From an uncultured delta proteobacterium (GTDB lineage Bacteria; Desulfobacterota; Syntrophia; Syntrophales; UBA2185): a DNA stretch of 64,000 nucleotides. Positions within the stretch are counted from its first letter, which is position 1; every line of letters begins with the position of its first letter. The position numbers and the translations under genes are program-made. Location of the stretch: positions 96,001-160,000 of the forward strand of contig CAVOID010000005.1 of assembly GCA_963695875.1 (NCBI GenBank), in the 5' to 3' direction. The notes under the pieces were generated by a model, which was not told where the DNA came from, ran no database searches, and saw only the letters and a list, made by a program, of their open reading frames with translations. Of this stretch, positions 1-64,000 are shown in pieces.

Positions 1-174
1 AACTGGATGGATCCCCTTACTCTCGCCCAGGCCATGGGTCTTTACCGATGGCAGGTAAAGCGTCATTTCAAACCTGGCGTTTTCAAAAAACTCGACAATA
101 AAACACTTGCTGAGTATGCCCGGCTTTTTAAAGTAACCGTCAACGAGCTAATAAATTTCCCCGGGGAGAATTAA
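1..174 (+). CDS. 3' end of a small HTH-like conserved protein (partial at window edge)
   Basis: Frame 1 is open from base 1 (NWMDPLTLAQAMGLYRWQVKRHFKPGVFKKLDNKTLAEYARLF...) to TAA at 172-174, abutting the next ATG. Resembles the small protein that precedes BtrH-like genes in DAR/flexirubin-type clusters. Confidence 0.65.
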   Translation, partial: NWMDPLTLAQAMGLYRWQVKRHFKPGVFKKLDNKTLAEYARLFKVTVNELINFPGEN

Positions 175-1182
175 ATGGCAGTCTTGAAGCCATTGGAACA
201 CAGACAATACGCCCACTGCGAAAGCGGCGTGGTTACCGGGCTCCTGAGTTGCCACGGTCTCGATCTTTCCGAACCAATGGTGTTTGGCATCACCGGCGGC
301 CTGACTTTCGCCTATATCCCTTTTATCAAGATGACCAACATGCCTATCGTATCGTACCGTATGATTCCCGGGTCGATCATCAAAGGGGCAGTGAAGAACC
401 TCGATGTCAGATTCAATACCAAAAGATACAGGGATAAGGAGGAGGCCATTGTTGAGCTCATTGATCTCATCGACCAGGGTGAAATCGTCGGTCTGCAGAC
501 ATCGGTTTACTGGCTGCCCTATTTCCCGCCGGAGATGCGTTTCCAGTTCAACGCACACAATCTCATCGTCTACGGACGAGAGGGAGATGAGTTTCTCGTA
601 AGCGATCCCGTTTTTGAACATACCGTCCGGATCAAGGCAGAGGACCTCCAGAACGCCCGCTTCGCCAAAGGAACCCTGGCCCCGAAGGGTTTTATGTACT
701 ATCCTGCTCTGGTCAATACCTCTATCGATTTGCGGGAGGCAATAAGGAAATCCATAAAGCGAACGGTGCACATGATGCTACATGCTCCCGTACCTTTTAT
801 CGGCGTTAAGGGCATCCATTATATGGGAAGGAGGATTGAAAGGCTCAAGACCCACAAAGACCTAAGATACATCCGCCTCTTTCTCGGCCATATTGTGAGG
901 ATGCAGGAAGAGATAGGTACGGGAGGTGGTGGTTTCCGGTTCATGTACGCGGCCTTCCTGCAGGAAGCAGGGCAAATTCTAAAATCTCAACGACTGGAGG
1001 AGGCATCGCAGATGATGACGGAGGCGGGCGATATGTGGCGGCAGTTTGCCTTAGCCTGCGCCAGGGCATGTAAGAGCAGGACCGCGAATTTTGATGTGGA
1101 AGATATCGCCCGACTGGTGAAAAAATGCGCCATTCAGGAGAAGCTTGTCTACTCTCTTCTCAAAATCTCTTCAACTCAATAA
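175..1182 (+). CDS. BtrH N-terminal/DUF4872 papain-like (C39-like) protein
   Basis: N-terminal HCESG motif, FNAHN and SDP motifs, C-terminal QEEIGTGGGGFRFMYAAFL. Confidence 0.8.
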   Translation: MAVLKPLEHRQYAHCESGVVTGLLSCHGLDLSEPMVFGITGGLTFAYIPFIKMTNMPIVSYRMIPGSIIKGAVKNLDVRFNTKRYRDKEEAIVELIDLIDQGEIVGLQTSVYWLPYFPPEMRFQFNAHNLIVYGREGDEFLVSDPVFEHTVRIKAEDLQNARFAKGTLAPKGFMYYPALVNTSIDLREAIRKSIKRTVHMMLHAPVPFIGVKGIHYMGRRIERLKTHKDLRYIRLFLGHIVRMQEEIGTGGGGFRFMYAAFLQEAGQILKSQRLEEASQMMTEAGDMWRQFALACARACKSRTANFDVEDIARLVKKCAIQEKLVYSLLKISSTQ

Positions 1183-1324
1183 CTGTTTAAAATCCCTCTG
1201 TAAAATTACTGAACACAAACTCACTTGGAAATCAGTTCCGGAGATATTTTTTCTCAAGTAAACGCTTGATTTGTCCGATACTTAAAGTAGCGGCCGCGAA
1301 AGTTATATAAGGAGTGCAACTCAC

Positions 1325-2266
1325 ATGGAACGCTTCAAACAATTTGCTTTTAAGAACTTCGAGGCAATCCTCATCTTTGCTATTCTCTTGTCGGCCTTCC
1401 TTGGAACATATTTTCTTGACGACCCGTCAATTGTCCTCAATTTTTACTATCTTCCTGTTCTCGTGGCGTCGTACTTTCTCGGACGCCGCATGGGACTCCT
1501 TACCGCGATCCTGTCAATTCTGCTTGTTCTCATCTGTGCCTTGCTCTTTCCCTCCAGATTCTTCAGCCATAACATGTTGTTACAGGATATCGGCAGGCTT
1601 TCCTCCTGGGGCGGTTTCCTTATACTGGCGAGTGTCACCGTTGGTAGCCTGTATGAGATGAATGAGCGCCAGCTCCACGACCTGAAAAATGCATACGTCG
1701 GGATCGTAGAGATACTGTCTAAATATCTCGAGTCGACGGACCGTTACACGAAGGGGCATTCCGTACGCGTCTCAGAGCTTGCCATGGAGGTTGCTATTGC
1801 CATGGACCTGCATCGTACTGACGTTGAGAACATCCGGGTGGCAGGGCTACTTCACGATATCGGGAAGATAGAAATAAGCGGACATATTCTGCGCAAGGCA
1901 GCCAATCTGACAACTGAAGAGAGGGAGCAGATCAACAAACATGCCGAGAAGGGAGCACGGATTCTTTCTTCAGTGGGATCGGTCCTCAAGGAAGTTGTCC
2001 CCATCGTCATGGCCCACCATGAGTACTTCTCGAACAATGGCGACGGACGAACCGGAGCATCGAAAGAGGGACAAATACCCTTAGGGGCGCGGATCCTGGC
2101 CGTCGCCGACTCCTTCGATGCCATGACAACCGACCGTCCTTACCGCAAGGGAATGCCACCCTGGCAGGCCCGCGAAGAAGTTATAGTTAATGCCGGCAAG
2201 CAGTTTGATCCTCAAGTCGTCGAAGCCTTCAAGCGTGTGATCGACAAGAAATTGGAAACAATATAA
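1325..2266 (+). CDS. Membrane-anchored HD-GYP phosphodiesterase
   Basis: N-terminal TM helices; YTKGHSVRV, LLHDIGK, HHE, ARILAVADSFDAMTTDRPYR motifs. Confidence 0.9.
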   Translation: MERFKQFAFKNFEAILIFAILLSAFLGTYFLDDPSIVLNFYYLPVLVASYFLGRRMGLLTAILSILLVLICALLFPSRFFSHNMLLQDIGRLSSWGGFLILASVTVGSLYEMNERQLHDLKNAYVGIVEILSKYLESTDRYTKGHSVRVSELAMEVAIAMDLHRTDVENIRVAGLLHDIGKIEISGHILRKAANLTTEEREQINKHAEKGARILSSVGSVLKEVVPIVMAHHEYFSNNGDGRTGASKEGQIPLGARILAVADSFDAMTTDRPYRKGMPPWQAREEVIVNAGKQFDPQVVEAFKRVIDKKLETI

Positions 2267-2294
2267 AATGGTAGTACGGCATTGTCGAAGCTCT

Positions 2295-3161
2295 TCAATA
2301 CCTTTCCACTTCGATCACTGCGTAATGTCCTCGCTGATCCTTGTTTATATGCAACATGGCCTTTCCTGGGAAAAGCTTGACGAACATGCCTATGCCGCAG
2401 GCCGTGGCCGAGCCGGAATACCCATACTCCCGGAGGTAATCAAATTCGGCAGCAGGCCGCAATGCACCCCTCAATTCGGCAGCTTCATCATCATTTATCA
2501 GTGCTCCGAAAGAGACCACGTCCATAGGCGATCTTTCCCTGATCCACATCATACATGAGGGGCCATCCCGGAATGACCTGATTTCTTTAATTTCCCCGCA
2601 GGCCCCATCCTTCTCGTCCCTGACGTAAAGCCAACCACTCCCGTCAACCATTTGCCAGCCGCGACCGGTCTGCTCTTCCATGAACATCTGAGAAAGTGAG
2701 GCCTCATCCACACCGCCTATCAGGGCGTTCTTTTCCGCCCCACAGGTGAAATCCATCTTCAGCAGTTCCAGCCCCCTTTCGAAGGAGAGGTGCTGGCTGG
2801 AAACTATTATATTCCGGCCCCGGATGCCCAGGTTCTGGGCAAGATAAAACGCCGCAGTATTGCTCATAGTATTGATGAAACCGAATGGCTTAGGCAGAGA
2901 GTGGATCACATATATTTCATCCAGGACCTGAGCGGTCTCACCGAGGTTTCCATGCTCCGTCGTCAGGTAGACGGCCGTATCAGGATCAAGGGAGCCCTGA
3001 TGGATACATTGACGGGCGCCAAGCAGGGTAAGAAGGATGAACCTGTTCACCCTGCGGAAATTTTCCGGGGTATAGCGGCTTAATTCCTTCTTTAAATAAT
3101 TAATGTCACTGTTCGCCTCGCCGGTGAAGGCAGAGGCGCTGTGAATGTACATCTCGCTCAT
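2295..3161 (-). CDS. Beta-ketoacyl synthase-like (chain-length-factor type) protein
   Basis: Likely start MSEMYIHS at 3161 overlaps the upstream KS stop; FRRVNRF, PFGFINTMSNTAAFY, ALIGGVDE motifs; no catalytic Cys seen. Confidence 0.7.
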   Translation of the reverse strand: MSEMYIHSASAFTGEANSDINYLKKELSRYTPENFRRVNRFILLTLLGARQCIHQGSLDPDTAVYLTTEHGNLGETAQVLDEIYVIHSLPKPFGFINTMSNTAAFYLAQNLGIRGRNIIVSSQHLSFERGLELLKMDFTCGAEKNALIGGVDEASLSQMFMEEQTGRGWQMVDGSGWLYVRDEKDGACGEIKEIRSFRDGPSCMMWIRERSPMDVVSFGALINDDEAAELRGALRPAAEFDYLREYGYSGSATACGIGMFVKLFPGKAMLHINKDQRGHYAVIEVERY

Positions 3162-4338
3162 CCCATGCCGCCCTTGTTGGAGAGGATTAGGGTCGTACAA
3201 TTGCCGCCGAACCCGAAATAGTTCAGCATGAAAATGCCTTCCCCGGCATCCATATTTTCCGTCAGGGGCGTCAGATTTAATTGTTCGTCCACTTCCCGGA
3301 AGCCCGGTGTGGAGGGAATAAATCCCGCCTTGATCGATTCCGTAAACAGTATCATGTTCATTGACACCGCAGGCGCCCACGGTGTGACCGATGAAAGGCT
3401 TGACGCAGGTTACGGGGGGCATCTGATCCCCGAAGATCACCCTCATGGCGGCGCATTCGGTTCTGTCATTGTTCTCTGTTCCCGTGGCATGGGCCTTGAC
3501 GGCGCATGATTTCACCCGGACCAATGCCCCGCCTGTCTCAGGGCCCTGTTCATCGTTTCCGCGACAGCGATCCCTTCTTCATCGTGGCTGGTCACGCTGT
3601 AGGTATCACAGAGATTCGCCCCGCCTAGATACATGAAATCACCGGACTTTTCTGCGCTTCCCCTCCAGCACCACCGCACCGCAGGCCTCACCGAGGATCA
3701 GGCCGTCCCGCTTTCTGTCAAAGGGCCTGTATTCCGAGGCGGCAATGGATTTCAGGCCTTCGAATCCGTAAAAACCGAGGTTGTTGAACAGGTCATAGCC
3801 CACCACCAGAGCCCTCTCGATGTGCCGTTCCTCTATCATGGACGCGGCGTAAAGCAAGGCGTTGGCGCTTGAGGTACAGGCCGTGGCAAAGGAATAGCAG
3901 CTGCCCTCGATTCCGAATTTCTCCATGATGGCGCCGGCAATTTTGCCGTAGCCATTGGACGACTGGAGGAACATCCCCGACACGGTCGATGAGGTCTTGC
4001 GGTGGTTGCCCTCAAACACGGGAACATCCATGGAGGTCGAGCCGAAAAACACATGCATGTCCCTGATCTCTGCACTGCTCAATCCGGCATCGGCAAGGGC
4101 ACGGGACACCGTGGAAAAGAGAATCTCATAGAAATACGCCTCGGAGCGGTTATCCAGTTTATCTCTCTTCTTCTCGCTGTATGAGGTAGTACGGTTTGGT
4201 ATAGGGCAGGCCGGCCAGGGTAAAGGGAAGATGTGCCAGCTTTATCCTCTTATGGCGAACAGCGTCTACGATCTCCTCCAGGGAATCCCCGAGGGAGCAG
4301 ATCATCGCCTTTCCTGTTATAAATGCCCTTCTTTTCAC
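3158..4338 (-). pseudogene. Beta-ketoacyl-ACP synthase (FabF-like), multiple frameshifts
   Basis: Fragments in different frames: GTG start at 4338 (MKRRAFITGKAMICSLG), TACTSSANA (catalytic Cys), KAHATGT, KPFIGHTVGACG, NYFGFGGN. The indels may be assembly errors. Confidence 0.75.
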
Positions 4339-4341
4339 GCT

Positions 4342-4609
4342 CTACTCCGGCTGAATGAAGTCGGCAAAGGTGTTTATGGATCTCATGACCCGTCTCGTTT
4401 CCTTGCTGTCGGTAATGATGATATTGTATTTATTCTGTATCGCGATAGAGATCTGCAGGGCATCTATCGAGTCCAGTCCGAGCCTGGATTCCCTGCCGAA
4501 CAGAGGATCATCGTCACCAATCTCCCCGGGATCGAGTTGTGATATCACACTCCTCGACGATCAGTTTCTTCAATTCCATTTTCAGTTTTTCATCAAGAGA
4601 ACCCTTCAT
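4342..4609 (-). CDS. Acyl carrier protein (one frameshift)
   Basis: MKGSLDEKLKMELKKLIVEEC joins by frameshift to ...LFGRESRLGLDSIDAL (phosphopantetheine Ser motif). Confidence 0.8.
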
Positions 4610-4615
4610 CGCTTT

Positions 4616-5843
4616 TCAGACCTCCCTCTGCCTCCGCAACAGGATCATCGTCAGGGTCAGCATGACCACTCCCGAAAATAAACAGGGACAGGCTTTCCGG
4701 AAGGACATCGGAGACGCTGCCGTTCCGCAGGAAGATATCGAGGAATCCTTCCAGTCCCCAGGACATGGGAGATATGATTGGCAATGTCCTGCATAAACCC
4801 GGGCATGACAAACTTGGGCACCATGATCCCGCCCAGGGCGCCAAAGATGATATTCAGGACCCCCCCGATGGTGGTTGCCTGCTCCGTCGTCCTGGCTACG
4901 GAGGCAATGAGAAGCGCCACGGAGATGGCGCTGAAGCTCACGGAAGCGGCAATCAGGACAAGGCCGCCCAGGGAATCCCCCAGGGTGAGGGCGGTGCCGC
5001 CGCAAAGAGGGACGACATAAACGCCTATGGCAATCATGATTACCACCTGGATCGCATTGATAAGAAGATAAGGCACCATCTTGCCCATGATCAGATAGAA
5101 CCTCGATACATTCATGCTTTTGAGGCGCATGAGGGTGCCCTGCCCCCTTTCGGAGATAAAGGTGTTGGATATGGGTATGACAATAAAAAACATGGAAAAT
5201 ACGAGCCAGGCGGGGACGCTCTGCTGGACGGCGGACGGAATCTTGACGTAACTGCCCTCCCTTGTGAACGTAATTGACCTCGACAGGGCTCTCTTCGGCC
5301 GCCTTCAGTTTCTTCTTGTCGATTCCTGCGAAGGCCAGGAAGCTTGTCGATACTGTCGATGAATGCATCCCATCTCAACTTCGCCAGCTTTCCTTCCAGC
5401 GCACTTCTTAAAACCAGCTGGGTCTGGATATTGACCGAGGGATTGACGAGAAGCTCCAGGGGCTTCTCATCCTTGCCCTTCCCTTTTTTCTCCACGAAGG
5501 CGGAGAAGTTTTCCCTGATGATCAGGGCGAACTTGTAGTCCCGGGAAATCATCTGCTCCTTCACCCTTTCCGTGGTAGCGTCTTTCTCAAGAAGGTGAAA
5601 CTTGAAAGTGCTGAGATCCTCCATCGCCTTCAAGAACGCCCCCGACTTCCTTCCCGCATCCTGGTTCACGGCAAGAACATCGATACTGACCGTACCGTGA
5701 AGCTCAAAGAGGTCCCGCATCGCCAGGGACATGATCATGATGAAAACGGCGGGCATGACAAAGAGGACCGCTACGGCATGGATGTCCCGGATGATCAGCA
5801 GGAATTCCTTTTTCAGGATGTAAAGTATCTTAATCATTCTCAA
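4616..5843 (-). pseudogene. ABC-2 type exporter permease, frameshifted
   Basis: KKEFLLIIRD N-terminus, ERGQGTLMRL, GGIMVPKFVMP, SPMSWGLEGF spread over several frames. Confidence 0.75.
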
Positions 5844-6780
5844 CGATGCCGTCAGTCTTCGTCGCGCAGCCTGATGTTTGTCAGCTTGAGGAAAAGCTCC
5901 TCAAGGGTTCTGTGGCCGAATACAGACGTCCTTCACCTGGACTCCGTGGTGCATGGAAGACGGCAAATACCGCGGCCATATTTTCATTGAAGCGTCCGTC
6001 CCGTTTGATATGGACGCCGTCCTTTTCAACCTGTATTCCGTCAATCTGCTGCAATTCTTTGACGGCGGTCTCTCCCATCTGCTCCACACTGATCAAAACC
6101 GCATCGGCACGCGTCAAAATGGCCTGTTTACCGTCATGGAGGATGATTTTGCCCTCATCGATCACGGCGATATCATCGGACACCTGCTCGATCTCATCCA
6201 TGTAATGGGAGGTATAGATGATCGTCGTTTTCCGCTCCCGGTTGATCTTCTTGTATCGTCTCCAGGATGTAGTTCCTCGATTGTGTATCGACGCCTACGG
6301 TCGGCTCATCGAGATACATTATTTCGGGTTCGTTTAACAGACCTATGGCCAGGTTCAGGCGCCTTTTCATGCCGCCGGAAAACTTGTCCACCCGCTTGTT
6401 CGACAAAGGCCTGCATGCTTCCCGTATCGATGCAGAACTCCATGCGCTCCTTCAGTTTCTTCCCCTTCAGTCCCCACAGGGCACCGAAGTACTCCAGGTT
6501 TTCGCAGGCCGACAGTCGCGGATAGAAAGCCAGGGTCTGCGGCACATAACTGCATATGGACTGGATACGAGCCGAGTTCATGGTCGAGATCCAGACCGCC
6601 GATGGTGATATTCCCGCTGTCCTTCCCGATGACGCCGGTAAGGATGGAAATCAGGGTTGTCTTTCCCGCGCCGTTGGGACCCAGCAGCCCCATGATGGAA
6701 CCGCGCCGCACTGAAAGGTTCACGTCTTCGAGGACAGGTTTTTTATCGTAGGACTTGCAAAGATGCTTGATTTCGATCAA
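5840..6780 (-). pseudogene. ABC transporter ATP-binding protein, frameshifted
   Basis: Walker A GPNGAGKTT, signature FSGGMKRRL and Walker B YLDEPTVG lie in different frames. Confidence 0.8.
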
Positions 6781-6796
6781 CGGCTCACCATATTTT

Positions 6797-6825
6797 AAGG
6801 GGTTAGGCGATTTTCCTAACCCCTT
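6797..6825 (-). terminator. Hairpin downstream of tRNA-Thr
   Basis: aaggggttag-gcgattttc-ctaacccctt inverted repeat. Confidence 0.6.
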
Positions 6826-6834
6826 GACTTCCCA

Positions 6835-6910
<76 letters not shown>

Positions 6911-7116
6911 CTTGTGACATACAATATGATAGGTGTCCGGCGATATTCCCCGGAACAATTGAATGTGAGATTTATATTATCGTAGTTTCCATGTCAAGAC
7001 TTTAAGATGTTTGATAATAGCAACACCGGCTATTTCTTTATCAATACCCTTCTTTGCCTTGACTTTCAAATCGTGTTTGGTATTATTCGGGAACTCTAAG
7101 GGGTGAAGGCCGCGTC

Positions 7117-9366
7117 ATGAATGAACGACTAAAGAAGATCTTCTCAATATCACCTCTGAAAATAGCGATCTTCGTCATTTTTATCGCCCTCATCATGTTT
7201 TTCGTTGATGTTCGTTTCCTCCGATTTATGGAATTGAAGGCCCTCGATTTAAGAATGTTCTCCAGGGGAAAACTGCCGTCAGGAGGAGAAACGGTTATCG
7301 CGGTAATCGATGAAAAGAGTTTGAGCGAATTAGGCCGATGGCCGTGGCCGAGAACAACCCTCGCCGAGTTGGTTGATAGACTGAAAGGGTACGGAGCGAA
7401 GGTGGTGGGGTTCGATATTGTTTTTTCGGAGCCTGATCAAAATTCGAGCCTTAAGACCATTATTGATCTCTCAAATGAAGTAAAAGAAATCGGGATTCAG
7501 GATAAAAGAATACAGGGATTGCTAAACAGGAAAAAAATGACAGCCGATACGGATGCCGCTCTGGCTGAATCGATTAACCGGGCAAAGAACGTCACACTCG
7601 GTTATTTTTTTTATAGATCCAAGAAGGAAGCCCCTCATCTCAGCGAAGCAGAAATTAAAGCGGGAGAGGAAAATATCGCCAACTCCAGATATCAGATGAT
7701 CCGGGGCGAAACTGCACCTGAAGATTCCGCATTAATTCATGCTTATTCAGCCGTGACAAATCTCAAACCCATAAGTGACACCGCTGAAAACAGCGGTTAT
7801 TTTAATGCCTTCCCCGACAGTGACGGGACCCTCAGATGGTCACCGCTGGTAATCAAATTTCAGGACGACTACTATTTGCCGCTGTCTCTATCCCTGCTGC
7901 TCCAGTATCTGGACTGGCCTATGCTTACCCTGAAGACGGCCGGATACGGCATCGAAGGAGTTAAAATAGGCAATATTGATATTCCGACCGACAAATCCGG
8001 GAGGATGCTGATTAATTATCTAGGACCGGCGCAGACATTCCCCCATTATTCAATATCCGACATTATCGCAGGCCGCCTTTCTCCTGACAGCTTCAAAAAT
8101 AAAATCGTTATAGTAGGCGCTACGGCCATAGGAATCTATGATCTGCGGGTGACTCCTTTCAGCGCTGTGTATCCGGGCGTGGAAATTCATGCCAGTGTAA
8201 TTGACAACATTCTGCACCGGAATTTCCTGCGTCAATCCACCTTTACATCACTACTCGATGTTTGTTCGATTATAATCTTCGGTCTTATAGTTGGAATCGT
8301 CATTCCAAGGATTAACGCCGTCCAGGGGGTAGTATTAAGCCTCTTAATGGTCGCGGCCTTCGTTGTAATAAACACAATTACACTCTCTCACTTCAATATC
8401 TGGCTGAATGTCATTTATCCGGTCCTCACCATGATAACGATCTATCTGGGCATATCGGTATACCGGTATATCACCGAAGAGAGGGAAAAGAAAAAAATCC
8501 GCAACGCCTTCCAGTATTATCTTACCGGTTCGGTCATCAACGAAATGTTAAAAGACCCGTCTAAACTCAAGCTCGGAGGCGACAAAAAGGACCTGACCGT
8601 ACTCTTTTCTGATATCAGGGGCTTTACGACGGTATCGGAAAAAATGTCACCGGAAGAACTTGTCCATTTACTGAATGAGTATTTGACGGCCATGACAAAT
8701 ATGGTATTTAAATACGACGGACTCCTGGATAAATACATGGGAGACGCCGTTATGGCCGTCTTCGGCGCCCCCCTCATTCAGCCGGATCATGCCCTCAGGG
8801 CATGCAGAACCGCTCTCGGCATGATGGAGGAATTGAAAAAGCTGCAGAAAAAATGGGCGGAGGAAGGTAAACCTGTACTCGATATCGGTATAGGTATCAA
8901 CAGCGGTGACATGGTAGTCGGCAATATGGGGTCGGATATGAGGTTCGACTATACAGTCATGGGCGACATGGTGAATTTGGGTTCCAGACTGGAAGGGATT
9001 AATAAGGAATATGGAACCAATATAATCATCAGCGAATATACGTATAACGACGTCAAGGATGAGCTGTTCTGCCGGGAACTGGACTCCGTCATAGTCAAAG
9101 GCAAGAAACTTCCCGTGAAGATCTATGAACTCCTCGGCGAAAGGAAGGATGCCGAAAAGTGGGAAAAATCTGTCGGTCTTTTCAAGGAAGGTCTGTTAAA
9201 ATACAGGCAGGGCCTCTGGGATGAGGCGATTGTATCTTTCCGAAAGGTCCTTGAAGTAAAACCGGACGATGCACCTTCAAGCCTGTACATTAACAGGTGT
9301 GAGGAACTAAAAAAGAAACCGCCTGAAGGTCCATGGGACGGTGTATTCACGATGACGAGAAAATGA
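7117..9366 (+). CDS. CHASE2-domain adenylate/guanylate cyclase
   Basis: GRWPWPR and PGVEIHA (CHASE2), TM helices, FSDIRGFT, DKYMGDAVMA, DYTVMGDMVNLGSRLEG, C-terminal TPR-like tail. Confidence 0.93.
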   Translation: MNERLKKIFSISPLKIAIFVIFIALIMFFVDVRFLRFMELKALDLRMFSRGKLPSGGETVIAVIDEKSLSELGRWPWPRTTLAELVDRLKGYGAKVVGFDIVFSEPDQNSSLKTIIDLSNEVKEIGIQDKRIQGLLNRKKMTADTDAALAESINRAKNVTLGYFFYRSKKEAPHLSEAEIKAGEENIANSRYQMIRGETAPEDSALIHAYSAVTNLKPISDTAENSGYFNAFPDSDGTLRWSPLVIKFQDDYYLPLSLSLLLQYLDWPMLTLKTAGYGIEGVKIGNIDIPTDKSGRMLINYLGPAQTFPHYSISDIIAGRLSPDSFKNKIVIVGATAIGIYDLRVTPFSAVYPGVEIHASVIDNILHRNFLRQSTFTSLLDVCSIIIFGLIVGIVIPRINAVQGVVLSLLMVAAFVVINTITLSHFNIWLNVIYPVLTMITIYLGISVYRYITEEREKKKIRNAFQYYLTGSVINEMLKDPSKLKLGGDKKDLTVLFSDIRGFTTVSEKMSPEELVHLLNEYLTAMTNMVFKYDGLLDKYMGDAVMAVFGAPLIQPDHALRACRTALGMMEELKKLQKKWAEEGKPVLDIGIGINSGDMVVGNMGSDMRFDYTVMGDMVNLGSRLEGINKEYGTNIIISEYTYNDVKDELFCRELDSVIVKGKKLPVKIYELLGERKDAEKWEKSVGLFKEGLLKYRQGLWDEAIVSFRKVLEVKPDDAPSSLYINRCEELKKKPPEGPWDGVFTMTRK

Positions 9367-9450
9367 TTTAGATTAGAAACGTCGATATATATTCTCTCAG
9401 CTCCCCCTTTTTTTAAAGGGGGATACTCAGAGGCCATTTTCGGATTCAAC

Positions 9451-11409
9451 ATGCAGATGAAAGAAAAACAGAAATACAGAAGCTGGGTAGAGGTCGACCT
9501 CGACAATTTCACGAAAAACTGGAATGAGATGAAGAGACTGGTCGGCCCTGATGTCCGGATTATGCAGGTTGTCAAGGCGGATGCCTATGGCCATGGTGCG
9601 ATTGAGATTTCCAACGTAGCCCTAAAAAATGGCGCCGCTCTTTTAGGTGTAGCCAATTCAGACGAAGCAGTGCAGCTTCGCATCAGCGGGATCACAGCAC
9701 CGATCCTTATCCTGAGCCCCTCGACAGGTTCCGAAATCGATGAGATCATTAAATACAATTTAATACCATCCGTTTCGGATCTCAACTTCGCCCGGGAACT
9801 TCAGAAAAAAAGCAAAAAGGCAGATGTAAAGACACCTATCCACATCGAGGTGGATACAGGCATGGGCAGAGGCGGAACGATATATCATGAGGCTTTCAAT
9901 ATGATAAAAGAAATCCTCGGATACCCTAATATCATCATCGAAGGCATATTCACCCACCTCGCGTCCAGTGAAACCATGGACGATTATAACCATATGCAGT
10001 GGCGGCTTTTTAAGGAGCTTCTTGAAAAACTGGAAGAACACCACATCCGCATCTCCATCATACACATGGCAAACAGCGGGGCCATCCTCAATTATCCGAT
10101 GTTTCATCTGGACATGGTACGCCCCGGCCTGATGTCTTACGGCGTCTATCCCGGGCCTGAGACAAAAGCGAAGGGGCATCTTGCACCGGTCATGTGTTTC
10201 AAAACAAGGGTACTCCTCATCAAGGAATTCCCACAAGGGTACAGCATCGGCTACGGCCGGTCTTATATAACGGATAAGCCCACAAAGATAGCTACGATAC
10301 CGGTGGGATATGGAGACGGCTACGGACGCATTCTTTCCAATCAGGGCGCGGCCCTGATCAGTAGGAAACGGGCCCCCATCGTCGGGCATATATCCATGGA
10401 CATGTGCACCATTGACGTGAGCCACATAGACGACTGCCGGATCGGTGATGAGGTCGTCCTGATGGGAAGCCAGGGTAACGAATGCATTTCGGCGGATGAA
10501 ATCGCCGGTAAGTTAAAAACCATCAGCTATGAAATTCTCTGTGCCTTGGGAAAACGGGCACCGCGGGTGTTTTTGCACAAGGGTAAAACCGATGCGGTAG
10601 AGCCCCGATTGAGGCGGGTCTTCATTCCTGATGAAGAAAAGTCGATTGCACGAATAGATAACATCATCCGCCACTGCTTCCAGACGAGGGCGCGCAATGA
10701 GGAACTGGGTAACGCCATATATTACGAGATGTTTGAAACGCTCTTCGGCAAAGAAGACCGGCAGTTGGAGCTCAGGACCAATTTCAAATATGATATCAAG
10801 GTGACGGAGTTTTCGAAGAAAGAGATCCGCGCAGACCCCTCGGCAGAGGATTATTTCAAGGTTGCCATCCATGTCGAATATGTCAAGACCTTAAAAAATT
10901 TCATCTTCATGATCGGCTGCGCCCTGAACGACGAGCAGTTGGCCGCTTTCTTTGACGATAAGAACTGCGAATACCGGTGGCTCTTGAATCGGGGGGATGA
11001 TCCGGTTACCGAGAGGGATTTCAAAGTAGACAGGGTACGCATTGACAATAAAGATATTCCCATCATCAGAACAGAAAATACAAAAAGGGGTTATGAGGTC
11101 TGGTGCGGCGATGATAAACTCAAAAAGAAGTTGAACAAGCAGGCCAAAATAGAAATTGAGATCGTTACGAAGAAAGCCAAAAGCAGCAACAACTTCTCCG
11201 TTTATCTCGTATACCCCACCAGGGGCCTGGACATATCATTCAATTATGAAGGGGTAAATTTCAAGTTTGTGAAGGAAGTCAGTTTCTTCGCCGGTAAACA
11301 ACCGTATCCGGAGATCATCAGGAAACAGGGAAAATCAATCAGGATTAGAGTCAGCGACAACGACTGGATTTTCCCCAACAGCGGTGTTACTTTCTTCTGG
11401 GGTTTTTGA
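9451..11409 (+). CDS. alr: Alanine racemase with ~280-aa C-terminal extension of unknown function
   Basis: VVKADAYGHG (PLP Lys), DTGMGR, MVRPG, SIGYG, GYGDG, TISYEILC; the ORF continues to 652 aa. Confidence 0.9.
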   Translation: MQMKEKQKYRSWVEVDLDNFTKNWNEMKRLVGPDVRIMQVVKADAYGHGAIEISNVALKNGAALLGVANSDEAVQLRISGITAPILILSPSTGSEIDEIIKYNLIPSVSDLNFARELQKKSKKADVKTPIHIEVDTGMGRGGTIYHEAFNMIKEILGYPNIIIEGIFTHLASSETMDDYNHMQWRLFKELLEKLEEHHIRISIIHMANSGAILNYPMFHLDMVRPGLMSYGVYPGPETKAKGHLAPVMCFKTRVLLIKEFPQGYSIGYGRSYITDKPTKIATIPVGYGDGYGRILSNQGAALISRKRAPIVGHISMDMCTIDVSHIDDCRIGDEVVLMGSQGNECISADEIAGKLKTISYEILCALGKRAPRVFLHKGKTDAVEPRLRRVFIPDEEKSIARIDNIIRHCFQTRARNEELGNAIYYEMFETLFGKEDRQLELRTNFKYDIKVTEFSKKEIRADPSAEDYFKVAIHVEYVKTLKNFIFMIGCALNDEQLAAFFDDKNCEYRWLLNRGDDPVTERDFKVDRVRIDNKDIPIIRTENTKRGYEVWCGDDKLKKKLNKQAKIEIEIVTKKAKSSNNFSVYLVYPTRGLDISFNYEGVNFKFVKEVSFFAGKQPYPEIIRKQGKSIRIRVSDNDWIFPNSGVTFFWGF

Positions 11410-11413
11410 TTCA

Positions 11414-12469
11414 ATGAAAAAGTTAAGAGTGGGAATCATATTGGGCGGCATGTCTTCGGAAAGGGAGGTTTCCCTCAACAGCGGCAGGAATGTCTTCGAC
11501 AACCTTGATACTGAATTTTATGAAGGAACGCCCATATTCATGGATGGCCAGGGAAGATTGTGGATCATCACGTGGCAGCTCATTTCTCAAAATACCACCG
11601 TTGACATATCGGAACGTTTAGAAAGGGAAGCGCGCAGGATTGCATACGAGGATCTGAAGACGGAAATTGATTTCGCCTTCATTTCTCTTCACGGAAAATA
11701 CGGAGATGATGGATGCATCCAGGGTTTTCTCGAGCTGCTGGGAATACCGTATACAGGCCCGGGAATACTGGCATCGGCCTTAGGCATGGACAAACACATG
11801 CAGCAGAAAATCCTGCGAGCGGCGGGGCTTAGTGTTCCCGACGGTGAAATCATTCATGAAGGGGAGTGGCGGGATAGAAAAGAAGAAGTTAAGAAAAAAC
11901 TGTTTAGTCATTTTAAATTCCCCTTCTTTACAAAGCCGATCAGGGAAGGCTCCAGTGTGGGCGTTACCGCCGTCAAAGATGAAGCTTCTCTCGATACGGG
12001 TGTGGAAGAGGCCCTGAAATGGGACACGGCCGTCCTGGCCGAGGAATATATCGACGGGATAGAATTCTCGTGCATCGTCCTAGAGGAGGATGGCGAGGCC
12101 AGGCCTCTTGCCCTCACGGAGATTTATCCGCAAAGCGAATATTATACCTACGATGATAAATACATGCCGGGGAGGTGCAGAAAGTTTACACCGCCGAAGA
12201 ATATTCCCCCTGATGTGGTGGAAAAAATAAAAACGGAGGTGATTAAGGCATACAATGCGTTAGGGTTTAGATCCTATGGACGCATCGACGGATTTCTCGC
12301 GAAAGATGGCCGGATCCTTATCACAGACCCCAATTCATCATCCGGCATGGCCCCTTCTTCCTTCTTCTTCGAGCAGGCAGCCTCCGCGGGAATGCTTCCT
12401 ACAATGATCATTTCCACGCTGATACAGAATGCAATCAAGATCCACCAGGAAAAAAAGGGGCCGCTATAG
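11414..12469 (+). CDS. ddl: D-alanine--D-alanine ligase family protein (paralogue 1)
   Basis: GGMSSEREVS, LHGKYGDDG, EGSSVG, YDDKY, GRIDGF; atypical DPNSSSGM in place of ExNTxPG. Confidence 0.85.
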   Translation: MKKLRVGIILGGMSSEREVSLNSGRNVFDNLDTEFYEGTPIFMDGQGRLWIITWQLISQNTTVDISERLEREARRIAYEDLKTEIDFAFISLHGKYGDDGCIQGFLELLGIPYTGPGILASALGMDKHMQQKILRAAGLSVPDGEIIHEGEWRDRKEEVKKKLFSHFKFPFFTKPIREGSSVGVTAVKDEASLDTGVEEALKWDTAVLAEEYIDGIEFSCIVLEEDGEARPLALTEIYPQSEYYTYDDKYMPGRCRKFTPPKNIPPDVVEKIKTEVIKAYNALGFRSYGRIDGFLAKDGRILITDPNSSSGMAPSSFFFEQAASAGMLPTMIISTLIQNAIKIHQEKKGPL

Positions 12470-12583
12470 TCCAACGTGATCAGATAGAAACAGAGGTTGG
12501 AAAGTCACGGTAAAATGGACTTTACATAAGAATAGAATATCACTATAGTCCGGAAATTATCACTCGTAAGGAGCACGTAAGCC

Positions 12584-13652
12584 TTGGAAGAAAAAGGTGC
12601 GAAAAAACTCAGAGTCGGGGTCATCATGGGGGGGATGTCTTCGGAAAAGGAGGTCTCTCTTGAGAGCGGCAGGAATATATTCAACAAGATTGCCCGTGCC
12701 AAGTATGACCCCATTGCGATATTCATGGACAGCAAGGCAGCCTTCTGGGAGATACCGATAAAACTGTTGATGCGTAACAGCACAAAAGACATCGAAGAAG
12801 ATCTGTCGGAAGAAGCAACCCATATCCCATACGAGGCGTTAAAGTCACGGGTGGATTTCATTTATATAGGCCTTCACGGCAAGTACGGAGAAGATGGAAC
12901 CTTGCAGGGCCTGCTGGAGCTTCTGAATATCCCCTATACGGGATCGGGTGTCCTCGGCTCTGCCATAGGGATGGACAAACTTACATGCAGGAAGATTCTC
13001 TCCATAAGCGGCATTGATGTGCCAAAGACAATAGCGGTTCACAAACAGCAATGGGTGCCTGAAAGCAGTAAAGACGATTCTGGATAACATCGAAAAGGAG
13101 ATCGGGTTCCCCTGTGTTATAAAGCCGACACGGGAAGGGTGCAGTACTGCCGTTAAAAAAGTGGTATCGAGGGACGGAATACCGGCTGCCATCGAAGACG
13201 CATTGCAATGGGATAATACGGCACTGGTCGAGGAATTCATTGACGGGATAGAGGTGACCTGTGGTGTCATCGAGAATGATCACGCCATGGCGCTGACTCC
13301 CTCTGAAACCATTCCCACCGATGATGTCCTTTCCCTGGAAGACAAGTTTCTCTATGGTCAGGGCGAAAACAAAACCCCTGCCAGAGTGCCGGATGATATA
13401 TTGAAGAAAATACAGGATGTTGCCGTACAGACATTCTGCACCCTTGATCTTAAAGGCTATTCGAGAATCGACATGTTTGTCAGAAAAGATGGGCGCGTTG
13501 CTGTCCTCGAACCGAATACCCTCCCCGGAATGACCCCCTCGACTGTTCTTTTCCACCAGGCGGCCGCCTCCGGGATCACCCAATCGGAATTTATAGACCG
13601 GATCATCAGCTCAGCCCTGAAGGCGCATGCAAAAAAAAGAGGTCCCTTGTAA
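12584..13652 (+). CDS. ddl: D-alanine--D-alanine ligase family protein (paralogue 2), one frameshift near 13060-13085
   Basis: GGMSSEKEVS, LHGKYGEDG, KPTREGCS, LEDKF, RIDMF, EPNTLPGMT; two ORF halves in different frames. Confidence 0.8.
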
Positions 13653-14186
13653 TTGAACTGAATGAATTCTGACCTTGCACGCCGGCAACCCGGGTTCGAA
13701 TCCCCATTCCTTCTCCATTACTGGCTCAATCTCATGGCTACCTGTTGTCCGGCCCCCTTGTTACTCAATCGAAGCCCGATCTCCGCTTTCTTACTTCCCG
13801 AAGTCTTATTATTCTAAGTCAACCCATCCGTACAACATTTCCTTTGAAAATAAACAAAAGTCACACCATCAGTTTTATACACAATTATTGACATAGGAAT
13901 TTCATCGGTATACTGTCAGAAACATCGTTCTATCCTTTGACCTTTATTGAGTAAGGTATTTAGACTGCTGAAATCAGATTCTGCCTGATGGATGCAAATA
14001 AGCAATAGATTCTATATATATGTTGTTGCTCTTTCTGAATTTGAACAAAGTGGGGAGATGAACACATGATAAGAGTAATGATAGAAGGAATTGTTAAATT
14101 TAATGTGTTGCCTGCTCGGATAGGCCCGTAAAAAAAAGAATGAAACGTCTCAAATGTAAATTATACAAAAAGAAGGGAGAAGGTAA

Positions 14187-14648
14187 ATGAAAACTCGAAA
14201 ATCAAGAAAGGCTTTTCTGATGTTCATCACGGCTGCCTTTTTCGCAATTGGGTCAGTTTCCTTAGGTGCACAAACGTCGGGGCCTGGGACAACGATAAAA
14301 GATGTCAAAGAGAAGACGGAGGGAGCTGTTCAGGCAATCAAAGACTATTCCGTCAATCAGCGAGATGAAGCTGTTAAGAAGGCAAAGGCTGCCATGGATG
14401 AACTGGATGTCCGCATCAACAGCATGGAATCCCAGCTTGATAAAAAATGGGCACAGATGGATCAATCCGCTCGCAAGAAAGTGAGGGAAACTTTGACAGT
14501 GCTCAGGAAGCAGCGCAACGAGGCCGCCGAATGGTATGGCGGCTTGAAGCATAGCTCCAGCAAGGCATGGGAAGATGTGAAAAAGGGCTTTTTGAAGAGC
14601 TACCAAGAACTTCGAGACTCATTAGATAAAGCGCACAGTGAATTCTAG
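14187..14648 (+). CDS. Secreted helical hypothetical protein
   Basis: Signal peptide, coiled coil, AWEDVKKGF motif. Confidence 0.75.
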   Translation: MKTRKSRKAFLMFITAAFFAIGSVSLGAQTSGPGTTIKDVKEKTEGAVQAIKDYSVNQRDEAVKKAKAAMDELDVRINSMESQLDKKWAQMDQSARKKVRETLTVLRKQRNEAAEWYGGLKHSSSKAWEDVKKGFLKSYQELRDSLDKAHSEF

Positions 14649-14855
14649 CGAATCTGGAAGTCGCATCTGGGAAACATTGGCAACTATGTTGGTGAGCGAA
14701 GGGAACTACGGGTCAGATGAAAGGGTCAAGGATCCATTCAAGTCCATGATTCAAATAATCATCTTATATACCGCCAAGAGAAACTCCTCGATACGCCAGT
14801 AAGAACTGCATTCAAGCAGTGTTTTTATTCAAGACAGAAATTTCAGAATGTGACT

Positions 14856-15527
14856 ATGAAGAATTTAAGCAGTTTTCTTGTATTCATATTCTTGACTATT
14901 CCCTCTCCCGTCTGGGCTGGGGAACTTTCAGAGTTTTCCATAAACAGTTTCTTGTCCATGCCCGTAAACATTTCACATTCGAGCGATTCAACGATCTGGA
15001 TGAAAAGCGTCGGTGAGGGATTTCTTTCCGGAACACAGACTCTGGGCGTCAACGCCGGGGCCGCCTATGGGGTGATGATATTCGGTGGTGGAGAACGGCA
15101 TCATCTTGCGCTGCTCTCAGTCTCTCGTGGCCGGATGATTGGTGATGTAAAAGGGGCTGACAGCTGGTATCGTGGTAACTGGGAGTTGCGAGGAGAGATA
15201 CTCGGCGGACTGCAGTTTAATTCGGAAACCTGCTGGCTCATCGGAGTAACGCCGCATGTGCGATACCATTTTGCCACCGGCGCACCCTGGGTTCCTTATG
15301 CCGATGTCGGTGCGGGAATTACCTTAACCGACATTCGTGCACCCGACTTGGGCGGCTCCTTCCAGTTCAATCTGCAAGCGATCGTCGGTGTGAATTATTT
15401 CGTAAGGGACGCCTTGGCAATCAACTTAGAAGGACGCTATATTCATCTCTCCTCCTTGGGCATTTACAGTCCCAATTATGGTGTGAACACGATAGGAATT
15501 TTCCTGGGAGTCACCGAGTTCTTCTAA
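14856..15527 (+). CDS. PagL-like lipid A 3-O-deacylase / acyloxyacyl hydrolase outer-membrane barrel
   Basis: Signal peptide, FQFNLQ, HLSS...PNYGVN catalytic motif, terminal Phe. Confidence 0.8.
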   Translation: MKNLSSFLVFIFLTIPSPVWAGELSEFSINSFLSMPVNISHSSDSTIWMKSVGEGFLSGTQTLGVNAGAAYGVMIFGGGERHHLALLSVSRGRMIGDVKGADSWYRGNWELRGEILGGLQFNSETCWLIGVTPHVRYHFATGAPWVPYADVGAGITLTDIRAPDLGGSFQFNLQAIVGVNYFVRDALAINLEGRYIHLSSLGIYSPNYGVNTIGIFLGVTEFF

Positions 15528-15560
15528 CCCTCAAAACACATTTTGAAGATCATCCTCGTC

Positions 15561-16466
15561 ATGTTGAACTTTTTACCGAAAATATTGCTGGGGATTATGT
15601 CATTCCTGCTGCTCTCGCTGAATATCATTTTCTGGTGCACCATCGTGTTTATCTTCGCCCTGCTGAAACTGGCCCTGCCCATCAAGCCGATGCGGGTTAT
15701 CCTCGACCATATCCTGCACGGCATTGGCGCAAACTGGATATCCTGTAACAGCGGATGGATGCGCTTGACCCAGAAAACCAGGTGGGATGTGCAAGGCGTC
15801 GACGGTCTGACCTACAGGGGTTGGTATCTCGTCAACAGCAATCACCAGAGCTGGGTCGATATTTTTGTCCTCCAGCACCTGCTCAACCGAAAAATCCCCT
15901 TTCTGAAATTTCTGATCAAACAGGAACTGATTTATGTTCCCGTAATAGGTCTTGCCTGGTGGGCCCTGGAATTTCCCTTTATGCGCCGGCACAGCGCGGA
16001 GTATTTGGCAAAACATCCGGAGATGCGCGGCAAGGATCTGGAAACCATGCGCAAGGCCTGTGCAAAATTCTCACGCATTCCCACCAGCATCATGAACTTT
16101 CCCGAGGGGACCCGCTTTACAAAGGCCAAACACGACAAGCAGGGCTCGCCTTATCAATTCCTGCTGAAACCAAAAGCGGGTGGCCTCGCCCTGTCCTTGA
16201 GCACCATGGGCGAAAAATTCCAGTCCCTTCTGGACGTCACCATTGTCTATCCCGATGGGGCTCCTGGATTCTGGGATTTCCTTTGCGGGCGGGTGAATCG
16301 GATTATGGTCCGCATGCAGCAACTACCGATTCCCAAGCAGTTTATCGACAGCGACTATGAAAATAATCCGGAGTGCCGGGACTCTTTCCAGCAGTGGCTT
16401 TCCGAACTATGGAAGGAAAAGGACGGCCAGATCGGACAACTATACGTCGAGGCCACAATATCATAG
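15561..16466 (+). CDS. YihG-like lysophospholipid acyltransferase
   Basis: NHQSWVD, FPEGTRFT, LLKPKAGG, DVTIVY motifs. Confidence 0.88.
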   Translation: MLNFLPKILLGIMSFLLLSLNIIFWCTIVFIFALLKLALPIKPMRVILDHILHGIGANWISCNSGWMRLTQKTRWDVQGVDGLTYRGWYLVNSNHQSWVDIFVLQHLLNRKIPFLKFLIKQELIYVPVIGLAWWALEFPFMRRHSAEYLAKHPEMRGKDLETMRKACAKFSRIPTSIMNFPEGTRFTKAKHDKQGSPYQFLLKPKAGGLALSLSTMGEKFQSLLDVTIVYPDGAPGFWDFLCGRVNRIMVRMQQLPIPKQFIDSDYENNPECRDSFQQWLSELWKEKDGQIGQLYVEATIS

Positions 16467-16748
16467 ATGGTCGTGCATCTGGTCGGGTTTAATCGGTGTT
16501 AAGCCGTTTAGATGGGTTTAAAAACGCAGTAAAATTGCAGAATAAGTCTTTTCCTTCGAACTCGCCGGTCAGGAAATATGGTGCTGAATAACATCGGTAA
16601 CTATTTAATATCATTATAAATATCTTAGACAATCAGCACCTATTTCTGAGTCATGAACCCTGCCTCACAAAAACATTGACAGAACCTAGAAGATGAATAT
16701 ATTAAGTATGGATTTTGAGGGTTACTTTACTAAGCAGATGGTGTAACC

Positions 16749-17273
16749 ATGCACTTCAATTCAATGCAGAGATCTCTCGCGAATAACATGTTTCAGCATG
16801 CCGAGAGCCTGGCAGGGCAGTACTTTCGTATGAGCAGTGAAAAGCTAAAGAAGTACCGCTATGATGTTAAGACCTTGGCCTATCTCGATGAACATGAAGT
16901 AAAGGATGGGGCATTTGCCCACTTATGCAGGTACCACTACAAAAAAGATGAGAACGCAAGCCCTCCGGATGACTTTTATTTTTACAGAATATGTCTTCAG
17001 GATAACCGGATTTTAGATGCTGTTGAAAGGGGCCAGTCTTTCATTAAACTTAACCCCTTGCTTTTATACATCGCCGCGCATGAGCTTGTGCACATCATAC
17101 GGTTCGAAGCCAGGGAGATTGATTTCGACGCATCGCGGGAAGATAAAGAACGGGAAGAAGATAAGGTGCATGCCATCACGAAAGATGTGCTTCAGTCCTG
17201 CATTTCTCCTGATATTAGACTGATTTTTGATTGCTTCAGCAATCGCTACAAAATTGGAGACCTTTTTAACTGA
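16749..17273 (+). CDS. Hypothetical protein with HExxH metallopeptidase-like motif
   Basis: YIAAHELVHIIRF; TTGACA/TATATT promoter-like pair upstream (16676-16705). Confidence 0.7.
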   Translation: MHFNSMQRSLANNMFQHAESLAGQYFRMSSEKLKKYRYDVKTLAYLDEHEVKDGAFAHLCRYHYKKDENASPPDDFYFYRICLQDNRILDAVERGQSFIKLNPLLLYIAAHELVHIIRFEAREIDFDASREDKEREEDKVHAITKDVLQSCISPDIRLIFDCFSNRYKIGDLFN

Positions 17274-17300
17274 GAGAATATTTATTGGTGGAGGATTTAC

Positions 17301-17582
17301 ATGCCTATTTATGAATATAAATGCCGGAAGTGCGGGAAGCAGTATGAGCTGTTCCAGAAGATGACCGATCCGGCCGTCAAGAGTTGCAGATTCTGCAAAG
17401 GCCCCGTTAATAAGTTGATATCTGCCACATCCTTCCATCTGAAGGGTTCAGGATGGTACGCAACAGACTACGGCGGAAAGAAGGCGCCGGCAAGCGAGGC
17501 GAAAAAAGATGACGCGGTAAAATCAGAGACAACAGAAACCGTAAAAACGGAATCAACTCCGAAGGCAAGCACAGAAGATTGA
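17301..17582 (+). CDS. FmdB family zinc-ribbon protein
   Basis: MPIYEYKCRKC...CRFC...FHLKGSGWYATDY. Confidence 0.9.
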   Translation: MPIYEYKCRKCGKQYELFQKMTDPAVKSCRFCKGPVNKLISATSFHLKGSGWYATDYGGKKAPASEAKKDDAVKSETTETVKTESTPKASTED

Positions 17583-17647
17583 AAACCTTAAAACCTTCCG
17601 ATCAGGGCGGCTATCTTTAAGAGGTATGCCGCCTTTTTTATTTATAT
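17453..17647 (+). repeat. Direct repeat copy 1: FmdB 3' end plus terminator
   Basis: Near-identical to 22146-22340 and 23173-23356. Confidence 0.9.
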
Positions 17648-18294
17648 TACCCACAAGTCTTCACTCTTGAGGACAAGGAAAGATTGAAGCGTACTACTTA
17701 TAATCTTCAATATAATTGTTTAATAACCGAAAGAGAAGATTCCTGTATGTGCCATTTGTCCTTTAATATTATTCTTGTATTAATATTTTTTCACAAATAA
17801 TTTGGCAATCAAGTTATTAAAGCTTCAACAAATATATACCGATAATAATAATAAAAGAGTGAAAGTCACCAAGCTTTCTTAACTCCCTCCTTAAAGGCAG
17901 GATTATTTTAGTCCTGCCTTTTTTAGTTCAGTGAATAGGACGGTATTAAATTGGAATGGTGTGTGGGCATACTGAATTGGAAAAACAAGATTATAGGAAG
18001 AACGAGACTCATCTCTGTGTTGCCTGTTATATCAAGATCAATTTGAGACAAAGAATGTAATCAGTCTCCAAAATAAGAAAAGGTGGGAAACCGGCTCCAC
18101 CCTTTCTCGTTCAACAGTTTATAGTTTACTATTTGAAGATTATAATCGACACCCAGCCTCACAGTCGCTGTGGACTGAGCCATAGAAATTCCCGTCTACT
18201 CGCGAGAGTCATCCTTCCATTCACTCCGGCCTGCTCCATGACTACCTCTCAAATATGCTTACCAGCCTCTCTCCCATTGTACCGTCCATGGTCT

Positions 18295-18675
18295 TTATGA
18301 TGATACGACCGCATCTTCAAATGCATCCAACATTTTAGGTAAAATCACATTCAACAGAAGTCCCAGCTTCGCCTTCTTCGTATCAATCGCAACTCCCCAT
18401 TGATAGTCCCCAAGCGGAATGAATAGAATACCCTTGTTCCCAGCCAAATCCAGATAATAATACCGCCCCAGTTGAGGATAACCTTGCCCTTGTGAAAGAG
18501 ATTTCTGAAGATTTTGTGTCATCTGGGCGAATAGGGCAGCTGTCTTGACTGAAGACTTTTCAGTTGCAATGATCGTCTGTGCATCCTCCATCGAAACAAT
18601 ACTTGATGCAAGAAAACCATCCCCTACGTCCTTCTCCACCAATTCCATACAGTAATTAAGTTTCTGAATATTCAT
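18295..18675 (-). CDS. Hypothetical protein, possibly roadblock/LAMTOR-like
   Basis: 126 aa, AGGAGG RBS, AALFAQM and C-terminal KAKLGLL pattern. Confidence 0.6.
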   Translation of the reverse strand: MNIQKLNYCMELVEKDVGDGFLASSIVSMEDAQTIIATEKSSVKTAALFAQMTQNLQKSLSQGQGYPQLGRYYYLDLAGNKGILFIPLGDYQWGVAIDTKKAKLGLLLNVILPKMLDAFEDAVVSS

Positions 18676-19482
18676 TGCTCCTCCTTTCTGCGCATGTTGT
18701 TAAACTATCGAAGATCTCCCAAGGCCATTACCTTTGATCTCTCCGCCTCCCATCCATCCCTCTTACTCTTTTCGTTATACATATCGACATTTTACACGAA
18801 AAACTTTATACCTTTTAATCTTTATGTCTTAACATCCAGAAAGCGTGGATTCTCCGGAATTTCCGCTATGGAGGGATGACATACCGGTTCCGCTCAAGGG
18901 CGGTAGGGAGTCTAACCGAAAGATGGCAACAGACAATTTAAAAAAATGTGAAAAAAAGTGTTTTAAAATACAATATGTGGTATACTAAAAAATAAGCAAC
19001 ACAATATTCAGTATTCTCCGCAGTCTCAAAATTATTTAATTTGACTATCTTAATTAGTGAATGGGGAATGAAATATGATACTTAATAACAAACAAATGGA
19101 CGTAGCTTATCGAAAGGGCGATATACTTATTAATCCGTATATGCGCTCACTTAGTGGGAACATAGGGGCGCTTTCAGAAGAAGGCAGGCAATTACGATGG
19201 ATCATACCACTCGTCGTTATGTTTGTGATAGCTGTTATTGGCATTATAGTGAAAATATAGTAACGGGTTTTGATTATTCATCTTCTGGTTCATCAAGACC
19301 ATGCGGTAGGTTAAGCCATTCCGGAAAAATGGTTATCAAATTTATTGACTTCAGGAAACAGCTATTCTTCTGTTAACCGCAGCAATAGTCTTTTGATGCA
19401 TCGAATGTTTCTGTTGAAAGTGAGAACAATCACAAAAATTACGGTCTAATACAGTTATAAAGCTTAAAACTAAAGGTATTCT

Positions 19483-20532
<1,050 letters not shown>

Positions 20533-20862
20533 TTACTTTTATTAACTGCCATTCATAGTGTACATCACCTTACCATGAAGAAGAAATTAGATCACATTAA
20601 ATTTTCAAAACAAAAGTCAGGGTTAGGGTTGGGACTGAACAATTCAGATTGGAATTAAGTACGGTGTCCCCGGAATTAACGGAATTAAAGGCAAGCGTTC
20701 GCAGGGAAAATTGTCTTTATAAGTCTAACCCGCAGTCTAAAAGATCTTCAGCCATTTCAACTCACATTCAAGTTCACAATCCTGGAGACAAAAACAGACA
20801 TTCATCTCTATTCTGTAAGGTCATTAATCATAAAGTCGAATTAAGATTATGTATATAGCCCC

Positions 20863-21054
20863 TTATGCTATGCTGTCAACGATCTCCTCCGCCAGTCCCG
20901 GTTCAGCTATATCTGCGCCCGCGTTCGGAGTGCGCATTTTTATATTAGCTTTCTGCTGTTTAGCCATTATGCGCTTTGAAGCCTTATCTATTTGTTTCTG
21001 CTGCCTTGCTTTTTCTTTCCCCTGTTTGCCAAAGTCGTACATGGACTTTCCCAT
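20863..21054 (-). CDS. Small basic hypothetical protein downstream of csp
   Basis: AGGAG RBS then MGKSMYDFGKQGKEKARQQKQ. Confidence 0.55.
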   Translation of the reverse strand: MGKSMYDFGKQGKEKARQQKQIDKASKRIMAKQQKANIKMRTPNAGADIAEPGLAEEIVDSIA

Positions 21055-21172
21055 TTTTAAGCTCCTATTTTTTATCTTTCTTTCAAATGTTACAGAATAT
21101 GCTGACAAAATAGTGAGGCGCTCCACAATACAATATCGTGATGGAGCGCCTCTCTCTTTACCCAGGGTTTAA

Positions 21173-21373
21173 TTAACGGACTTTCACGTTTTCTGCTGCA
21201 GGACCTTTATTGCCCTGAACAACATCGAAGCTTACAGACTGGCCCTCAGTTAAAGTCCTGAAACCAGTTGCTTGAATGGCACTGTGATGGACAAAAACAT
21301 CCCCACCGTCATTCTTCTCGATAAATCCAAAACCTTTACTCTCGTTAAACCATTTTACTTTACCTTCTGACAT
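21173..21373 (-). CDS. Cold-shock protein
   Basis: [15 protein letters not shown] (RNP1), DVFVHHS (RNP2), GPAAENV. Confidence 0.95.
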
Positions 21374-21597
21374 AATTAGTCTCCTCCTTTCTTAGAATTT
21401 ACCAAAAGTCGAATTACCAATATGACAGAAATAAAAAAGCCACCAAACTCTAAAGAGCATGGTGGCCGCCTTTGCACTTCAAATTGTTATAACTCAACTT
21501 TAACTGTACCGCGCTGACTTAAGACCATAGCGAGGTACAGGATATGTATATATGATACTTTACTGTTTACGCAAAGTCAAGGCATATTTCATACTTC

Positions 21598-22100
21598 TTA
21601 AACCCACCCGCATCCACTATAAAAAACGCGGCAGATCTACAACAAAACCGGGAACTCTCTTAAGGAAACAAATACCTATACAAACAAACCAATGGGATGA
21701 ATCAAAACCGGGATTCCTTGAAGCCGATACCGTAGCCCATTGTGGAGAGTCATTGCTGGGAATGTACGCATATACCATAGACTGCGTGGACATTGCCACG
21801 GGATGGACGGAACAAAGAGCTGTGTGGGGTAAAGGAGAAACAGGCGTCCTCAAACAAATCAAAAACATAGAAAAAATGCTCCCCTTTCCACTCCTTGGCT
21901 TCGATTGCGATAACGGATCAGAGTTCTTAAATTATCACCTCGTGAGACATTTTACCCGACGAAAACACCCCGTAAAATTTACCCGCAGCAGACCGTACCA
22001 CAAAGATGATAACGCACATGTAGAACAGAAAAACTGGACGCACGTACGCCAATGGCTCGGTTACCAGAGATTAGATAATCCCAGGGTCATCGCCTGTATT
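21598..22100 (+). mobile_element. Truncated integrase-core (DDE) transposase fragment
   Basis: PGFLEADTVAHCG, DCDNGSEF, RSRPYHKDDNAHVEQKN; both ends of the transposase are missing. Confidence 0.85.
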
Positions 22101-22145
22101 TCAATAATTTATTCACACGCCGATAAAGCGGTCATCTGGTCGTAA

Positions 22146-22340
22146 ATGATACGCAACCGATTACGGCGGAAAGAAGGCGCCGACGAGCGAAGCGAAAAAA
22201 GATGACGCGGTAAAATCAGAAACGACAGAAACCGTAAAGACGGAATCAACTCCGAAGGCAAGCACAGAAGATTAAAAACCTTAAAACCTTCCGATAAGGG
22301 CGGCTATCTTTAACAGGTATGCCGCCTTTTTTATTTATAT
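22146..22340 (+). repeat. Direct repeat copy 2: FmdB 3' end plus terminator
   Basis: Encodes YATDYGGKKAPTSEAKKDDAVKSETTETVKTESTPKASTED* with no 5' part of the gene. Confidence 0.9.
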
Positions 22341-22341
22341 C

Positions 22342-22388
22342 TTGACAAATATCTTTATGACCATTAAGATGACCATAACAAATGACTA
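22342..22388 (+). promoter_or_regulatory. Sigma70 promoter of the toxin-antitoxin operon with ATGAC(C/T)A repeats
   Basis: TTGACA-17 bp-TAAGAT; ATGACCA at 22357 and 22369, ATGACTA at 22382. Confidence 0.6.
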
Positions 22389-22401
22389 ATATGGAGGACA
22401 T

Positions 22402-22668
22402 ATGGGTGGTACAACTATAAGCATAGCTGAAGGAAAGAAGAGGTTCAGCCGTATTATCCAGGATTCTATCGAAAAAAGAGAGGATATCATTATCACAAAA
22501 CGAGGCAAGGCTGTTGCAGTTATCGTTCCCTACGACGAATACCGCCACACCTTGCGACTGGAAGGCTACGGAAAAATCATGGAAACAAGGAAAGCTTTTC
22601 AGAAAAAAGGTATTCAGGCAAATGATGTCTATAAGGAATCGAGAAATGAACTGGAGAAAAGACCATGA
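22402..22668 (+). CDS. Phd/YefM family antitoxin
   Basis: ISIAEGKKRFSRII...IIITKRGKAVAVIVP. Confidence 0.9.
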   Translation: MGGTTISIAEGKKRFSRIIQDSIEKREDIIITKRGKAVAVIVPYDEYRHTLRLEGYGKIMETRKAFQKKGIQANDVYKESRNELEKRP

Positions 22669-23093
22669 AAAGAGCAGTTATCGATGCGAGCATAATTCTT
22701 AAATGGTATCTATCAGACGAGAAATATGGTTCACAAGCACTCGGTTTGCTCGATCAATACATGTCCCGTAATCTGGATATCACGGGTCCTAAATTATTGG
22801 AATATGAACTAATTAACGGGCTTGCTATCGCCCGGCGACGTGGCCGATTAGAAGAGGAAACCGTAGCTGACGCCATGGATGGCTTCCTGAAACTCGGGAT
22901 AGAACTTGCTGACTTGTCGGAACTCTATCGGAGGATTCTTTACTACTGCTATACCTTCAAACGGTCCGCTTATGATGCCAGCTATCTTGCCCTGGCTGAA
23001 AAGGAAGGAATTGATCTAATTACCGCCGATGAAAGATTATATAACAGCGTAAAGAATGACCTAAACTGGGTTGTGTGGCTTGGCGATGTTTGA
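22665..23093 (+). CDS. VapC family PIN-domain toxin
   Basis: VIDAS, YE, YDASYLALA, LITAD; ATGA overlap with the antitoxin. Confidence 0.9.
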   Translation: MKRAVIDASIILKWYLSDEKYGSQALGLLDQYMSRNLDITGPKLLEYELINGLAIARRRGRLEEETVADAMDGFLKLGIELADLSELYRRILYYCYTFKRSAYDASYLALAEKEGIDLITADERLYNSVKNDLNWVVWLGDV

Positions 23094-23172
23094 CCTAATT
23101 TCCGGAAAGCAATTCCAGAAACATAAGGCCAATTAGTTAATTCCCAGAATTCCTTAAGAATTAAGGGGGACT

Positions 23173-23356
23173 GCAACCGACTACAGCGGGAAGAAAGCAC
23201 CGATAAGCGAAGCGAAAAAGATGATGCGGTAAAATCAGAAACAACAGAAACCGTAAAGACGGAATCAACTCCGAAGGCAAGCACAGAAGATTAAAAACCT
23301 TAAAACCTTCCGATAAGGGGCGGCTACCTTTAACAGGTATGCCGCCTTTTTTATTT
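23173..23356 (+). repeat. Direct repeat copy 3: FmdB 3' end plus terminator
   Basis: More diverged copy with a 1-bp deletion in the A-run. Confidence 0.88.
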
Positions 23357-23417
23357 GTTTATATCACAACTTTTCAGTGGTGGGCACTTGTCAGAATTGA
23401 GGATTACGGATGGAACG

Positions 23418-23481
23418 AGAGTAACGCAAACGCGCACCGGGAGCCCATAGTATGGGCGATACGGTGGAGCGGGTTGTTCGC
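23418..23481 (-). mobile_element. attC-like integron recombination site
   Basis: Minus strand CGCGAAC-aacccgctccaccg...gcccatactatgggc...cggtgcgcgtttgc-GTTACTC immediately after the ORF stop. Confidence 0.7.
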
Positions 23482-23482
23482 G

Positions 23483-24148
23483 TCAAGTCTTCTCTAAGTC
23501 TTCGCAAATTTTCAATATACGAGAGCTGTAATACTGAGCTTGGAGAAGAAAAGTGTTCTTATGAACCATGCTTGCTTTCTCTTCATCTTCCGCAAAAATA
23601 AGCCAAGCAGTTGGGTGAACATATTTGGAGTAAAGCTTGAAAAATGCATTATAATCGTTTTCCATCCCGACTTTGCGGGCCATCTCTGCTACAGTGAAAT
23701 GCTTTATGTTACTTTTTCCATATTTCTTCAGAATACTTTCTAGGTGGCCGATTCTTTCTCTCAGTGGGACAATGCTGACAAGGATATCATTTGAATTTAA
23801 AGTCAATATTCCTTCAAGGATTTCTTTCTCGTCTGAGCCTTTTTGCAGGACAAATTCTTTGGCCTTCTCAGGATAGTGGATCGAATATTCCAGAATTAGA
23901 TTCATCTCAAAAAGGTTTCGAGCAATCCACGCAGTGCATTCAATCGGGAAATCATATAAGTCTATAATCATCCGCAGATGAAGCGCAGCGTAAAGCGAGG
24001 TGCGTCTGACTATCTCTGGTATGATATCGTGCTCGTCTTTGGGTGATATTTTCCGTGCTGCGGCTGCAATTAACCGAACAATATTGTCAATGTTCTTCTT
24101 TACCTCAAGGTCGGTTCCAGTTGTTGTTATGTCCTCAAATCTCATCAT
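23483..24148 (-). CDS. Cassette gene, DUF5677-like (HEPN-like) protein
   Basis: ARNLFE and FKLYSKYVHP motifs; low GC; bounded by attC-like sites. Confidence 0.65.
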   Translation of the reverse strand: MMRFEDITTTGTDLEVKKNIDNIVRLIAAAARKISPKDEHDIIPEIVRRTSLYAALHLRMIIDLYDFPIECTAWIARNLFEMNLILEYSIHYPEKAKEFVLQKGSDEKEILEGILTLNSNDILVSIVPLRERIGHLESILKKYGKSNIKHFTVAEMARKVGMENDYNAFFKLYSKYVHPTAWLIFAEDEEKASMVHKNTFLLQAQYYSSRILKICEDLEKT

Positions 24149-24210
24149 GCGAACTCCAGCGTCACCCGCCGCTGCGCTTTTGCGGTGATCGCGTGCATGC
24201 AGTGTTAGGC
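24148..24210 (-). mobile_element. attC-like integron recombination site
   Basis: Minus strand GCCTAAC (contains the upstream stop TAA)...imperfect palindrome...GTTCGCA, then the next ATG. Confidence 0.75.
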
Positions 24211-24729
24211 CGAAGCCTTGTTTGTATCTGTGTCAAACAGGGTAACTAATATCCAAGGTACAATGTCTTGAAAGATGGCTTGTAGCAGAACTTTTGTCTC
24301 TGGCTCAGTGATCTGTTTCCCGTTCGCCTCTGTAATGTCAACAGAAAGGGAGGTCCGGTATTTCTCTGGCCTCAATTCGCCGATGAGAATCTCGAACACT
24401 TCCTGGAAGTCGGCCGTCTGACATAAGGCATTGGTTGCACGAGGATCATCGGAAGCAATGCCGGTGGCAACCACATTTGCAGTGTTTCTGAAGTTTGCAT
24501 CCGGTTTCTGGCCATGCTGAACAATAGCATTGTGTCCGAAACTTCTTTGATGATGCTGGCCAGAAGCATGATAAGTGCTGTGTGGCTTCCATCTGGGTTT
24601 GTCTTCACGAGGGAAGTTCACGCAGACATCACCCTTCGTCCCTCGACATATGCTGAGGAATAGTAAGATGTCTTGGCCGTGTCGGACTGAAACTGCGTAC
24701 ATTCGTTCCTGGATTCGGTTTACATTCAT
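24205..24729 (-). CDS. Cassette gene, hypothetical protein
   Basis: 174-aa ORF whose stop lies inside the attC R'' box; HSTYHASGQHH motif. Confidence 0.65.
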   Translation of the reverse strand: MNVNRIQERMYAVSVRHGQDILLFLSICRGTKGDVCVNFPREDKPRWKPHSTYHASGQHHQRSFGHNAIVQHGQKPDANFRNTANVVATGIASDDPRATNALCQTADFQEVFEILIGELRPEKYRTSLSVDITEANGKQITEPETKVLLQAIFQDIVPWILVTLFDTDTNKASA

Positions 24730-24794
24730 TTGTTCGTCACCTGCTTGACGTCACGGAGATACATAGTATTTCCTCTTCAGCAAGTTGTAGTTTA

Positions 24795-26624
24795 TTAATT
24801 TCTCAATTCCTTACAAGCATTTCTATCGCCCAGTGAACAAGCTTTTTCCGTGTCTTTACGATATTGCAATTCATTACCCATTATACGATAAACGAGACCA
24901 CGGGCCCGATAAGACCCCACATCCAATGGATTCAAAGCGATAGTCTTGTTAAAATCCTCAAGAGCTTGATAAGATTTCCCTAACATTGCGTATGTAACTG
25001 CTCTTTGAAAATATGCATTTGCATTTTTATGATCACACTTTATTGCATTATCATAATCTTCAATAGCCTGATTGTAGAGCTGTATTGAAGAAAAAGCATT
25101 CCCACGTCCCTCGTATACAGAGCTCAAAAAAGAGTTATGCCTATCACATTTCGAAACAGATCCAAGAAATTGAGTATATTCTTTAATTGCATTCTGATAG
25201 TCGCCATTTAGAAGATACGCTTTACCACGACCATAAGAAGCCAAAATGATGTAGTTCTTTTCATCAAGTTGCTGTGCCTGGTTGAAATCGTCAATAGCTT
25301 GATCATACCGGCCCATATTAATCAAAGCATGCCCTCGACTAAGATAGGTACTACTATTGCTTGGATCTAAATAAATTGCTTTATTGTAATCTTCAAAAGC
25401 CTTAGAATGCAATCCTTTAGCATCATAGACTGTTCCTCGCGCTCTATAGATATCTGGATTCTTAGGCTTTATAGTAAGAGCCTTGCTGAACTCCTTGATA
25501 GCGTGATCATACAGGCCTTTTCCATTATAGATAGGTGCAAGGTGTGAATAATAGAGTGTATTGTCTGGATTAAGTGCGATCGCCTTTTTTAAATCATTAA
25601 TGGCCATGTCACGATCTCCTTTCTGCGAATATTCAAGTCCGCGGTGATCATAATAACTTGCCTCTTTAGGATTTAGGGCAATGGCACGATTATAATCTCT
25701 AATAGCCTTTTCAAGTTTGCCTATACTTCTATGTGCGTTACCACGGTGATCATAATACATTGCATTTTTAGGTTCTAGGGCAATGGCACGATTATAATCT
25801 TCAATAGCTAGAACATGATTGCCTTTCCATTCATATGCTAATCCCCGCTGATCGTAATACGACGCTTTTTTAGGTTCTAAAGCAATGGCACGACTATAAT
25901 CTTCAATAGCCAGATCATAATCATTTTTTGCATAATAATAGATAAAACCACGCAATGAATATGCAAACGCATTCCGGTTATCTAACGATAATGCAGCAGT
26001 GTAGGACTCAATTGCGTCATCGTAATCTTTATTCAAATATTCGCGTTTGCCCTTTTCAAGCAACTGATTGACATTGAAAAGATTTTCATCCTTGGTAACA
26101 TTTTCCTCGATTTGCTTCTTTTTCTCTGGGTTTTTTGTCTGTGCTAATTGTTTTTTGAGGATTTCTATTTCTTGCTGACTTTTCGCGTAGGCGTCCTGAA
26201 TCTTCTTGTAATCATCAACAATATTTCTTTCTTTCACACGCTTTGCCATATCAGATATTTTATCTGTCGTTACTTTTGCTCTGATTTTAATCCAGAAACG
26301 AATGCCTTCCCCTTCAATGGTTCTTTTCTTATCCAGCACGGCCACTTCCATTATACCGGACGCGATAACCTGAATCTCATCCTTTGATAATTGTAGATTT
26401 TCAACCTTAGAATAACTTTCCACATATGTTCCTGCTTCTTCCATGGCGGCTTGTTTAGCCTTTAATAGCGCACGACTTTCTGCAATGGTCGGTGTTTCTC
26501 CATCCCCCATGTTGTATGTACCTTCAGAAATTATTTCTTTTAACTCAGCGAAAACGAGTGCTGGATGAAGGAAAATAATCATAGATATAAAAATTGTGAT
26601 AATTATATTATAAATGGATTTCAT
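24795..26624 (-). CDS. Secreted TPR-repeat protein
   Basis: Signal peptide; many 34-aa repeats (AIEDYNRAIALEPKNA.YY..RG); ends KACSLG. Confidence 0.9.
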   Translation of the reverse strand: MKSIYNIIITIFISMIIFLHPALVFAELKEIISEGTYNMGDGETPTIAESRALLKAKQAAMEEAGTYVESYSKVENLQLSKDEIQVIASGIMEVAVLDKKRTIEGEGIRFWIKIRAKVTTDKISDMAKRVKERNIVDDYKKIQDAYAKSQQEIEILKKQLAQTKNPEKKKQIEENVTKDENLFNVNQLLEKGKREYLNKDYDDAIESYTAALSLDNRNAFAYSLRGFIYYYAKNDYDLAIEDYSRAIALEPKKASYYDQRGLAYEWKGNHVLAIEDYNRAIALEPKNAMYYDHRGNAHRSIGKLEKAIRDYNRAIALNPKEASYYDHRGLEYSQKGDRDMAINDLKKAIALNPDNTLYYSHLAPIYNGKGLYDHAIKEFSKALTIKPKNPDIYRARGTVYDAKGLHSKAFEDYNKAIYLDPSNSSTYLSRGHALINMGRYDQAIDDFNQAQQLDEKNYIILASYGRGKAYLLNGDYQNAIKEYTQFLGSVSKCDRHNSFLSSVYEGRGNAFSSIQLYNQAIEDYDNAIKCDHKNANAYFQRAVTYAMLGKSYQALEDFNKTIALNPLDVGSYRARGLVYRIMGNELQYRKDTEKACSLGDRNACKELRN

Positions 26625-26758
26625 TCAAACCTCCGAAGATGTCCGTTCTTGAACCTTTAAAAAAGATAAGCCTTTCCATTATGGTCGTATCGATAAATAG
26701 AGAAAGGGTGTTAAAGAAATTAGAAATCTCTTACAGATTATCTTTCAGTGATTTCACG

Positions 26759-26838
26759 AATTAAGGGGACACCATACTTAATTCCAGACTGAATCACCCC
26801 AGTGTACAAGAGATAATTGAGTATGGTGTCCCCTTAAT
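26759..26838. repeat. REP-like inverted repeat pair
   Basis: aattaaggggacaccatacttaatt ... aattgagtatggtgtccccttaatt; related half-sites at ~20652 and ~23158. Confidence 0.65.
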
Positions 26839-26849
26839 TATCAGTGGCC

Positions 26850-27446
26850 TCATTTCTTCTTATTTCTCTGGCTCCATAAGCTCGAAAGGTCGGCAAGAAG
26901 AGCCTTTGTATGGAATTCGGCCGAGAGATTAAACGCATGCGTACTTCGATCATAGTCATGTGTGATAATGTTGATAATAGTCTTGGACAGTTCTATCAAG
27001 TCCTTGAAATGGCGGTATTTAAGGTCTGCTTTCTTAAACGAGTCGTCGATGCTTCTCTCATCGCTTAAGTGGGCAAAGACCTCGGACCGGACAAAGCCGA
27101 TTTTGATCCATATTGGCTTTGCCTTTTGCATTAGCCCGGTGACACGGTTTTTCGCATCATCAGACAATGGGTGGTCACGGTCAAGGACTTTCAGCAATTG
27201 AGGAAGACTGATAGTGTCACGGCGGGTTTCGTATAGACGATACAAAGCTATAATCATGGCAACAAAATGGGCGTGTATTGATGTTTGAAAAAAAGCGAGG
27301 TATGTGTTCATGGCGTCAATGAATTTCGGACGAGTATCCCTACTTTTGTAAATCCACCAGATGTCATGATTGTGTTCAGCCGCTATGATGGTATCTTGAA
27401 TGCTCTTTATGTGGCTGTCGATTTTCTTCTGCATTGCGCCAGTCAT
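26850..27446 (-). CDS. AbiU2-like HEPN-domain protein
   Basis: IIALYRLYE...ISLPQL and RSEVFAH (Rx5H HEPN motif). Confidence 0.6.
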   Translation of the reverse strand: MTGAMQKKIDSHIKSIQDTIIAAEHNHDIWWIYKSRDTRPKFIDAMNTYLAFFQTSIHAHFVAMIIALYRLYETRRDTISLPQLLKVLDRDHPLSDDAKNRVTGLMQKAKPIWIKIGFVRSEVFAHLSDERSIDDSFKKADLKYRHFKDLIELSKTIINIITHDYDRSTHAFNLSAEFHTKALLADLSSLWSQRNKKK

Positions 27447-28227
27447 CGAAATAAGCCTCTTTCACTGTTCTCTTTCTTCTCGCCGCTAAAAAGGGGTTGC
27501 CACGCTGACATACTCCTCCTGGACTTGTTTATCTTTTCATAACATTGTTTATACTGATCCAGTATAATATCCCAAATGCCGTTATAAATGCCGTATAAGA
27601 CGCCGGCGAAAATTGTCTCGCTTCGGAATAAATAATTGAGATATCATATTGTTAATCCGGTGAACTCTTTCAGAGCGTCTTATGTGGATCGGTATAAACC
27701 CTCCAAAAAAAAGTACATCCATATTCTTGAGCATTATGGAAGGAAATGTACACTTTCCTCCGGGTCATGTCAAATGGGTCTTCAGCAAGTAAGGGAGTGT
27801 ATTGATAACACCTTGTATTTTAACCAACAGAATATTATGTATATGAAGGAAAAGGAGAATTATAGACAATTACAATTTATTTCTATCCTGAGAATCTAAA
27901 ACATCGATGAATAAAGGATTGTGCAGGTGATCCTATGAGATTGCAGCGCTTCGCTCGCAATGGGTGTAATGGCAAAAAATGTGTGCTAGAAGGGCACATA
28001 TATTATATAGAATCAAGTACATAAGAGATACTAGATTCAAAGAGGTTTGAATAGGGGTTCAGAAATGAAAGAAAAGTTGTCCTTTATGCGAATCAGAAGA
28101 GACAAGATGAAGCTCCCCGCTGCTTCCGACGGGGAACTTCATCTGGTTCTTTTATCTATAACCATAAAAAACAGCACACATTTTTTGCCATTACACCCGC
28201 AATGACAAGAGGAAAGGAGACAAGTTT

Positions 28228-29547
28228 ATGCTCGCCAAAATCATCCAATTTATAGAGCGCGATATCTGGCGTATCCGTTTGAAGAACCTTCCCGCTGCAA
28301 AAGCCCTCCTCATCGAACATCTCAGGATCCTTCTTGCCGCGTGGAGAGGATTTGAAAACCACCAATGCTCATTGAGGGCCTCCGCCCTGACCTTCTTCTC
28401 ACTCCTTTCTATCGTCCCCGTAGCTGCCATGGCCTTTGGCATTGCCAAAGGGTTTGATATGCAGACTATCCTCGAGGAAAGGCTGCTGGAGAAGTTTGAA
28501 GGGCAGGAAGAGGTTCTGACCAAGGTCTTCGATTTCGCTAACACGCTCCTGGGAAATACGAAGGGAGGAGTGATCGCCGGCGTCGGTGTGGCGGTTCTCT
28601 TCTGGACCATTATTAAAGTCCTTGGGAATATCGAAAGCTCTTTGAATGACATCTGGGGTATTAAGAAACCCCGGTCCCTCTCCCGGAAGGCCACGGATTA
28701 TCTTTCCATGATGCTCATCTCCCCGATTCTCCTCGTGGTGTCCGGCAGCGCTACAATTTTCATTGCCTCGCAGGTCACATTCATCACCCAGAAGATTGCA
28801 GTGCTCGGCGCCCTTGGCACCGTTGTTTCTTTTATTCTCAAGTTCGCCCCCTACAGCATCATGTGGGTACTCTTTACTTTTATCTATATTTTTATGCCCA
28901 ATACCAAGGTCAATTTCAAATCGGGCCTTTTCGCGGGAATAATTGCCGGAACAATCTATCAGACGGTGCAATGGCTGTACATAACCTTCCAGGTCGGTGT
29001 CGCACAATATAACGCGATATATGGGAGTTTTGCCGCTCTGCCTTTATTCCTGGTCTGGGTGCAACTCAGTTGGCTCATTGTTCTCGCGGGTGCAGAGCTT
29101 TCTTACGCTCATCAGCATTCGGATATGCTTGAGTTTGAGCCGGACATTGAACGGGTGAGTCCTTCCTTCAAGAAGCTGCTCACCTTACGGGTGGTGAGCT
29201 TGCTTGCGAAAAATTTTTCGCAAGGGTTGAAACCCCTCACCATGTCGGACATCTCGAATGCGACAGATATACCCAAGAAGCTGATCCGGCAGATACTTAA
29301 TGACCTGACGGAATGCGGCATCATAATCGAAATCTCAAACAAGCAGGAACATGAAATGGGTTACCAGCCGGCCCTTGACACCGATCATTTAACAATCAAT
29401 TATGTTCTGGATGTACTGGAAAGATGCGGTATTTCCGACATACCCGTTGAGCCTGCACCGGAATTGGAAACTCTTGCGGAGAGCTTAAAAACTTTCAGGG
29501 ATAAACTCGAAAAATCTACGGCGAACAGGATTTTGAGAGAAATTTAA
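28228..29547 (+). CDS. YihY/BrkB family inner-membrane protein with C-terminal winged HTH
   Basis: ASALTFFSLLSIVP, IESSLNDIWG, YNAIYGSFAALP. Confidence 0.9.
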   Translation: MLAKIIQFIERDIWRIRLKNLPAAKALLIEHLRILLAAWRGFENHQCSLRASALTFFSLLSIVPVAAMAFGIAKGFDMQTILEERLLEKFEGQEEVLTKVFDFANTLLGNTKGGVIAGVGVAVLFWTIIKVLGNIESSLNDIWGIKKPRSLSRKATDYLSMMLISPILLVVSGSATIFIASQVTFITQKIAVLGALGTVVSFILKFAPYSIMWVLFTFIYIFMPNTKVNFKSGLFAGIIAGTIYQTVQWLYITFQVGVAQYNAIYGSFAALPLFLVWVQLSWLIVLAGAELSYAHQHSDMLEFEPDIERVSPSFKKLLTLRVVSLLAKNFSQGLKPLTMSDISNATDIPKKLIRQILNDLTECGIIIEISNKQEHEMGYQPALDTDHLTINYVLDVLERCGISDIPVEPAPELETLAESLKTFRDKLEKSTANRILREI

Positions 29548-29562
29548 AACTTCTTTCACGCG

Positions 29563-30609
29563 TTACTTAACACTATTTTTTAAATTGCGTTTTCCGCGGA
29601 GGCGCTGCATGAGGAATTGGTCAATCGCTTCCTGGGAAATGTCGTTGTGCAGGGTCTCTTTGATCGTTTCAATGGGAATTTCCACCCGTGCCGCGCTTCT
29701 GTGACCACCGGCACTTCCAAGGTTTTCAAACGCCTTCTTTGCGATCGCCCCGCAATCATGGCGATAACCATCCCCCCTGAAAATGATGATAAGCTTCTCT
29801 TTGACGATTGCTGCGATGATAGCGTAAGAGACGCCGACAATCCGCACGTAAGAGTCGGCTACCTGAACACACGCGTCAACACTTTCCACCTTGCCCAGAA
29901 AACTGATAATCCTGTCACGGTAACGACGCTTGTTATGATACGCATAATCGTAATACTTGAGAAAGCGCTCAGGGATTTGGTTCAATTCGATACGCCGGAT
30001 AAGCTGTCGATTGGCGAGGGCAAAATTCAGGTAATACGCGCTGATATCTTCCAGAATGACATCACGCTCGAAATTGTTTGTATCCGCCTTGATTCCATAA
30101 AGCAGCGCAGTGTGGAGCTTCTTGGGAATTCTTATTTTTGCCGCGAGGAGATACTCCGTCATCATGGTAGATAAGGCACCGTAGTTTTCCCGGACATCGG
30201 CCAGCTCCGCGTGCCATACCGATGTACACGGATGGTGATCAAAAACGATCTGCGGGTGAATATCTCCGAGGGCCTCACCGAAGAATGTAGGTTGAGCATC
30301 AACAATGACTTTCAGGCGGTATGCCCCGATATCGATTTTGTCCAGTAATTGAATATCAACTTTCATCGCCCGGATAAACTCAGCATTCTGTTGCCGGCTA
30401 ACGGGTTCGGTTGCAACAAAGGTATATTTTGAGAGTGAAGCAAATCGCCTGAAGAGCTCGTGTATGGTCATGGCCGATGCAACGGCATCAGGGTCCGGAC
30501 TACCATACATCAGAACCGCGAGAGAATCATTCTCCTGCACCATGGTCTTCAGCTTCATAACGTTGTGTAGAGTCTCCTCTTTAATGAGGAACGATTCTAT
30601 ACGCTTCAT
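29563..30609 (-). CDS. DHH/DHHA1 phosphoesterase
   Basis: PDPDA, VD, DHHP, GIKADT, SAGGH. Confidence 0.9.
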   Translation of the reverse strand: MKRIESFLIKEETLHNVMKLKTMVQENDSLAVLMYGSPDPDAVASAMTIHELFRRFASLSKYTFVATEPVSRQQNAEFIRAMKVDIQLLDKIDIGAYRLKVIVDAQPTFFGEALGDIHPQIVFDHHPCTSVWHAELADVRENYGALSTMMTEYLLAAKIRIPKKLHTALLYGIKADTNNFERDVILEDISAYYLNFALANRQLIRRIELNQIPERFLKYYDYAYHNKRRYRDRIISFLGKVESVDACVQVADSYVRIVGVSYAIIAAIVKEKLIIIFRGDGYRHDCGAIAKKAFENLGSAGGHRSAARVEIPIETIKETLHNDISQEAIDQFLMQRLRGKRNLKNSVK

Positions 30610-31658
30610 ATGATGCGAATTCTCCCTTTGGGTTTAGAAATGACCTCGCCGACAATAGCCGCCTCGGTTATGCCCCGCGCGTGCATCTTCCCGATTAATG
30701 TTTCCGCCTGCCTTTCAGGTAAAGCTATAAGCAGCCCTCCCGCAGTCTGCGGATCAAACATAACATCCACCATCCAATCAGGACAGGATGGATCAACCTC
30801 TATGAGTTTTGAGCGATATTGCCTATTCCTGTGCAAGCCCCCCGGCACAACCCCCTTCTCGACAAACTCCCGTATCTCGGAGAAAAAAGGAACGGAAGAT
30901 GCGTCAATCATCATGCCTACGTCGGAATTATCTATCATCTCACAGGCATGCCCCAGAAATCCAAAGCCGGTGATGTCTGTACAGGCATGAACATCAGGCA
31001 TTTCCTGCATGAGTTCTGCCGCATCCTTATTCAACGTGGTCATATACCTTACTGCTTTTGCCACCAGTTCCCCGCCCGCCAGCCCGCCCTTCAGCGCTGT
31101 GCTGACAATACCGGTACCTAACGGCTTGGTAAGGATCAGTTTGTCCCCTGCCTTTGCGCCTCTGTTAAGCAGGACCTTATCGGGGTGTATCACTCCGGTA
31201 ACGGAGAGACCGTACTTCGGTTCGTCGTCCTCAACACTGTGCCCCCCTATGAGAAGTACACCGGCCTCCCTCATCTTATCAAGTCCGCCATGGAGAATCC
31301 GATGAAGAATGGACATATCCATTTTTTTTACAGGGAAGCAGACGATGTTCATCGCTGTAAGCGGTCTTCCGCCCATGGCATAGACATCGCTAAGGGCATT
31401 AGTAACGGCAATCTGACCAAACGTATAAGGGTCATCCACGATAGGCGTAAAAAAATCCACCGTCTGGATAATAGCAAGATCATCGCGGAGTTTATAAACC
31501 CCTGCGTCCTCCGCGTGCTCCATCCCGACGATCAAATTCGGATCGGAAATCAACGGCAAATCTTTCAATGCTTCACTCAGGTCGCCCGGACCGATTTTGC
31601 AGGCTCAACCAGCCCCGTGAACCGTTTCGGTAAGGCGAATTCTTGATTTTTCTTCCAT
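30606..31658 (-). CDS. selD: Selenide, water dikinase SelD (selenoprotein, Sec18)
   Basis: ATG 31658: MEEKSRIRLTETVHGAG-U(TGA 31605-31607)-ACKIGP; DFFTPIVDDP, NALSDVYAMGG, DITGFG, DPQTAGG; GGTC-CGGGC-GACC hairpin 12 nt after the UGA. Confidence 0.95.
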
Positions 31659-31778
31659 GCAGGCATCCTACCGTAATTGTAAAAAGGCGTCAATGGTTTG
31701 TGTTGAGCATAAATATCGGTGGAAAATATCCAAAACTCCGGCTTTGATTGTGACGCGTAATATGATATTTGGGCAAAT

Positions 31779-32705
31779 ATGAGCTACGATACATTCAAGG
31801 ACATTACCATCCAGCAGTTGGAAGTCCTCGTCTCCTTAATTGAAGCAGGCAGTTTCACCAGAGCCGCCGGGAAGCTATTTCTTACACAACCGTCTCTGAC
31901 CAAGCAGATCCAAAACCTGGAAGCGGCAACGGGGACACAATTGGTTAAGCGCGGAAGCACAGGTATTTCTCTCACACCGGAAGGTCAGGTCATCTATGAT
32001 TATGCAAAACGCGTCCTCCGACTACGGGAGGATGCCAAGGAGCGTGTCATACGGCTTAAAGACCAGGAATCAGGCCATATCTATGTATCTGCCAGCACCA
32101 TCCCGGCTACGTACATCCTGCCGCATCTGTTGAGCAACCTGAAAAAGAAGCACCCCGACATACAGGTCCATATGCAGATGCACGACAGCTCGGAAACACT
32201 GCAAATTGTCTTGAACGACCAGGCAGAACTGGGATTCATCGGGAAAAACCCGCTAAACAAGAAGCTGGTGGCGGAGCGTCTGTGGCAGGATGACCTGGTC
32301 CTCGCTGCCCCTGTTGACCATCCCCTCGCGAAACACAGAACTGTGACAGTTGAAAAGCTTACCGGGATACCTTTCATCATCCGGGAAAAGGGGTCGGCAA
32401 CACGTGATATTGTCGAGGAATGTCTGCAAAGACATCGTGGCACAAGCCTGTCCCGATTCAATGTGATCTGTGAAATGGGAAGTTCCGAAGCCGTGAAAGA
32501 AGCCATCCTGGCGGGCTTGGGTGTTTCGATCCTGTCTATTTTTGCCATAAAACGTGAGATATCGCAGGGCCTGCTGACAGTCGTCAATGTCAGCGACTGC
32601 AGGATGGAGAGGTATTTTTATCTTATCTACAAGAAACAATTCCCTTTGATGAAGTACCACAGGCGCTTTTTAGATGTTGTAAAGGGATATTCCCCGCTCG
32701 AATGA
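31779..32705 (+). CDS. LysR family regulator (selenium-metabolism-associated type), divergent from selD
   Basis: GSFTRAA...QPSLT HTH; ASTIP; REKGSATR; GSSEAVKEAI. Confidence 0.9.
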   Translation: MSYDTFKDITIQQLEVLVSLIEAGSFTRAAGKLFLTQPSLTKQIQNLEAATGTQLVKRGSTGISLTPEGQVIYDYAKRVLRLREDAKERVIRLKDQESGHIYVSASTIPATYILPHLLSNLKKKHPDIQVHMQMHDSSETLQIVLNDQAELGFIGKNPLNKKLVAERLWQDDLVLAAPVDHPLAKHRTVTVEKLTGIPFIIREKGSATRDIVEECLQRHRGTSLSRFNVICEMGSSEAVKEAILAGLGVSILSIFAIKREISQGLLTVVNVSDCRMERYFYLIYKKQFPLMKYHRRFLDVVKGYSPLE

Positions 32706-33000
32706 TCCTTCCCGCCGCCTCGAGACCCCGATTACGCCTGGGATGCCTAAATTCAATCATAACTACTCATGTATAATGGACGTATGAGCCAGGTCCGGTG
32801 AGATCCGAAAAGCCGATTGCTCTCCCGACAAAACGGGTACTCCGGATATATCTCTTTCACGATCACTGGTGCCGGGCTCCATATTCTATGGCCATTATCT
32901 CATTGACATGCAAGTCCGTTCTGCCTATACTTTTCTCGTAAAAAAGCAATGCTTATCAAAAAAATATTTTGAGGCCCTTTAAATCCAAAAGGGAAGTGTC

Positions 33001-34371
33001 ATGAAGAGATCCTATCTTTCAAAAAACATGGTTGATGCTAGTGATGCATCTTTTTTGCACGCCGTTATGGATAACCCCTTTGAGGGGATCCTGGCCATCG
33101 ACAATGCCGGCATCATTACATTTGTAAATTCTTTTTTCATGAATGTTTTCAATTTGTCACAGGGTGATGTAGTCGGTAAGAAAATATGGGATGCCCTACC
33201 GGGCTGCCGTCTTTACGATACCGTTCTTCAGGGGCATTCGCAGTGGGGTGAATATCTGAGGATCAACGAGCGAGATTTCATCATCCTGCGCTTTCCTCTG
33301 AAGAGCGAAGGGAAAATCATCGGTGCGGTGGTGAAAACGATTTTTCCCGACATGACAACAGCCCGCGGGATTGCCAACAAGATCATGCATCCCTCCAAAG
33401 CCGTGGAACCTCGGCGCCCCTTCTTCACATGCATGGATATTATCGGCGAAACACCGCCCATGTTGGCGGCAAAAAAACTGGCCCGCAAGGCGGCCAGAAC
33501 GGATTCCACATTGCTCATTACAGGTGAGAGCGGCACGGGGAAAGAGATCTTCGCCCAAGCCGTGCATAACCGCTCAGTGAGGAGAGACGGCCCATTTGTC
33601 AAGGTTAACTGCGCGGCCATACCGGAAAACCTTCTGGAGTCGGAATTATTCGGCTTCGTTGACGGATCTTTCACCGGTGCCATGCGAGGCGGAAAACCGG
33701 GTAAGTTCGAACTCGCCGAGGGAGGGACAATTTTCCTTGATGAAATTGGCGACATGTCGCTCGCCATGCAAGCCAAGCTCCTGACCGTCCTCCAGGAAAA
33801 AGAAGTGGAGCGGATCGGGGGCACGAAGCCGATCCCCCTGAACGTACGCATCACCGCCGCAACGAACAAAGACCTGCACAAGATGGTCAGGGAAGGCAGG
33901 TTCCGGGAGGATCTCCTTTACAGGTTGAAGGTCATGGAGATTCATCTCCCGCCCCTGAGGGAGCGGACAGAGGACATCTCGCTCATTGTCGATTATCTGG
34001 TGAAAAAAATTAACCAGAAGATCGGCTCCGATATACAGGGGGTTAACGCGGAATCACTGAAACGTATGATGAATTACCCTTGGCCGGGAAATGTCCGTGA
34101 GCTTGAAAATATGATTGAGCAGGCGACAAACCTGAGCGAGGAATCCCTGATCGATCTCACGGGATTATTAATGCCGGGTGAAGGATGGTGTGTCGAGGAT
34201 GATGCGCCAGAGGCGGAAGCGAAAAGTTTCCAGATGTCTGTCGCCGACAGGGAAAAGGACCTCATCCTTGATGCACTTACCCGTGCCAATGGAAATAAAG
34301 CGAAGGCAGCGCGACTTTTGAACATCCAGCGGTCCGTCCTCTATAAAAAAATGGCCCGCCTGCACATTTGA
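33001..34371 (+). CDS. PAS-domain sigma-54 transcriptional activator
   Basis: GESGTGKE, GSFTGA, LDEIG, FREDLLYRL, WPGNVRELEN, Fis-type HTH. Confidence 0.93.
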   Translation: MKRSYLSKNMVDASDASFLHAVMDNPFEGILAIDNAGIITFVNSFFMNVFNLSQGDVVGKKIWDALPGCRLYDTVLQGHSQWGEYLRINERDFIILRFPLKSEGKIIGAVVKTIFPDMTTARGIANKIMHPSKAVEPRRPFFTCMDIIGETPPMLAAKKLARKAARTDSTLLITGESGTGKEIFAQAVHNRSVRRDGPFVKVNCAAIPENLLESELFGFVDGSFTGAMRGGKPGKFELAEGGTIFLDEIGDMSLAMQAKLLTVLQEKEVERIGGTKPIPLNVRITAATNKDLHKMVREGRFREDLLYRLKVMEIHLPPLRERTEDISLIVDYLVKKINQKIGSDIQGVNAESLKRMMNYPWPGNVRELENMIEQATNLSEESLIDLTGLLMPGEGWCVEDDAPEAEAKSFQMSVADREKDLILDALTRANGNKAKAARLLNIQRSVLYKKMARLHI

Positions 34372-34541
34372 TTTATTCTTATACATGTCCTTTATGGGGA
34401 CACATGTCTCCATTAAGGACTGCCAAAGGTGTCTATTCCGATAGGAAGACCTTTCAGGATCGGCTATCAACTATTTATTAACCATCCGTAATTGTAGTCT
34501 TATTACCAAAGCAGCCTAGTTTCTATAGCTCCGGGATGGCA

Positions 34542-34556
34542 TGGCATGCCCCTTGC
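34542..34556 (+). promoter_or_regulatory. Sigma-54 (-24/-12) promoter
   Basis: TGGCATGCCCCTTGC (GG-N10-GC); upstream GTCC..GGAC-type palindromes at 34385-34420 are candidate activator sites. Confidence 0.8.
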
Positions 34557-34631
34557 CTACTGGGAGGATTAGGATTTACTGGACAATCGAACTGAGGTTC
34601 AAAAAAATACTAAAGAGGAGGGACTGAACAG

Positions 34632-36008
34632 ATGGCACACGACAAAAGGATTCTGAAGAACGAAGAGAAAATCGAGGAACTCAAAAAAACGATCCCGGAC
34701 TGGATCAAGAATCTTAAAAGGCCACCGACGCCTATTTTGGCTCCTAAGTTCGGGCCCCTCGAGGGCATCCGGGTCACCAGCACGGGGATCATCGCTGCTC
34801 AACCTTTTATGGCGACAAAGATGGCTGATTTCGGAGCTGAGACCATACATGTCGAGAGGCCCGGCGGAGACCCCTACCGGATCATTCCGCCCCTCATGAC
34901 GAGGGGACCAAGGGCTCATAGCTGTGATGCCGCGGAGATTACCAAGAATAAACTTTCCCTGGGCCTTGACATTAAGTTCAAAAAAGGGATCGAACTCCTC
35001 ATGGCTCTCTGGAAGATATCCGATGTGTGGATGGAATCGTCCGCGCCCGGCACCCTCGAGAGGGCCGGCCTAGCACCCGAGCTTGCCTTGGCGGTGAACC
35101 CCAGACTTGTGATCGTACGGGTCAGCACCTACGGGCAGTACGGCAAGGCCGACTACCTGGGGCGTCCGGGGTACGACGGCCTGGCCCAGGCCTACGGCGG
35201 AATGATGAGCATCACGGGAGACCCAAGCGGTCCCCCCCAGAGGGCAAAAACGTACACCGGCGACATCCTGACCTCACTGACGGGCTGGGCGGCCACGTTG
35301 ATGGCCCTCATGGTCGTCCAGAAGACAGGAAAGGGGCAGGTCATTGACTGTGCCCAGTTCGAAGCCGTTGCCCAGACCCAGGGAAACGTTCTACCTCTTT
35401 ACACCGGACAGGGGGCGACCTATGGGCACACGGGGAACCGGGCTGCGGGGTTCCAACCTTATGATACCTTCAAGTGCAAGGATGGATACGTCTTTATCGG
35501 GGCCTTCGGGGGGGCGATTTACCCCAGGGTGCCCAAGTTCCTGGGCCTCGATCCGGAAGTTTACAATTACAATGAATGCTCGAAGGACGCCGCTGCCGTG
35601 AACTCGGAGAAGGGCAAGGAACTCGACCGCAGGCTTCGGGAATACTGCGCAGCACGAACTGGTCTTGAAGTCGAAACGGAACTCAACAAGGCTCAGATCG
35701 GCTGTTCGAGGATTTTCGGCGCCAAGGACCAGTATGCCGACGAACATTACAACCTCAGGGAAATGATAGTGCCCGTCCTGGATCACCAGTCGGGTATTCC
35801 AATCCGGGTTTACGGCATCGTGCCTAAGATGTCGATGACCCCCGGAAAGGTGTGGAGAGGTGCGCCAGCTATCGGACAGGATACGAAGGACATCCTTTCA
35901 AAGATGATTGGCCTGCCTGACAGTGAGATCAAGACGCTTTTCGCCGAGAAGGTAGTCCACCAGACGGAACCTTTCACAAAGCCGCAGATTGAAGCTGCTA
36001 ATCCCTGA
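34632..36008 (+). CDS. CaiB/BaiF family III CoA-transferase
   Basis: GPLEGIRV, ADFGAE.I.VE.P.GD, NKLSL, RPGYD (catalytic Asp), APAIGQDT. Confidence 0.9.
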   Translation: MAHDKRILKNEEKIEELKKTIPDWIKNLKRPPTPILAPKFGPLEGIRVTSTGIIAAQPFMATKMADFGAETIHVERPGGDPYRIIPPLMTRGPRAHSCDAAEITKNKLSLGLDIKFKKGIELLMALWKISDVWMESSAPGTLERAGLAPELALAVNPRLVIVRVSTYGQYGKADYLGRPGYDGLAQAYGGMMSITGDPSGPPQRAKTYTGDILTSLTGWAATLMALMVVQKTGKGQVIDCAQFEAVAQTQGNVLPLYTGQGATYGHTGNRAAGFQPYDTFKCKDGYVFIGAFGGAIYPRVPKFLGLDPEVYNYNECSKDAAAVNSEKGKELDRRLREYCAARTGLEVETELNKAQIGCSRIFGAKDQYADEHYNLREMIVPVLDHQSGIPIRVYGIVPKMSMTPGKVWRGAPAIGQDTKDILSKMIGLPDSEIKTLFAEKVVHQTEPFTKPQIEAANP

Positions 36009-36117
36009 TTCCTGCATTTCAGGGCGTTCGTCGTTAACTATTGAAACGGCTAATCGGGGTTATGGATCACGGCCCCCATCATAAGGGAAGGTTTGTCTCT
36101 GCCTCAGGAGGGAAAAG

Positions 36118-37056
36118 ATGAGAACCCGCATAACGGAACTTCTGGGAATACGCCATCCGATAGCTCTTGGCGGCATGGCCGGCGTGACGGATGCGAATTT
36201 GGCCGCCGCCGTCAGCGAAGCCGGTGGATTGGGGACGATAGCGGCGGCGAAGGAAAGCGCGTTGAGCCTTAGCGCGGAGATCAGGCGTCTGAAAGATTTA
36301 ACGGAGAGGCCATATGCCGTGAATGTCCCGCTGATGATAACGGCGGCCTCCGATCTGATCGAAGCGATCATTCAGGAAGAGGCTCCCGTCGTCATTACGG
36401 CAGCTGGCAACCCGGCCGCATACACGAAAACCCTCAAAGAAAACGGCATAACCGTTATTCATGTTGTGCCCTGCGTCGATCTGGCAAAGAAAGCGGAAGA
36501 TGCCGGAGTTGATGCGGTGATCGCGGAGGGGTTTGAATCGGGCGGATTTGCATCGCCCTATGAAATCGGGACACTTGCCCTGATTCCCCAGGTTGTAGAT
36601 GCCGTCAGGATTCCCGTTCTCGCCGCGGGCGGAATTGCCGATTCCAGGGGGCTCGCGGCCTGCCTGATTCTCGGTGCGGAAGGTGCAAGCATTGGGACGG
36701 CGTTCCTGGCAACCTGTGAATGCACGCGGATCGGTAAGGCCTGGCGCCAGCAGATTCTGAGCGGTGTTGACACAGCAACGAAGATCGTGGCTCGGGGGTT
36801 AATGCCCGTTCGTTTGCTGGTGAACAGCTCGTCACGGGGACTTGAAGAGATCATCGCGGCGGGCGGATCGAAGAAAGATATTCAGAAGTTTATTTTTAAC
36901 GCGGATTGGATGGGTGAAGACGACGGGCCGTTCCCCTGTGGCCAGGGTCTTGGTCTTATCGATACAGTGCGGACGGTCCGAGAGGTGATCGAAAGTTTTG
37001 TCTCCGGTGCGGAGGATCTTCTAAAGAGAAAAGCACCACAGCTCAAAATATCATAA
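36118..37056 (+). CDS. FabK / nitronate monooxygenase family flavoprotein
   Basis: TRITELLGIRHPI, AVSEAGGLG, AEGFESGG, PVLAAGGIAD. Confidence 0.85.
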   Translation: MRTRITELLGIRHPIALGGMAGVTDANLAAAVSEAGGLGTIAAAKESALSLSAEIRRLKDLTERPYAVNVPLMITAASDLIEAIIQEEAPVVITAAGNPAAYTKTLKENGITVIHVVPCVDLAKKAEDAGVDAVIAEGFESGGFASPYEIGTLALIPQVVDAVRIPVLAAGGIADSRGLAACLILGAEGASIGTAFLATCECTRIGKAWRQQILSGVDTATKIVARGLMPVRLLVNSSSRGLEEIIAAGGSKKDIQKFIFNADWMGEDDGPFPCGQGLGLIDTVRTVREVIESFVSGAEDLLKRKAPQLKIS

Positions 37057-37114
37057 GAAGATCCGGGGGCTGATTCAATTTACACAAGCAGATGCCTAGT
37101 CCCGGATCTGCACA

Positions 37115-37365
37115 TGAGATGGGAAGTTCCGAAGCCGTGAAGGAGGCCATCCTCGCGGGCTTAGGCGTTTCGATCCTTTCCATTTTTGCTATTAAACGGG
37201 AGATATCGCAGGGCCTACTGAGAATTGTCACTGTGAGCGACTGCAGGATGGAGAGGTATTTTTATCTTATCTACAAGAAACAATTCCCTTTGATGAAGTA
37301 CCACAGGCGCTTTTTAGATGTTGTAAAGGGATATTCCCCGCTCGAATGATCCTTCCCCCCGCCTC
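37115..37365 (+). repeat. Duplicated 3' end of the LysR gene (partner 32471-32721)
   Basis: Encodes EMGSSEAVKEA...VKGYSPLE*; the 3' half is essentially identical to the intact gene. Confidence 0.92.
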
Positions 37366-37654
37366 TTAATTCCTTCACAGTTTGACCATTGGTTCAATGA
37401 CCTTAAAAAAGGAACGATATTAAATATATGAGAGTATAGGTTTTTGTTTAAAAGAAGCGAATTACATCAAGAATAATTTTAAGAAAATGCGTATTCTCTG
37501 AAAATTCCCAGTTTTCGTGCAAGAAGAGTGTAACCATCTTTCTGTAATGTTGTTTTCCTAATTCAGACCGCTTATATGACATTTAAATTGGTAATAATCA
37601 AAAAATCGCGGAATTATACCCTAGAATGTGGTACATGTTCTGAGAGCAGGTCAG

Positions 37655-37779
37655 TAAGGGAAACCGGACCGGGTCCTGCGATCATCAGACATATTATAAA
37701 CGCACACGAAGGGCGCATATGGGTAAAAAGCAAAGTAGGCGAGGTGAGCATCTTTACTTTTTGTTTGCCTGCATCATAA
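37655..37779 (+). pseudogene. Histidine kinase C-terminal (HATPase) remnant
   Basis: TGPGPAIIRHIINAHEGRIWVKSKVGEVSIFTFCLP, a degenerate G2 box. Confidence 0.65.
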
Positions 37780-38489
37780 TAACACCAATCTTAATGTACG
37801 GGTGCAGTGCCAGGCATGCTATCAAAGAAGCGAATGATTTTTTGAGTCAGGGCAACTACAAGGCGTCCCTGAGCAAATATGAGCAGATTATTGTACGATA
37901 CCCCAAGGCGAGCGACAGGGTCCTTTTTGAGATGGGTGTTATTTATGCGATTCCCAGGAATCAGCAAAAAGATTATCAGAAATCTCTGGAATGTTTTCAG
38001 AAACTCATAAAGGATTACCCGGAGAGCGAGTACAGGCAGGACAGTGAAGTGATGATATCTCTTATCAATGAGGTCACCAGGAAGACTTCTCTTATCAATG
38101 AGGTTACCAGCACCACACAGCAAAAACAGATTGAGACGCTCGAACAGGAGGTTATGAGCAAGGGTGATAGAATTTTTACACAGCAAAAACAGATTGAGAC
38201 ACTCGAACAGGAGGTTATGAGCAAGGGTGATAGGATTTTTACACAGCAAAAACAGATTGAGACGCTCGAAAAAGAGGTTATGAGCAAGGGTGATAGGATT
38301 TTTACACAGCAAAAACAGATTGAGACGCTCGAAAAAGAGGTTATGAGCAAGGGTGATAGGATTTTTACACAGCAAAAACAGATTGAGACGCTCGAACAGC
38401 AGGTGAAGGATCTCGAAAAGAAAATAGAACAGATAAAAGAAGTCGACATGAATTTAAAAGAAAAGAAAAAATCACTTCCTGAGAAGTAA
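37719..38489 (+). CDS. TPR lipoprotein with tandem 21-aa repeats
   Basis: Lipobox MYGC, TPR helices, 4.5 copies of TQQKQIETLE(Q/K)EVMSKGDRIF. Confidence 0.8.
   Translation: MGKKQSRRGEHLYFLFACIIITPILMYGCSARHAIKEANDFLSQGNYKASLSKYEQIIVRYPKASDRVLFEMGVIYAIPRNQQKDYQKSLECFQKLIKDYPESEYRQDSEVMISLINEVTRKTSLINEVTSTTQQKQIETLEQEVMSKGDRIFTQQKQIETLEQEVMSKGDRIFTQQKQIETLEKEVMSKGDRIFTQQKQIETLEKEVMSKGDRIFTQQKQIETLEQQVKDLEKKIEQIKEVDMNLKEKKKSLPEK
38115..38400 (+). repeat. 63-bp in-frame tandem repeat, ~4.5 copies
   Basis: Units start at 38115, 38178, 38241, 38304 and 38367. Confidence 0.95.
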
Positions 38490-38497
38490 TGAGGTCA

Positions 38498-38611
38498 GTG
38501 ACGGAAAAGCTTTTAATTGTCGATGACGATTTGAGTCTTTTAAGAGTGCTTAAGATGAGATTAGAATCCGAGGGCTATCAGGGTGACGCTGCTTCGGCTT
38601 GTGAAATTTGA
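38498..38611 (+). pseudogene. Response regulator N-terminal remnant
   Basis: GTG start after RBS: MTEKLLIVDDDLSLLRVLKMRLESEGY then early stop. Confidence 0.7.
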
Positions 38612-38678
38612 AGAGGCAAATTTGCCGGTTGATCAGACAACATAACGACTGCCCCTCTTTGTTATGCACGCCATAAAA

Positions 38679-39158
38679 TCACCGCTTTTTCTTTTTTGAG
38701 TCTTTCAATGAGCATACAGTTTTTTGAAATCTGTCTTCAATAGAGCCTGGAACATTATACTGAAGAACTCGATTTGATATATATTGTATCTTTATTACTT
38801 CTCCTTTATTATTATATTCAATTATTTGTAGTATCTTAGTTGTTTTATCTTCACAATTAATTTCATTTAATATTAATGAATACAAATAGTTACGTTCGAC
38901 CGCTATTTGTTCTTTTTTTCTTCTTTTTAACTGTCTCACTCGAGCATCTTCAACATCTGGAACAATTTTTGCCCATACTAAAATAATATTGTTTCGTATA
39001 AAACGCATACTCTCTGCATCATAATACCATGACGCTTCTTTCATTTTCTCGATAGATGTCCAATCTGCACCAAGCACATCTTTTGAAGCGCAGAGTAATA
39101 CAAACAGACTGATGAAAAATACAATATAAGCCTTTGAAAAAGATCTCCGTTTATCCAT
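38679..39158 (-). CDS. Low-GC secreted hypothetical protein (surface-adhesin-E-like pattern)
   Basis: Start MDKRRS after GAGGG; signal peptide then ADW...YYD..S...VW.K...EINC. Confidence 0.6.
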   Translation of the reverse strand: MDKRRSFSKAYIVFFISLFVLLCASKDVLGADWTSIEKMKEASWYYDAESMRFIRNNIILVWAKIVPDVEDARVRQLKRRKKEQIAVERNYLYSLILNEINCEDKTTKILQIIEYNNKGEVIKIQYISNRVLQYNVPGSIEDRFQKTVCSLKDSKKKKR

Positions 39159-39609
39159 TTTGCCCTCTTTAAATAAAAAAAGCCCACAGCATTGGTTATG
39201 TGCTGTAAGACACCTTCCTGACCTCACGGTTTCGGACTCTATGATCAAATTATCCTTTTTTGCAAAATTTTGCAAATTTTAAGCATTCAGGTGCTATCAA
39301 CGACCGCCCTGCCTGAAAGTGTGATTCCTGTATTTCTTCCCTCGATACAATATTTTAAGTGGTAATCAATGTAAGACTAATGTGATTCTCTCCTCGGAAA
39401 TCGATATAATCGGAACTACCCATAACAAATAAGAATAATTAATATAGAATTATAGCTTATCTGAATTTGACATATTCGAGTAAATTTTATAACTATTTCT
39501 CGTCTTTAGACAGACAGTAAACCGGCCCAAAGGAGCATTTCTACGATCACTTTAGGAATATTTTGAAATTTTGGATTCAACGGATAAAAACTAAGGAGGT
39601 ATTTAAGAC

Positions 39610-40119
39610 ATGATGAAGAGGAGATTGTTGGCAATTTTAGTCAGCGCTATTTTTGTTTTCGGATTTGCGCGCGTCAGTTCTGCGGCCTCGGATACCAAAG
39701 AACTCGCCACTGAGAAGAGTGCTGTAACATTTGCGCGGGAAGTGGAAAGAGGCGGTTACAAGATCGTAACAACACAGGAGTTGAAAAGCTGGATTGACCA
39801 GAAAAAAGATATGTTGATTGTTGACACCCAGCCATACGAAGCCAGTTTCAAGAAACAACATATCCCCGGAGCGGCAAATTTGGAACTGCCCAGACCGGAA
39901 ATGACAAAACTCGACGATAAGACTAAATCGGCATTGGAAACTCTCCTTGGACCCGATAAAAACCGCATTATTGTTTTTTACTGCGGGTTTGTAGAATGCA
40001 CCCGGAGCCACAATGGGGCGATGTGGGCCACGAGGCTCGGCTATAAAAACGCTTATCGCCAACCCGGCGGCATCAGGGCCTGGAACGAAGCAGAATATCC
40101 GGTCGAAAAAGTCCAATAA
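39610..40119 (+). CDS. Periplasmic rhodanese-like protein
   Basis: Signal peptide, HIPGA, FYCGFVECTRS, PGGIRAW. Confidence 0.88.
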   Translation: MMKRRLLAILVSAIFVFGFARVSSAASDTKELATEKSAVTFAREVERGGYKIVTTQELKSWIDQKKDMLIVDTQPYEASFKKQHIPGAANLELPRPEMTKLDDKTKSALETLLGPDKNRIIVFYCGFVECTRSHNGAMWATRLGYKNAYRQPGGIRAWNEAEYPVEKVQ

Positions 40120-40126
40120 GAGCGGA

Positions 40127-41183
40127 ATGGAACATTCCCAAAATGTCGAGGCATTTCTCGATGCCTGCACAGACTGTGCAGGATGCGGCTCCTGCGCCGC
40201 ATCCTGCCCCTTTCTCCAGAGGTACGGAACCCCGGATGAAATAATCACCGGTCATCCTCAGGATGTTTTTTTGTGTACAAACTGCGGTGTATGCAGCAGC
40301 AAGTGTGCCTTGGGTCTTTCCCCTGCAGAGGTGCTTTTTCAGACAAAGTGTGATTTGATCAGGACAGGAAACATTCCTGATACAGTCCGGCAAGCGCTGA
40401 GCAAGGCGCGCAGTTTTGCAGACACCGGACATCATTTCCCATTCGCCTATTATTCTACCACGGACACAGTCTTCTGGCCCGGATGCGGCCTTGCCGGGTC
40501 GTATCCAGCCATTGTCAGAAAGATTCCTGGAATCCTTGGTAATCACCTTGGCAGCAGGGTTGGTATAGTGCTTGATTGCTGTTATGACCCTGTATATCAG
40601 TTCGGCGATGTAGATACCGTAAGCATGGCCATGGAAAGCATCCGGGGAAATCTCAAAAGACACAATATCTCCCGTGTAATCACCGGCTGCCCGAACTGCC
40701 AGAAGATTTTCTCACTGTTCCTTAAGGACATAAGGGTCGAACACATTGTGGAAGTCATACCGCGGGATGCATTTACACCTGCACTAAAGAAACAGATGTA
40801 TCTCCATCACCCATGCCCCACTCTCCTGTCAGGCCGTATCAGACAGCAAACAAAAGAATTATTAGACCGGCAAGATCTAGCCATTCCTTGATTCTCAGGA
40901 ATTTTTATGCTGCGGATACGGCGGTGGATTATCCAGCATATCCCCTGCCCTGGCCGATCAATTTATCGACAGGATTATGCACGCATCGGGAGATAAACCG
41001 ATTGTCACATACTGCACCGGCTGTAAGAACCGTTTTATTAAGCGGGGGAAAAGATCATTCCATATCCTCGAATTTCTGCCCGGTATCGAACCGCTCCAAA
41101 AACCGGTCCCGTCGTTTCAACGGTGGATCAACAGATTTGTCTTAGTTCTTGCATTTAGATCATATTTTCGTAAGATATTATGA
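40127..41183 (+). CDS. (Fe-S)-binding CCG-domain protein, one frameshift near 40885
   Basis: CTDCAGCGSCAASCP, CTNCGVCSSKC, WPGC, DCC, GCPNC, HHPC; CCGYGG and YCTGC continue in the shifted frame. Confidence 0.78.
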
Positions 41184-41231
41184 GGAGGTGATTCCTCCAA
41201 ACAAGGATTCAAAAAATAGGACCATCAAGCA

Positions 41232-42188
41232 ATGAACGAATTTGATGCAAGGATTAGGGAAGTATTACCTGAAGGTTTACGAAGCCAGGGAATCAATACA
41301 CTTCAGGTCAATGTCGGTCGTCATTGCAATCTGGCATGCACACACTGTCACCTTGAGTGCTCGCCCGGACGAACAGAAATGATGCCATGGAAGATCATGG
41401 AGAAGATCCTGGGATTGACGGAGCTGAATGCGTTCAGGCTGGTGGATATAACAGGAGGCTCTCCCGAATTGCATCCGGATTTCAGGCGCTTTCTATCAGC
41501 ACTGCGGGACAAAGGACAGATAGTTCAAGTCCGTACGAATCTGACAGCGCTTATGGAACCGTCTGTAAAGGAGATCATCCCATTTCTGAGAGACAAGGAG
41601 ATTCAACTCATCGGTTCGCTGCCCTGTTATATGGAAGAAAATGTCAATGCACAGCGAGGGGCCGATGCTTATCAGAAGAGTATTGCTGTTTTACGCCTCC
41701 TAAATCAGGCTGGCTACGGAATCGCAGATAAACTTCACCTGAACCTTGTCTTTAACCCAGGCGGACCTTTTCTGCCGCCTGATCAATGTGTTCTCGAGGA
41801 TACTTACCGTCAGGAATTGAAGGAACGCTTTGATATATCGTTCAATCGACTGTTGGTGATGACAAATATGCCGTTGGGGCGATTCCGCCGGTATCTCGAA
41901 CAGGAGAGGGAACTGGCAGAATATGTGTCCATGCTCAAAGAATCCTTCAACCCATCGACAATTGACGGATTGATGTGCCTCTACCAGATCAGCATCGACT
42001 GGGATGGGGCCATATACGACTGTGATTTTAATCTGGCCCTCGGCACGACGGTCAATCATAGCGCGCCGAAAAAGATCGAAACCTACGATCATGCTATGCT
42101 GAGCAGGCGGGAGATAGTAACCGATACCCATTGTTTCGGATGCACAGCCGGGTCCGGATCATCATGCGCGGGATCATTGATTATATGA
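41232..42188 (+). CDS. ArsS-like radical SAM protein (Cys form)
   Basis: LQVNVG..CNLACTHCH, DITGGSPE, SLPCY, YDCDFN, HCFGCTAGSGSSC. Confidence 0.88.
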   Translation: MNEFDARIREVLPEGLRSQGINTLQVNVGRHCNLACTHCHLECSPGRTEMMPWKIMEKILGLTELNAFRLVDITGGSPELHPDFRRFLSALRDKGQIVQVRTNLTALMEPSVKEIIPFLRDKEIQLIGSLPCYMEENVNAQRGADAYQKSIAVLRLLNQAGYGIADKLHLNLVFNPGGPFLPPDQCVLEDTYRQELKERFDISFNRLLVMTNMPLGRFRRYLEQERELAEYVSMLKESFNPSTIDGLMCLYQISIDWDGAIYDCDFNLALGTTVNHSAPKKIETYDHAMLSRREIVTDTHCFGCTAGSGSSCAGSLII

Positions 42189-42214
42189 ATGTAAATAGCC
42201 GTGGAAGATCAGCC

Positions 42215-42925
42215 ATGAGATCATGGACAGCTGCCCTGATAATCATTATCACCCTATCGGCTACTCCGGTCTTTGCGGAGAACAAACAGGTCCTTTTTCG
42301 TGAGGATTTTAACAGCCTCTCCACTTGGGAACCTCTCACCTTTCCGAAAATCAAAAAGCACTCAACTTATACCATCGTTACTGATGGGGGCCACTCTTTT
42401 TTGAAGGCGGAAAGTCACGCTTCCGCCTCGGCTATCGTCTATCGAAAAACTTTTAACGTATACGAATATCCGCTGATGAGTTGGAGATGGAAGGTAGATA
42501 ATGTATACAAAAAGGGAGACCCTCACAAAAAATCAGGGGATGATTACCCGATCCGGATATACGTCATATTTCAGTATGATCCGAAACAGGCTGATTTTAC
42601 GGAACAGCTGCAATACGGCATAGCTAAAACGCTCTATGGGAAATACCCGCCCGACAGTACGTTAAACTATGTATGGACGGGCTATCAGACCGATGAACGA
42701 ATTATCACTAATCCTTACACCGACAGGGCAAAGATAATCATCCTTGAGAATGATCGAAACAAGGTGGGAACCTGGGTCGAGGAGAAGGTGAATATCCTGG
42801 ATGACTACAGGACGGCCTTCGGCAAGGAACCACCGGCAACTGCAAGTATCGCTATCATGAACGACTCGGACGATACGGGAGAAATGGCTGTCTCATATGT
42901 TGATTACATCGAGGTGTTCAAATGA
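42215..42925 (+). CDS. DUF3047 family protein
   Basis: Signal peptide, SWRWKV, GDDYPIRIYV, LNYVW, IMNDSDDTG. Confidence 0.85.
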   Translation: MRSWTAALIIIITLSATPVFAENKQVLFREDFNSLSTWEPLTFPKIKKHSTYTIVTDGGHSFLKAESHASASAIVYRKTFNVYEYPLMSWRWKVDNVYKKGDPHKKSGDDYPIRIYVIFQYDPKQADFTEQLQYGIAKTLYGKYPPDSTLNYVWTGYQTDERIITNPYTDRAKIIILENDRNKVGTWVEEKVNILDDYRTAFGKEPPATASIAIMNDSDDTGEMAVSYVDYIEVFK

Positions 42926-43113
42926 AATACCCTTCCTGTGAAATAGCCTCAGTTATTCCCCCTTTATGAAAGGGGAACTGCACAGTTTTTTATGGTTACG
43001 CGCTGGAGCCTGCCCTCGAATGCTTTTATCGGGGGCGGAACAAGTCTCATGCTTTATGGTACCGCCACTGTGAATGAATGTTTCCTGCAAAAACACATTC
43101 AAAGAATCACACT

Positions 43114-44271
43114 ATGGATTTGATTTATTTTGATAACGCCGCTACTTCCTGGCCGAAGCCCGAAGAAACATACACTGCCATGGACCGCTACGGCAGGACG
43201 ATCGGCGGAAGCCCCGGCCGTTCGGGTCACAGGCGATCCATCGAGGCAGGCCGCATTATTCTGGACACGAGAGAGGCCCTTGCCCGGCTGCTTGGAATAG
43301 ATGATGTGTTTCAGCTCGTCTTTACGATGAATGCCACCGAGGCACTGAACCTGGCTATCTTTGGTCTCCTGTCTTCAGGCGACCATGTTATCACGTCGAG
43401 CATGGAACACAACTCGGTGATGAGGCCACTTCGGGCCCTGGAAGAAAGGGGTGTTGAAGTATCGGTCATCATGTGTTCGCCACGGGGAGAACTTGATCCC
43501 CAGGATGTCCTTGACGCCATAAAAAATAACACGAAGGCGATTTACCTGACCCACGCCTCCAATGTAACGGGCACAATCATGCCTATTCGTGAGGTCGGAA
43601 AAATTACCAGGGATCATGGCCTTACTTTTTGTATAGACGCGGCACAGACGGCGGGGGTCCTCACCCTTGATATAGATGAATTGAACATCGACCTCTTAGC
43701 CTTTACAGGCCATAAGTCGCTCTATGGCCCCCAGGGGACGGGAGGACTCTATATCAGAAAGAGTCTGGAGAAAGAAATCCAGCCGCTCATGGTGGGAGGT
43801 ACCGGCAGCCGTTCGGAGTTTGAAACACAGCCGGATTTCATGCCGGATAAATACGAATGCGGCACACCAAATGGCATCGGGCTTGCCGGGTTGGGCGCCG
43901 GTGTGGATTTTATCCTCGCGACAGGTATGAGTAACATACGGGCTAAAGAAAAGACTCTCACGCAACTCTTCCTCGATGGTTTGAAACCTATACAAGGCGT
44001 TACCATTTACGGCCCCGGCGACGCGACACGGCAAATTTCCGTAGTCTCTTTTAATATCGCCGGCGTAATGCCTTCCGAGGCCTCCCTGGCCCTTGATGAG
44101 CAATTCGGTATTATGTCCAGACCGGGACTCCATTGCGCGCCTTCTGCACACAGAACGATAGGCACTTTCCCGGGAGGCACTGTCCGTCTAAGTTTCGGAT
44201 ACTTTAACACCGAGGATGAGGTCGATCATGCCCTTGAGGCGGTGCGTAAATTAAGCCAGCAAGGGCAATGA
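43114..44271 (+). CDS. Class V PLP cysteine desulfurase / selenocysteine lyase family protein
   Basis: YFDNAATSWPKP, EHNSV, DAAQTAG, FTGHK, RPGLHCAP. Confidence 0.92.
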   Translation: MDLIYFDNAATSWPKPEETYTAMDRYGRTIGGSPGRSGHRRSIEAGRIILDTREALARLLGIDDVFQLVFTMNATEALNLAIFGLLSSGDHVITSSMEHNSVMRPLRALEERGVEVSVIMCSPRGELDPQDVLDAIKNNTKAIYLTHASNVTGTIMPIREVGKITRDHGLTFCIDAAQTAGVLTLDIDELNIDLLAFTGHKSLYGPQGTGGLYIRKSLEKEIQPLMVGGTGSRSEFETQPDFMPDKYECGTPNGIGLAGLGAGVDFILATGMSNIRAKEKTLTQLFLDGLKPIQGVTIYGPGDATRQISVVSFNIAGVMPSEASLALDEQFGIMSRPGLHCAPSAHRTIGTFPGGTVRLSFGYFNTEDEVDHALEAVRKLSQQGQ

Positions 44272-44439
44272 AAGAATGATACTCCTCCAGCGGGACAAAT
44301 AATGAACCAAAGCAGGACACGCGTTTTGCCTATCAGATTCAGAGATATATAAAAACTATCTCTATAATTTAATGTTAAAAATCCCCCCATCCCCCCCTTT
44401 CGCAAAGGTGGGGTTAGAGGGGATTTCGGGAGGTGCTTT

Positions 44440-45048
44440 ATGGCAAAAATCATTGATGCGAAAGGTCTGACCTGTCCGGAGCCCGTTATCCTCACCAAGA
44501 AAGCGCTGGAACAGCAGGATGACGTCATCGTTATCGTGGACGATGACATAGCCGTCGGAAACATTAAACGGCTGGGTGCGAAACTGGGACGTGCCATTAG
44601 TATTGAAAAGAAAGAAGGGGGAATTTCCCATATCCATATCTCCGGTAGTGTCGAGGCGGGGAAACAACCGGTTGCAGAAACTGACACCCCTCACTACGAA
44701 AGCTGCGGCCAGAATACCCTCGTAGTCGTCATATCTTCAGACCGGATGGGGCGGGGAGATGATGAATTAGGATATGTCCTTATCAGGAGTTTTATCCACA
44801 CCCTTCTTACTTTAAGCCCGCTCCCGGATACGATTATCTTCTACAACACCGGGGTTAAACTGGCGGCCAGGGATTCTGAGGTTATTGATGATCTGAAACA
44901 ATTAGAGAAGGCGGGCGTGTCCATTCTGGTATGCGGCACGTGCACAAATTACTTCGGCATTTCTAATGCACTCGGTGCAGGGTGCATCTCAAACATGTAC
45001 GACATCGCGAACACCATGGCCGGAGCGGGGAGGTTGATTACACCATGA
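44440..45048 (+). CDS. yedF: Sulfurtransferase-like selenium metabolism protein YedF (TusA plus DsrE domains)
   Basis: DAKGLTCPEPV, MGRGDDELG, FYNTGVKL, CGTC, SNMY. Confidence 0.88.
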   Translation: MAKIIDAKGLTCPEPVILTKKALEQQDDVIVIVDDDIAVGNIKRLGAKLGRAISIEKKEGGISHIHISGSVEAGKQPVAETDTPHYESCGQNTLVVVISSDRMGRGDDELGYVLIRSFIHTLLTLSPLPDTIIFYNTGVKLAARDSEVIDDLKQLEKAGVSILVCGTCTNYFGISNALGAGCISNMYDIANTMAGAGRLITP

Positions 45049-45272
45049 ACAAGGCGGAAACATATGAAGTGGTCTTGTTCACATCGGTAAGTCATGCCCT
45101 GCGGGCGGAAAAAATTCTTAAAGAGGCAGGAATATCTTTTAAACTTATACCTGTTCCGCGTCACATCAGCTCTGATTGTGGGGTATGTCTCAGGTTTTCC
45201 CCGGCTTACAGAAAACAGATAGAAGAAGCCCTTGCGGGCAAAGTGGATGTTAGTGAAATTCGAGTCCTATAG
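45045..45272 (+). CDS. DUF3343 protein
   Basis: FTSVSHALRAEK, PVPRHISSDCG; ATGA overlap with yedF. Confidence 0.85.
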   Translation: MNKAETYEVVLFTSVSHALRAEKILKEAGISFKLIPVPRHISSDCGVCLRFSPAYRKQIEEALAGKVDVSEIRVL

Positions 45273-45282
45273 AGCATGATCC

Positions 45283-45786
45283 TCATGCATTCTCCTTGGG
45301 CCCGCCGTTCCTTTGTTCATAATCCCTGATAGCTTCGAGCAATGCACTGGTACCTGAAAGAATACATTTAGCTTCGCGTCCGGGAATTCCCTCAAGAGCA
45401 AGGATAACATCAGCGTCGGTTATCCGTTTCGCCTCATCTATGGTTTTACCCCGGGCAAGAACTGTCGTCATGCTGCTTGTTGCAACGGCACCCGCACATC
45501 CGGAGGACAGGAATTTAATATCCGCAATTCTTCCTGAATCCACTTTAATCCACAACTTCATCCAGTCGCCGCAGGAGGGATCGCCGAGGTGGGCATATCC
45601 GTCAGCATGGGATATCTCACCAACATTACGGGGATTCGTAGAGTGGTCTGCCACCAGTTCGTTATAAAAAAGTACGGGACCATGGGGGAGCTCCATTCCC
45701 AGCTCCAGCTCCATATCTTCCGGTGTCTTTCTCCTATAGAGGTCCATCCAGTTATCAGATTTTCTCTTTGTTTGCCTTTGCCTCAT
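45283..45786 (-). CDS. IscU/NifU-like Fe-S scaffold protein
   Basis: DH..NPRNVG, PSCGD, GCAGAVATSS; start uncertain. Confidence 0.8.
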   Translation of the reverse strand: MRQRQTKRKSDNWMDLYRRKTPEDMELELGMELPHGPVLFYNELVADHSTNPRNVGEISHADGYAHLGDPSCGDWMKLWIKVDSGRIADIKFLSSGCAGAVATSSMTTVLARGKTIDEAKRITDADVILALEGIPGREAKCILSGTSALLEAIRDYEQRNGGPKENA

Positions 45787-45961
45787 TGTATCACCTGCTG
45801 TTGATCATCTTTCCGGAGGGCGAATATAGAAGAAGTAGCTATACATGTCAATGGAAAATTAAACGCGTTATGGGAGGGCATTTCTTCAGTACATGCATAT
45901 TTAACCGATTTATGTTATATTTTAAATCCAGCGATAAGGAAGGCGTAGCTGAGAATTATCC

Positions 45962-46037
45962 GTCATTGCGGGCACCCAGCAGGTGCGCGGCAATCTCATC
46001 AGAAGAGATAGATCGCCACGCTTCGCTCGCGATGACA
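45962..46037. repeat. REP-like palindromic element
   Basis: gtcattgcg...gcaatctc...gatcgccacgcttcgctcgcgatgac; related fragments at ~27937 and ~28197. Confidence 0.55.
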
Positions 46038-46123
46038 ATTTGTTATCGCTGGATTTGGGTATATATTAAATGATATTTAAGAAGACATGGCTCAACCCTG
46101 AGCCTGTCTGCCAAGGGAAATAA

Positions 46124-47404
46124 ATGAAAAAATTAACTGATCCTGACAAGATAACTTCACGGAAGCGTCAAGTCGAAAGAAAATACCCCCGTCTGTTTGA
46201 AAAGCTAAGCAAATCAGAGCAGGAAAAATCGGTCATTCTTGATGCCATGACAGAGCTCGTCTTGTACCTTGATAAAGATTTGAGGGTAATATGGGCCAAT
46301 AAGGCTATGCATGAATCGTTTAATCTGGCACCCGGCCAATTGAACAAGAGGCACTGCTATGAGGCACTTCATAACAGAAGCAGGGCATGCCGCATTTGTC
46401 CGGCTATGAAGACACTCGAGACCGGTGAGCCGCACGAGGTAATCGATTTTTCATCTTACAAAAAAAATTGGGTTTTACGCAGCTATCCCGTACGGGATGA
46501 AAAAGGTTCCCTCACCGGTATTGTGGAAATAGTCACTGACATAACCAGGCGAAGAAAAGCCGAAGAAGCTTTGAGGCAATCGGAACAGAAGTACCGGGAG
46601 CTTTTTGAGAATGCCAATGACATCATTTTCATTCTGGACTTCGACGGCAAGATCCTGTCCTGTAATGCAGCCGCCTTCAAAACCTATGGCTACGAACCGG
46701 AACGGATGCTGGGACTTAATATAGAGTATCTGCTGGACCCTGCTTATCTGCCGGTCGTCAGGCAGCTCATTCGTAGGAGACGCGACAACGTGGATGTTCA
46801 AAACCCGCAGGAATTTCTCACCTACACAAAAGATGGTGAAGCCGTCTGGGTGGAGGTTAACGCCCGCATCATGAGGGAAAATGGCAGGCAGGTTTCAATT
46901 CATGGCATTGCCCGCAACATCAGTGATCGCAAAAGGATAGAAGAGGCATTGAAAAAAAGGGAGCGGGAACTGGAAGAACAATCCCGGAACCTGGAAGAGG
47001 CAAATACTGCTCTTACGGTACTCCTCAAGCGCAGGGAGGAAGATAGAGCTGAATTGGAAGAAAAAGTAATTCACAACATGAGAGAGCTCATTCTGCCGTA
47101 TATCGAGAACCTGAAAATAACCGATATTGACAGCCATCAGTCAAATCAATTGAAAATCCTTGAGAGAAATATAAACGAGATCATTTCCCCGTTTCTACGC
47201 ACCCTGTCCTCGAAATATCCAAATCTCACTCCTACGGAAATAAAGATCATCACTTTTATAAAAGAAGGACGCACGACAAAGGAGATGGCGGAGCTGCTGA
47301 ATGCGTCAGCCAGGACAGTCGAAGTTCACCGTGATAATATCAGGAAAAAACTGGGGTTGAAAAACAGGAAAGCTAATCTTAGATCCCATTTATTGTCTTT
47401 ATAA
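46124..47404 (+). CDS. PAS-PAS-LuxR transcriptional regulator
   Basis: Two PAS/PAC domains; LTPTE...GRTTKEMA...TVEVHRDNIRKKLG. Confidence 0.92.
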   Translation: MKKLTDPDKITSRKRQVERKYPRLFEKLSKSEQEKSVILDAMTELVLYLDKDLRVIWANKAMHESFNLAPGQLNKRHCYEALHNRSRACRICPAMKTLETGEPHEVIDFSSYKKNWVLRSYPVRDEKGSLTGIVEIVTDITRRRKAEEALRQSEQKYRELFENANDIIFILDFDGKILSCNAAAFKTYGYEPERMLGLNIEYLLDPAYLPVVRQLIRRRRDNVDVQNPQEFLTYTKDGEAVWVEVNARIMRENGRQVSIHGIARNISDRKRIEEALKKRERELEEQSRNLEEANTALTVLLKRREEDRAELEEKVIHNMRELILPYIENLKITDIDSHQSNQLKILERNINEIISPFLRTLSSKYPNLTPTEIKIITFIKEGRTTKEMAELLNASARTVEVHRDNIRKKLGLKNRKANLRSHLLSL

Positions 47405-47621
47405 TCTCATTTAATCCTGATCCCGAAATACTTATTTTATATACGTATATATTACGTAATATTTCCGTATTGATATTTCCGTGGATAGATGGTTCCATGA
47501 ATAAACCCTCCGGACATGAATCCCCTCAGGAAGTTCCTGTTGCGGAAATCCGCAAAAAAGATTCCCATGTACGGAGAAAAATATTTTACATGAAATTCTT
47601 ACGAAAAAGGAGGAAAGATCA

Positions 47622-48164
47622 ATGACAAAAGAGGAGAAGATCGAGGAAATCCGTCAGCGTGCCCGGAAGAATTTTTCACTGGGGTATAATTGCGCGGAAT
47701 GTGTAGCCGAAGCGGTCCTGAGTCTCGTGGAGACGGGATTGCCCAAGGAAGCAAAAAAGATGGCAACAGGATTTGGCGGCGGCATCGGGCTTTTCGGAGA
47801 CACTTGCGGCGCACTGGCAGGGGCAGTAATGGCTGTGAGTGCCGTACACGGAAGGGCTTCGCTTCCTGAAGGGACTGATCCCAAGGATGTGGCGATGAAG
47901 TCAAAGGCCCAGTTCTATGGCAAGCCAGGCGTTTACCGTATTTTCAACCAGGTCCCCAATCGCTTCAAGACTAAATACGGCAAGACCCTTTGCAGGGACT
48001 TGACCGTTCCATGGCAGAACACCTGGCTTTGCAAGGAACACGCGCTATACTGTCGTGAGATAATCACAGAAGCTGCTGGAATTGCGGCAGACCTTGTTCT
48101 TTCCGACAAGGACGAACTGGCGGCAAAGCCCTTCGGGGACAATGTAGAAAACCTCAAGGACTGA
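47622..48164 (+). CDS. C-GCAxxG-C-C family putative redox protein
   Basis: YNCAE, GFGGGIG..GDTCGAL, TLCRDL, YC. Confidence 0.88.
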   Translation: MTKEEKIEEIRQRARKNFSLGYNCAECVAEAVLSLVETGLPKEAKKMATGFGGGIGLFGDTCGALAGAVMAVSAVHGRASLPEGTDPKDVAMKSKAQFYGKPGVYRIFNQVPNRFKTKYGKTLCRDLTVPWQNTWLCKEHALYCREIITEAAGIAADLVLSDKDELAAKPFGDNVENLKD

Positions 48165-48226
48165 TTGAGCATGGGAGATGTAAGCAGACCGGATGTGCTT
48201 GACATGATAAACAGGGAGGACATCGC

Positions 48227-49561
48227 ATGAGTCAAAAACTGGTTATTGTAGGAGGCGGGGCGGCAGGCCCATCATCGGCTGCCGAAGCCAAGAGAAGAAA
48301 CCCGTCTCTTGAAGTGACGATGGTCGAGAAGGGTGACTTTGTTTCCTACGCGGCCTGACCGATGCCCTATTACATCGGTGATGTAATCAAAGAATCAAAG
48401 AAGTTGGTTATCCGCACGCCGGAAGAATTCAAGAAAACGGGCATCGACGTAAAGATCAAGACACGCGTGGATGGTATCGATACCAAAAAGGGTTCTCTTT
48501 CTTTATCCGACGGCACGAGTCTTCCTTACGACCTCCTGGTCATGGCTACGGGGGCCGAAGCGAGCCGCCTGGATATTCCGGGCAGAGACCTGGAAGGCGT
48601 CTACGTCTTCAGGGACTTGACCGATGCCTTGAAGATGAAATCCTACCTGAACGAACAGGGCTGTAAGAAGGCAGTTCTGATCGGGGCAGGCTATATCGGC
48701 ATGGAGATGTGCGAGGCCCTGAGAAATCTGGGGATCGAAGTGAAGGTCATGGACATCCTGCCCCGGCCCACCGTACGGTGGGATGCCGAATTCACGAAGA
48801 TGATCGTGGAAGAGCTAGCCAAGAACCAGGTGGAGTTCCTTCCGGAGACGAAACCTCTAGCCATCGAAAAGGGGAAGGAATACCGGTTGAAACTGCAAAC
48901 CAGCGGCGGCGAACTGGATGCCGATCTCGTGCTGATGGGAGTGGGTACAAAGCGGAACGCCGTGCTTGCCGAATCTATGGGACTTGCCTTGGGTGAAAGC
49001 GGCGCCATCAAGGTGGATTTCCGGCAGAAGACATCCCGGGAAGGGGTCTATGCGGTGGGAGACTGCTGTGAGGTCTTCCACAAGGTCGCCGGAAGATGGG
49101 TCTATTTTCCTCTCGGCGATGTCGCCAACAAGCAGGGTCGTGTTGCCGGTCAGAACATCGGCGGTTATCCGGCAGAATTCCCGGGTATCGTGGGCGCCCA
49201 GGCCTTCAAGGTCTTCAACCTGGAGGTGGCTGCCACGGGACTTACGGAAGAGGAAGCCGCAAAATACGGGTTCCAGCCGGTGAGCGCCATGATCTGGGGT
49301 CTTCCTGTCGGCCGTCCCATGGCGAAAGGTGAAAAGCTGGGCGTGAAACTTGTCGGTGACAAAACGACGGGAAAACTTCTCGGCGGCCAGTGCATCGGTG
49401 AGAAAGGGGCCGTTCAACGGGTCAGCAGCCTTTCTGTTGCCCTGTGGGCGGGACTTTCCGTGGACGAGATCGGCTACCTTGATCTCCCATACGCGCCGCC
49501 CTTCGGAGGCGCCTGGGACGCCATCCACATCGCCGCCCAGTCTCTCAGGGGAAAGATGTAA
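48227..49561 (+). CDS. CoA-disulfide reductase / NADH oxidase-like flavoprotein (selenoprotein, Sec44)
   Basis: ATG 48227 after GGAGG; GGGAAG FAD motif; SYAA-U(TGA 48356-48358)-PMPY aligns with SYGACGLPY; hairpin ATTACATC-GGT-GATGTAAT after the UGA; GAGYIG, YAVGD, YAPP. Confidence 0.92.
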
Positions 49562-49628
49562 ATTGAGAAGTCATCGAAGAGAAATGTCCCGAGTGAATAA
49601 GACTCAACAGTGATGAGAGGATTCGAAG

Positions 49629-49953
49629 TTGGCATTAGAGAACGATCCGGGATTGGAGATAGTAGCCGTCAAGATCGGACGCGAGGTGCGAGGAAAGCTA
49701 CAGAGGTCTGGACGGCACATTCGCGAGTTTTGCGTATAGCTGTCTTGACAAAAAGGCTATGCCGGGTTTTCACGAAAAGGGTCTCATTGCTGAAGCTGAA
49801 CTGAAGGAAGGAGGCATGCTCCTCGTATTGTCCGGAAAGAGGACCGACAGCGAATTGATGGAAATCATGGACATTGCCTTAGAGAATATAGGGGCATTTC
49901 CCGGCGTGCGGGCCGGGGCAAAATATATAATAGACGTCAAGTCTAAAGAATAA
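49629..49953 (+). CDS. Small hypothetical protein, probably frameshifted
   Basis: Frame ending ...GAFPGVRAGAKYIIDVKSKE* lies between co-oriented genes; 5' part unclear. Confidence 0.35.
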
Positions 49954-49971
49954 ACTAATTCGGAGGATATT

Positions 49972-51423
49972 ATGGCATTAAAAACTTCAAAGGAGTATCT
50001 GGAGAGCGTAAAGAAACTGTCACCCCATGTCTATTGCGGGGGGAAATGGGTGAAGGGTCTGCTCAACAACAAAATAACGCGTTCCATGGTCATGGCCAAC
50101 GCGGCGATTTACGAGCTCGCTGAAGACCCGAAATACAAGGAAATCATGGTCGCTACATCCCACCTTACGGGAGAGCCAATCAACCGCAACCTTAACGTTG
50201 CACGCAACATCCACGACCTGGACATGCGGCAGGAGATGGCCCTCTTGACGAGCCAGACAGTGGGCACCTGCAACTACCGCTGCGTCGGTTGCGATGCCCT
50301 CAACAGCCTTGCCTCCACGACGTGGGAGATGGACCGGGATCTGGGAACGAAGTATAATGAAAGATTCAATAAGTGGCTTACATATGCGCAGGCCAACGAC
50401 CTGGCCGTCTCCGGCGCCATAACCGATGCAAAAGGAGACAGGAAAAAGAGGCCTTCCCAGCAGGACGAACCTGATACATACATTCACCTCGTCGAAAAAC
50501 GGCAAGACGGGATCGTGGTCCGCGGGATCAAGGTGAGCCAGAGCGGCGCCATAGGGTCGCATGAAACTCTTGTTCTTCCAGGCGGCGCCTTGAAAGAAGG
50601 CGAAGAGGCCTTCGCCCTGTGCTTCGCTGTTCAGAACGGAGCACCGGGGATTACATACATCTGCCAGTACAATGCATACTCGGCAGAGCGGGAATTTTGT
50701 GAAGAGGAAGCCGAGATTGGGAATCCCGTCTTCGGACAAAGGGAAACCTCGACAATGGTTTTTGACAATGTCTTCATTCCCTGGGAGCGGGTTTTCCTCT
50801 GCGGCGAGACCAAGTACTGCGGGAAAATGGTCACCCGGTTCGCCAAGGCCCACCGCATGAACTGCGGCGGGGCCTGCAAGGTGGGATTTGCCGACCTGAT
50901 TATCGGAGGCACCGTGCTTGCCGCCGAATACACCGGTGTGGACAAGGTCCCTCACATCCAGGAGAAGATCATCGACATGGTCCGCTTCAGCGAGACATCC
51001 CACGCCTGCGCTATCGCCGCAGCCATGCGGGGACGGGAAGAACCCAAGGGATCGGGCGTCTTCCTGCCGGATGATCTCTTCGGAAACGCAGCCAAGCTGA
51101 ACATCGCCCACGGATTCTGGGAAATCATCAAGAATGCCGGAGATATCGGCGGCGGCCTGGTTGTGACCATGCCGAGGCTGAAGGATCTTGAAGACCCGGA
51201 GGTCGGTCCCATGCTGAAAAAGGCTTTCACGGCTGCAGCCCCGGCGGAGAAGCGTCTCAAGGTCGCAAAGTTCCTGCAGCACTGGGCAGCCGGTCTGCAT
51301 GGCACGGGTACCTGGCACGGCGCCGGCGCCCCCCAGACCCAGCGGTTCATGATCTCTGTACTTACGGACTTTGACGCCAAGAAAAAGATGGCCAAGAAGC
51401 TCATGGGCATGAAGGAAGAATAA
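49972..51423 (+). CDS. 4-hydroxybutyryl-CoA dehydratase-like (AbfD/HpaB family) FAD/[4Fe-4S] enzyme
   Basis: GTCNYRCVGCDA, TDAKGDR, VFDNVFIPWERVF, HRMNCGGACK, HGAGAP. Confidence 0.85.
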   Translation: MALKTSKEYLESVKKLSPHVYCGGKWVKGLLNNKITRSMVMANAAIYELAEDPKYKEIMVATSHLTGEPINRNLNVARNIHDLDMRQEMALLTSQTVGTCNYRCVGCDALNSLASTTWEMDRDLGTKYNERFNKWLTYAQANDLAVSGAITDAKGDRKKRPSQQDEPDTYIHLVEKRQDGIVVRGIKVSQSGAIGSHETLVLPGGALKEGEEAFALCFAVQNGAPGITYICQYNAYSAEREFCEEEAEIGNPVFGQRETSTMVFDNVFIPWERVFLCGETKYCGKMVTRFAKAHRMNCGGACKVGFADLIIGGTVLAAEYTGVDKVPHIQEKIIDMVRFSETSHACAIAAAMRGREEPKGSGVFLPDDLFGNAAKLNIAHGFWEIIKNAGDIGGGLVVTMPRLKDLEDPEVGPMLKKAFTAAAPAEKRLKVAKFLQHWAAGLHGTGTWHGAGAPQTQRFMISVLTDFDAKKKMAKKLMGMKEE

Positions 51424-51640
51424 TTAAGGAGATCAAATGAAGAAAAAAGAGGCGAGGCGTTTTAGCTTGCCTCTTTTTATTTTGTCGGACTGAACTGTGA
51501 GATGTTTGAGTCAGCACACAACAACACGCTTTATCCCCTTTTCAAAATTATGACGTCAGTTGAGTTTATGAAGGACGTGTACAGATAATCTTTCATCTGA
51601 ACAGAGAATTTAAAACCCAGAATCATAAAGGAGGAATATC

Positions 51641-52348
51641 ATGAGCGAACCCACCATAATTGAGAAAGCATTTCATACCATCATGAAACGTATGGTAGAA
51701 ACCGGTCAGGCGCCCTTTTACACTGAGCTTGCCGCTGAACTCGGCCTTTCCGTTGAGGGAGGGCGGAAGGTGCTGCACGACCTTTTCTCCTCGGGAATCC
51801 CCGGATGGCTGTACCCCCGAACTGACCACATCGTCTCCTTTGCTCCGTTCAACAGCCTTCCGACACAATACAGGATCACCATCGACGGTCAGCAGAAATG
51901 GTTCGGCCAGTGAGCATTTGAATCGCTGGCGGTCTGCTGGCTATTCCCTGGCAAGACAGTGACAGTGGATTTCCCCTGTCTGGATTGCGGCGCTCCTCTC
52001 CGGGTGGCCATCCGGGACGGTATAGTTCTGAATAGTGAAGCCTCAGGGTACAAAGCCTATGTATCCGTGCCATTCTGGAAATGGTTTGAAGACCCGGGCT
52101 ATGCTTGAAGCACCATGACTCTCTTCCGGTCGGAAGAGCACGTCCGCAACTGGAAGTCCTTTGTCGAAGGCACCGACGAGGGCATCCTGTCAATGCCCGA
52201 TTTGCTCAAGCTGTTCTCCGGGCCTTTCTTCAGGCGGCGGATGGATGAAGACTATGTTTCCCACATGCGCGAATACGCCCGCGGGATGGTTGAAGCCATG
52301 AAAGAAATCGGCAAAACCGGCCCATTCTGGAAAAAGCCGAAAAATTGA
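51641..52348 (+). CDS. MerB-like (organomercurial lyase family) selenoprotein with two Sec residues
   Basis: One frame, 235 aa, with TGA at 51911 (WFGQ-U-AFES) and 52106 (GYA-U-STMTLFRSEEH); wHTH-like N-terminus, CLDC; hairpins after both UGAs. Confidence 0.88.
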
Positions 52349-52351
52349 TTC

Positions 52352-52417
52352 GGCCTTGTGTCGTGACAGGAATTGATTTCTGAAACCCCGCTCACTCATA
52401 AAGGAGCGGGGTTTTAT
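52352..52417 (+). terminator. Terminator-like hairpin, repeated at 58543-58608
   Basis: aaaccccgctc...gagcggggtttt. Confidence 0.65.
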
Positions 52418-52565
52418 GAAGAGTCTCGGGGCAGTTCAATTTTTTATCATCATTTAATAGAACTGTTTTTTATATTCTCCCGAGGAGCTGGCTAGGATAG
52501 AACAGTTGTGAAAAATCCTCTAATCTGATGTATGTGGTAATCAATGAATACGTCAGGACTCCCGC

Positions 52566-52880
52566 TCATACACCTATCTTCTTCTCTTTCAAACGTTTAA
52601 TGAACGCCCTCTTTTCTTTACTTTTTGCTTCCTTATACCACCATTGGCCGTCTTCATACCAGATCATGGCGGACTCGCCTCCAAGAAGCTTCGATTTCAC
52701 ATCAATGCCATGATATTCCATTTTATCCTGGAGAAGATCCTTATAAAGTCTATGCTCCCATTTAGAAGCATCAAATAACTCCACATCGAACTTGTGCCAA
52801 CGGCTCTCAATAATAAAACCGGCGAAAATGCTCATAATGCATAGAGCAAAAGTAATTACTGTATATTCAAATTTCTTCAT
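52566..52880 (-). CDS. Small membrane-anchored hypothetical protein
   Basis: AAGGAGG RBS, MKKFEY plus TM helix. Confidence 0.6.
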   Translation of the reverse strand: MKKFEYTVITFALCIMSIFAGFIIESRWHKFDVELFDASKWEHRLYKDLLQDKMEYHGIDVKSKLLGGESAMIWYEDGQWWYKEAKSKEKRAFIKRLKEKKIGV

Positions 52881-53430
52881 ATCTACCTCCTTCTCGCTGC
52901 GACGGGAATGGTTTCCCACTCGTCGAGACCCAATCCCTTGCAGATAAGCCTCGATACGCTCCTGTATCGATCTGGCGGAAAAACAATTATTTGGGAAGAT
53001 GCTTTTTACAGTACAAATGGATGGCTATGGATTCCAACACCCAGACAAACAATAATCATGCCTCTTGAGGGATGACAACCTCACAGCGGCATCACATGTG
53101 CATCTTCAGGTGGCACCATCTTCCCATGGTTTACCTTAAAAAGTTAAGGTTTGGTTGTAAGGGTTGATTTTTTGAACTCCTGTGATTTGATAAAATTATA
53201 CCAATTTTGGATGGAATTTTCAACAAAAATCTTTTCTTTTTTTACACCCTAATGTGAAGAATTAGATTATAGATTACGACTTAAATGTTGTAATACTTTT
53301 GCACAATTAGAGATAAAAACTTCAGGTAGCCGTTCATCGATGTTACCTACTACCAAACAGCTTTAAAGAAATAATATTCTGGGGATTACTGTGAGATACA
53401 TGGAAAAACGTCAAGCTAAAGTATGCGGGT

Positions 53431-54204
53431 TCAAATCTCGACGTTAGATGGTTCACAAGTTTGTGCAGGGTTTTTTATAAAGTAGCCTCCCATCCAGATC
53501 AAGACAGCAGCAAAGATAATTCTCAAAGCGCCTTCCGGGAATAAATGCGCGACTGATCCACCTGAGAAAGCCCCTAATACAATACCCGGAATAAGTCCCT
53601 TCAATGGACCTTTTTCGACATTTCCCAGGCGCCAGTGAGTAAACGCCCCTACCATACCCGCGGGGACAATGGCGAGAAGGGAGGTCCCCTGAGCCAGGTG
53701 CTGATCAAACCCCGCCAGAAGCACCATCCCGCCGATCATGACGCCGCCTCCCCCTACACCCATAAGCCCCGACAGGAATCCTGTTGCCGCACCTGTCGCA
53801 ATAAGAATCAATGACTTCGTCATTCCGATTACGGGATGGAAGAATATTGGTAAATATGGCTTTGATAGAATAAAAATGGAAATGCAAATTAAGAAAACAC
53901 CAAAGAACTTTTTTAATTTTATTTCCGGAAGGTCACAACAATATTTTGCACCAATTCTGGCAGGCCAGAGGGCGGCGGCGGCTAACAGAAAGGCTGCCCA
54001 CAAGTCTACAGAGTTGTGCAGAGCATAGGTAAAAGCGCCTATAATTCCGGTGAACACCAGGGCGACAAGGCTTGTGCCGTGGGCCTTATGCTGTCCCAAT
54101 TTTTGAATATTGACCATAAGCGGGATCATAAGGACGCCCCCTCCAATCCCTATCAAACCGCCAAATACACCAGCTATCACGCCAATCAGGAAGCTCATGA
54201 TCAA
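53431..54204 (-). CDS. TauE/SafE (TSUP) family transporter
   Basis: GLIGIGGG, AHGTSL, GLMGVGGG, AQGTSL. Confidence 0.9.
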   Translation of the reverse strand: MIMSFLIGVIAGVFGGLIGIGGGVLMIPLMVNIQKLGQHKAHGTSLVALVFTGIIGAFTYALHNSVDLWAAFLLAAAALWPARIGAKYCCDLPEIKLKKFFGVFLICISIFILSKPYLPIFFHPVIGMTKSLILIATGAATGFLSGLMGVGGGGVMIGGMVLLAGFDQHLAQGTSLLAIVPAGMVGAFTHWRLGNVEKGPLKGLIPGIVLGAFSGGSVAHLFPEGALRIIFAAVLIWMGGYFIKNPAQTCEPSNVEI

Positions 54205-54374
54205 TCAGTCTTTATTTTATAAATAATTAAGTTTCCATTCATTGATTTTGACGTGAAATCTACATCAGTCATTTTGATTTGTCGATCATATAATTGGAGG
54301 AAGCAGCTATTCTTCTATTAACCGGAGAGATAACATTACAATACATCGCATGTTACGGTTGGCAATTATTTTAC

Positions 54375-54403
54375 TTGACAGATAATGAGCATATGCTTAT
54401 AAT
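54375..54403 (+). promoter_or_regulatory. Consensus sigma70 promoter with an overlapping palindrome
   Basis: TTGACA-17 bp-TATAAT; TGAGCATATGCTTA near-palindrome in the spacer. Confidence 0.8.
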
Positions 54404-54424
54404 GCTCGTGAAGGAGTAATAAGA

Positions 54425-54883
54425 ATGGCAAGACCAAAATGTTGTCGGAGAGTAGCAGGAGAACCGGCCTGCGCGATTTTCAAGCCGGCCGGTATGCCTA
54501 TTTCAGTTCTTGATGAAGTAATCTTATCCATGGATGAGTTTGAGGCTATCCGGCTGGCCGATTTTGATGGGCTTTACCATGATAAGGCGGCAGAACAGAT
54601 GAACGTCTCACGGCAGACTTTCGGAAGGATTATTGAAGCGGCACGGCACAAGGTGGCTCAGGTGCTGGTCAAAGGTCTTGCCCTTCGCATTGAAGGAGGT
54701 GAAATTGAAATGGCCGAAACGCGAACTTTTAAATGTATGAAATGTCAGCATACATGGAATGTGCCTTTTGGTACAGGCAGACCCGCAATATGCCCGGCAT
54801 GCAATGATGCTGATATATGCAGAGCTGAAGGGCAGCGAGGACGAGGGAGACCCAGTTGGGCATGCCCGCGTGGCAGGAGATAG
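54425..54883 (+). CDS. DUF134 HTH protein with C-terminal Zn ribbon
   Basis: MARPKCCRRV, EFEAIRLAD, MNVSRQTF, CMKC...CPAC. Confidence 0.9.
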   Translation: MARPKCCRRVAGEPACAIFKPAGMPISVLDEVILSMDEFEAIRLADFDGLYHDKAAEQMNVSRQTFGRIIEAARHKVAQVLVKGLALRIEGGEIEMAETRTFKCMKCQHTWNVPFGTGRPAICPACNDADICRAEGQRGRGRPSWACPRGRR

Positions 54884-55040
54884 CGAAGGTCTTAAGCAGG
54901 ATACTCACTATCGAGCAACTGTTTATACTTGTATTTGAACCATTAAGATAATGTCTTTGGCGGAGTGAAATGAAGATCGTGCCGCCATCCAATGGGCGAT
55001 CTTTTCAGACAGTAATGAAGAATAAAGAGGAGATAATAAA

Positions 55041-55418
55041 ATGAAGGTTTGTTTTCCAACTGAAACATTGCAGGGAATGGACAGCAGAGTGTACGGACAT
55101 TTCGGGTCCGCACCTGGCTTTGTAATTGTGGATACGGGTAAGATGAGCGTGGAAGAAATCAACAATAACGATCTGCACCATATCCACGGCATGTGTCAAC
55201 CTCTCAAGGCTCTGGGAGGATTAAAGGTTGATGCCGTGGTTGTCGCCGGTATCGGCATGGGTGCGCTGGCGAAGCTGCAAGCTCAGGGGATCAAGGTTTA
55301 CCGTGGTGCACAGGGCACAGTTCAGCAAAATATTGATCTCATTCAGAACAATAAGCTGCCGCAATTTTTGGCTGATAACGCCTGTGCAGGCCATTCAGGC
55401 GGTGGGTGCGCCCACTAA
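55041..55418 (+). CDS. NifB/NifX family cluster-binding protein
   Basis: HFGSAPGF, HHIHGMC, GIGMGA. Confidence 0.88.
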   Translation: MKVCFPTETLQGMDSRVYGHFGSAPGFVIVDTGKMSVEEINNNDLHHIHGMCQPLKALGGLKVDAVVVAGIGMGALAKLQAQGIKVYRGAQGTVQQNIDLIQNNKLPQFLADNACAGHSGGGCAH

Positions 55419-55454
55419 TTGGCATGACCCAGAGGTTAATAAAGGAGATAGATT

Positions 55455-57146
55455 ATGTCGTTTAATGTACTTATTATCGGTGGAGTGGCCTGCGGGCCCA
55501 AAGCCGCATCGAGATTAAAACGCCTGCGTCCTGACGCGGACATCACAATTATCGAGAAGGGCAAAATGGTATCTTACGGAGCCTGCGGACTGCCATATTT
55601 TGTGGAGGGGGTGTTTTCCGAAATTGATACACTCATCAAGACACCAGTGGGTGTTCCCAGAACGCCCGCCTTTTTTGAAAAGGTGAAAGGGGTCAAGGTT
55701 CTTACACAAATCGAAGCTCTGAAAATTGATCAGGGTAAAAAGGTGGTGCATGTAAAAAACCTGGAAACCGGTGCCGAAGAGGATATGGGCTACGACAAAC
55801 TTGTTTTGGCCACCGGAGGGTCTCCGTGCCGGCCAAACATTCCAGGCCTTGATCTCAAGAACGTGTGGTTCATGGCGCATCCCGATCATGCCCTCAGTTT
55901 GAAAAAAGAGATTGCGGTGCAGGGTTTGAAAAAGGCCGTCCTGGTCGGGGCCGGGTTTATTGGCATTGAATTAGCGGAAGCTCTTGTTCGTCAGGGGCTT
56001 GAGGTGACAGTTGTCGAGATGTGCGATCAAATTATGCCCGGCGTTCTGGACAAGGATGTAGCCATGTTTGCCGCTAAACATTTGCGTCAGAAGGGCGTAA
56101 ACCTTATTCTGGGAGAGTGCGTTACCGGAATTGAAGGCACGGAAAAGGCAGCCGCGGTCAAAACCACCAAGCAAAGCATCCCGGCGGATGTCGTAGTCGT
56201 TGCGGTTGGAACACGCCCCAACGATAAACTGGCAAAGGAAGCCGGGCTTTTGTGTACTCAGCAGGGTGGCATTGTCATTAACGAATATTGCCAGACGAGC
56301 AATAAAGATATTTATGCGGGCGGCGATTGCGTGGTGAACCGGTATGTGAATGGGAGCTTTGGCGCCCTTCTTTATGTACCCTTGGGGTCGACGGCCAATA
56401 AACATGGCAGGGTCATTGCTAACCATATAGCAGGCTTGCCCACTCCGTTCAACGGTATTGCGTGCACCGCCATCGTCAGGGCCTTTGATATTACCATCGG
56501 CAGAACCGGCTTAACGGAAAGACAGGCTCGTGAGTTGAAAATGGATATAGAAACATTTACCCTGACGGGTCCTGATTTACCTCATTATATGCCGGACAAC
56601 AAACCTCTGGTCATCAAAATGATCGCCTCCAGAAGGGATCGAAAACTGATCGGCGTCCAGGTGGCGGGGCCCGGCAATGGCGCAAAGCGCCTGGATGTGG
56701 CAGCGAGTATGATACTAATGGGCGGCACCATGGATCAGCTTGCCGATGTGGATTTTGGTTATGCACCGCCATATAGCACGGCACTTGATCCTCTGGCGGC
56801 ATGCGCGCATATGTTAACCAACAAACTGGATGGTATTGCTGACGGCGTCTCAGCCCTTGAGGCGAAGGAACGTATAGAAAAGGGCGATGTCCTGTTGTTG
56901 GATGTGCGGACTCCCGACGAATTCCAGACTATGCAGTTGCCTTACGATGTTCTCCACATTCCACTGGGCGCGCTAAGAGGCAAGGCTGCTGAACTGCCCA
57001 AAGACAAAGATATCCTCGCTTTCTGCAAGATAAGTCTGCGCGGCTATGAGGCGCAAAGGATTCTAAACGCCGCCGGATTTGACAGGGTGCAATTCATCGA
57101 AGGGGGCATTGTAGGATGGCCGTTTGAAGTAAAGATGTTGAAATGA
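55455..57146 (+). CDS. CoA-disulfide reductase-rhodanese fusion (Cys form)
   Basis: GGVACG, SYGACGLPY, GAGFIG, YAPPY, LDVR, FCKISLRG. Confidence 0.9.
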   Translation: MSFNVLIIGGVACGPKAASRLKRLRPDADITIIEKGKMVSYGACGLPYFVEGVFSEIDTLIKTPVGVPRTPAFFEKVKGVKVLTQIEALKIDQGKKVVHVKNLETGAEEDMGYDKLVLATGGSPCRPNIPGLDLKNVWFMAHPDHALSLKKEIAVQGLKKAVLVGAGFIGIELAEALVRQGLEVTVVEMCDQIMPGVLDKDVAMFAAKHLRQKGVNLILGECVTGIEGTEKAAAVKTTKQSIPADVVVVAVGTRPNDKLAKEAGLLCTQQGGIVINEYCQTSNKDIYAGGDCVVNRYVNGSFGALLYVPLGSTANKHGRVIANHIAGLPTPFNGIACTAIVRAFDITIGRTGLTERQARELKMDIETFTLTGPDLPHYMPDNKPLVIKMIASRRDRKLIGVQVAGPGNGAKRLDVAASMILMGGTMDQLADVDFGYAPPYSTALDPLAACAHMLTNKLDGIADGVSALEAKERIEKGDVLLLDVRTPDEFQTMQLPYDVLHIPLGALRGKAAELPKDKDILAFCKISLRGYEAQRILNAAGFDRVQFIEGGIVGWPFEVKMLK

Positions 57147-57262
57147 CGTTAGAACCGGAGTCCGCCCTCGAATGCCCTTGTCGGGGACGGGAAATGACTA
57201 TAAAGAGATGAGGACCAGGAAATTCAACCTTAAGAAAATAAAAAGATTACTTATCGGAGAGT

Positions 57263-57886
57263 ATGGAAAAGAGAGATTTTGACAAGAGTGCTGAATCCTA
57301 TGATCTGAAATCCGGACGGGTCAAACTGGCACAGGACGTGGCGAAAGCCATAATAAATGAAGTCAGGCTTACTCATGATATGGACGTCCTTGATTTCGGG
57401 TGTGGAACGGGTTTGGTTACATTGCAACTGCAACCTTATGTACGAACTGTTACCGGTGTTGACTCGTCTCACGGCATGCTTGATGTTCTTAGATCCAAAA
57501 TCGATGAGCAGAAGCTGAACAATGTCAAAACCGAATTTATTGATATTGAAAAGGGAGATGTGCTGAAAGGCAGATTTCACATCGTTGTCAGCAGTATGAC
57601 ACTGCATCATATCCAGGACATCGGATACCTTTTCAAGGAGTTTTACAACTGTCTTTTATCAGGAGGATATTTATGTATCGCGGACCTGGATTCCGATGGA
57701 GGCGAGTTTCACAGCGATAAAACAGGAGTAGTCCATTTCGGTTTTAACAGATCAGACATTCGCCAGCTTTTTATTCAGGGCGGATTTCAGGATGTGCGGG
57801 ATGTAACAGCGGCCAGAGTTGTAAAGGATTTGTCTGATGGCCGGTCACGAGAATTCACGGTTTTTCTCATGATTGCAAGAAAATGA
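57263..57886 (+). CDS. Class I SAM-dependent methyltransferase
   Basis: LDFGCGTG, SSMTLHHI, IADLD. Confidence 0.9.
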   Translation: MEKRDFDKSAESYDLKSGRVKLAQDVAKAIINEVRLTHDMDVLDFGCGTGLVTLQLQPYVRTVTGVDSSHGMLDVLRSKIDEQKLNNVKTEFIDIEKGDVLKGRFHIVVSSMTLHHIQDIGYLFKEFYNCLLSGGYLCIADLDSDGGEFHSDKTGVVHFGFNRSDIRQLFIQGGFQDVRDVTAARVVKDLSDGRSREFTVFLMIARK

Positions 57887-57949
57887 TGATTGACTGTATA
57901 AAGGAATAACGGGAAAAAGGCCTGCCAATTTCGTTTCACGGAGACATAA

Positions 57950-58513
57950 ATGAAACCAGCAATCGTTATTGTCGACATGCTTAAGGATTCATTGGAAGCT
58001 GAACCGGGGTTTCCGATCACCCCTCTTGCCCGTGGCATCTGCCCGAATATCAACCGGCTGACGGAATTCGCCAGGAACAGGTCCATTCCGGTGATTTTCT
58101 CAATGGACAGTTTCCTGAAGGGAGACTTCATCTTCCGGGGAAAGATGAAAGAGCGATCCATACGAGGTACACGGGATGCGGAGGTTACGGATCTGCTGTT
58201 TCAAGCGGAAACCGATATTTACAGCCCCAAGCGCAGGTTCAGCGCTTTCTACAAGACGGACATGGATCAGATTCTCAGACTGCACGGAGTGGACACCGTT
58301 GCGATCTGCGGCATAAGCACCCACTGGTGCGTCCTCGTCACGGCCCTTGACGCCCTGGCGAATGACTTTCAGGCCTGTATCCTTGAAGACTGCTGCGCTG
58401 CCTTCACCAGGGAAATGCATGAAACAACCCTGAACCTTTACCGCAACAACCCGCTCTACCCCCTTTTCAGAATTATGACGTCCGCTGATTTCATGAAGGA
58501 AATGCAGCCTTAA
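57950..58513 (+). CDS. Isochorismatase-family cysteine hydrolase
   Basis: IVDM, KRRFSAF, GISTHWCV. Confidence 0.9.
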   Translation: MKPAIVIVDMLKDSLEAEPGFPITPLARGICPNINRLTEFARNRSIPVIFSMDSFLKGDFIFRGKMKERSIRGTRDAEVTDLLFQAETDIYSPKRRFSAFYKTDMDQILRLHGVDTVAICGISTHWCVLVTALDALANDFQACILEDCCAAFTREMHETTLNLYRNNPLYPLFRIMTSADFMKEMQP

Positions 58514-58913
58514 ATCTTCAGCTGAACCGGGAACAGTAATTTGGCCTTGCGCCGTGACAGGAATTGATTCCTGAAATCCTCCTCACTCAGACCTGAGCGG
58601 GGTTTTATTTTTTTCGACTTTTATCAACGAATCTTATGTAACCAATAGGTCATATGTTTTTTATTGAAAGAAATACTTCGATCTTTTGAACTACAATGCA
58701 AGACTTCCTTTCTCAGAGTGGGGCATTATTACTCAATGGGCGAGGAAAAGTATCTCAGCAGAGGAAGAAAATTCCATACTCGTCTTTCAATAACTTATTA
58801 TTATCATGGGGGAGTAATATTATTTTTCGTCCTGGTATAGATAATGCAATATTACAAATAAATGAAATTAAAGCAGGTCAGCTTTATTTTACAAGTTTCA
58901 GGAGGTGTCAGCT

Positions 58914-59516
58914 ATGAAGAAACATATGTTCACTGCGATAGGCATCGGAAGCGTGCTTCTGATGTTTACCTTCTTTTCACCGGCGATAACTAATGCCGAG
59001 GTCAATGTCGACGTTAGGGTTGCATTACCACCCCTCTTTATACCTGCACCTCCTCATTTGGTCGTGGTACCGGACACCTATGTGTATTATCCGCCTGACC
59101 AGAACGTAGATATATTCTTCTATCACGGTTACTGGTATCGCCCGCACCATGGGTACTGGTATAGGGCTCGGAATTATAACGGACCGTGGGGTCATATCGT
59201 CAGCAATAGGGTGCCCCGTGCTGTGATTGGGGTTCCATCCGGTTTCCGCCATGGCCCTATGTACGAACGTGTACCTTACGGACAAGTGAAGAAGAACTGG
59301 CGGGGATGGGAGCGTGATCGGCACTGGGACAGAGGCAGACATGAAGGCAAACACGGAGGATGGGAGAAAGGTGAAGGTCGAGGAGAACAGAAAGGTGAGC
59401 AAGAGATAGAAGGGACTTCCGTGAAGGCGAGCATGGGGGAGGAGAAAGGGGCGAACATAGAGGACGGTAAGATAAAATCCGCTCGTATAGACTTCTGCTC
59501 CCACGCTTTTAAGTAG
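58914..59516 (+). CDS. Secreted Pro/Trp/Arg-rich hypothetical protein
   Basis: Signal peptide, PPHLVVVPDTYVYY, YHGYWY; C-terminus may be frameshifted. Confidence 0.7.
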   Translation: MKKHMFTAIGIGSVLLMFTFFSPAITNAEVNVDVRVALPPLFIPAPPHLVVVPDTYVYYPPDQNVDIFFYHGYWYRPHHGYWYRARNYNGPWGHIVSNRVPRAVIGVPSGFRHGPMYERVPYGQVKKNWRGWERDRHWDRGRHEGKHGGWEKGEGRGEQKGEQEIEGTSVKASMGEEKGANIEDGKIKSARIDFCSHAFK

Positions 59517-59595
59517 AATGTAAACAAAGTTGACAAGCACTTTAATTTATGTTATACGTTGTAAAATATTTACTATTTTGTCGTGGAGGCCCTAA

Positions 59596-59961
59596 ATGAG
59601 AATGCTGGTCGTGGATGATGACCCCGGTATTGTGAATATCTTGTCTTTATCGCTGAAGCAGTCTGGCCATGAAGTGGATGAGGCGTTTGACGGGTCCGAG
59701 GCTGTGACGTGGCTCCAGAGCAATTCATACGACGTTGCTATTATAGATGCCATGATGCCTAAAATGAACGGCGCAGAAGTCTGCAAATTCATAAAGTCTA
59801 GATTTCCAGCTACGTATATCATCGGTACGAGCGGCTACTCTGAGTCTCTTAAAAAGCTTAAAAATGAAGGCGCCGATATATGCTTCACCAAGCCTTTCAC
59901 TATAGAACAAATACAAAGAGCCGTAAAAATTCATTTTCATTCTGCCTTGCCCGATTCTTAG
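59596..59961 (+). CDS. Stand-alone response regulator receiver protein
   Basis: LVVDDD, IIDAMMP, TKPF. Confidence 0.88.
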   Translation: MRMLVVDDDPGIVNILSLSLKQSGHEVDEAFDGSEAVTWLQSNSYDVAIIDAMMPKMNGAEVCKFIKSRFPATYIIGTSGYSESLKKLKNEGADICFTKPFTIEQIQRAVKIHFHSALPDS

Positions 59962-60198
59962 CCCCAATGAATCATACAGTGCAGATGTGCTTCTTGATAG
60001 TTACGCCTTTCAATTCGAAAGCATGTATACTTCCCGAATTTTATCAAATGTAAGTTTCAGAAAGAACTTTGTTTTCTGCTAAGGCAGGGCGCCTGACCGA
60101 AAGAGGTCTTCTATCACCGCATACACCTGCAATCTCCTCAATTTATTTGACGAGATTATACCGATGATTACGCCTTGAAATGCGCAAAAAAAAGGCAG

Positions 60199-60211
60199 AG
60201 CCATCTGACTC
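60199..60211 (-). terminator. Loop region of an intrinsic terminator (whole hairpin ~60186-60218)
   Basis: Minus strand aaaggcagagtcagatggctctgcctttttttt. Confidence 0.6.
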
Positions 60212-60462
60212 TGCCTTTGATGTTTTACAATTGTAGCTGACGCAAAGACTCTCCCTGCAAGCCGATCCGGTTTTTCCTGCCTTACCACTTTGAGATTTTA
60301 AGGGTTCACCAGTGCCGGTTTCACTTTTATCGGGAACCCCAGGGGCAGCGGAACGGCAAGTCAGTTCGACTCTGGGATCTTTTTTCCCAGATGCGAGCAT
60401 GGGACTCGCGATGGACACCCGCTCCAGGTCTCTCTGCCCCAGCACCGCCACACAGAAGCAGC

Positions 60463-61633
60463 TTAGCGGATCGGCCCGCGCATGGATGCCGGGTGGCCAG
60501 GCAGTTGAAGTCGCTTGCCGGTATCCGTGACCTTCGTGCCGTCCACCTTCAGGATGGATACGTCGCCGTCAAGGAAGTTGCCGACGTAGAGGTACTTTCC
60601 GTCCGGGCTGAAAACTGCCCCCTCGGGAAGTCCCCCGCACCACGACCTCGCCGATCTTCGTCACTTTCTTGCCGTTGATCTTTAGCACCGCCACGCTGCC
60701 GTTGCGTTTGTAGAACCAAGCGGTCTTGGCCGAGTTGCCACCCCCGATCAGGAGTGCCACGGCGATCTTGCCCGTGGGGCTGATAACGAAGCCCTCCGGC
60801 CCATCCCCGACCACGACATGGTCGATGACGCGCGGGGGGGTTGCCTCGAGGTCGATTATACTTACCGTGTCCACCTGCCCGTCCGCGGCGCCCGCGTTAC
60901 CGTTGTTCGCAGAGATGGCCAGCTTGCCGTTCGGGGTGACGGCGACGTTGTAGGGCCAGAGGCCGACATTCATGTCATACTTCTTGTAGGTCACCTTCTG
61001 CCCGTCCACCTCCAGCAACGCCACCTTGTGTCCGGGGAACTTCGCCGCCAGAGCGCGCTTCCCGTCCGGAGTGAAGGCCACAGCGGCCACCTGCTCGCCC
61101 ATGGGCACCGTGTCCACAAGCTTCACTTCCTTCCCCTCGATGGAAAGCACGCTGATGGAGTTGTCCGCCCGGTTGGTTACCAGTGCGAGGTTGCCGGCCC
61201 GGTTGATGTCGAGGCCGGAGGGCTGCTTGCCCACCTCAACGGTGGCGATGTGGCTGGGCGGGCTTGTCGTGAGATCGATGACGTAGAGCTTGTTATCGGG
61301 CACGAACTTCCACCCCGCCCCATCCGGCACGGAGTTGACGGAGTTCGCCACGATGGCCAGCCGCCGATCCGGCGTGATGGCCAGGTTCGTGGGCGGGCCG
61401 AAAACCGAGTTGGTCAGCGGAAGGTTGGCGATGATCCGCGGCGATTCCCGCTTGGAGATGTCCACGATGGAGACCGTGTCTTTGCCGGGAGCTGTGGGCA
61501 CAACCTTTCCGGCGTCGTCCCACGTCGCTTTCTCGTCGTTGCCGATGATCATAAGCTGCGCGCTCGCAGCCAAGGGAAAGACCAGAAGCAGCATTATGAT
61601 CGCAATGATTAATCGGATGTTATTATGTTTCAT
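60463..61633 (-). CDS. YncE/YVTN beta-propeller secreted protein, frameshift near 60630
   Basis: Signal peptide, repeated VG..P..(L/V)A.TP blades; the shifted frame ends LPGHPASMRGPIR* at 60463; visibly GC-rich. Confidence 0.8.
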
Positions 61634-61908
61634 GACTTTCTCCTTTCCTTTTTTGATAAAGACTCGCTTTGGGGTCCGATAAGAATACGGAAAACGGGGT
61701 TCAATGTCAAAACAAAACGATAACAGTTATGGAGGAATGTTTTAGGCCAGTATTGCAGCTAACGATTATCAAGTGAAATCTTGCATCACGGTCGCAATCT
61801 GTCAGCCAATGACTTAGGGAAGTTATAGGTAACACCGTCTATCCCCAATCTTACTCATGGTACGCAAGAATGATAAGGATGAACTAGAATGTCTAAACCG
61901 GAATATCG

Positions 61909-62319
61909 CTAAATGAACGATACCTCTTGTGTCGCTGCCGAGACTACGAAACAGCGTTCATTGTTGGATTGAGAATCAGCTGGATGTATGAAGAAGCCGG
62001 GGCGGCCCGGCTGATATCCATGGGTCGTGCCTACTAGAACTTCCCCATCCTTAAAAATTACCCGGATCTTGCGCCCAACAACCGTTTTATCGGCTTCCAA
62101 CTCTTTTTTATCGTTATACTCCGGATTTCCTTCAAACGTTTTGACAAAAAAAACGGCTTTGAGCTCCTGTATGGACACCTTGATAGTCTTGGTTCCTGGC
62201 GGTGCATTCACGGGGGAAAGATGGAACAAATCCTTGTTAGGAAAAAAGTCACTGGTCACACCCTTATTAATGCGCCCGTCTTGATAGCGAACCACGATCT
62301 TATTTTGGATCATCTGCAC
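61909..62319 (-). CDS. Conserved hypothetical protein (DUF6982-like)
   Basis: NKIVVRYQDG..KG.T.DF, LKAVFFVKTF.G, FKDGE...G, SNNER. Confidence 0.7.
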   Translation of the reverse strand: MQMIQNKIVVRYQDGRINKGVTSDFFPNKDLFHLSPVNAPPGTKTIKVSIQELKAVFFVKTFEGNPEYNDKKELEADKTVVGRKIRVIFKDGEVLVGTTHGYQPGRPGFFIHPADSQSNNERCFVVSAATQEVSFI

Positions 62320-62871
62320 CCTCCTTGGATGTAATCTACTTTAACATATAAATAGCAAATTTCAGAAGTAAATACTGCATATCATTTAACCTTCACACAA
62401 ATTTTATACCACATTTTTAATTATAGTTCTGCAATTTTGATAAATTTCAATCTCGGTGCTGGAGTCAAATTTTTCATTTGCTACTGAAGGGATTTTTTCT
62501 TTTGACAGGCGTCTTTTAAATTGGTGACACTATTACCTATCCTTTTTACCCAATCTTTTGTCCTGCTATTGGTAGGTTATACCTACAATTGTTCTATACG
62601 TTTAACACACATTGTGTTCCGCTGATTGTGGTGCTACTTAACACAAAATGATCTAATAAAAATAACAGGTGTGCGACGAAGATTTCCATAGCCGTAGATT
62701 TCGAACGGGGATTGGATTAGGGGCGCTCAGCAGATCAAGAAATCCTTCGCATATGAACCAGCGCGGGTACCGGGGCACCTTGTTCTCTACAATAGTTATT
62801 GAGCTGTGGAATGCAAGCGCTGCCATCATGAGGCCAAAAGGGGCACCAATTCTTTATAATTTAATTTGGAG

Positions 62872-64000
62872 ATGGAGAAGCGATTATTGTTAAAAATAAC
62901 CGGTGCCGGCAGAGCGGCTGTGATAACGGTGAGCCTCTTCATAACCCTGCTTGTTGTTGTGCCAAGAGTCACCGGAGACGAACGGGCACTTTCCCTGACG
63001 GAAGCCATTGCGATTGCGCTGAAGGATAATCATGAGCTGAAGGCTTTCGGTTATGCACTCAGTGCCGAAGGCGAGAATGTCGGCATAGCCCGAAGCGCAC
63101 TCCTCCCCCGTCTTTCTTTCGAAGAGCGTTACATGCGGACGAATAACCCGCCGGCTTCGTTTGCCGCAAAGCTCAACCAGCAGCGCTTCTCGCAGCAGGA
63201 CTTTGCCATCGATACACTTAATAACCCCAGTCCGATTGACGACTACCAGACTTCTTTCCTTATTCAACAGCCCCTTTTCTCCCGGAAAGCCATGCTTGGT
63301 CTCGATATGTCAAGGGTTCAGCGGGAGGCCAGAGAGAAGGAATTTAGCCGCAAGAAGCAGGAGATCGTCTTCCACGTCGTCAAGACATTTCTTTCTGTGC
63401 AGACGGCGCGGGAGCATGTTTCGGCAGCTGACCGTGGTATAGAGGATGCCCTGGAGCACAAACGGATAGCGCAACTGCGCTATGATACCGGTCTGGGTCT
63501 CTATTCCGATGTTTTGAGGACATCCACGGCGCTTGCCGAGGCACAGCAGAAACTCATCAGTGCAAATACTTCGCTAAATGTCTCCAGAAGGGCGCTGGGC
63601 TTGCTCCTCGGGCTTTCTGAGCCGGTCGGTGTCTCCACAGAACCAGTTGAACTTCCTGAGAGAACACTCGAGACCCATGTGCAGTTGTCGTCTTCACGAA
63701 ATGACGTGAAGGCTGTCGAACTCTATGTTGAGAACGCGCGAAACAATGTCAGACTTACCGAGGCCGGTTATTTCCCGACAGTAAGCGTGGACGGCTCATA
63801 CCAGTTCAACGACCACCGGCAGCCATTCGGCTCTGAAGGTGAAAGCTGGGCTGTGCAGGCTTTTCTTCGCTGGGAACTCTTTGACGGCTTCAAGCGTGAA
63901 AAGGAACGGGCAAAGGCAAAATTCCAGGTTTCCCGTACAGAAGAACAGCTGGCGGCCCTCATAAAAGTTGTGTCATTCCAGGTCTACGAGGCATACCTTG
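62872..64000 (+). CDS. TolC family outer-membrane efflux protein (runs off the window)
   Basis: ATG 62872 MEKRLLLK..., signal-like helix, LSLTEAIAIALKDN, ARSALLP, QPLFS, RYDTG, RWELFDG; open to the end. Confidence 0.85.
   Translation, partial: MEKRLLLKITGAGRAAVITVSLFITLLVVVPRVTGDERALSLTEAIAIALKDNHELKAFGYALSAEGENVGIARSALLPRLSFEERYMRTNNPPASFAAKLNQQRFSQQDFAIDTLNNPSPIDDYQTSFLIQQPLFSRKAMLGLDMSRVQREAREKEFSRKKQEIVFHVVKTFLSVQTAREHVSAADRGIEDALEHKRIAQLRYDTGLGLYSDVLRTSTALAEAQQKLISANTSLNVSRRALGLLLGLSEPVGVSTEPVELPERTLETHVQLSSSRNDVKAVELYVENARNNVRLTEAGYFPTVSVDGSYQFNDHRQPFGSEGESWAVQAFLRWELFDGFKREKERAKAKFQVSRTEEQLAALIKVVSFQVYEAYL

Follow-up and report, generated by a model that had tools for sequence, protein, structure and literature searches.

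The locus described here, in a selenium-rich neighborhood of a Syntrophales genome, probably consists of three transcription units: a regulator gene, a four-gene operon, and a MerB-like gene. The first unit is probably the PAS-PAS-LuxR regulator gene alone. The second appears to be an operon at positions 47622-51423 of the window (the whole 64,000-nucleotide stretch of DNA analyzed), which codes for a C-GCAxxG-C-C family Cys-rich protein, a selenocysteine (Sec) flavoprotein of the CoADR family, an accessory protein of ~108 amino acids, and a variant of the AbfD-family [4Fe-4S]/FAD enzymes; the third is likely to be a separately terminated MerB-like gene, in which both metal-binding cysteines are replaced by Sec. 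The four-gene unit around this unusual relative of 4-hydroxybutyryl-CoA dehydratase (4HBD) is conserved and hitherto uncharacterized.

All five genes called in the earlier note were found in place on the + strand. The first of them (46124-47404) codes for a one-component regulator with two PAS domains and a LuxR/GerE helix-turn-helix (Pfam PAS_4, PAS_9, and GerE). In an intergenic alignment of 13 loci, invariant and near-invariant columns were concentrated in a block upstream of the C-GCAxxG-C-C gene (47429-47500, + strand), with the remaining spacer unconserved; this block contains three TAC(G/T)TA boxes (at 47429, 47442, and 47453) and palindromes, and may act as an operator or promoter. When the small gene was restored, the gaps within 47622-51423 were 62, 67, and 18 nt, and no hairpin was detected at 49562-49640 by folding against shuffled sequences (z +0.6). 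An intrinsic terminator closing the core operon was found at 51444-51483 (+ strand; -23.2 kcal/mol, z -3.0, equalled by 1 of 200 shuffles), and was also listed by the terminator scan with the tail TTTTTATTTT. The limits of the operon were set from the short gaps, the lack of a hairpin at 49562-49640, this terminator, and the conserved upstream block; on these features, the four genes would be co-transcribed and termination at 51444-51483 would be efficient. The single operon of co-oriented genes proposed previously does end at a terminator-like hairpin after the MerB-like gene (52378-52415, + strand; z -3.4, short U tract), which the terminator scan did not list because only 4 T follow the stem. 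The proposal probably holds for the four tightly spaced middle genes, but the MerB-like gene lies beyond the terminator at 51444-51483, and the regulator is probably apart. The ~108-codon gene, the tight gaps left by its restoration, this inner terminator, and the scar of a deleted isochorismatase-like gene (see below) had escaped the earlier note.

The three Sec codons previously read in two proteins are real, as judged from GGU-loop hairpins, the Sec machinery of the genome, TGA codons kept in orthologues, and compensatory changes in the stems. Each of the in-frame TGAs at 48356, 51911, and 52106 is followed by a GGU-loop hairpin 10-12 nt downstream. When all TGA triplets of the window were checked on both strands (128 kb) against a pattern defined post hoc, after the sites had been seen (6-9 bp stem starting 8-13 nt after the TGA, loop beginning GGT), 5 sites were obtained, three of which were these codons; the mean was 2.1 sites in shuffled windows (n=20). 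The genome encodes tRNA-Sec, SelA (609 bits), SelD (395 bits; the gene has its own TGA), and SelB, the gene of which is split into two frames in the assembly. The TGA of the flavoprotein gene (48356-48358) was kept in 37/37 orthologues with 64-96% identity, and the stem of its SECIS hairpin (48369-48387, + strand; 8-bp stem, GGU loop) in 31 of 32 distinct orthologous sequences, while codons further downstream vary freely; the only two changes in the stem were A-to-G, non-synonymous, and retained G-U pairing. The MerB-like gene has two TGAs (51911-51913 and 52106-52108), and among its 44 matches (at least 41% identity, 401 genomes of the phylum), 43 had at least two TGAs and no Cys form was found. 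Its first hairpin (51925-51941, + strand; 6-bp stem, GGUCU loop) was present at 37 of 38 other-family loci; in L091, both arms show a compensatory replacement of GCUGGC by GCCGGC. The second (52121-52138, + strand; 7-bp stem, GGUC loop) was present at 38/38 (weak at one locus), and in L079 and L080 a U-A pair is replaced by G-C, again a compensatory change.

The regulator gene and the operon form a gene cluster conserved across Syntrophales, in which two gene pairs moved as units. Among 50 close loci (AbfD-like orthologue with at least 83% identity), the small gene was found at 46, the C-GCAxxG-C-C gene at 38, the Sec-CoADR gene at 35, and the PAS-LuxR gene (68-91% identity) at 36. The co-occurrence elsewhere that the earlier note had looked to was indeed observed, all four partners lying beside the AbfD-like enzyme at 28 of these loci. 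The C-GCAxxG-C-C/flavoprotein pair (the former gene immediately 5' of the latter in related loci) and the small/AbfD pair stay together across at least three gene orders: PAS-CGC-CoADR-small-AbfD, where CGC is the C-GCAxxG-C-C gene; PAS-small-AbfD-CGC-CoADR (L156 and L160); and, with short gaps, small-AbfD-HdrD-like-CGC-CoADR/rhodanese-CoADR(U) (L164 and L174). The HdrD-like Fer4/CCG gene was part of the cluster at 17 of 79 related loci. A C-GCAxxG-C-C gene follows a 56%-identical AbfD variant in a genome of another family (G177), and a PAS-LuxR gene lies upstream of a 55%-identical variant in G050. Since the loci with the full cluster come mostly from one order, the synteny partly reflects shared descent. 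At least five close loci (L178, L180, L184, L189, and L211) have the PAS-LuxR gene, small gene, and enzyme but lack a C-GCAxxG-C-C/flavoprotein pair within 8-10 kb, and this pair is ~9 kb off on the opposite strand in L158 and L163. At 18 loci with 76-83% identity, mostly from Syntrophobacteraceae, the three redox or regulator partners were found in none and the small gene in one, indicating that the partners are not obligatory for the enzyme clade.

The enzyme (49972-51423, + strand) belongs to the HpaB/AbfD family. The [4Fe-4S] ligands C99, C103, H292, and C299 align with those of PDB 1u8v (E 9e-113) and E257 is kept, while the substitutions Q101Y, T190S, Y296C (with a one-residue insertion), and E455G were found. 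The motifs HRM-x-C-GG-x-CK and C-x-Y-RC were read in 102 of 103 sequences (49-100% identity), whereas the Tyr and CFQRC were kept in 18 of 19 readable paralogues (38-47% identity); a branch with an SH-aLRT of 100 split the two groups in a quick tree search (mistranslated row L266 ignored). In a preprint (bioRxiv 10.1101/2020.02.05.935528), T190, E257, Y296, and E455 are reported to be important for 4-hydroxybutyryl-CoA dehydration; the clade kept the cluster ligands and lost two of these four residues. The separate clade and altered catalytic residues set the AbfD-like gene apart from those for ordinary 4-hydroxybutyryl-CoA dehydratases, a point on which the reading in the earlier note depended; judged by its sequence, the enzyme is not one of these.

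The accessory gene (49629-49953, + strand) contains a +1 frameshift near 49690, its longest open piece being 49759-49953. Its upstream part is conserved at the protein level in relatives, and a profile of the small protein matched only positions 19-107 in this genome versus 3-108 in others. The frameshift is either a sequencing error or the mark of a dead gene; the SelB gene in two frames points to assembly indels. The profile gave hits at 53 related loci, in each case immediately 5' of the enzyme gene, and one hit in this genome; of 301 genomes from the order, 58 have the gene. The small protein matched no Pfam or NCBIfam family, and its model (pLDDT 90) no fold above Z 4.4 among solved structures. 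In three runs, the predicted complex with the AbfD variant scored 0.85, 0.85, and 0.00 (best control, 0.00), with a partner pLDDT of at least 73 and a run agreement of at least 0%; among reference cases, 116 of 157 solved complexes but just 2 of 215 mismatched pairs attained this mark. The predicted interface contains the family-invariant G29-T30-F31, G46, and N86, and the near-invariant P45. The small protein is thus predicted to bind the AbfD variant.

The first gene of the operon (47622-48164, + strand) codes for a putatively redox-active C-GCAxxG-C-C protein, above the cut-offs of PF09719 (90.5 bits vs 27) and TIGR01909 (70.7 bits vs 47.4). The Sec flavoprotein (48227-49561, + strand) belongs to the CoADR/NADH-oxidase family, with 6ruz as the best solved match (E 7e-96); its U (local motif SYAA-U-PMPYY) takes the place of the single redox-active Cys and is matched in the alignment to the active-site Cys of 'SYGACGLPY'. 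A C-GCAxxG-C-C neighbor was found at none of 27 loci of distant Sec flavoproteins (at most 56% identity). The window also contains a rhodanese-type CoADR gene (55455-57146).

It is possible, although in our judgment unlikely, that these genes are unrelated neighbors by descent: a working 4-hydroxybutyryl-CoA dehydratase/vinylacetyl-CoA isomerase of crotonate or butyrate metabolism, beside a general defence of a strict anaerobe against CoA disulfide, peroxide, or oxygen (the Sec flavoprotein and Cys-rich protein). The retained Fe-S ligands and E257 and the strong match to 1u8v are consistent with this, and Tyr101 could functionally replace Tyr296, so that the enzyme might still dehydrate 4-hydroxybutyryl-CoA. 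No canonical paralogue was found in this genome (completeness 83%) at E 1e-60 or better, and the variant could therefore be its only 4HBD. The Syntrophobacteraceae enzyme has no partners, a dehydrogenase gene of the 3-hydroxyisobutyrate/succinic-semialdehyde-reductase type is near the enzyme gene at 10 of 79 related loci, and Sec-CoADR-type proteins are common across the phylum, usually without a link to AbfD. On the other hand, Y296 and E455 are both replaced, and the cluster-bearing genomes G007 and G381 also have a canonical Tyr-type paralogue, making the variant an extra enzyme there. Furthermore, at least three rearrangements left the gene pairs together, the association with a C-GCAxxG-C-C gene is seen again, independently, in G177, and variant clusters add S-S reductases (HdrD-like and CoADR-rhodanese) in tight operons with the enzyme.

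The MerB-like protein (51641-52348, + strand) matched PF03243 with 60 bits (cut-off 27), and U91, E94, and U156 align with Cys96, Asp99, and Cys159 of MerB, respectively. Relative to its relatives, ~590 nt between the AbfD-like and MerB-like genes are deleted: blastn matched 51300-51514 and 51519-51700 of the window to segments of L146 that are ~590 nt apart, and tblastn identified 51499-51579 (+ strand) as what is left of an isochorismatase-like gene, from its 3' end. An intact isochorismatase-like hydrolase gene at 57950-58513 (+ strand), with a nucleotide match and 87-92% protein identity to the copy of relatives, is by sequence the relocated counterpart of the gene that these relatives have between the AbfD-like and MerB-like genes; the hairpin segment found after the MerB-like gene is duplicated behind this gene, at ~58540-58610.

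The earlier note had placed the MerB-like protein in the pathway. On that reading, all six genes would make up one selenium-dependent catabolic operon for carbon-heteroatom cleavage on an acyl-CoA-linked substrate, MerB serving as the lyase. We consider this very unlikely, although the genes are co-oriented and adjacent, MerB follows the enzyme at 12 of 50 close loci (usually behind the isochorismatase-like gene), and some MerB-like genes of other families have genes for an amidase, a CoA-transferase, an acyl-CoA ligase, or an SDR next to them; such surroundings are sparse (4 to 8 of 44 loci per family) and point to catabolism, not to mercury resistance. Between the enzyme and MerB lie a strong terminator and a 217-nt spacer that bears the deletion scar, the isochorismatase-like partner is relocated 6 kb away in this genome, and the core occurs without MerB at 38 of 50 close loci, the 12 with it belonging to the nearest relatives only. 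At 40/40 loci of other families, none of the genes of the cluster is nearby (no AbfD-variant orthologue, C-GCAxxG-C-C gene, or small gene within 9.5 kb). The MerB-like gene is thus a lineage-specific neighbor. Also very unlikely is mercury or organomercury detoxification with the adjoining flavoprotein in the role of MerA, since in spite of the PF03243 match, the triad positions kept as U, E, and U, and a partial match of the flavoprotein to the MerA model TIGR02053, the latter reached 129.8 bits against a cut-off of 454, the flavoprotein resembles the CoADR/Nox group in its single N-terminal redox residue, the MerB equivalog model gave 26.5 against 193, no MerR, MerT, or MerP family turned up when the genes between 28 and 63 kb of the window were scanned with Pfam, and no mer gene recurred among neighbors at 44 other loci.

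For the preferred arrangement of a regulator, a four-gene operon, and a separate MerB-like gene, we infer radical chemistry that acts on an acyl-CoA and is linked to a thiol or persulfide. Together with the small subunit, the AbfD variant would catalyze an elimination or isomerization of the ketyl-radical type, on an acyl-CoA other than 4-hydroxybutyryl-CoA or on the same one handled differently, and its new active-site Cys may participate. The Cys-rich protein and the Sec flavoprotein, with NAD(P)H, would reduce a disulfide, persulfide, or mixed CoA disulfide formed or needed by the reaction, and the PAS-LuxR protein would turn the operon on. For the four-gene core, carbon-heteroatom cleavage on an acyl-CoA, the leaving group being recycled by the reductase and Cys-rich protein, is conceivable. 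The MerB-like enzyme may cleave a carbon-metal(loid) bond independently, as a lyase that acts by protonolysis.

Compared with MerB (PDB 1s6l and 3f0p; MerB2, 5c17), the MerB-like protein shares the PF03243 match and aligned catalytic triad positions, but similarity is weak (E 1e-4 to 0.1), Sec stands in for both Cys and Glu for Asp, mer genes are absent from the vicinity, and the protein has a C-terminal extension of ~60 residues. SaoL (NF040728), the MerB-like selenoprotein of the SAO locus described by Haft and Gwadz (bioRxiv 10.1101/2022.07.06.499078) as an organometallic lyase, has in common with it the MerB fold, a Sec at the Cys159 position, and occurrence in anaerobes outside a mer operon. 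SaoL contains a single Sec, within a C-U dipeptide, and has Cys where MerB has Cys96, whereas the protein here has U91 and U156, with Ala preceding U156 and Glu replacing Asp99; it scored 30.8 with NF040728 (cut-off 140), and no SAO-type neighborhood was seen around its gene. The flavoprotein shares its fold and one Sec at the redox-active Cys position with Sec CoADR/Nox proteins, but its motif is U-P-M-P, versus U-G-x-P as listed in a review, and it scored below both CoADR equivalog cut-offs (377.9 vs 458 and 359.5 vs 578.8); unlike more distant Sec CoADR forms, its orthologues keep company with a C-GCAxxG-C-C gene and an AbfD variant. CoA persulfide/polysulfide reductases with a rhodanese domain (PDB 3ntd and 8a56) belong to the same flavoprotein family; the Sec flavoprotein lacks this domain, and a persulfide may be its substrate. 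Finally, the enzyme is homologous over its full length to AbfD from Clostridium aminobutyricum (1u8v, E 9e-113) and 4HBD from Nitrosopumilus maritimus (6vjr, E 7e-99), sharing the HpaB_N + HpaB_C architecture, all four [4Fe-4S] ligands, and E257, but differs in the four substitutions and the insertion described above and forms a separate clade. While solved 4-hydroxybutyryl-CoA dehydratases are homotetramers (10.1101/2020.02.05.935528), the Syntrophales/Bacillota subclade has a dedicated 108-aa partner, predicted to bind the enzyme, and its gene cluster contains S-S reductase genes in place of those of the 4-hydroxybutyrate pathway.

The window covers 96001-160000 of contig 5 in a 2.86-Mb metagenome-assembled genome (16 contigs; 83% complete), and the names on related contigs include Syntrophales, Syntrophaceae, Smithella, and Syntrophus. 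Every gene in positions 46124-52417 is carried on the + strand: a PAS-PAS-LuxR regulator (46124-47404), a C-GCAxxG-C-C protein (47622-48164), a flavoprotein of the CoADR/NADH-oxidase family (48227-49561; in-frame TGA at 48356), a small gene of about 108 codons (49629-49953; frameshifted in the assembly), an HpaB/AbfD-family protein (49972-51423), and a MerB-family protein (51641-52348; in-frame TGAs at 51911 and 52106). Once the small gene was restored, the gaps between the four genes in 47622-51423 came to 62, 67, and 18 nt, and a folding test of 49562-49640, which spans the spacer between the flavoprotein and small genes, gave no hairpin that stood out. A strong intrinsic terminator (51444-51483, + strand; z of -3.0, with a T-rich tail) was found directly after the stop codon of the AbfD-like gene. 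The region is read as three putative transcription units: the regulator, a four-gene operon (47622-51423), and the MerB-like gene. A block with three TAC(G/T)TA boxes (47429-47500), upstream of the C-GCAxxG-C-C gene, was conserved in 13 loci with otherwise different spacers. When the spacers of the regulator, C-GCAxxG-C-C, small, and MerB-like genes were compared for 12-mers (one mismatch at most), only the ribosome-binding site was common, giving no sign that the regulator also controls the MerB-like gene. A perfect inverted repeat of 12-14 nt (AAATCCAGCGATAA and its complement, ~120 nt away; 45924-45937 and 46043-46056) was present upstream of the regulator gene. The first PAS domain of the regulator contained, at residues ~77-91 (46350-46400), a Cys-x10-Cys-x2-Cys motif (…HCYEALHNRSRACRICP…) that could bind a metal or cluster; if so, the regulator would be a redox or metal sensor.

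The assignment of the three in-frame TGAs (48356, 51911, and 52106) to selenocysteine, made in the earlier note, was confirmed by downstream hairpins, orthologue conservation, and the Sec machinery of the genome. A hairpin of 6-8 bp with a loop starting GGU was found 10-12 nt after each TGA. A scan of all TGA triplets in the 64-kb window (both strands) with this pattern gave five sites, three of which were these Sec codons, vs a mean of 2.1 in 20 shuffles; the pattern had been written after the sites were seen, and this comparison is therefore not fully independent. Independent support for Sec decoding comes from sequence conservation among orthologues. The flavoprotein TGA was at the same position in 37/37 orthologues (64-96% identity), and its SECIS stem nucleotides were kept in 31 of 32 distinct orthologue sequences: the only two changes were non-synonymous A-to-G substitutions preserving G-U pairing, and the codons just downstream varied freely. 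Among 44 MerB-like matches (at least 41% identity) in 401 genomes of the phylum, 43 contained at least two TGAs and none was a cysteine form; the two hairpins recurred in 37/38 and 38/38 loci of other families, with compensatory changes on both arms. tRNA-Sec, SelA, and SelD were present in the own genome, as was SelB (contig 9, 79843-81742, - strand), split between two overlapping frames (207 and 164 bits). A hairpin with an apical-loop G shortly after the UGA, its conservation, and the Sec machinery, as in bacterial selenoprotein genes, were all found, with the caveat of the two-frame SelB. Together with the frameshift of the small gene at ~49690, the split SelB points to erroneous indels in the assembly; were SelB truly broken, no selenoprotein gene of this genome would be functional.

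SelD (selenide, water dikinase) is encoded in the window (30609-31658, - strand; 401.8 bits vs a cut-off of 125) and is itself a selenoprotein, its TGA falling within the GAG-U-ACK motif; standard ORF calling places the start past this TGA and drops the N-terminus. A gene for an ArsS-type radical SAM (seleno)protein was found at 41232-42194 on the + strand (TIGR04167; 397.9 bits vs 300). Its TGA at 42186 would make Sec the penultimate residue (…SLII-U-M-stop), and it overlaps the start of a DUF3047 gene (42131-42925). Just upstream of the cluster, a selenium/sulfur handling set (43078-45786) contained an SclA-like cysteine desulfurase/selenocysteine lyase (TIGR01977; 484 bits) and YedF (TIGR03527; 201 bits); a DUF3343 Se/S-carrier-like protein and a divergent NifU-like scaffold were also encoded there. 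With this set, SelD, the ArsS-type protein, and the three Sec codons, the window is unusually rich in selenium genes.

Sec44 of the flavoprotein was aligned with the single active-site Cys of 6ruz and 6pfz (NADH oxidases/CoA-disulfide reductases), and this single N-terminal redox residue was accompanied by Pyr_redox_2, Pyr_redox, and Pyr_redox_dim domains. The scores were below the CoADR equivalog cut-offs: 377.9 vs 458 (NF007123) and 359.5 vs 578.8 (TIGR03385). The C-GCAxxG-C-C protein was above its cut-offs: 90.5 vs 27 (PF09719) and 70.7 vs 47.4 (TIGR01909). Sec-CoADR and C-GCAxxG-C-C appear among the selenoprotein or Cys-rich families in the tables of PMC9312934 and PMC13188914. A second Sec-containing CoADR-family gene with one TGA (56% identity) was found on contig 4 of the own genome (254912-256240, - strand). 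Downstream in the window (54425-57146) were genes for DUF134, a NifX/FeMo-cofactor-binding-like protein, and a CoADR-rhodanese fusion (563 aa, no TGA); the DUF134 and NifX-like genes directly followed the cluster in four related loci (L154, L179, L186, and L187).

The AbfD-like enzyme possessed the fold of 4HBD (HpaB_N, PF11794, 272 bits; HpaB_C, PF03241, 179 bits) and was similar over the full length to AbfD from C. aminobutyricum (1u8v; E of 9e-113, residues 3-481). All of the [4Fe-4S] ligands, Cys99, Cys103, His292, and Cys299 (AbfD numbering), were aligned, and the equivalent C100, C104, H294, and C302 were invariant in 20 orthologues. T190, E257, Y296, and E455 were reported to be important for dehydration by 4HBD (bioRxiv 10.1101/2020.02.05.935528). 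E257 was kept and T190 was substituted by Ser, while the other two were replaced: Y296 by Cys, beside a one-residue insertion, and E455 by Gly; Q101 was changed to Tyr. The 103 clade members compared (49-100% identity) span many families, Bacillota and a Dehalococcoidia MAG among them, and 102 had Cys at the Tyr296 position. The lone exception, locus L161, had Tyr at this position beside a truncated flavoprotein gene. At 8817-11446 of L161, the truncation lies just past the TGA and the small gene is missing; this locus may be a decaying copy of the cluster. Paralogues at 38-47% identity kept CFQRC, HRQSYGGCK, and TESMHGAG, with Tyr in 18 of the 19 readable sequences and His in one. In a quick ML tree of the family (one mistranslated row left aside), 20 Tyr-type and 34 Cys-type rows were split by a branch with an SH-aLRT of 100, and the enzyme did not group with canonical 4HBDs. 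A canonical paralogue was also present in two cluster-bearing relatives (G007 and G381). As far as its sequence indicates, the AbfD-like enzyme is not an ordinary 4HBD; the separate clade, Y296C, and E455G set its gene apart from ordinary 4-hydroxybutyrate pathway enzymes.

The 410-nt "gap" before the AbfD-like gene held a 64-codon ORF (49759-49953) conserved in relatives, in which the protein reached ~43 codons further upstream. In the window, two frames were needed to encode the same residues, with a change of frame (+1) within a short stretch of A near 49690, and the family profile covered positions 19-107 vs 3-108 in other genomes. The profile and two-frame coding place the gene at 49629-49953; since SelB is also split, an assembly indel appears to be the simpler reading of the frameshift. 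The small protein had no Pfam or NCBIfam family. Its model was confident (pLDDT 90), and no solved fold was matched by Foldseek against the PDB at E <=0.001 (best, 0.14), no clear counterpart by VIA-align over 48,161 chains (best Z, 4.4), and no entry in the ESM Atlas at 0.9 or above (best, 0.89; unnamed clusters), a lack of matches that does not show the fold to be new. The profile matched at 53 related loci, each time directly upstream of the gene for the variant enzyme, and once in the own genome, with no match in 27 loci of the 49-62% enzyme clade or in Syntrophobacteraceae loci. The gene was found in 58/301 genomes of the order (9/24 families), one per genome. Complex predictions of the small protein with the AbfD variant gave 0.85, 0.85, and 0.00 over three runs vs 0.00 for the best control (partner pLDDT of at least 73; run agreement of at least 0%), a mark attained by 116/157 solved complexes vs 2/215 mismatched pairs. 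The predicted interface included the invariant G29-T30-F31, G46, and N86 and the near-invariant P45 of the small protein. The modelling supports binding of the small protein to the AbfD variant as a putative subunit.

Neighbourhoods of up to 10 kb on each side were compared at 79 loci with AbfD-like relatives. Among 50 loci at 83% identity or higher (Syntrophales), the small gene was found in 46, the C-GCAxxG-C-C gene in 38, the PAS-LuxR gene in 36, and the Sec flavoprotein gene in 35; all four partners were present in 28, the MerB-like gene in 12, and the isochorismatase-like gene in 10. Several of the loci lacking one of the partners were on short contigs. The usual order was regulator-C-GCAxxG-C-C-flavoprotein-small-enzyme. 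Two loci (L156 and L160) had regulator-small-enzyme-C-GCAxxG-C-C-flavoprotein, and two others (L164 and L174) small-enzyme-HdrD-like-C-GCAxxG-C-C-CoADR/rhodanese-flavoprotein, with short gaps. In G177, from another family, a C_GCAxxG_C_C gene came after an enzyme with 56% identity, and a PAS-LuxR gene preceded a 55%-identical enzyme (G050). The HdrD-like Fer4/CCG gene was in the cluster at 17/79 loci; in the own genome (83% complete), one query gave a weak 26%-identical match only. Its TGA stop in L164 was considered as a Sec codon and rejected, since TAA or TAG was found there in 10/17 orthologues. The pairs C-GCAxxG-C-C plus flavoprotein and small gene plus enzyme move as units and stay together, so that plain descent is an insufficient explanation. 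This behavior and the replaced Y296 and E455 tell against the main rival explanation, in which a normal dehydratase adjoins a thiol-defence pair of general function. Three sets of loci speak against an obligatory link: five close loci, where the enzyme is accompanied by the regulator and small gene alone; 18 loci, mostly from Syntrophobacteraceae and with 76-83% identity, where the regulator or redox pair was found in 0/18 and the small gene in 1/18; and 27 loci of more distant Sec flavoproteins, none with a C-GCAxxG-C-C neighbour. The earlier note had proposed a candidate selenium-dependent catabolic operon, the MerB-like gene included, that could cleave a carbon-heteroatom bond on an acyl-CoA-linked substrate; taken as one operon, this is right only in part. 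Co-occurrence of the genes elsewhere held, with all four partners at 28/50 loci in several gene orders, and the core cluster is conserved; the MerB-like gene, behind the terminator and mostly unlinked to the core, falls outside it.

The MerB-like protein scored 60 vs 27 for PF03243 and 26.5 vs 193 for the equivalog NF009710; Sec91, Glu94, and Sec156 aligned with Cys96, Asp99, and Cys159 of MerB. No mer context (MerR, MerT/P, or MerA) was found in Pfam scans of the window genes or among recurrent neighbours at 44 other loci. It also differed from SaoL (NF040728, 30.8 vs 140), having two Sec residues, the second preceded by Ala. An isochorismatase-like gene has left its last ~100 nt in the 217-nt stretch that separates the terminator from the MerB-like gene, with ~590 nt deleted relative to related loci; an intact copy is present 6 kb downstream (57950-58513), and after it the post-MerB hairpin segment occurs again. 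This segment of ~65 nt occurs at 52352-52420 and 58540-58610. The segment duplication and the deletion at 51515 look as if an isochorismatase-MerB unit had been duplicated and complementary deletions had then occurred. Within relatives, the MerB-like gene was found in 15/41, all of the window's own family, and followed the cluster at 12/17 fetched loci. In the phylum, it occurred in 51/401 genomes of many families. Orthologues of the enzyme, small, C-GCAxxG-C-C, and isochorismatase-like genes were absent within 9.5 kb on each side in 40/40 other-family loci, where distant relatives were one 40%-identical CoADR, one 38%-identical PAS-LuxR, and, at one locus, a 33%-identical AbfD-family gene 8 kb away. 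The neighbours in other families were diverse (amidase, SDR, CoA-transferase, acyl-CoA ligase, and ABC transport), and clustering of 730 ORFs gave no neighbour family in more than 8/44 loci. By its distribution, the MerB-like gene is a local addition to the cluster, and its product most probably acts by itself, as a lyase that uses selenol groups to cleave a carbon-metal(loid) bond.

With the anatomy, Sec decoding, conserved linkage, and changed active site of the cluster established, a mechanism may be proposed. The variant enzyme and its subunit would use flavin/Fe-S radical chemistry for an elimination or isomerisation of an acyl-CoA, with cysteine taking the place of tyrosine; the Cys-rich protein and selenoenzyme would pass electrons from NAD(P)H to a disulfide or persulfide tied to this reaction, the HdrD-like protein and rhodanese-CoADR may join the electron route in some genomes, and the regulator would sense a signal via its PAS domains. 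Sulfur chemistry is hinted at mainly by the fact that S-S-reducing proteins have been recruited repeatedly. A much more specific version, which we regard as a long shot, is that the enzyme, 108-aa subunit, C-GCAxxG-C-C protein, and Sec flavoprotein, joined in some genomes by the HdrD-like and rhodanese-CoADR proteins, act together as a new lyase system that breaks carbon-sulfur (or carbon-selenium) bonds by a radical route. Its substrate would be a 4-thio-substituted acyl-CoA, from which the enzyme would strip a gamma-thiol or thioether through ketyl-radical chemistry of the AbfD type. The sulfur would pass as a persulfide to the new active-site Cys and then to the Cys-rich protein as its carrier, and the selenoenzyme would use NAD(P)H for the final reduction to sulfide. 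If true, this would be a route into organosulfur acids for syntrophs in peat and digesters.

AbfD is among the few known flavin and Fe-S enzymes performing radical dehydration at an unactivated position, and syntrophs control carbon flow to methane in peat and digesters. A large sister clade of AbfD is added here, with the Fe-S cluster kept and two dehydration residues changed, and in Syntrophales and some Bacillota it is accompanied by a small subunit of its own and by a disulfide-reductase pair that obligately contains Sec. This clade is a concrete lead to new anaerobic acyl-CoA chemistry in syntrophs, and the C-GCAxxG-C-C and Sec-CoADR families gain a testable biological partner. Gene callers would cut the flavoprotein and MerB-like genes at each UGA and miss the 108-codon gene, and annotation would label the AbfD variant 4-hydroxybutyryl-CoA dehydratase or HpaB. 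The literature searched gave no description of this gene combination as a pathway, in agreement with the earlier note, or of the cluster, the Cys-variant AbfD, and its small subunit, within partial coverage of work on selenoprotein neighbourhoods; a two-Sec MerB was likewise not found there or in the selenoprotein tables of PMC9312934 and PMC13188914. The lasting content of the finding is a conserved, uncharacterised enzyme system around the variant AbfD.

Among known systems, AbfD/4HBD shares with the window enzyme the fold, full-length similarity, all four cluster ligands, and E257, whereas the latter has S, C, and G at T190, Y296, and E455 and a one-residue insertion. The flavoprotein resembles CoA-disulfide reductases in its single active-site position and domains, but scores under both equivalog cut-offs. 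The only MerB-like selenoprotein in the tables of PMC9312934 and PMC13188914 is SaoL, with one Sec in a C-U motif; the window MerB-like protein differs in having two Sec, with Ala before the second. MerB itself carries the Cys96/Asp99/Cys159 triad, whereas the window protein has Sec/Glu/Sec at these positions and stands outside a mer context.

Follow-up and report, generated by a model that had tools for sequence, protein, structure and literature searches.

The closest described systems are MerB, known from solved structures of the E. coli plasmid R831b protein (PDB 3F0P/3F2F among others), its counterpart MerB2 from Bacillus megaterium (PDB 5C17), and SaoL. In MerB, Cys96 and Cys159 hold the metal of R-Hg+ and Asp99 protonates the leaving carbon, and Cys117 is buried and has a structural role (PMC10114901). 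The same source adds that the MerB fold also occurs in the Cu(I)-binding protein NosL, that D99S MerB binds copper, that selenoamino acids demethylate methylmercury abiotically, and that lyase activity of the fold has been shown for mercury only. A census of MerB proteins screened for Cys96, Asp99, Cys159 and Cys117 (PMC8261052). SaoL, the 'selenocysteine-assisted organometallic lyase' of Haft and Gwadz (10.1101/2022.07.06.499078), is the one MerB-like selenoprotein described so far; it carries a single Sec in a Cys-Sec dipeptide, with Cys and Asp at the remaining triad positions, and marks a nine-gene SAO locus that includes the ABC transporter SaoABP, the efflux pump SaoE and others.

In the window (the whole stretch of DNA that was analysed, 64,000 nucleotides), we found an intact gene for what is almost certainly a genuine MerB-fold protein with two selenocysteines. 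It had been predicted that the gene is one 235-codon frame interrupted by TGAs at 51911 and 52106, and translation confirms this: the frame opens with ATG at 51641, reads through TGA at 51911-51913 (residue 91) and at 52106-52108 (residue 156), and reaches 52348. Gene calling with table 11 breaks it into ORFs of 90, 49 and 77 amino acids. The features of the locus are as follows, with coordinates given as positions in the window and residues numbered on the 235-codon protein.

30708..31637, - strand: selD, selenophosphate synthetase with one in-frame TGA (TIGR00476, 395.5 bits against a cut-off of 125)
51560..51589, + strand: promoter-like site, TTGAGT, 18-nt spacer, GATAAT (a consensus match only; counts no higher than in shuffles)
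51629..51634, + strand: Shine-Dalgarno AGGAGG, 6 nt 5' of the ATG, read in the sequence
51641..52348, + strand: MerB-like selenoprotein gene, 235 codons plus stop, with Sec91 and Sec156
51911..51913, + strand: UGA-1, Sec91, equivalent by alignment to MerB Cys96; TGA in 80/80 relatives
51920..51922, + strand: GAA, Glu94, which aligns with Asp99, the proton donor of MerB; a Glu codon in 80/80 loci
51925..51941, + strand: SECIS hairpin 1, GCTGGC/GGTCT/GCTGGC, a 6-bp stem with two G-U pairs and loop GGUCU, 11 nt after UGA-1
51977..51988, + strand: Cys113-x-x-Cys116 (PCLDCG), both Cys invariant in the family alignment
52106..52108, + strand: UGA-2, Sec156, equivalent by alignment to MerB Cys159; TGA in 80/80 relatives
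52121..52138, + strand: SECIS hairpin 2, CTCTTCC/GGTC/GGAAGAG, a perfect 7-bp stem with loop GGUC, 12 nt after UGA-2
52346..52348, + strand: true stop TGA, with no SECIS-like hairpin 3' of it (fold z 0.42)
52386..52415, + strand: terminator-like hairpin, CCCCGCTC / 10-nt loop / GAGCGGGG then TTTT, read by eye

The terminator scanner gave no call at 52386..52415, where the loop is longer than 8 nt and only 4 T follow. Upstream, the HpaB-like gene closes with a hairpin and T-run of terminator type (51454-51473; again a consensus match, with counts no higher than in shuffles). Together with the promoter-like site, this upstream hairpin suggests that the MerB-like gene is transcribed separately.

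We compared the frame with 80 relatives, taken from genomes of different species and 62-87% identical to the window protein, and found that the reading frame is conserved through and past each TGA in all of them. In a sample of 401 genomes of the phylum, 43 of the 44 places with at least 41% identity hold two or more in-frame TGAs. Three independent public metagenome assemblies are free of variants at the two TGAs, and one of their contigs covers both sites with 0 differences; the TGAs thus pass the check for errors that came with the original prediction. Full-length relatives at a greater distance carry Cys in both places; homologues have Cys or TGA at these positions, as the original prediction requires. 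The first stop past UGA-2 in the 80 relatives is TAA in 35, TAG in 23 and TGA in 21, and one locus ends before a stop. Among 120 database relatives, position 156 is W in 54, Cys in 2, Pro in 1 and missing in 63; 60 of these 63 are C/U entries (Cys at 91, Sec at 156) that stop exactly at residue 155. The W entries lie on short metagenome contigs, as would fit a gene-calling code in which TGA is Trp.

The genome, in an assembly that is 82.6% complete, encodes tRNA-Sec (76.2 bits), SelA (609 bits), SelD (about 395 bits) and SelB, the last in two adjacent pieces (207 and 164 bits) whose summed score is above the cut-off. All of selA, selB and selC are thus present, and the Sec-type SelD that had been noted in the window is the selD gene listed above. 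We infer that the selenocysteines would be inserted by the organism's own SelA, SelB, tRNA-Sec and SelD, with each UGA served by its own in-frame SECIS hairpin. A crude scan of the window for further genes with in-frame TGAs returned 77 candidates, mostly spurious.

Bacterial SECIS elements, as known from E. coli fdhF and the bSECISearch literature, are stem-loops about 11 nt past the UGA with G-U in the apical loop. Both hairpins fit this definition (hairpin 1 with an 11-nt spacer and loop GGUCU, hairpin 2 with a 12-nt spacer and loop GGUC), as the original prediction had described them, and comparison now adds conservation. When 63-nt pieces were folded singly, they were no better than shuffles (z 0.10 for hairpin 1 and -0.34 for hairpin 2), and the short hairpins differ from the minimum-energy structure of these pieces; because the single-sequence folds are unremarkable, the case for the hairpins rests on comparative evidence. 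In hairpin 2, 97.2% of cells are paired across 81 sequences, compensatory changes occur at two pairs (9 sequences have UA in place of CG, and 3 have GC in place of UA), and the covariation score is reached by 0 of 500 shuffles. In hairpin 1, 98.9% of cells are paired, there are no double changes and the pair count equals that of shuffles; as this helix scarcely varies, its pair count is uninformative either way. At the level of codons, the mean relative entropy of synonymous codons is 0.237 in the hairpins (12 codons) as compared to 0.844 outside them (115 codons; Mann-Whitney p = 9e-8). Synonymous sites are frozen in hairpin 1 at Ser95 (TCG in 74/77) and Cys99 (TGC in 74/74), and in hairpin 2 at Phe162 (TTC in 81/81), Arg163 (CGG in 81/81) and Ser164 (TCG in 80/80). 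Taken together, the comparisons with relatives show that both UGAs and both hairpins are under selection. Rfam at its gathering threshold gave no match at the MerB-like gene, and at E <= 10 only chance-level matches (mir-30, HgcC, sR30), with no model covering the hairpins.

The protein scores 60 bits against the Pfam MerB model (PF03243; gathering cut-off 27), with residues 72-190 on profile positions 3-119 of 126. The predicted structure (AlphaFold2, pLDDT 95.1, pTM 0.90) points the same way: all 11 Foldseek matches with E <= 0.001 are chains of MerB or MerB2, at target-normalised TM-scores of up to 0.73, and on this model the fold is that of MerB. A phmmer alignment to solved MerB places U91, E94 and U156 on C96, D99 and C159, bearing out the correspondence of active-site residues that had been proposed, including Glu at the Asp99 position. 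The MerB triad Cys96/Asp99/Cys159 is therefore not present literally but as the chemically analogous Sec/Glu/Sec. Among 121 aligned proteins, the window protein included, the acid at position 94 is Glu in 115 and Asp in 5, and this carboxylate in 120 of 121 argues for proton-transfer chemistry over mere binding. The window protein shares with MerB and MerB2 the fold and the positions of the two metal ligands and the acid, and with MerB also the N-terminal helical domain and a Cys equivalent to the buried Cys117, which aligns with Cys113. In contrast, identity to MerB is only about 20%, MerB Cys160 is missing, Cys116 is extra, and there is a longer conserved C-terminal segment ending GKTGPFW. 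The N-terminal three helices gave weak winged-helix matches (EutK_C at E = 0.074; LexA- and DtxR-type at Foldseek ranks 12 and beyond, E > 0.06), and in one distant relative, P0270, the MerB-like domain is fused to a LuxR-type HTH.

Of the curated NCBIfam models for canonical MerB (EC 4.99.1.2), NF009710 gives 26.5 bits against a cut-off of 193 and so fails, NF033555 is absent from the matches at E <= 1, and the SaoL model NF040728 also fails (30.8 bits against 140). We found no second PF03243 gene in the genome. Like SaoL, as described by Haft and Gwadz (10.1101/2022.07.06.499078), the window protein is a PF03243 MerB-fold selenoprotein of strict anaerobes with Sec at the MerB Cys159 position, is encoded on the chromosome outside a mer operon, and has database entries that end at UGA. 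In contrast to SaoL, it has two Sec and Glu in the triad; Sec156 follows an Ala (one of Ala, Ser and Thr in 80/80 relatives), where SaoL has Cys; and the gene is without conserved neighbours, whereas SaoL marks its locus. No SAO gene was found among the neighbours in the window or among the 40 scanned representatives of clusters that occur in at least 3 of 81 loci. It is strongly supported that the window protein is related to SaoL, yet distinct from it.

The family has at least 564 relatives among species-representative genomes, and the double-Sec design is common to many anaerobic bacteria of sediment and peat, where its genes are fragmented in sequence databases. Position 91 alternates between Sec and Cys among close relatives, and position 156 is nearly always Sec. 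Thus, the original view that Sec occupies both catalytic positions stands for the gene in the window but not for the family as a whole, in which position 91 switches to Cys. Members of this uncurated clade with Cys/Sec (for example P0044, P0064, P0112) or Cys/Cys (such as P0042, P0050) are 46-84% identical to the window protein and share the same Glu, the same CxxC and, in nearly all, Sec156; they differ in having Cys at position 91. When the trait column was masked and a tree was built from 114 members, the U/U forms were intermixed with the C/U forms, and the well-supported branches require at least 7-8 switches between Sec and Cys. The second Sec is thus a recurrent, reversible upgrade and does not define a separate family. 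A description of a double-Sec MerB-like family was not found in the papers and catalogues that we searched.

To the extent of 81 loci, no partner gene is conserved; the best true neighbour cluster is present in 10 of them and reflects synteny among close kin. Unlike canonical MerB, the window gene has no merA/merR/merT context: as had been noted from the sequence, none of these, nor any other mer gene, is among its neighbours. Within the genome (assembly 82.6% complete), the best MerA match has 345 bits against a cut-off of 454, and MerT has no match. The source genome does hold the HgcA cap-helix motif, with an HgcB-like ferredoxin downstream of it. In the 401-genome phylum sample, the motif is present in 18 of 39 carriers of the gene and in 94 of 362 non-carriers, counts that were made by hand from two tables and are not corrected for kinship. 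This co-occurrence is modest and confounded by kinship, 21 of the 39 carriers are without the motif, and we treat it as a lead only. At 6-10 kb from the MerB-like gene, the window also has genes for a TehB-like methyltransferase and for a radical SAM protein of the ArsS type (DUF3641); neither recurs at any of the 80 remaining loci. Encoded nearby, in the window and in close kin, are a CoADR-rhodanese, a C_GCAxxG_C_C protein and a flavoprotein of the Nox/CoADR-like kind that contains Sec.

Our preferred reading, to which we give a probability of about 0.5, is that the gene encodes a stand-alone diselenolate carbon-metal lyase of the MerB type that obtains its Sec through its own SECIS hairpins and for which methylmercury would be the most likely substrate. 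The two selenolates would take hold of the metal or metalloid in an organometallic compound and loosen its bond to carbon; Glu94 would give the proton and the hydrocarbon would depart; and the metal ion would stay bound to both selenolates until it is passed to an acceptor thiol or selenol. Such an enzyme would work in the cytosol on its own; its hosts are strict anaerobes without MerA, and many of these methylate mercury themselves. Catalysis, substrate and the fate of the metal product are what we infer from this analysis. The HgcA-type protein in the genome, together with the co-occurrence of the HgcA motif, keeps methylmercury as the leading candidate substrate. Several points weaken the lyase reading: the MerB fold also serves plain metal binding in NosL (PMC10114901), there is no conserved partner gene, and the curated MerB cut-off is failed (26.5 against 193 bits). 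Since no MerA or MerT was found, the lyase reading also leaves the turnover of a very tight Hg(II)-diselenolate without explanation.

Alternatively, the protein could bind soft metals such as Hg(II), Cu(I) or Cd(II) without catalysis, serving in the cytosol as a chaperone or sink that might protect a mercury-methylating cell or pass Hg to HgcAB. A diselenolate would grip Hg so tightly that release, and hence turnover, would be hard; the gene stands alone without a MerA partner; the co-occurrence with hgcA is modest; and both NosL and the copper binding of D99S MerB (PMC10114901) set a precedent. However, a simple binder would have no need of the proton-donor carboxylate that is kept in 120 of 121 proteins, two Sec insertions are costly and more typical of catalysis, and the free swapping of Sec and Cys at position 91 suggests tuning of reactivity over maximal affinity, and we regard a pure binder as quite unlikely. 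The same diselenolate and Glu protonolysis could instead act on organoarsenic, organotin or organolead compounds, methylated Se or Te, or carbon-chalcogen bonds, and a non-mercury substrate is what the original prediction favoured. Haft and Gwadz argue that Sec at a metal-contacting site may alter the substrate range of MerB-like proteins (10.1101/2022.07.06.499078), and here the change of Asp99 to Glu and the second Sec would reshape the pocket as compared to MerB. The lack of a mer context anywhere, the sampled carriers without the HgcA motif and the ArsS-type and TehB-like genes in the window are in keeping with another substrate. These arsenic- and tellurite-type genes are, however, at a distance and particular to this locus, nothing positive favours any one non-mercury substrate, and among metals the lyase activity of the fold is shown for mercury alone (PMC10114901); overall, a substrate of this kind seems unlikely.

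A redox role, in which a diselenide or a selenenylsulfide with Cys116 is interconverted with selenols, or a role as a ligand-sensing regulator through the winged-helix-like N-terminal domain, is in our view improbable. It draws on the invariant CxxC at residues 113-116, on the abundance of thiol and selenol redox proteins near the gene in the window and in close kin, and on the weak winged-helix matches and the LuxR-type fusion in P0270; but the redox neighbours are conserved in close kin only (at most 10 of 81 loci), the N-terminal domain is shared by canonical MerB, which is an enzyme, and Cys113 aligns with a MerB Cys that is buried and structural. It is barely credible that the gene is an artefact or a pseudogene whose TGAs are sequencing errors, nonsense mutations or Trp codons, even though the frame is broken up under table 11, both positions are W in many database entries and the single folds do no better than shuffles. 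As far as sequence can decide, these options are refuted by the TGA/TGA arrangement in 80/80 relatives, the conservation of the protein across and past both sites, the agreement of independent assemblies at both TGAs, the presence of Cys and not Trp in distant relatives, the complete Sec system and the hairpins under nucleotide-level selection.

If the preferred lyase reading is extended to its ecology, the family may be a diselenolate form of MerB with which anaerobes (Syntrophia, Desulfobacteria and related groups, with numerous hgcAB methylators among them) demethylate methylmercury independently of mer, and without MerA, in peat, sediment and groundwater, the second Sec being repeatedly gained and lost with selenium supply or mercury load; we offer this extension tentatively and consider it possible but doubtful. 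The question matters because demethylation weighs as heavily as methylation in setting the net methylmercury of wetlands, rice paddies and sediments. Anaerobic mer-independent demethylation has long been recognised and its mechanism is only starting to emerge, according to PMC10114901. Here, a gene of the MerB fold is widespread in such organisms and habitats and is split by gene callers. The residue set screened in the census (PMC8261052) is not carried by the double-Sec family, so censuses of merB that are based on such a signature would drop these proteins.

The design itself is uncommon: two Sec lie 65 residues apart, each with its own SECIS in the coding region, and both are at positions that in MerB bind one metal atom. 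The natural switch between Sec and Cys at one of the two sites is a ready-made series on what the second selenium contributes, and the full-length reference sequences could serve annotation pipelines. If the proposed demethylase role is true, surveys of merB keyed to Cys96/Asp99/Cys159 overlook a major factor in how much methylmercury accumulates on balance, and mercury cycling would respond to selenium availability via an enzyme.

We found that the MerB-like gene is a single 235-codon frame on the forward strand, and the original prediction was right both in placing in-frame TGAs at 51911 and 52106 and in placing a hairpin some 11–12 nt after each. The elements at the gene are as follows:

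51641–52348, + strand: MerB-like gene, a single 235-codon frame that opens with ATG and closes with TGA at 52346–52348
6 nt before this ATG, + strand: AGGAGG (sequence read)
51911–51913, + strand: TGA-1, in frame, residue 91
52106–52108, + strand: TGA-2, in frame, residue 156
51925–51941, + strand: hairpin 1, GCTGGC-GGTCT-GCTGGC, 11 nt past TGA-1
52121–52138, + strand: hairpin 2, CTCTTCC-GGTC-GGAAGAG, 12 nt past TGA-2
51454–51473: terminator-like hairpin at the end of the upstream HpaB-like gene (consensus match only)
51560–51589: promoter-like site (consensus match only)
52386–52415: GC-rich hairpin followed by TTTT, beyond the stop (sequence read)

Translation table 11 breaks this frame into ORFs of 90, 49 and 77 aa. 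Because a terminator-like hairpin and a promoter-like site precede the gene and a hairpin with TTTT follows its stop, it looks like its own transcription unit.

To read what stands at residues 91 and 156 in relatives, we ran a word-indexed protein search that gave 173 matches, 120 of which were listed and aligned with the query (121 rows). Residue 91 is Cys in 63 rows (including the query's own Cys entered for Sec), Trp in 55, and Ser, Gly and a gap in one each; residue 156 is a gap in 63 rows, Trp in 54, Cys in three (including the query) and Pro in one. Sixty of the 63 gap rows are entries with Cys at 91 that stop exactly at residue 155 (C/U, where U is Sec), and the Trp/Trp protein entries, which lie on short metagenome contigs, match what a gene-calling code that reads TGA as Trp would produce. 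An exhaustive library search returned 665 matches at E ≤ 0.001; of the top 150 representatives, 45 stop at query residue 90, 20 stop at 155 and 12 begin at 157–160, so databases store the gene as fragments split at both TGA codons, under the names 'hypothetical protein' or 'Alkylmercury lyase'.

When we scanned species-representative genomes, 597 pattern matches yielded at least 564 stretches encoding relatives. In the 80 loci kept for codon reading (62–87% identity), TGA stands at both residues and a Glu codon at residue 94 in all 80, and the codons read in genome DNA are of U/U forms only. Of 401 genomes sampled evenly across the window's phylum, 46 have a match at E ≤ 1e-10. Identity is 41% or higher at 44 places in 39 genomes; 43 of these places have at least two in-frame TGAs, and the remaining one has a single TGA and a TAA. 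More distant full-length relatives (23–40% identity) have Cys at residues 91 and 156, homologues carrying TGA or Cys there, and none of 19 distant relatives reaches the curated MerB or SaoL cut-off. One distant Cys/Cys MerB-like domain, in the 326-aa protein P0270 of the representative library, is fused to a C-terminal LuxR/GerE-type HTH, so the wider clade may include ligand-sensing regulators.

Sequencing error does not account for the TGAs: contigs from three public runs of freshwater sediment and peat metagenomes show no differences at either one, and one public contig spans 51899–52150 without a difference. Summed contig depth in public peat and sediment assemblies spikes exactly over the SECIS segments at 51892–51932 and 52097–52137, reaching up to 1679 as compared to tens elsewhere (run X2), and the nucleotides of these segments are common to contigs from a wide range of organisms.

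Over the 81 sequences compared, 97.2% of hairpin 2 cells are paired; both basal pairs show two-sided changes (CG to UA in nine sequences, UA to GC in three), and the hairpin's covariation score was reached by none of 500 shuffles. For hairpin 1, 98.9% of cells are paired, but the stem scarcely changes, so its pairing count is uninformative. Codons at the hairpins are frozen (Arg163 CGG 81/81, Ser164 TCG 80/80, Phe162 TTC 81/81, Cys99 TGC 74/74, Ser95 TCG 74/77), whereas outside them every synonymous codon is in use. Synonymous-codon relative entropy averages 0.237 within the hairpins and 0.844 outside (p = 9e-8), and this low diversity inside both shows that selection acts on the RNA itself. 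Rfam has no model that picks up either hairpin; their GGUC-type loop and 11–12 nt spacing match those of the E. coli fdhF SECIS. The window's own genome (GCA_963695875.1) has the machinery for Sec that the original prediction depended on: tRNA-Sec at 76.2 bits (gathering score 47), SelA at 609 bits, SelB, and the predicted Sec-type SelD, which lies within the window at 395 bits with its own in-frame TGA. SelB is divided between two neighbouring matches (207 and 164 bits) outside the window (contig C9 of this genome, 79843–81742, – strand; model positions 1–105 and 99–581, a slight overlap), and the split may reflect a frameshift, either in the gene or introduced by assembly. Relatives, independent assemblies, SECIS hairpins and Sec machinery thus all agree in indicating that the TGAs are real and encode Sec.

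With Cys in place of Sec, the protein scores 60 bits against Pfam MerB (cut-off 27) and stays far short of the cut-offs of the curated NCBIfam models for MerB (26.5 vs 193 bits) and SaoL (30.8 vs 140 bits). Its phmmer alignment to PDB sequences, with MerB2 (5C17) and E. coli MerB, puts residue 91 at Cys96, Glu94 at Asp99 and residue 156 at Cys159, the predicted Sec/Glu/Sec arrangement. The AlphaFold2 model (46-row alignment) has a mean pLDDT of 95.1 and a pTM of 0.90, and all 11 Foldseek matches in the PDB at E ≤ 0.001 are MerB or MerB2 chains (best TM-scores 0.65 query-normalised, 0.73 target-normalised). Cys113 and Cys116 (PCLDCG) are also invariant, and Cys113 aligns with MerB Cys117, which is described as structural and buried (PMC10114901). 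Taken together, we consider it about 95% probable that the gene encodes a genuine MerB-fold protein with two selenocysteines.

We built a FastTree tree of 114 members from residues 1–155 with column 91 masked; of the 121 rows, seven were dropped, four because the two sites held a gap or some other letter and three because the N-terminus was missing. Its states are U/U 52, C/U 60 and C/C 2, proportions skewed by gene-caller behaviour. U/U and C/U forms interleave, with at least 7–8 changes forced by well-supported branches, and Sec156 is therefore almost fixed and Sec91 repeatedly gained and lost. The window's protein groups with one U/U and one C/U relative (98% local support). By record title, most of the 80 loci belong to Thermodesulfobacteriota (Syntrophia 16, Desulfobacteria 11, Syntrophobacteria 5, Desulfomonilia 3, Desulfarculia 2), with many 'delta proteobacterium' MAGs and one each from Dehalococcoidia, Poribacteria and Abyssobacteria. 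Several genomes hold two copies of the two-Sec gene (loci L028 and L029, about 7 kb apart on one contig of one MAG; genomes G327, G388, G384, G169 and G297).

In the available literature text, SaoL (NF040728; Haft & Gwadz, 10.1101/2022.07.06.499078) is the one MerB-like selenoprotein described. The single Sec of SaoL forms a Cys-Sec dipeptide where MerB has Cys159; SaoL retains Cys99 and Asp102 and is the marker of a nine-gene SAO locus. The window protein differs in its Sec, does not keep those residues, and its gene has no such locus. 'Two selenocysteine' in the available preprint text refers to the SaoP permease, no relative of MerB. The SaoL/MerB-like entry is the sole such one in the available parts of the 2022 and 2026 prokaryotic selenoprotein catalogues, with one Sec in the latter, and Christakis et al. 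(PMC8261052), in a large census of MerB, screened for Cys96/Asp99/Cys159/Cys117, with no mention of selenocysteine in the available text. Full-text searches for MerB with selenoprotein or selenocysteine returned no two-Sec MerB. Within these searches and catalogues, the two-Sec family is undescribed in print.

For the neighbourhood, we clustered the genes called in 81 loci and annotated the clusters that recur. With own-gene fragments and an antisense ORF set aside, the top cluster is a Nox/CoADR-type flavoprotein (10 of 81 loci), followed by a C_GCAxxG_C_C protein (9), an acyl-CoA dehydrogenase (8), and HpaB-like and molybdopterin oxidoreductase clusters (7 each). These reflect the synteny of close Syntrophales kin; no mer gene, SAO transporter or shared theme recurs in the 81 loci, in keeping with the predicted lack of merA, merR and merT nearby. 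Further features are these:

48227–49561, + strand: Nox/CoA-disulfide-reductase-type flavoprotein, in-frame TGA at 48356–48358
40013–45786: sulfur/selenium-handling run with a ferredoxin-domain protein, ArsS-type radical SAM (DUF3641), DUF3047, class-V aminotransferase (cysteine desulfurase / selenocysteine lyase type), TusA-DsrE fusion and NifU-like protein
Contig C3 of the same genome (outside the window), about 25385–27100, + strand: HgcA-type and HgcB-like genes, cap-helix motif at C3:25808–25831

The flavoprotein's TGA puts Sec at the single redox-active Cys position (SYAA-U-P), and table 11 cuts it into 43-aa and 399-aa ORFs.

The genome, 82.6% complete, gave no MerT match and a best MerA match of 345 bits (cut-off 454), and the MerB-like gene is its only PF03243 gene. 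It encodes an HgcA-type mercury methylation protein with the cap-helix motif. Downstream comes the gene for an HgcB-like ferredoxin with two [4Fe-4S] clusters, its frame closing with ...SCC right before a TGA; the organism is a putative mercury methylator. We saw no in-frame TGA upstream in the HgcA frame on contig C3, in contrast to most HgcA proteins, which are described with a Cys-Sec N-terminal extension (Haft & Gwadz). A degenerate DNA pattern for the HgcA motif hit 112 of the 401 phylum-sample genomes (reversed control pattern, 0). By a hand cross-tabulation, uncorrected for kinship, the motif is in 18 of the 39 genomes that have the MerB-like gene and in 94 of the 362 that lack it. The link is a modest enrichment, clearly not obligate. 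The MerB-like gene is present in peat, sediment and wetland metagenomes.

Selenolates exist in deprotonated form at neutral pH, and they are stronger ligands of soft metals than thiolates are. In MerB, the Cys96 and Cys159 thiolates coordinate R-Hg+ and weaken the Hg-C bond, the proton for the carbon comes from Asp99, and the two Cys hold Hg(II) until handover to MerA; selenoamino acids demethylate MeHg abiotically (PMC10114901). The window protein may act on other organometal(loid)s, or it may serve as a metal chaperone, carry out diselenide redox chemistry or work as a sensor. Sec/Glu/Sec at the MerB triad positions, a confident MerB-like fold and an acid kept family-wide argue for a carbon-metal lyase that works by protonolysis and grips the metal with two selenolates. 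In such a lyase, Sec91 and Sec156 would clamp the metal of an organometallic substrate, Glu94 would act in the place of Asp99 as the acid for protonolysis of the carbon-metal bond, and the metal, without MerA, would pass to an acceptor thiol or selenol or depart as sulfide or selenide. Three things make methylmercury the leading candidate substrate: the one activity known for this fold, the habitats and the hgcA link. We put at about even odds the joint proposal that the protein cleaves carbon-metal bonds by protonolysis with methylmercury as its most likely substrate.
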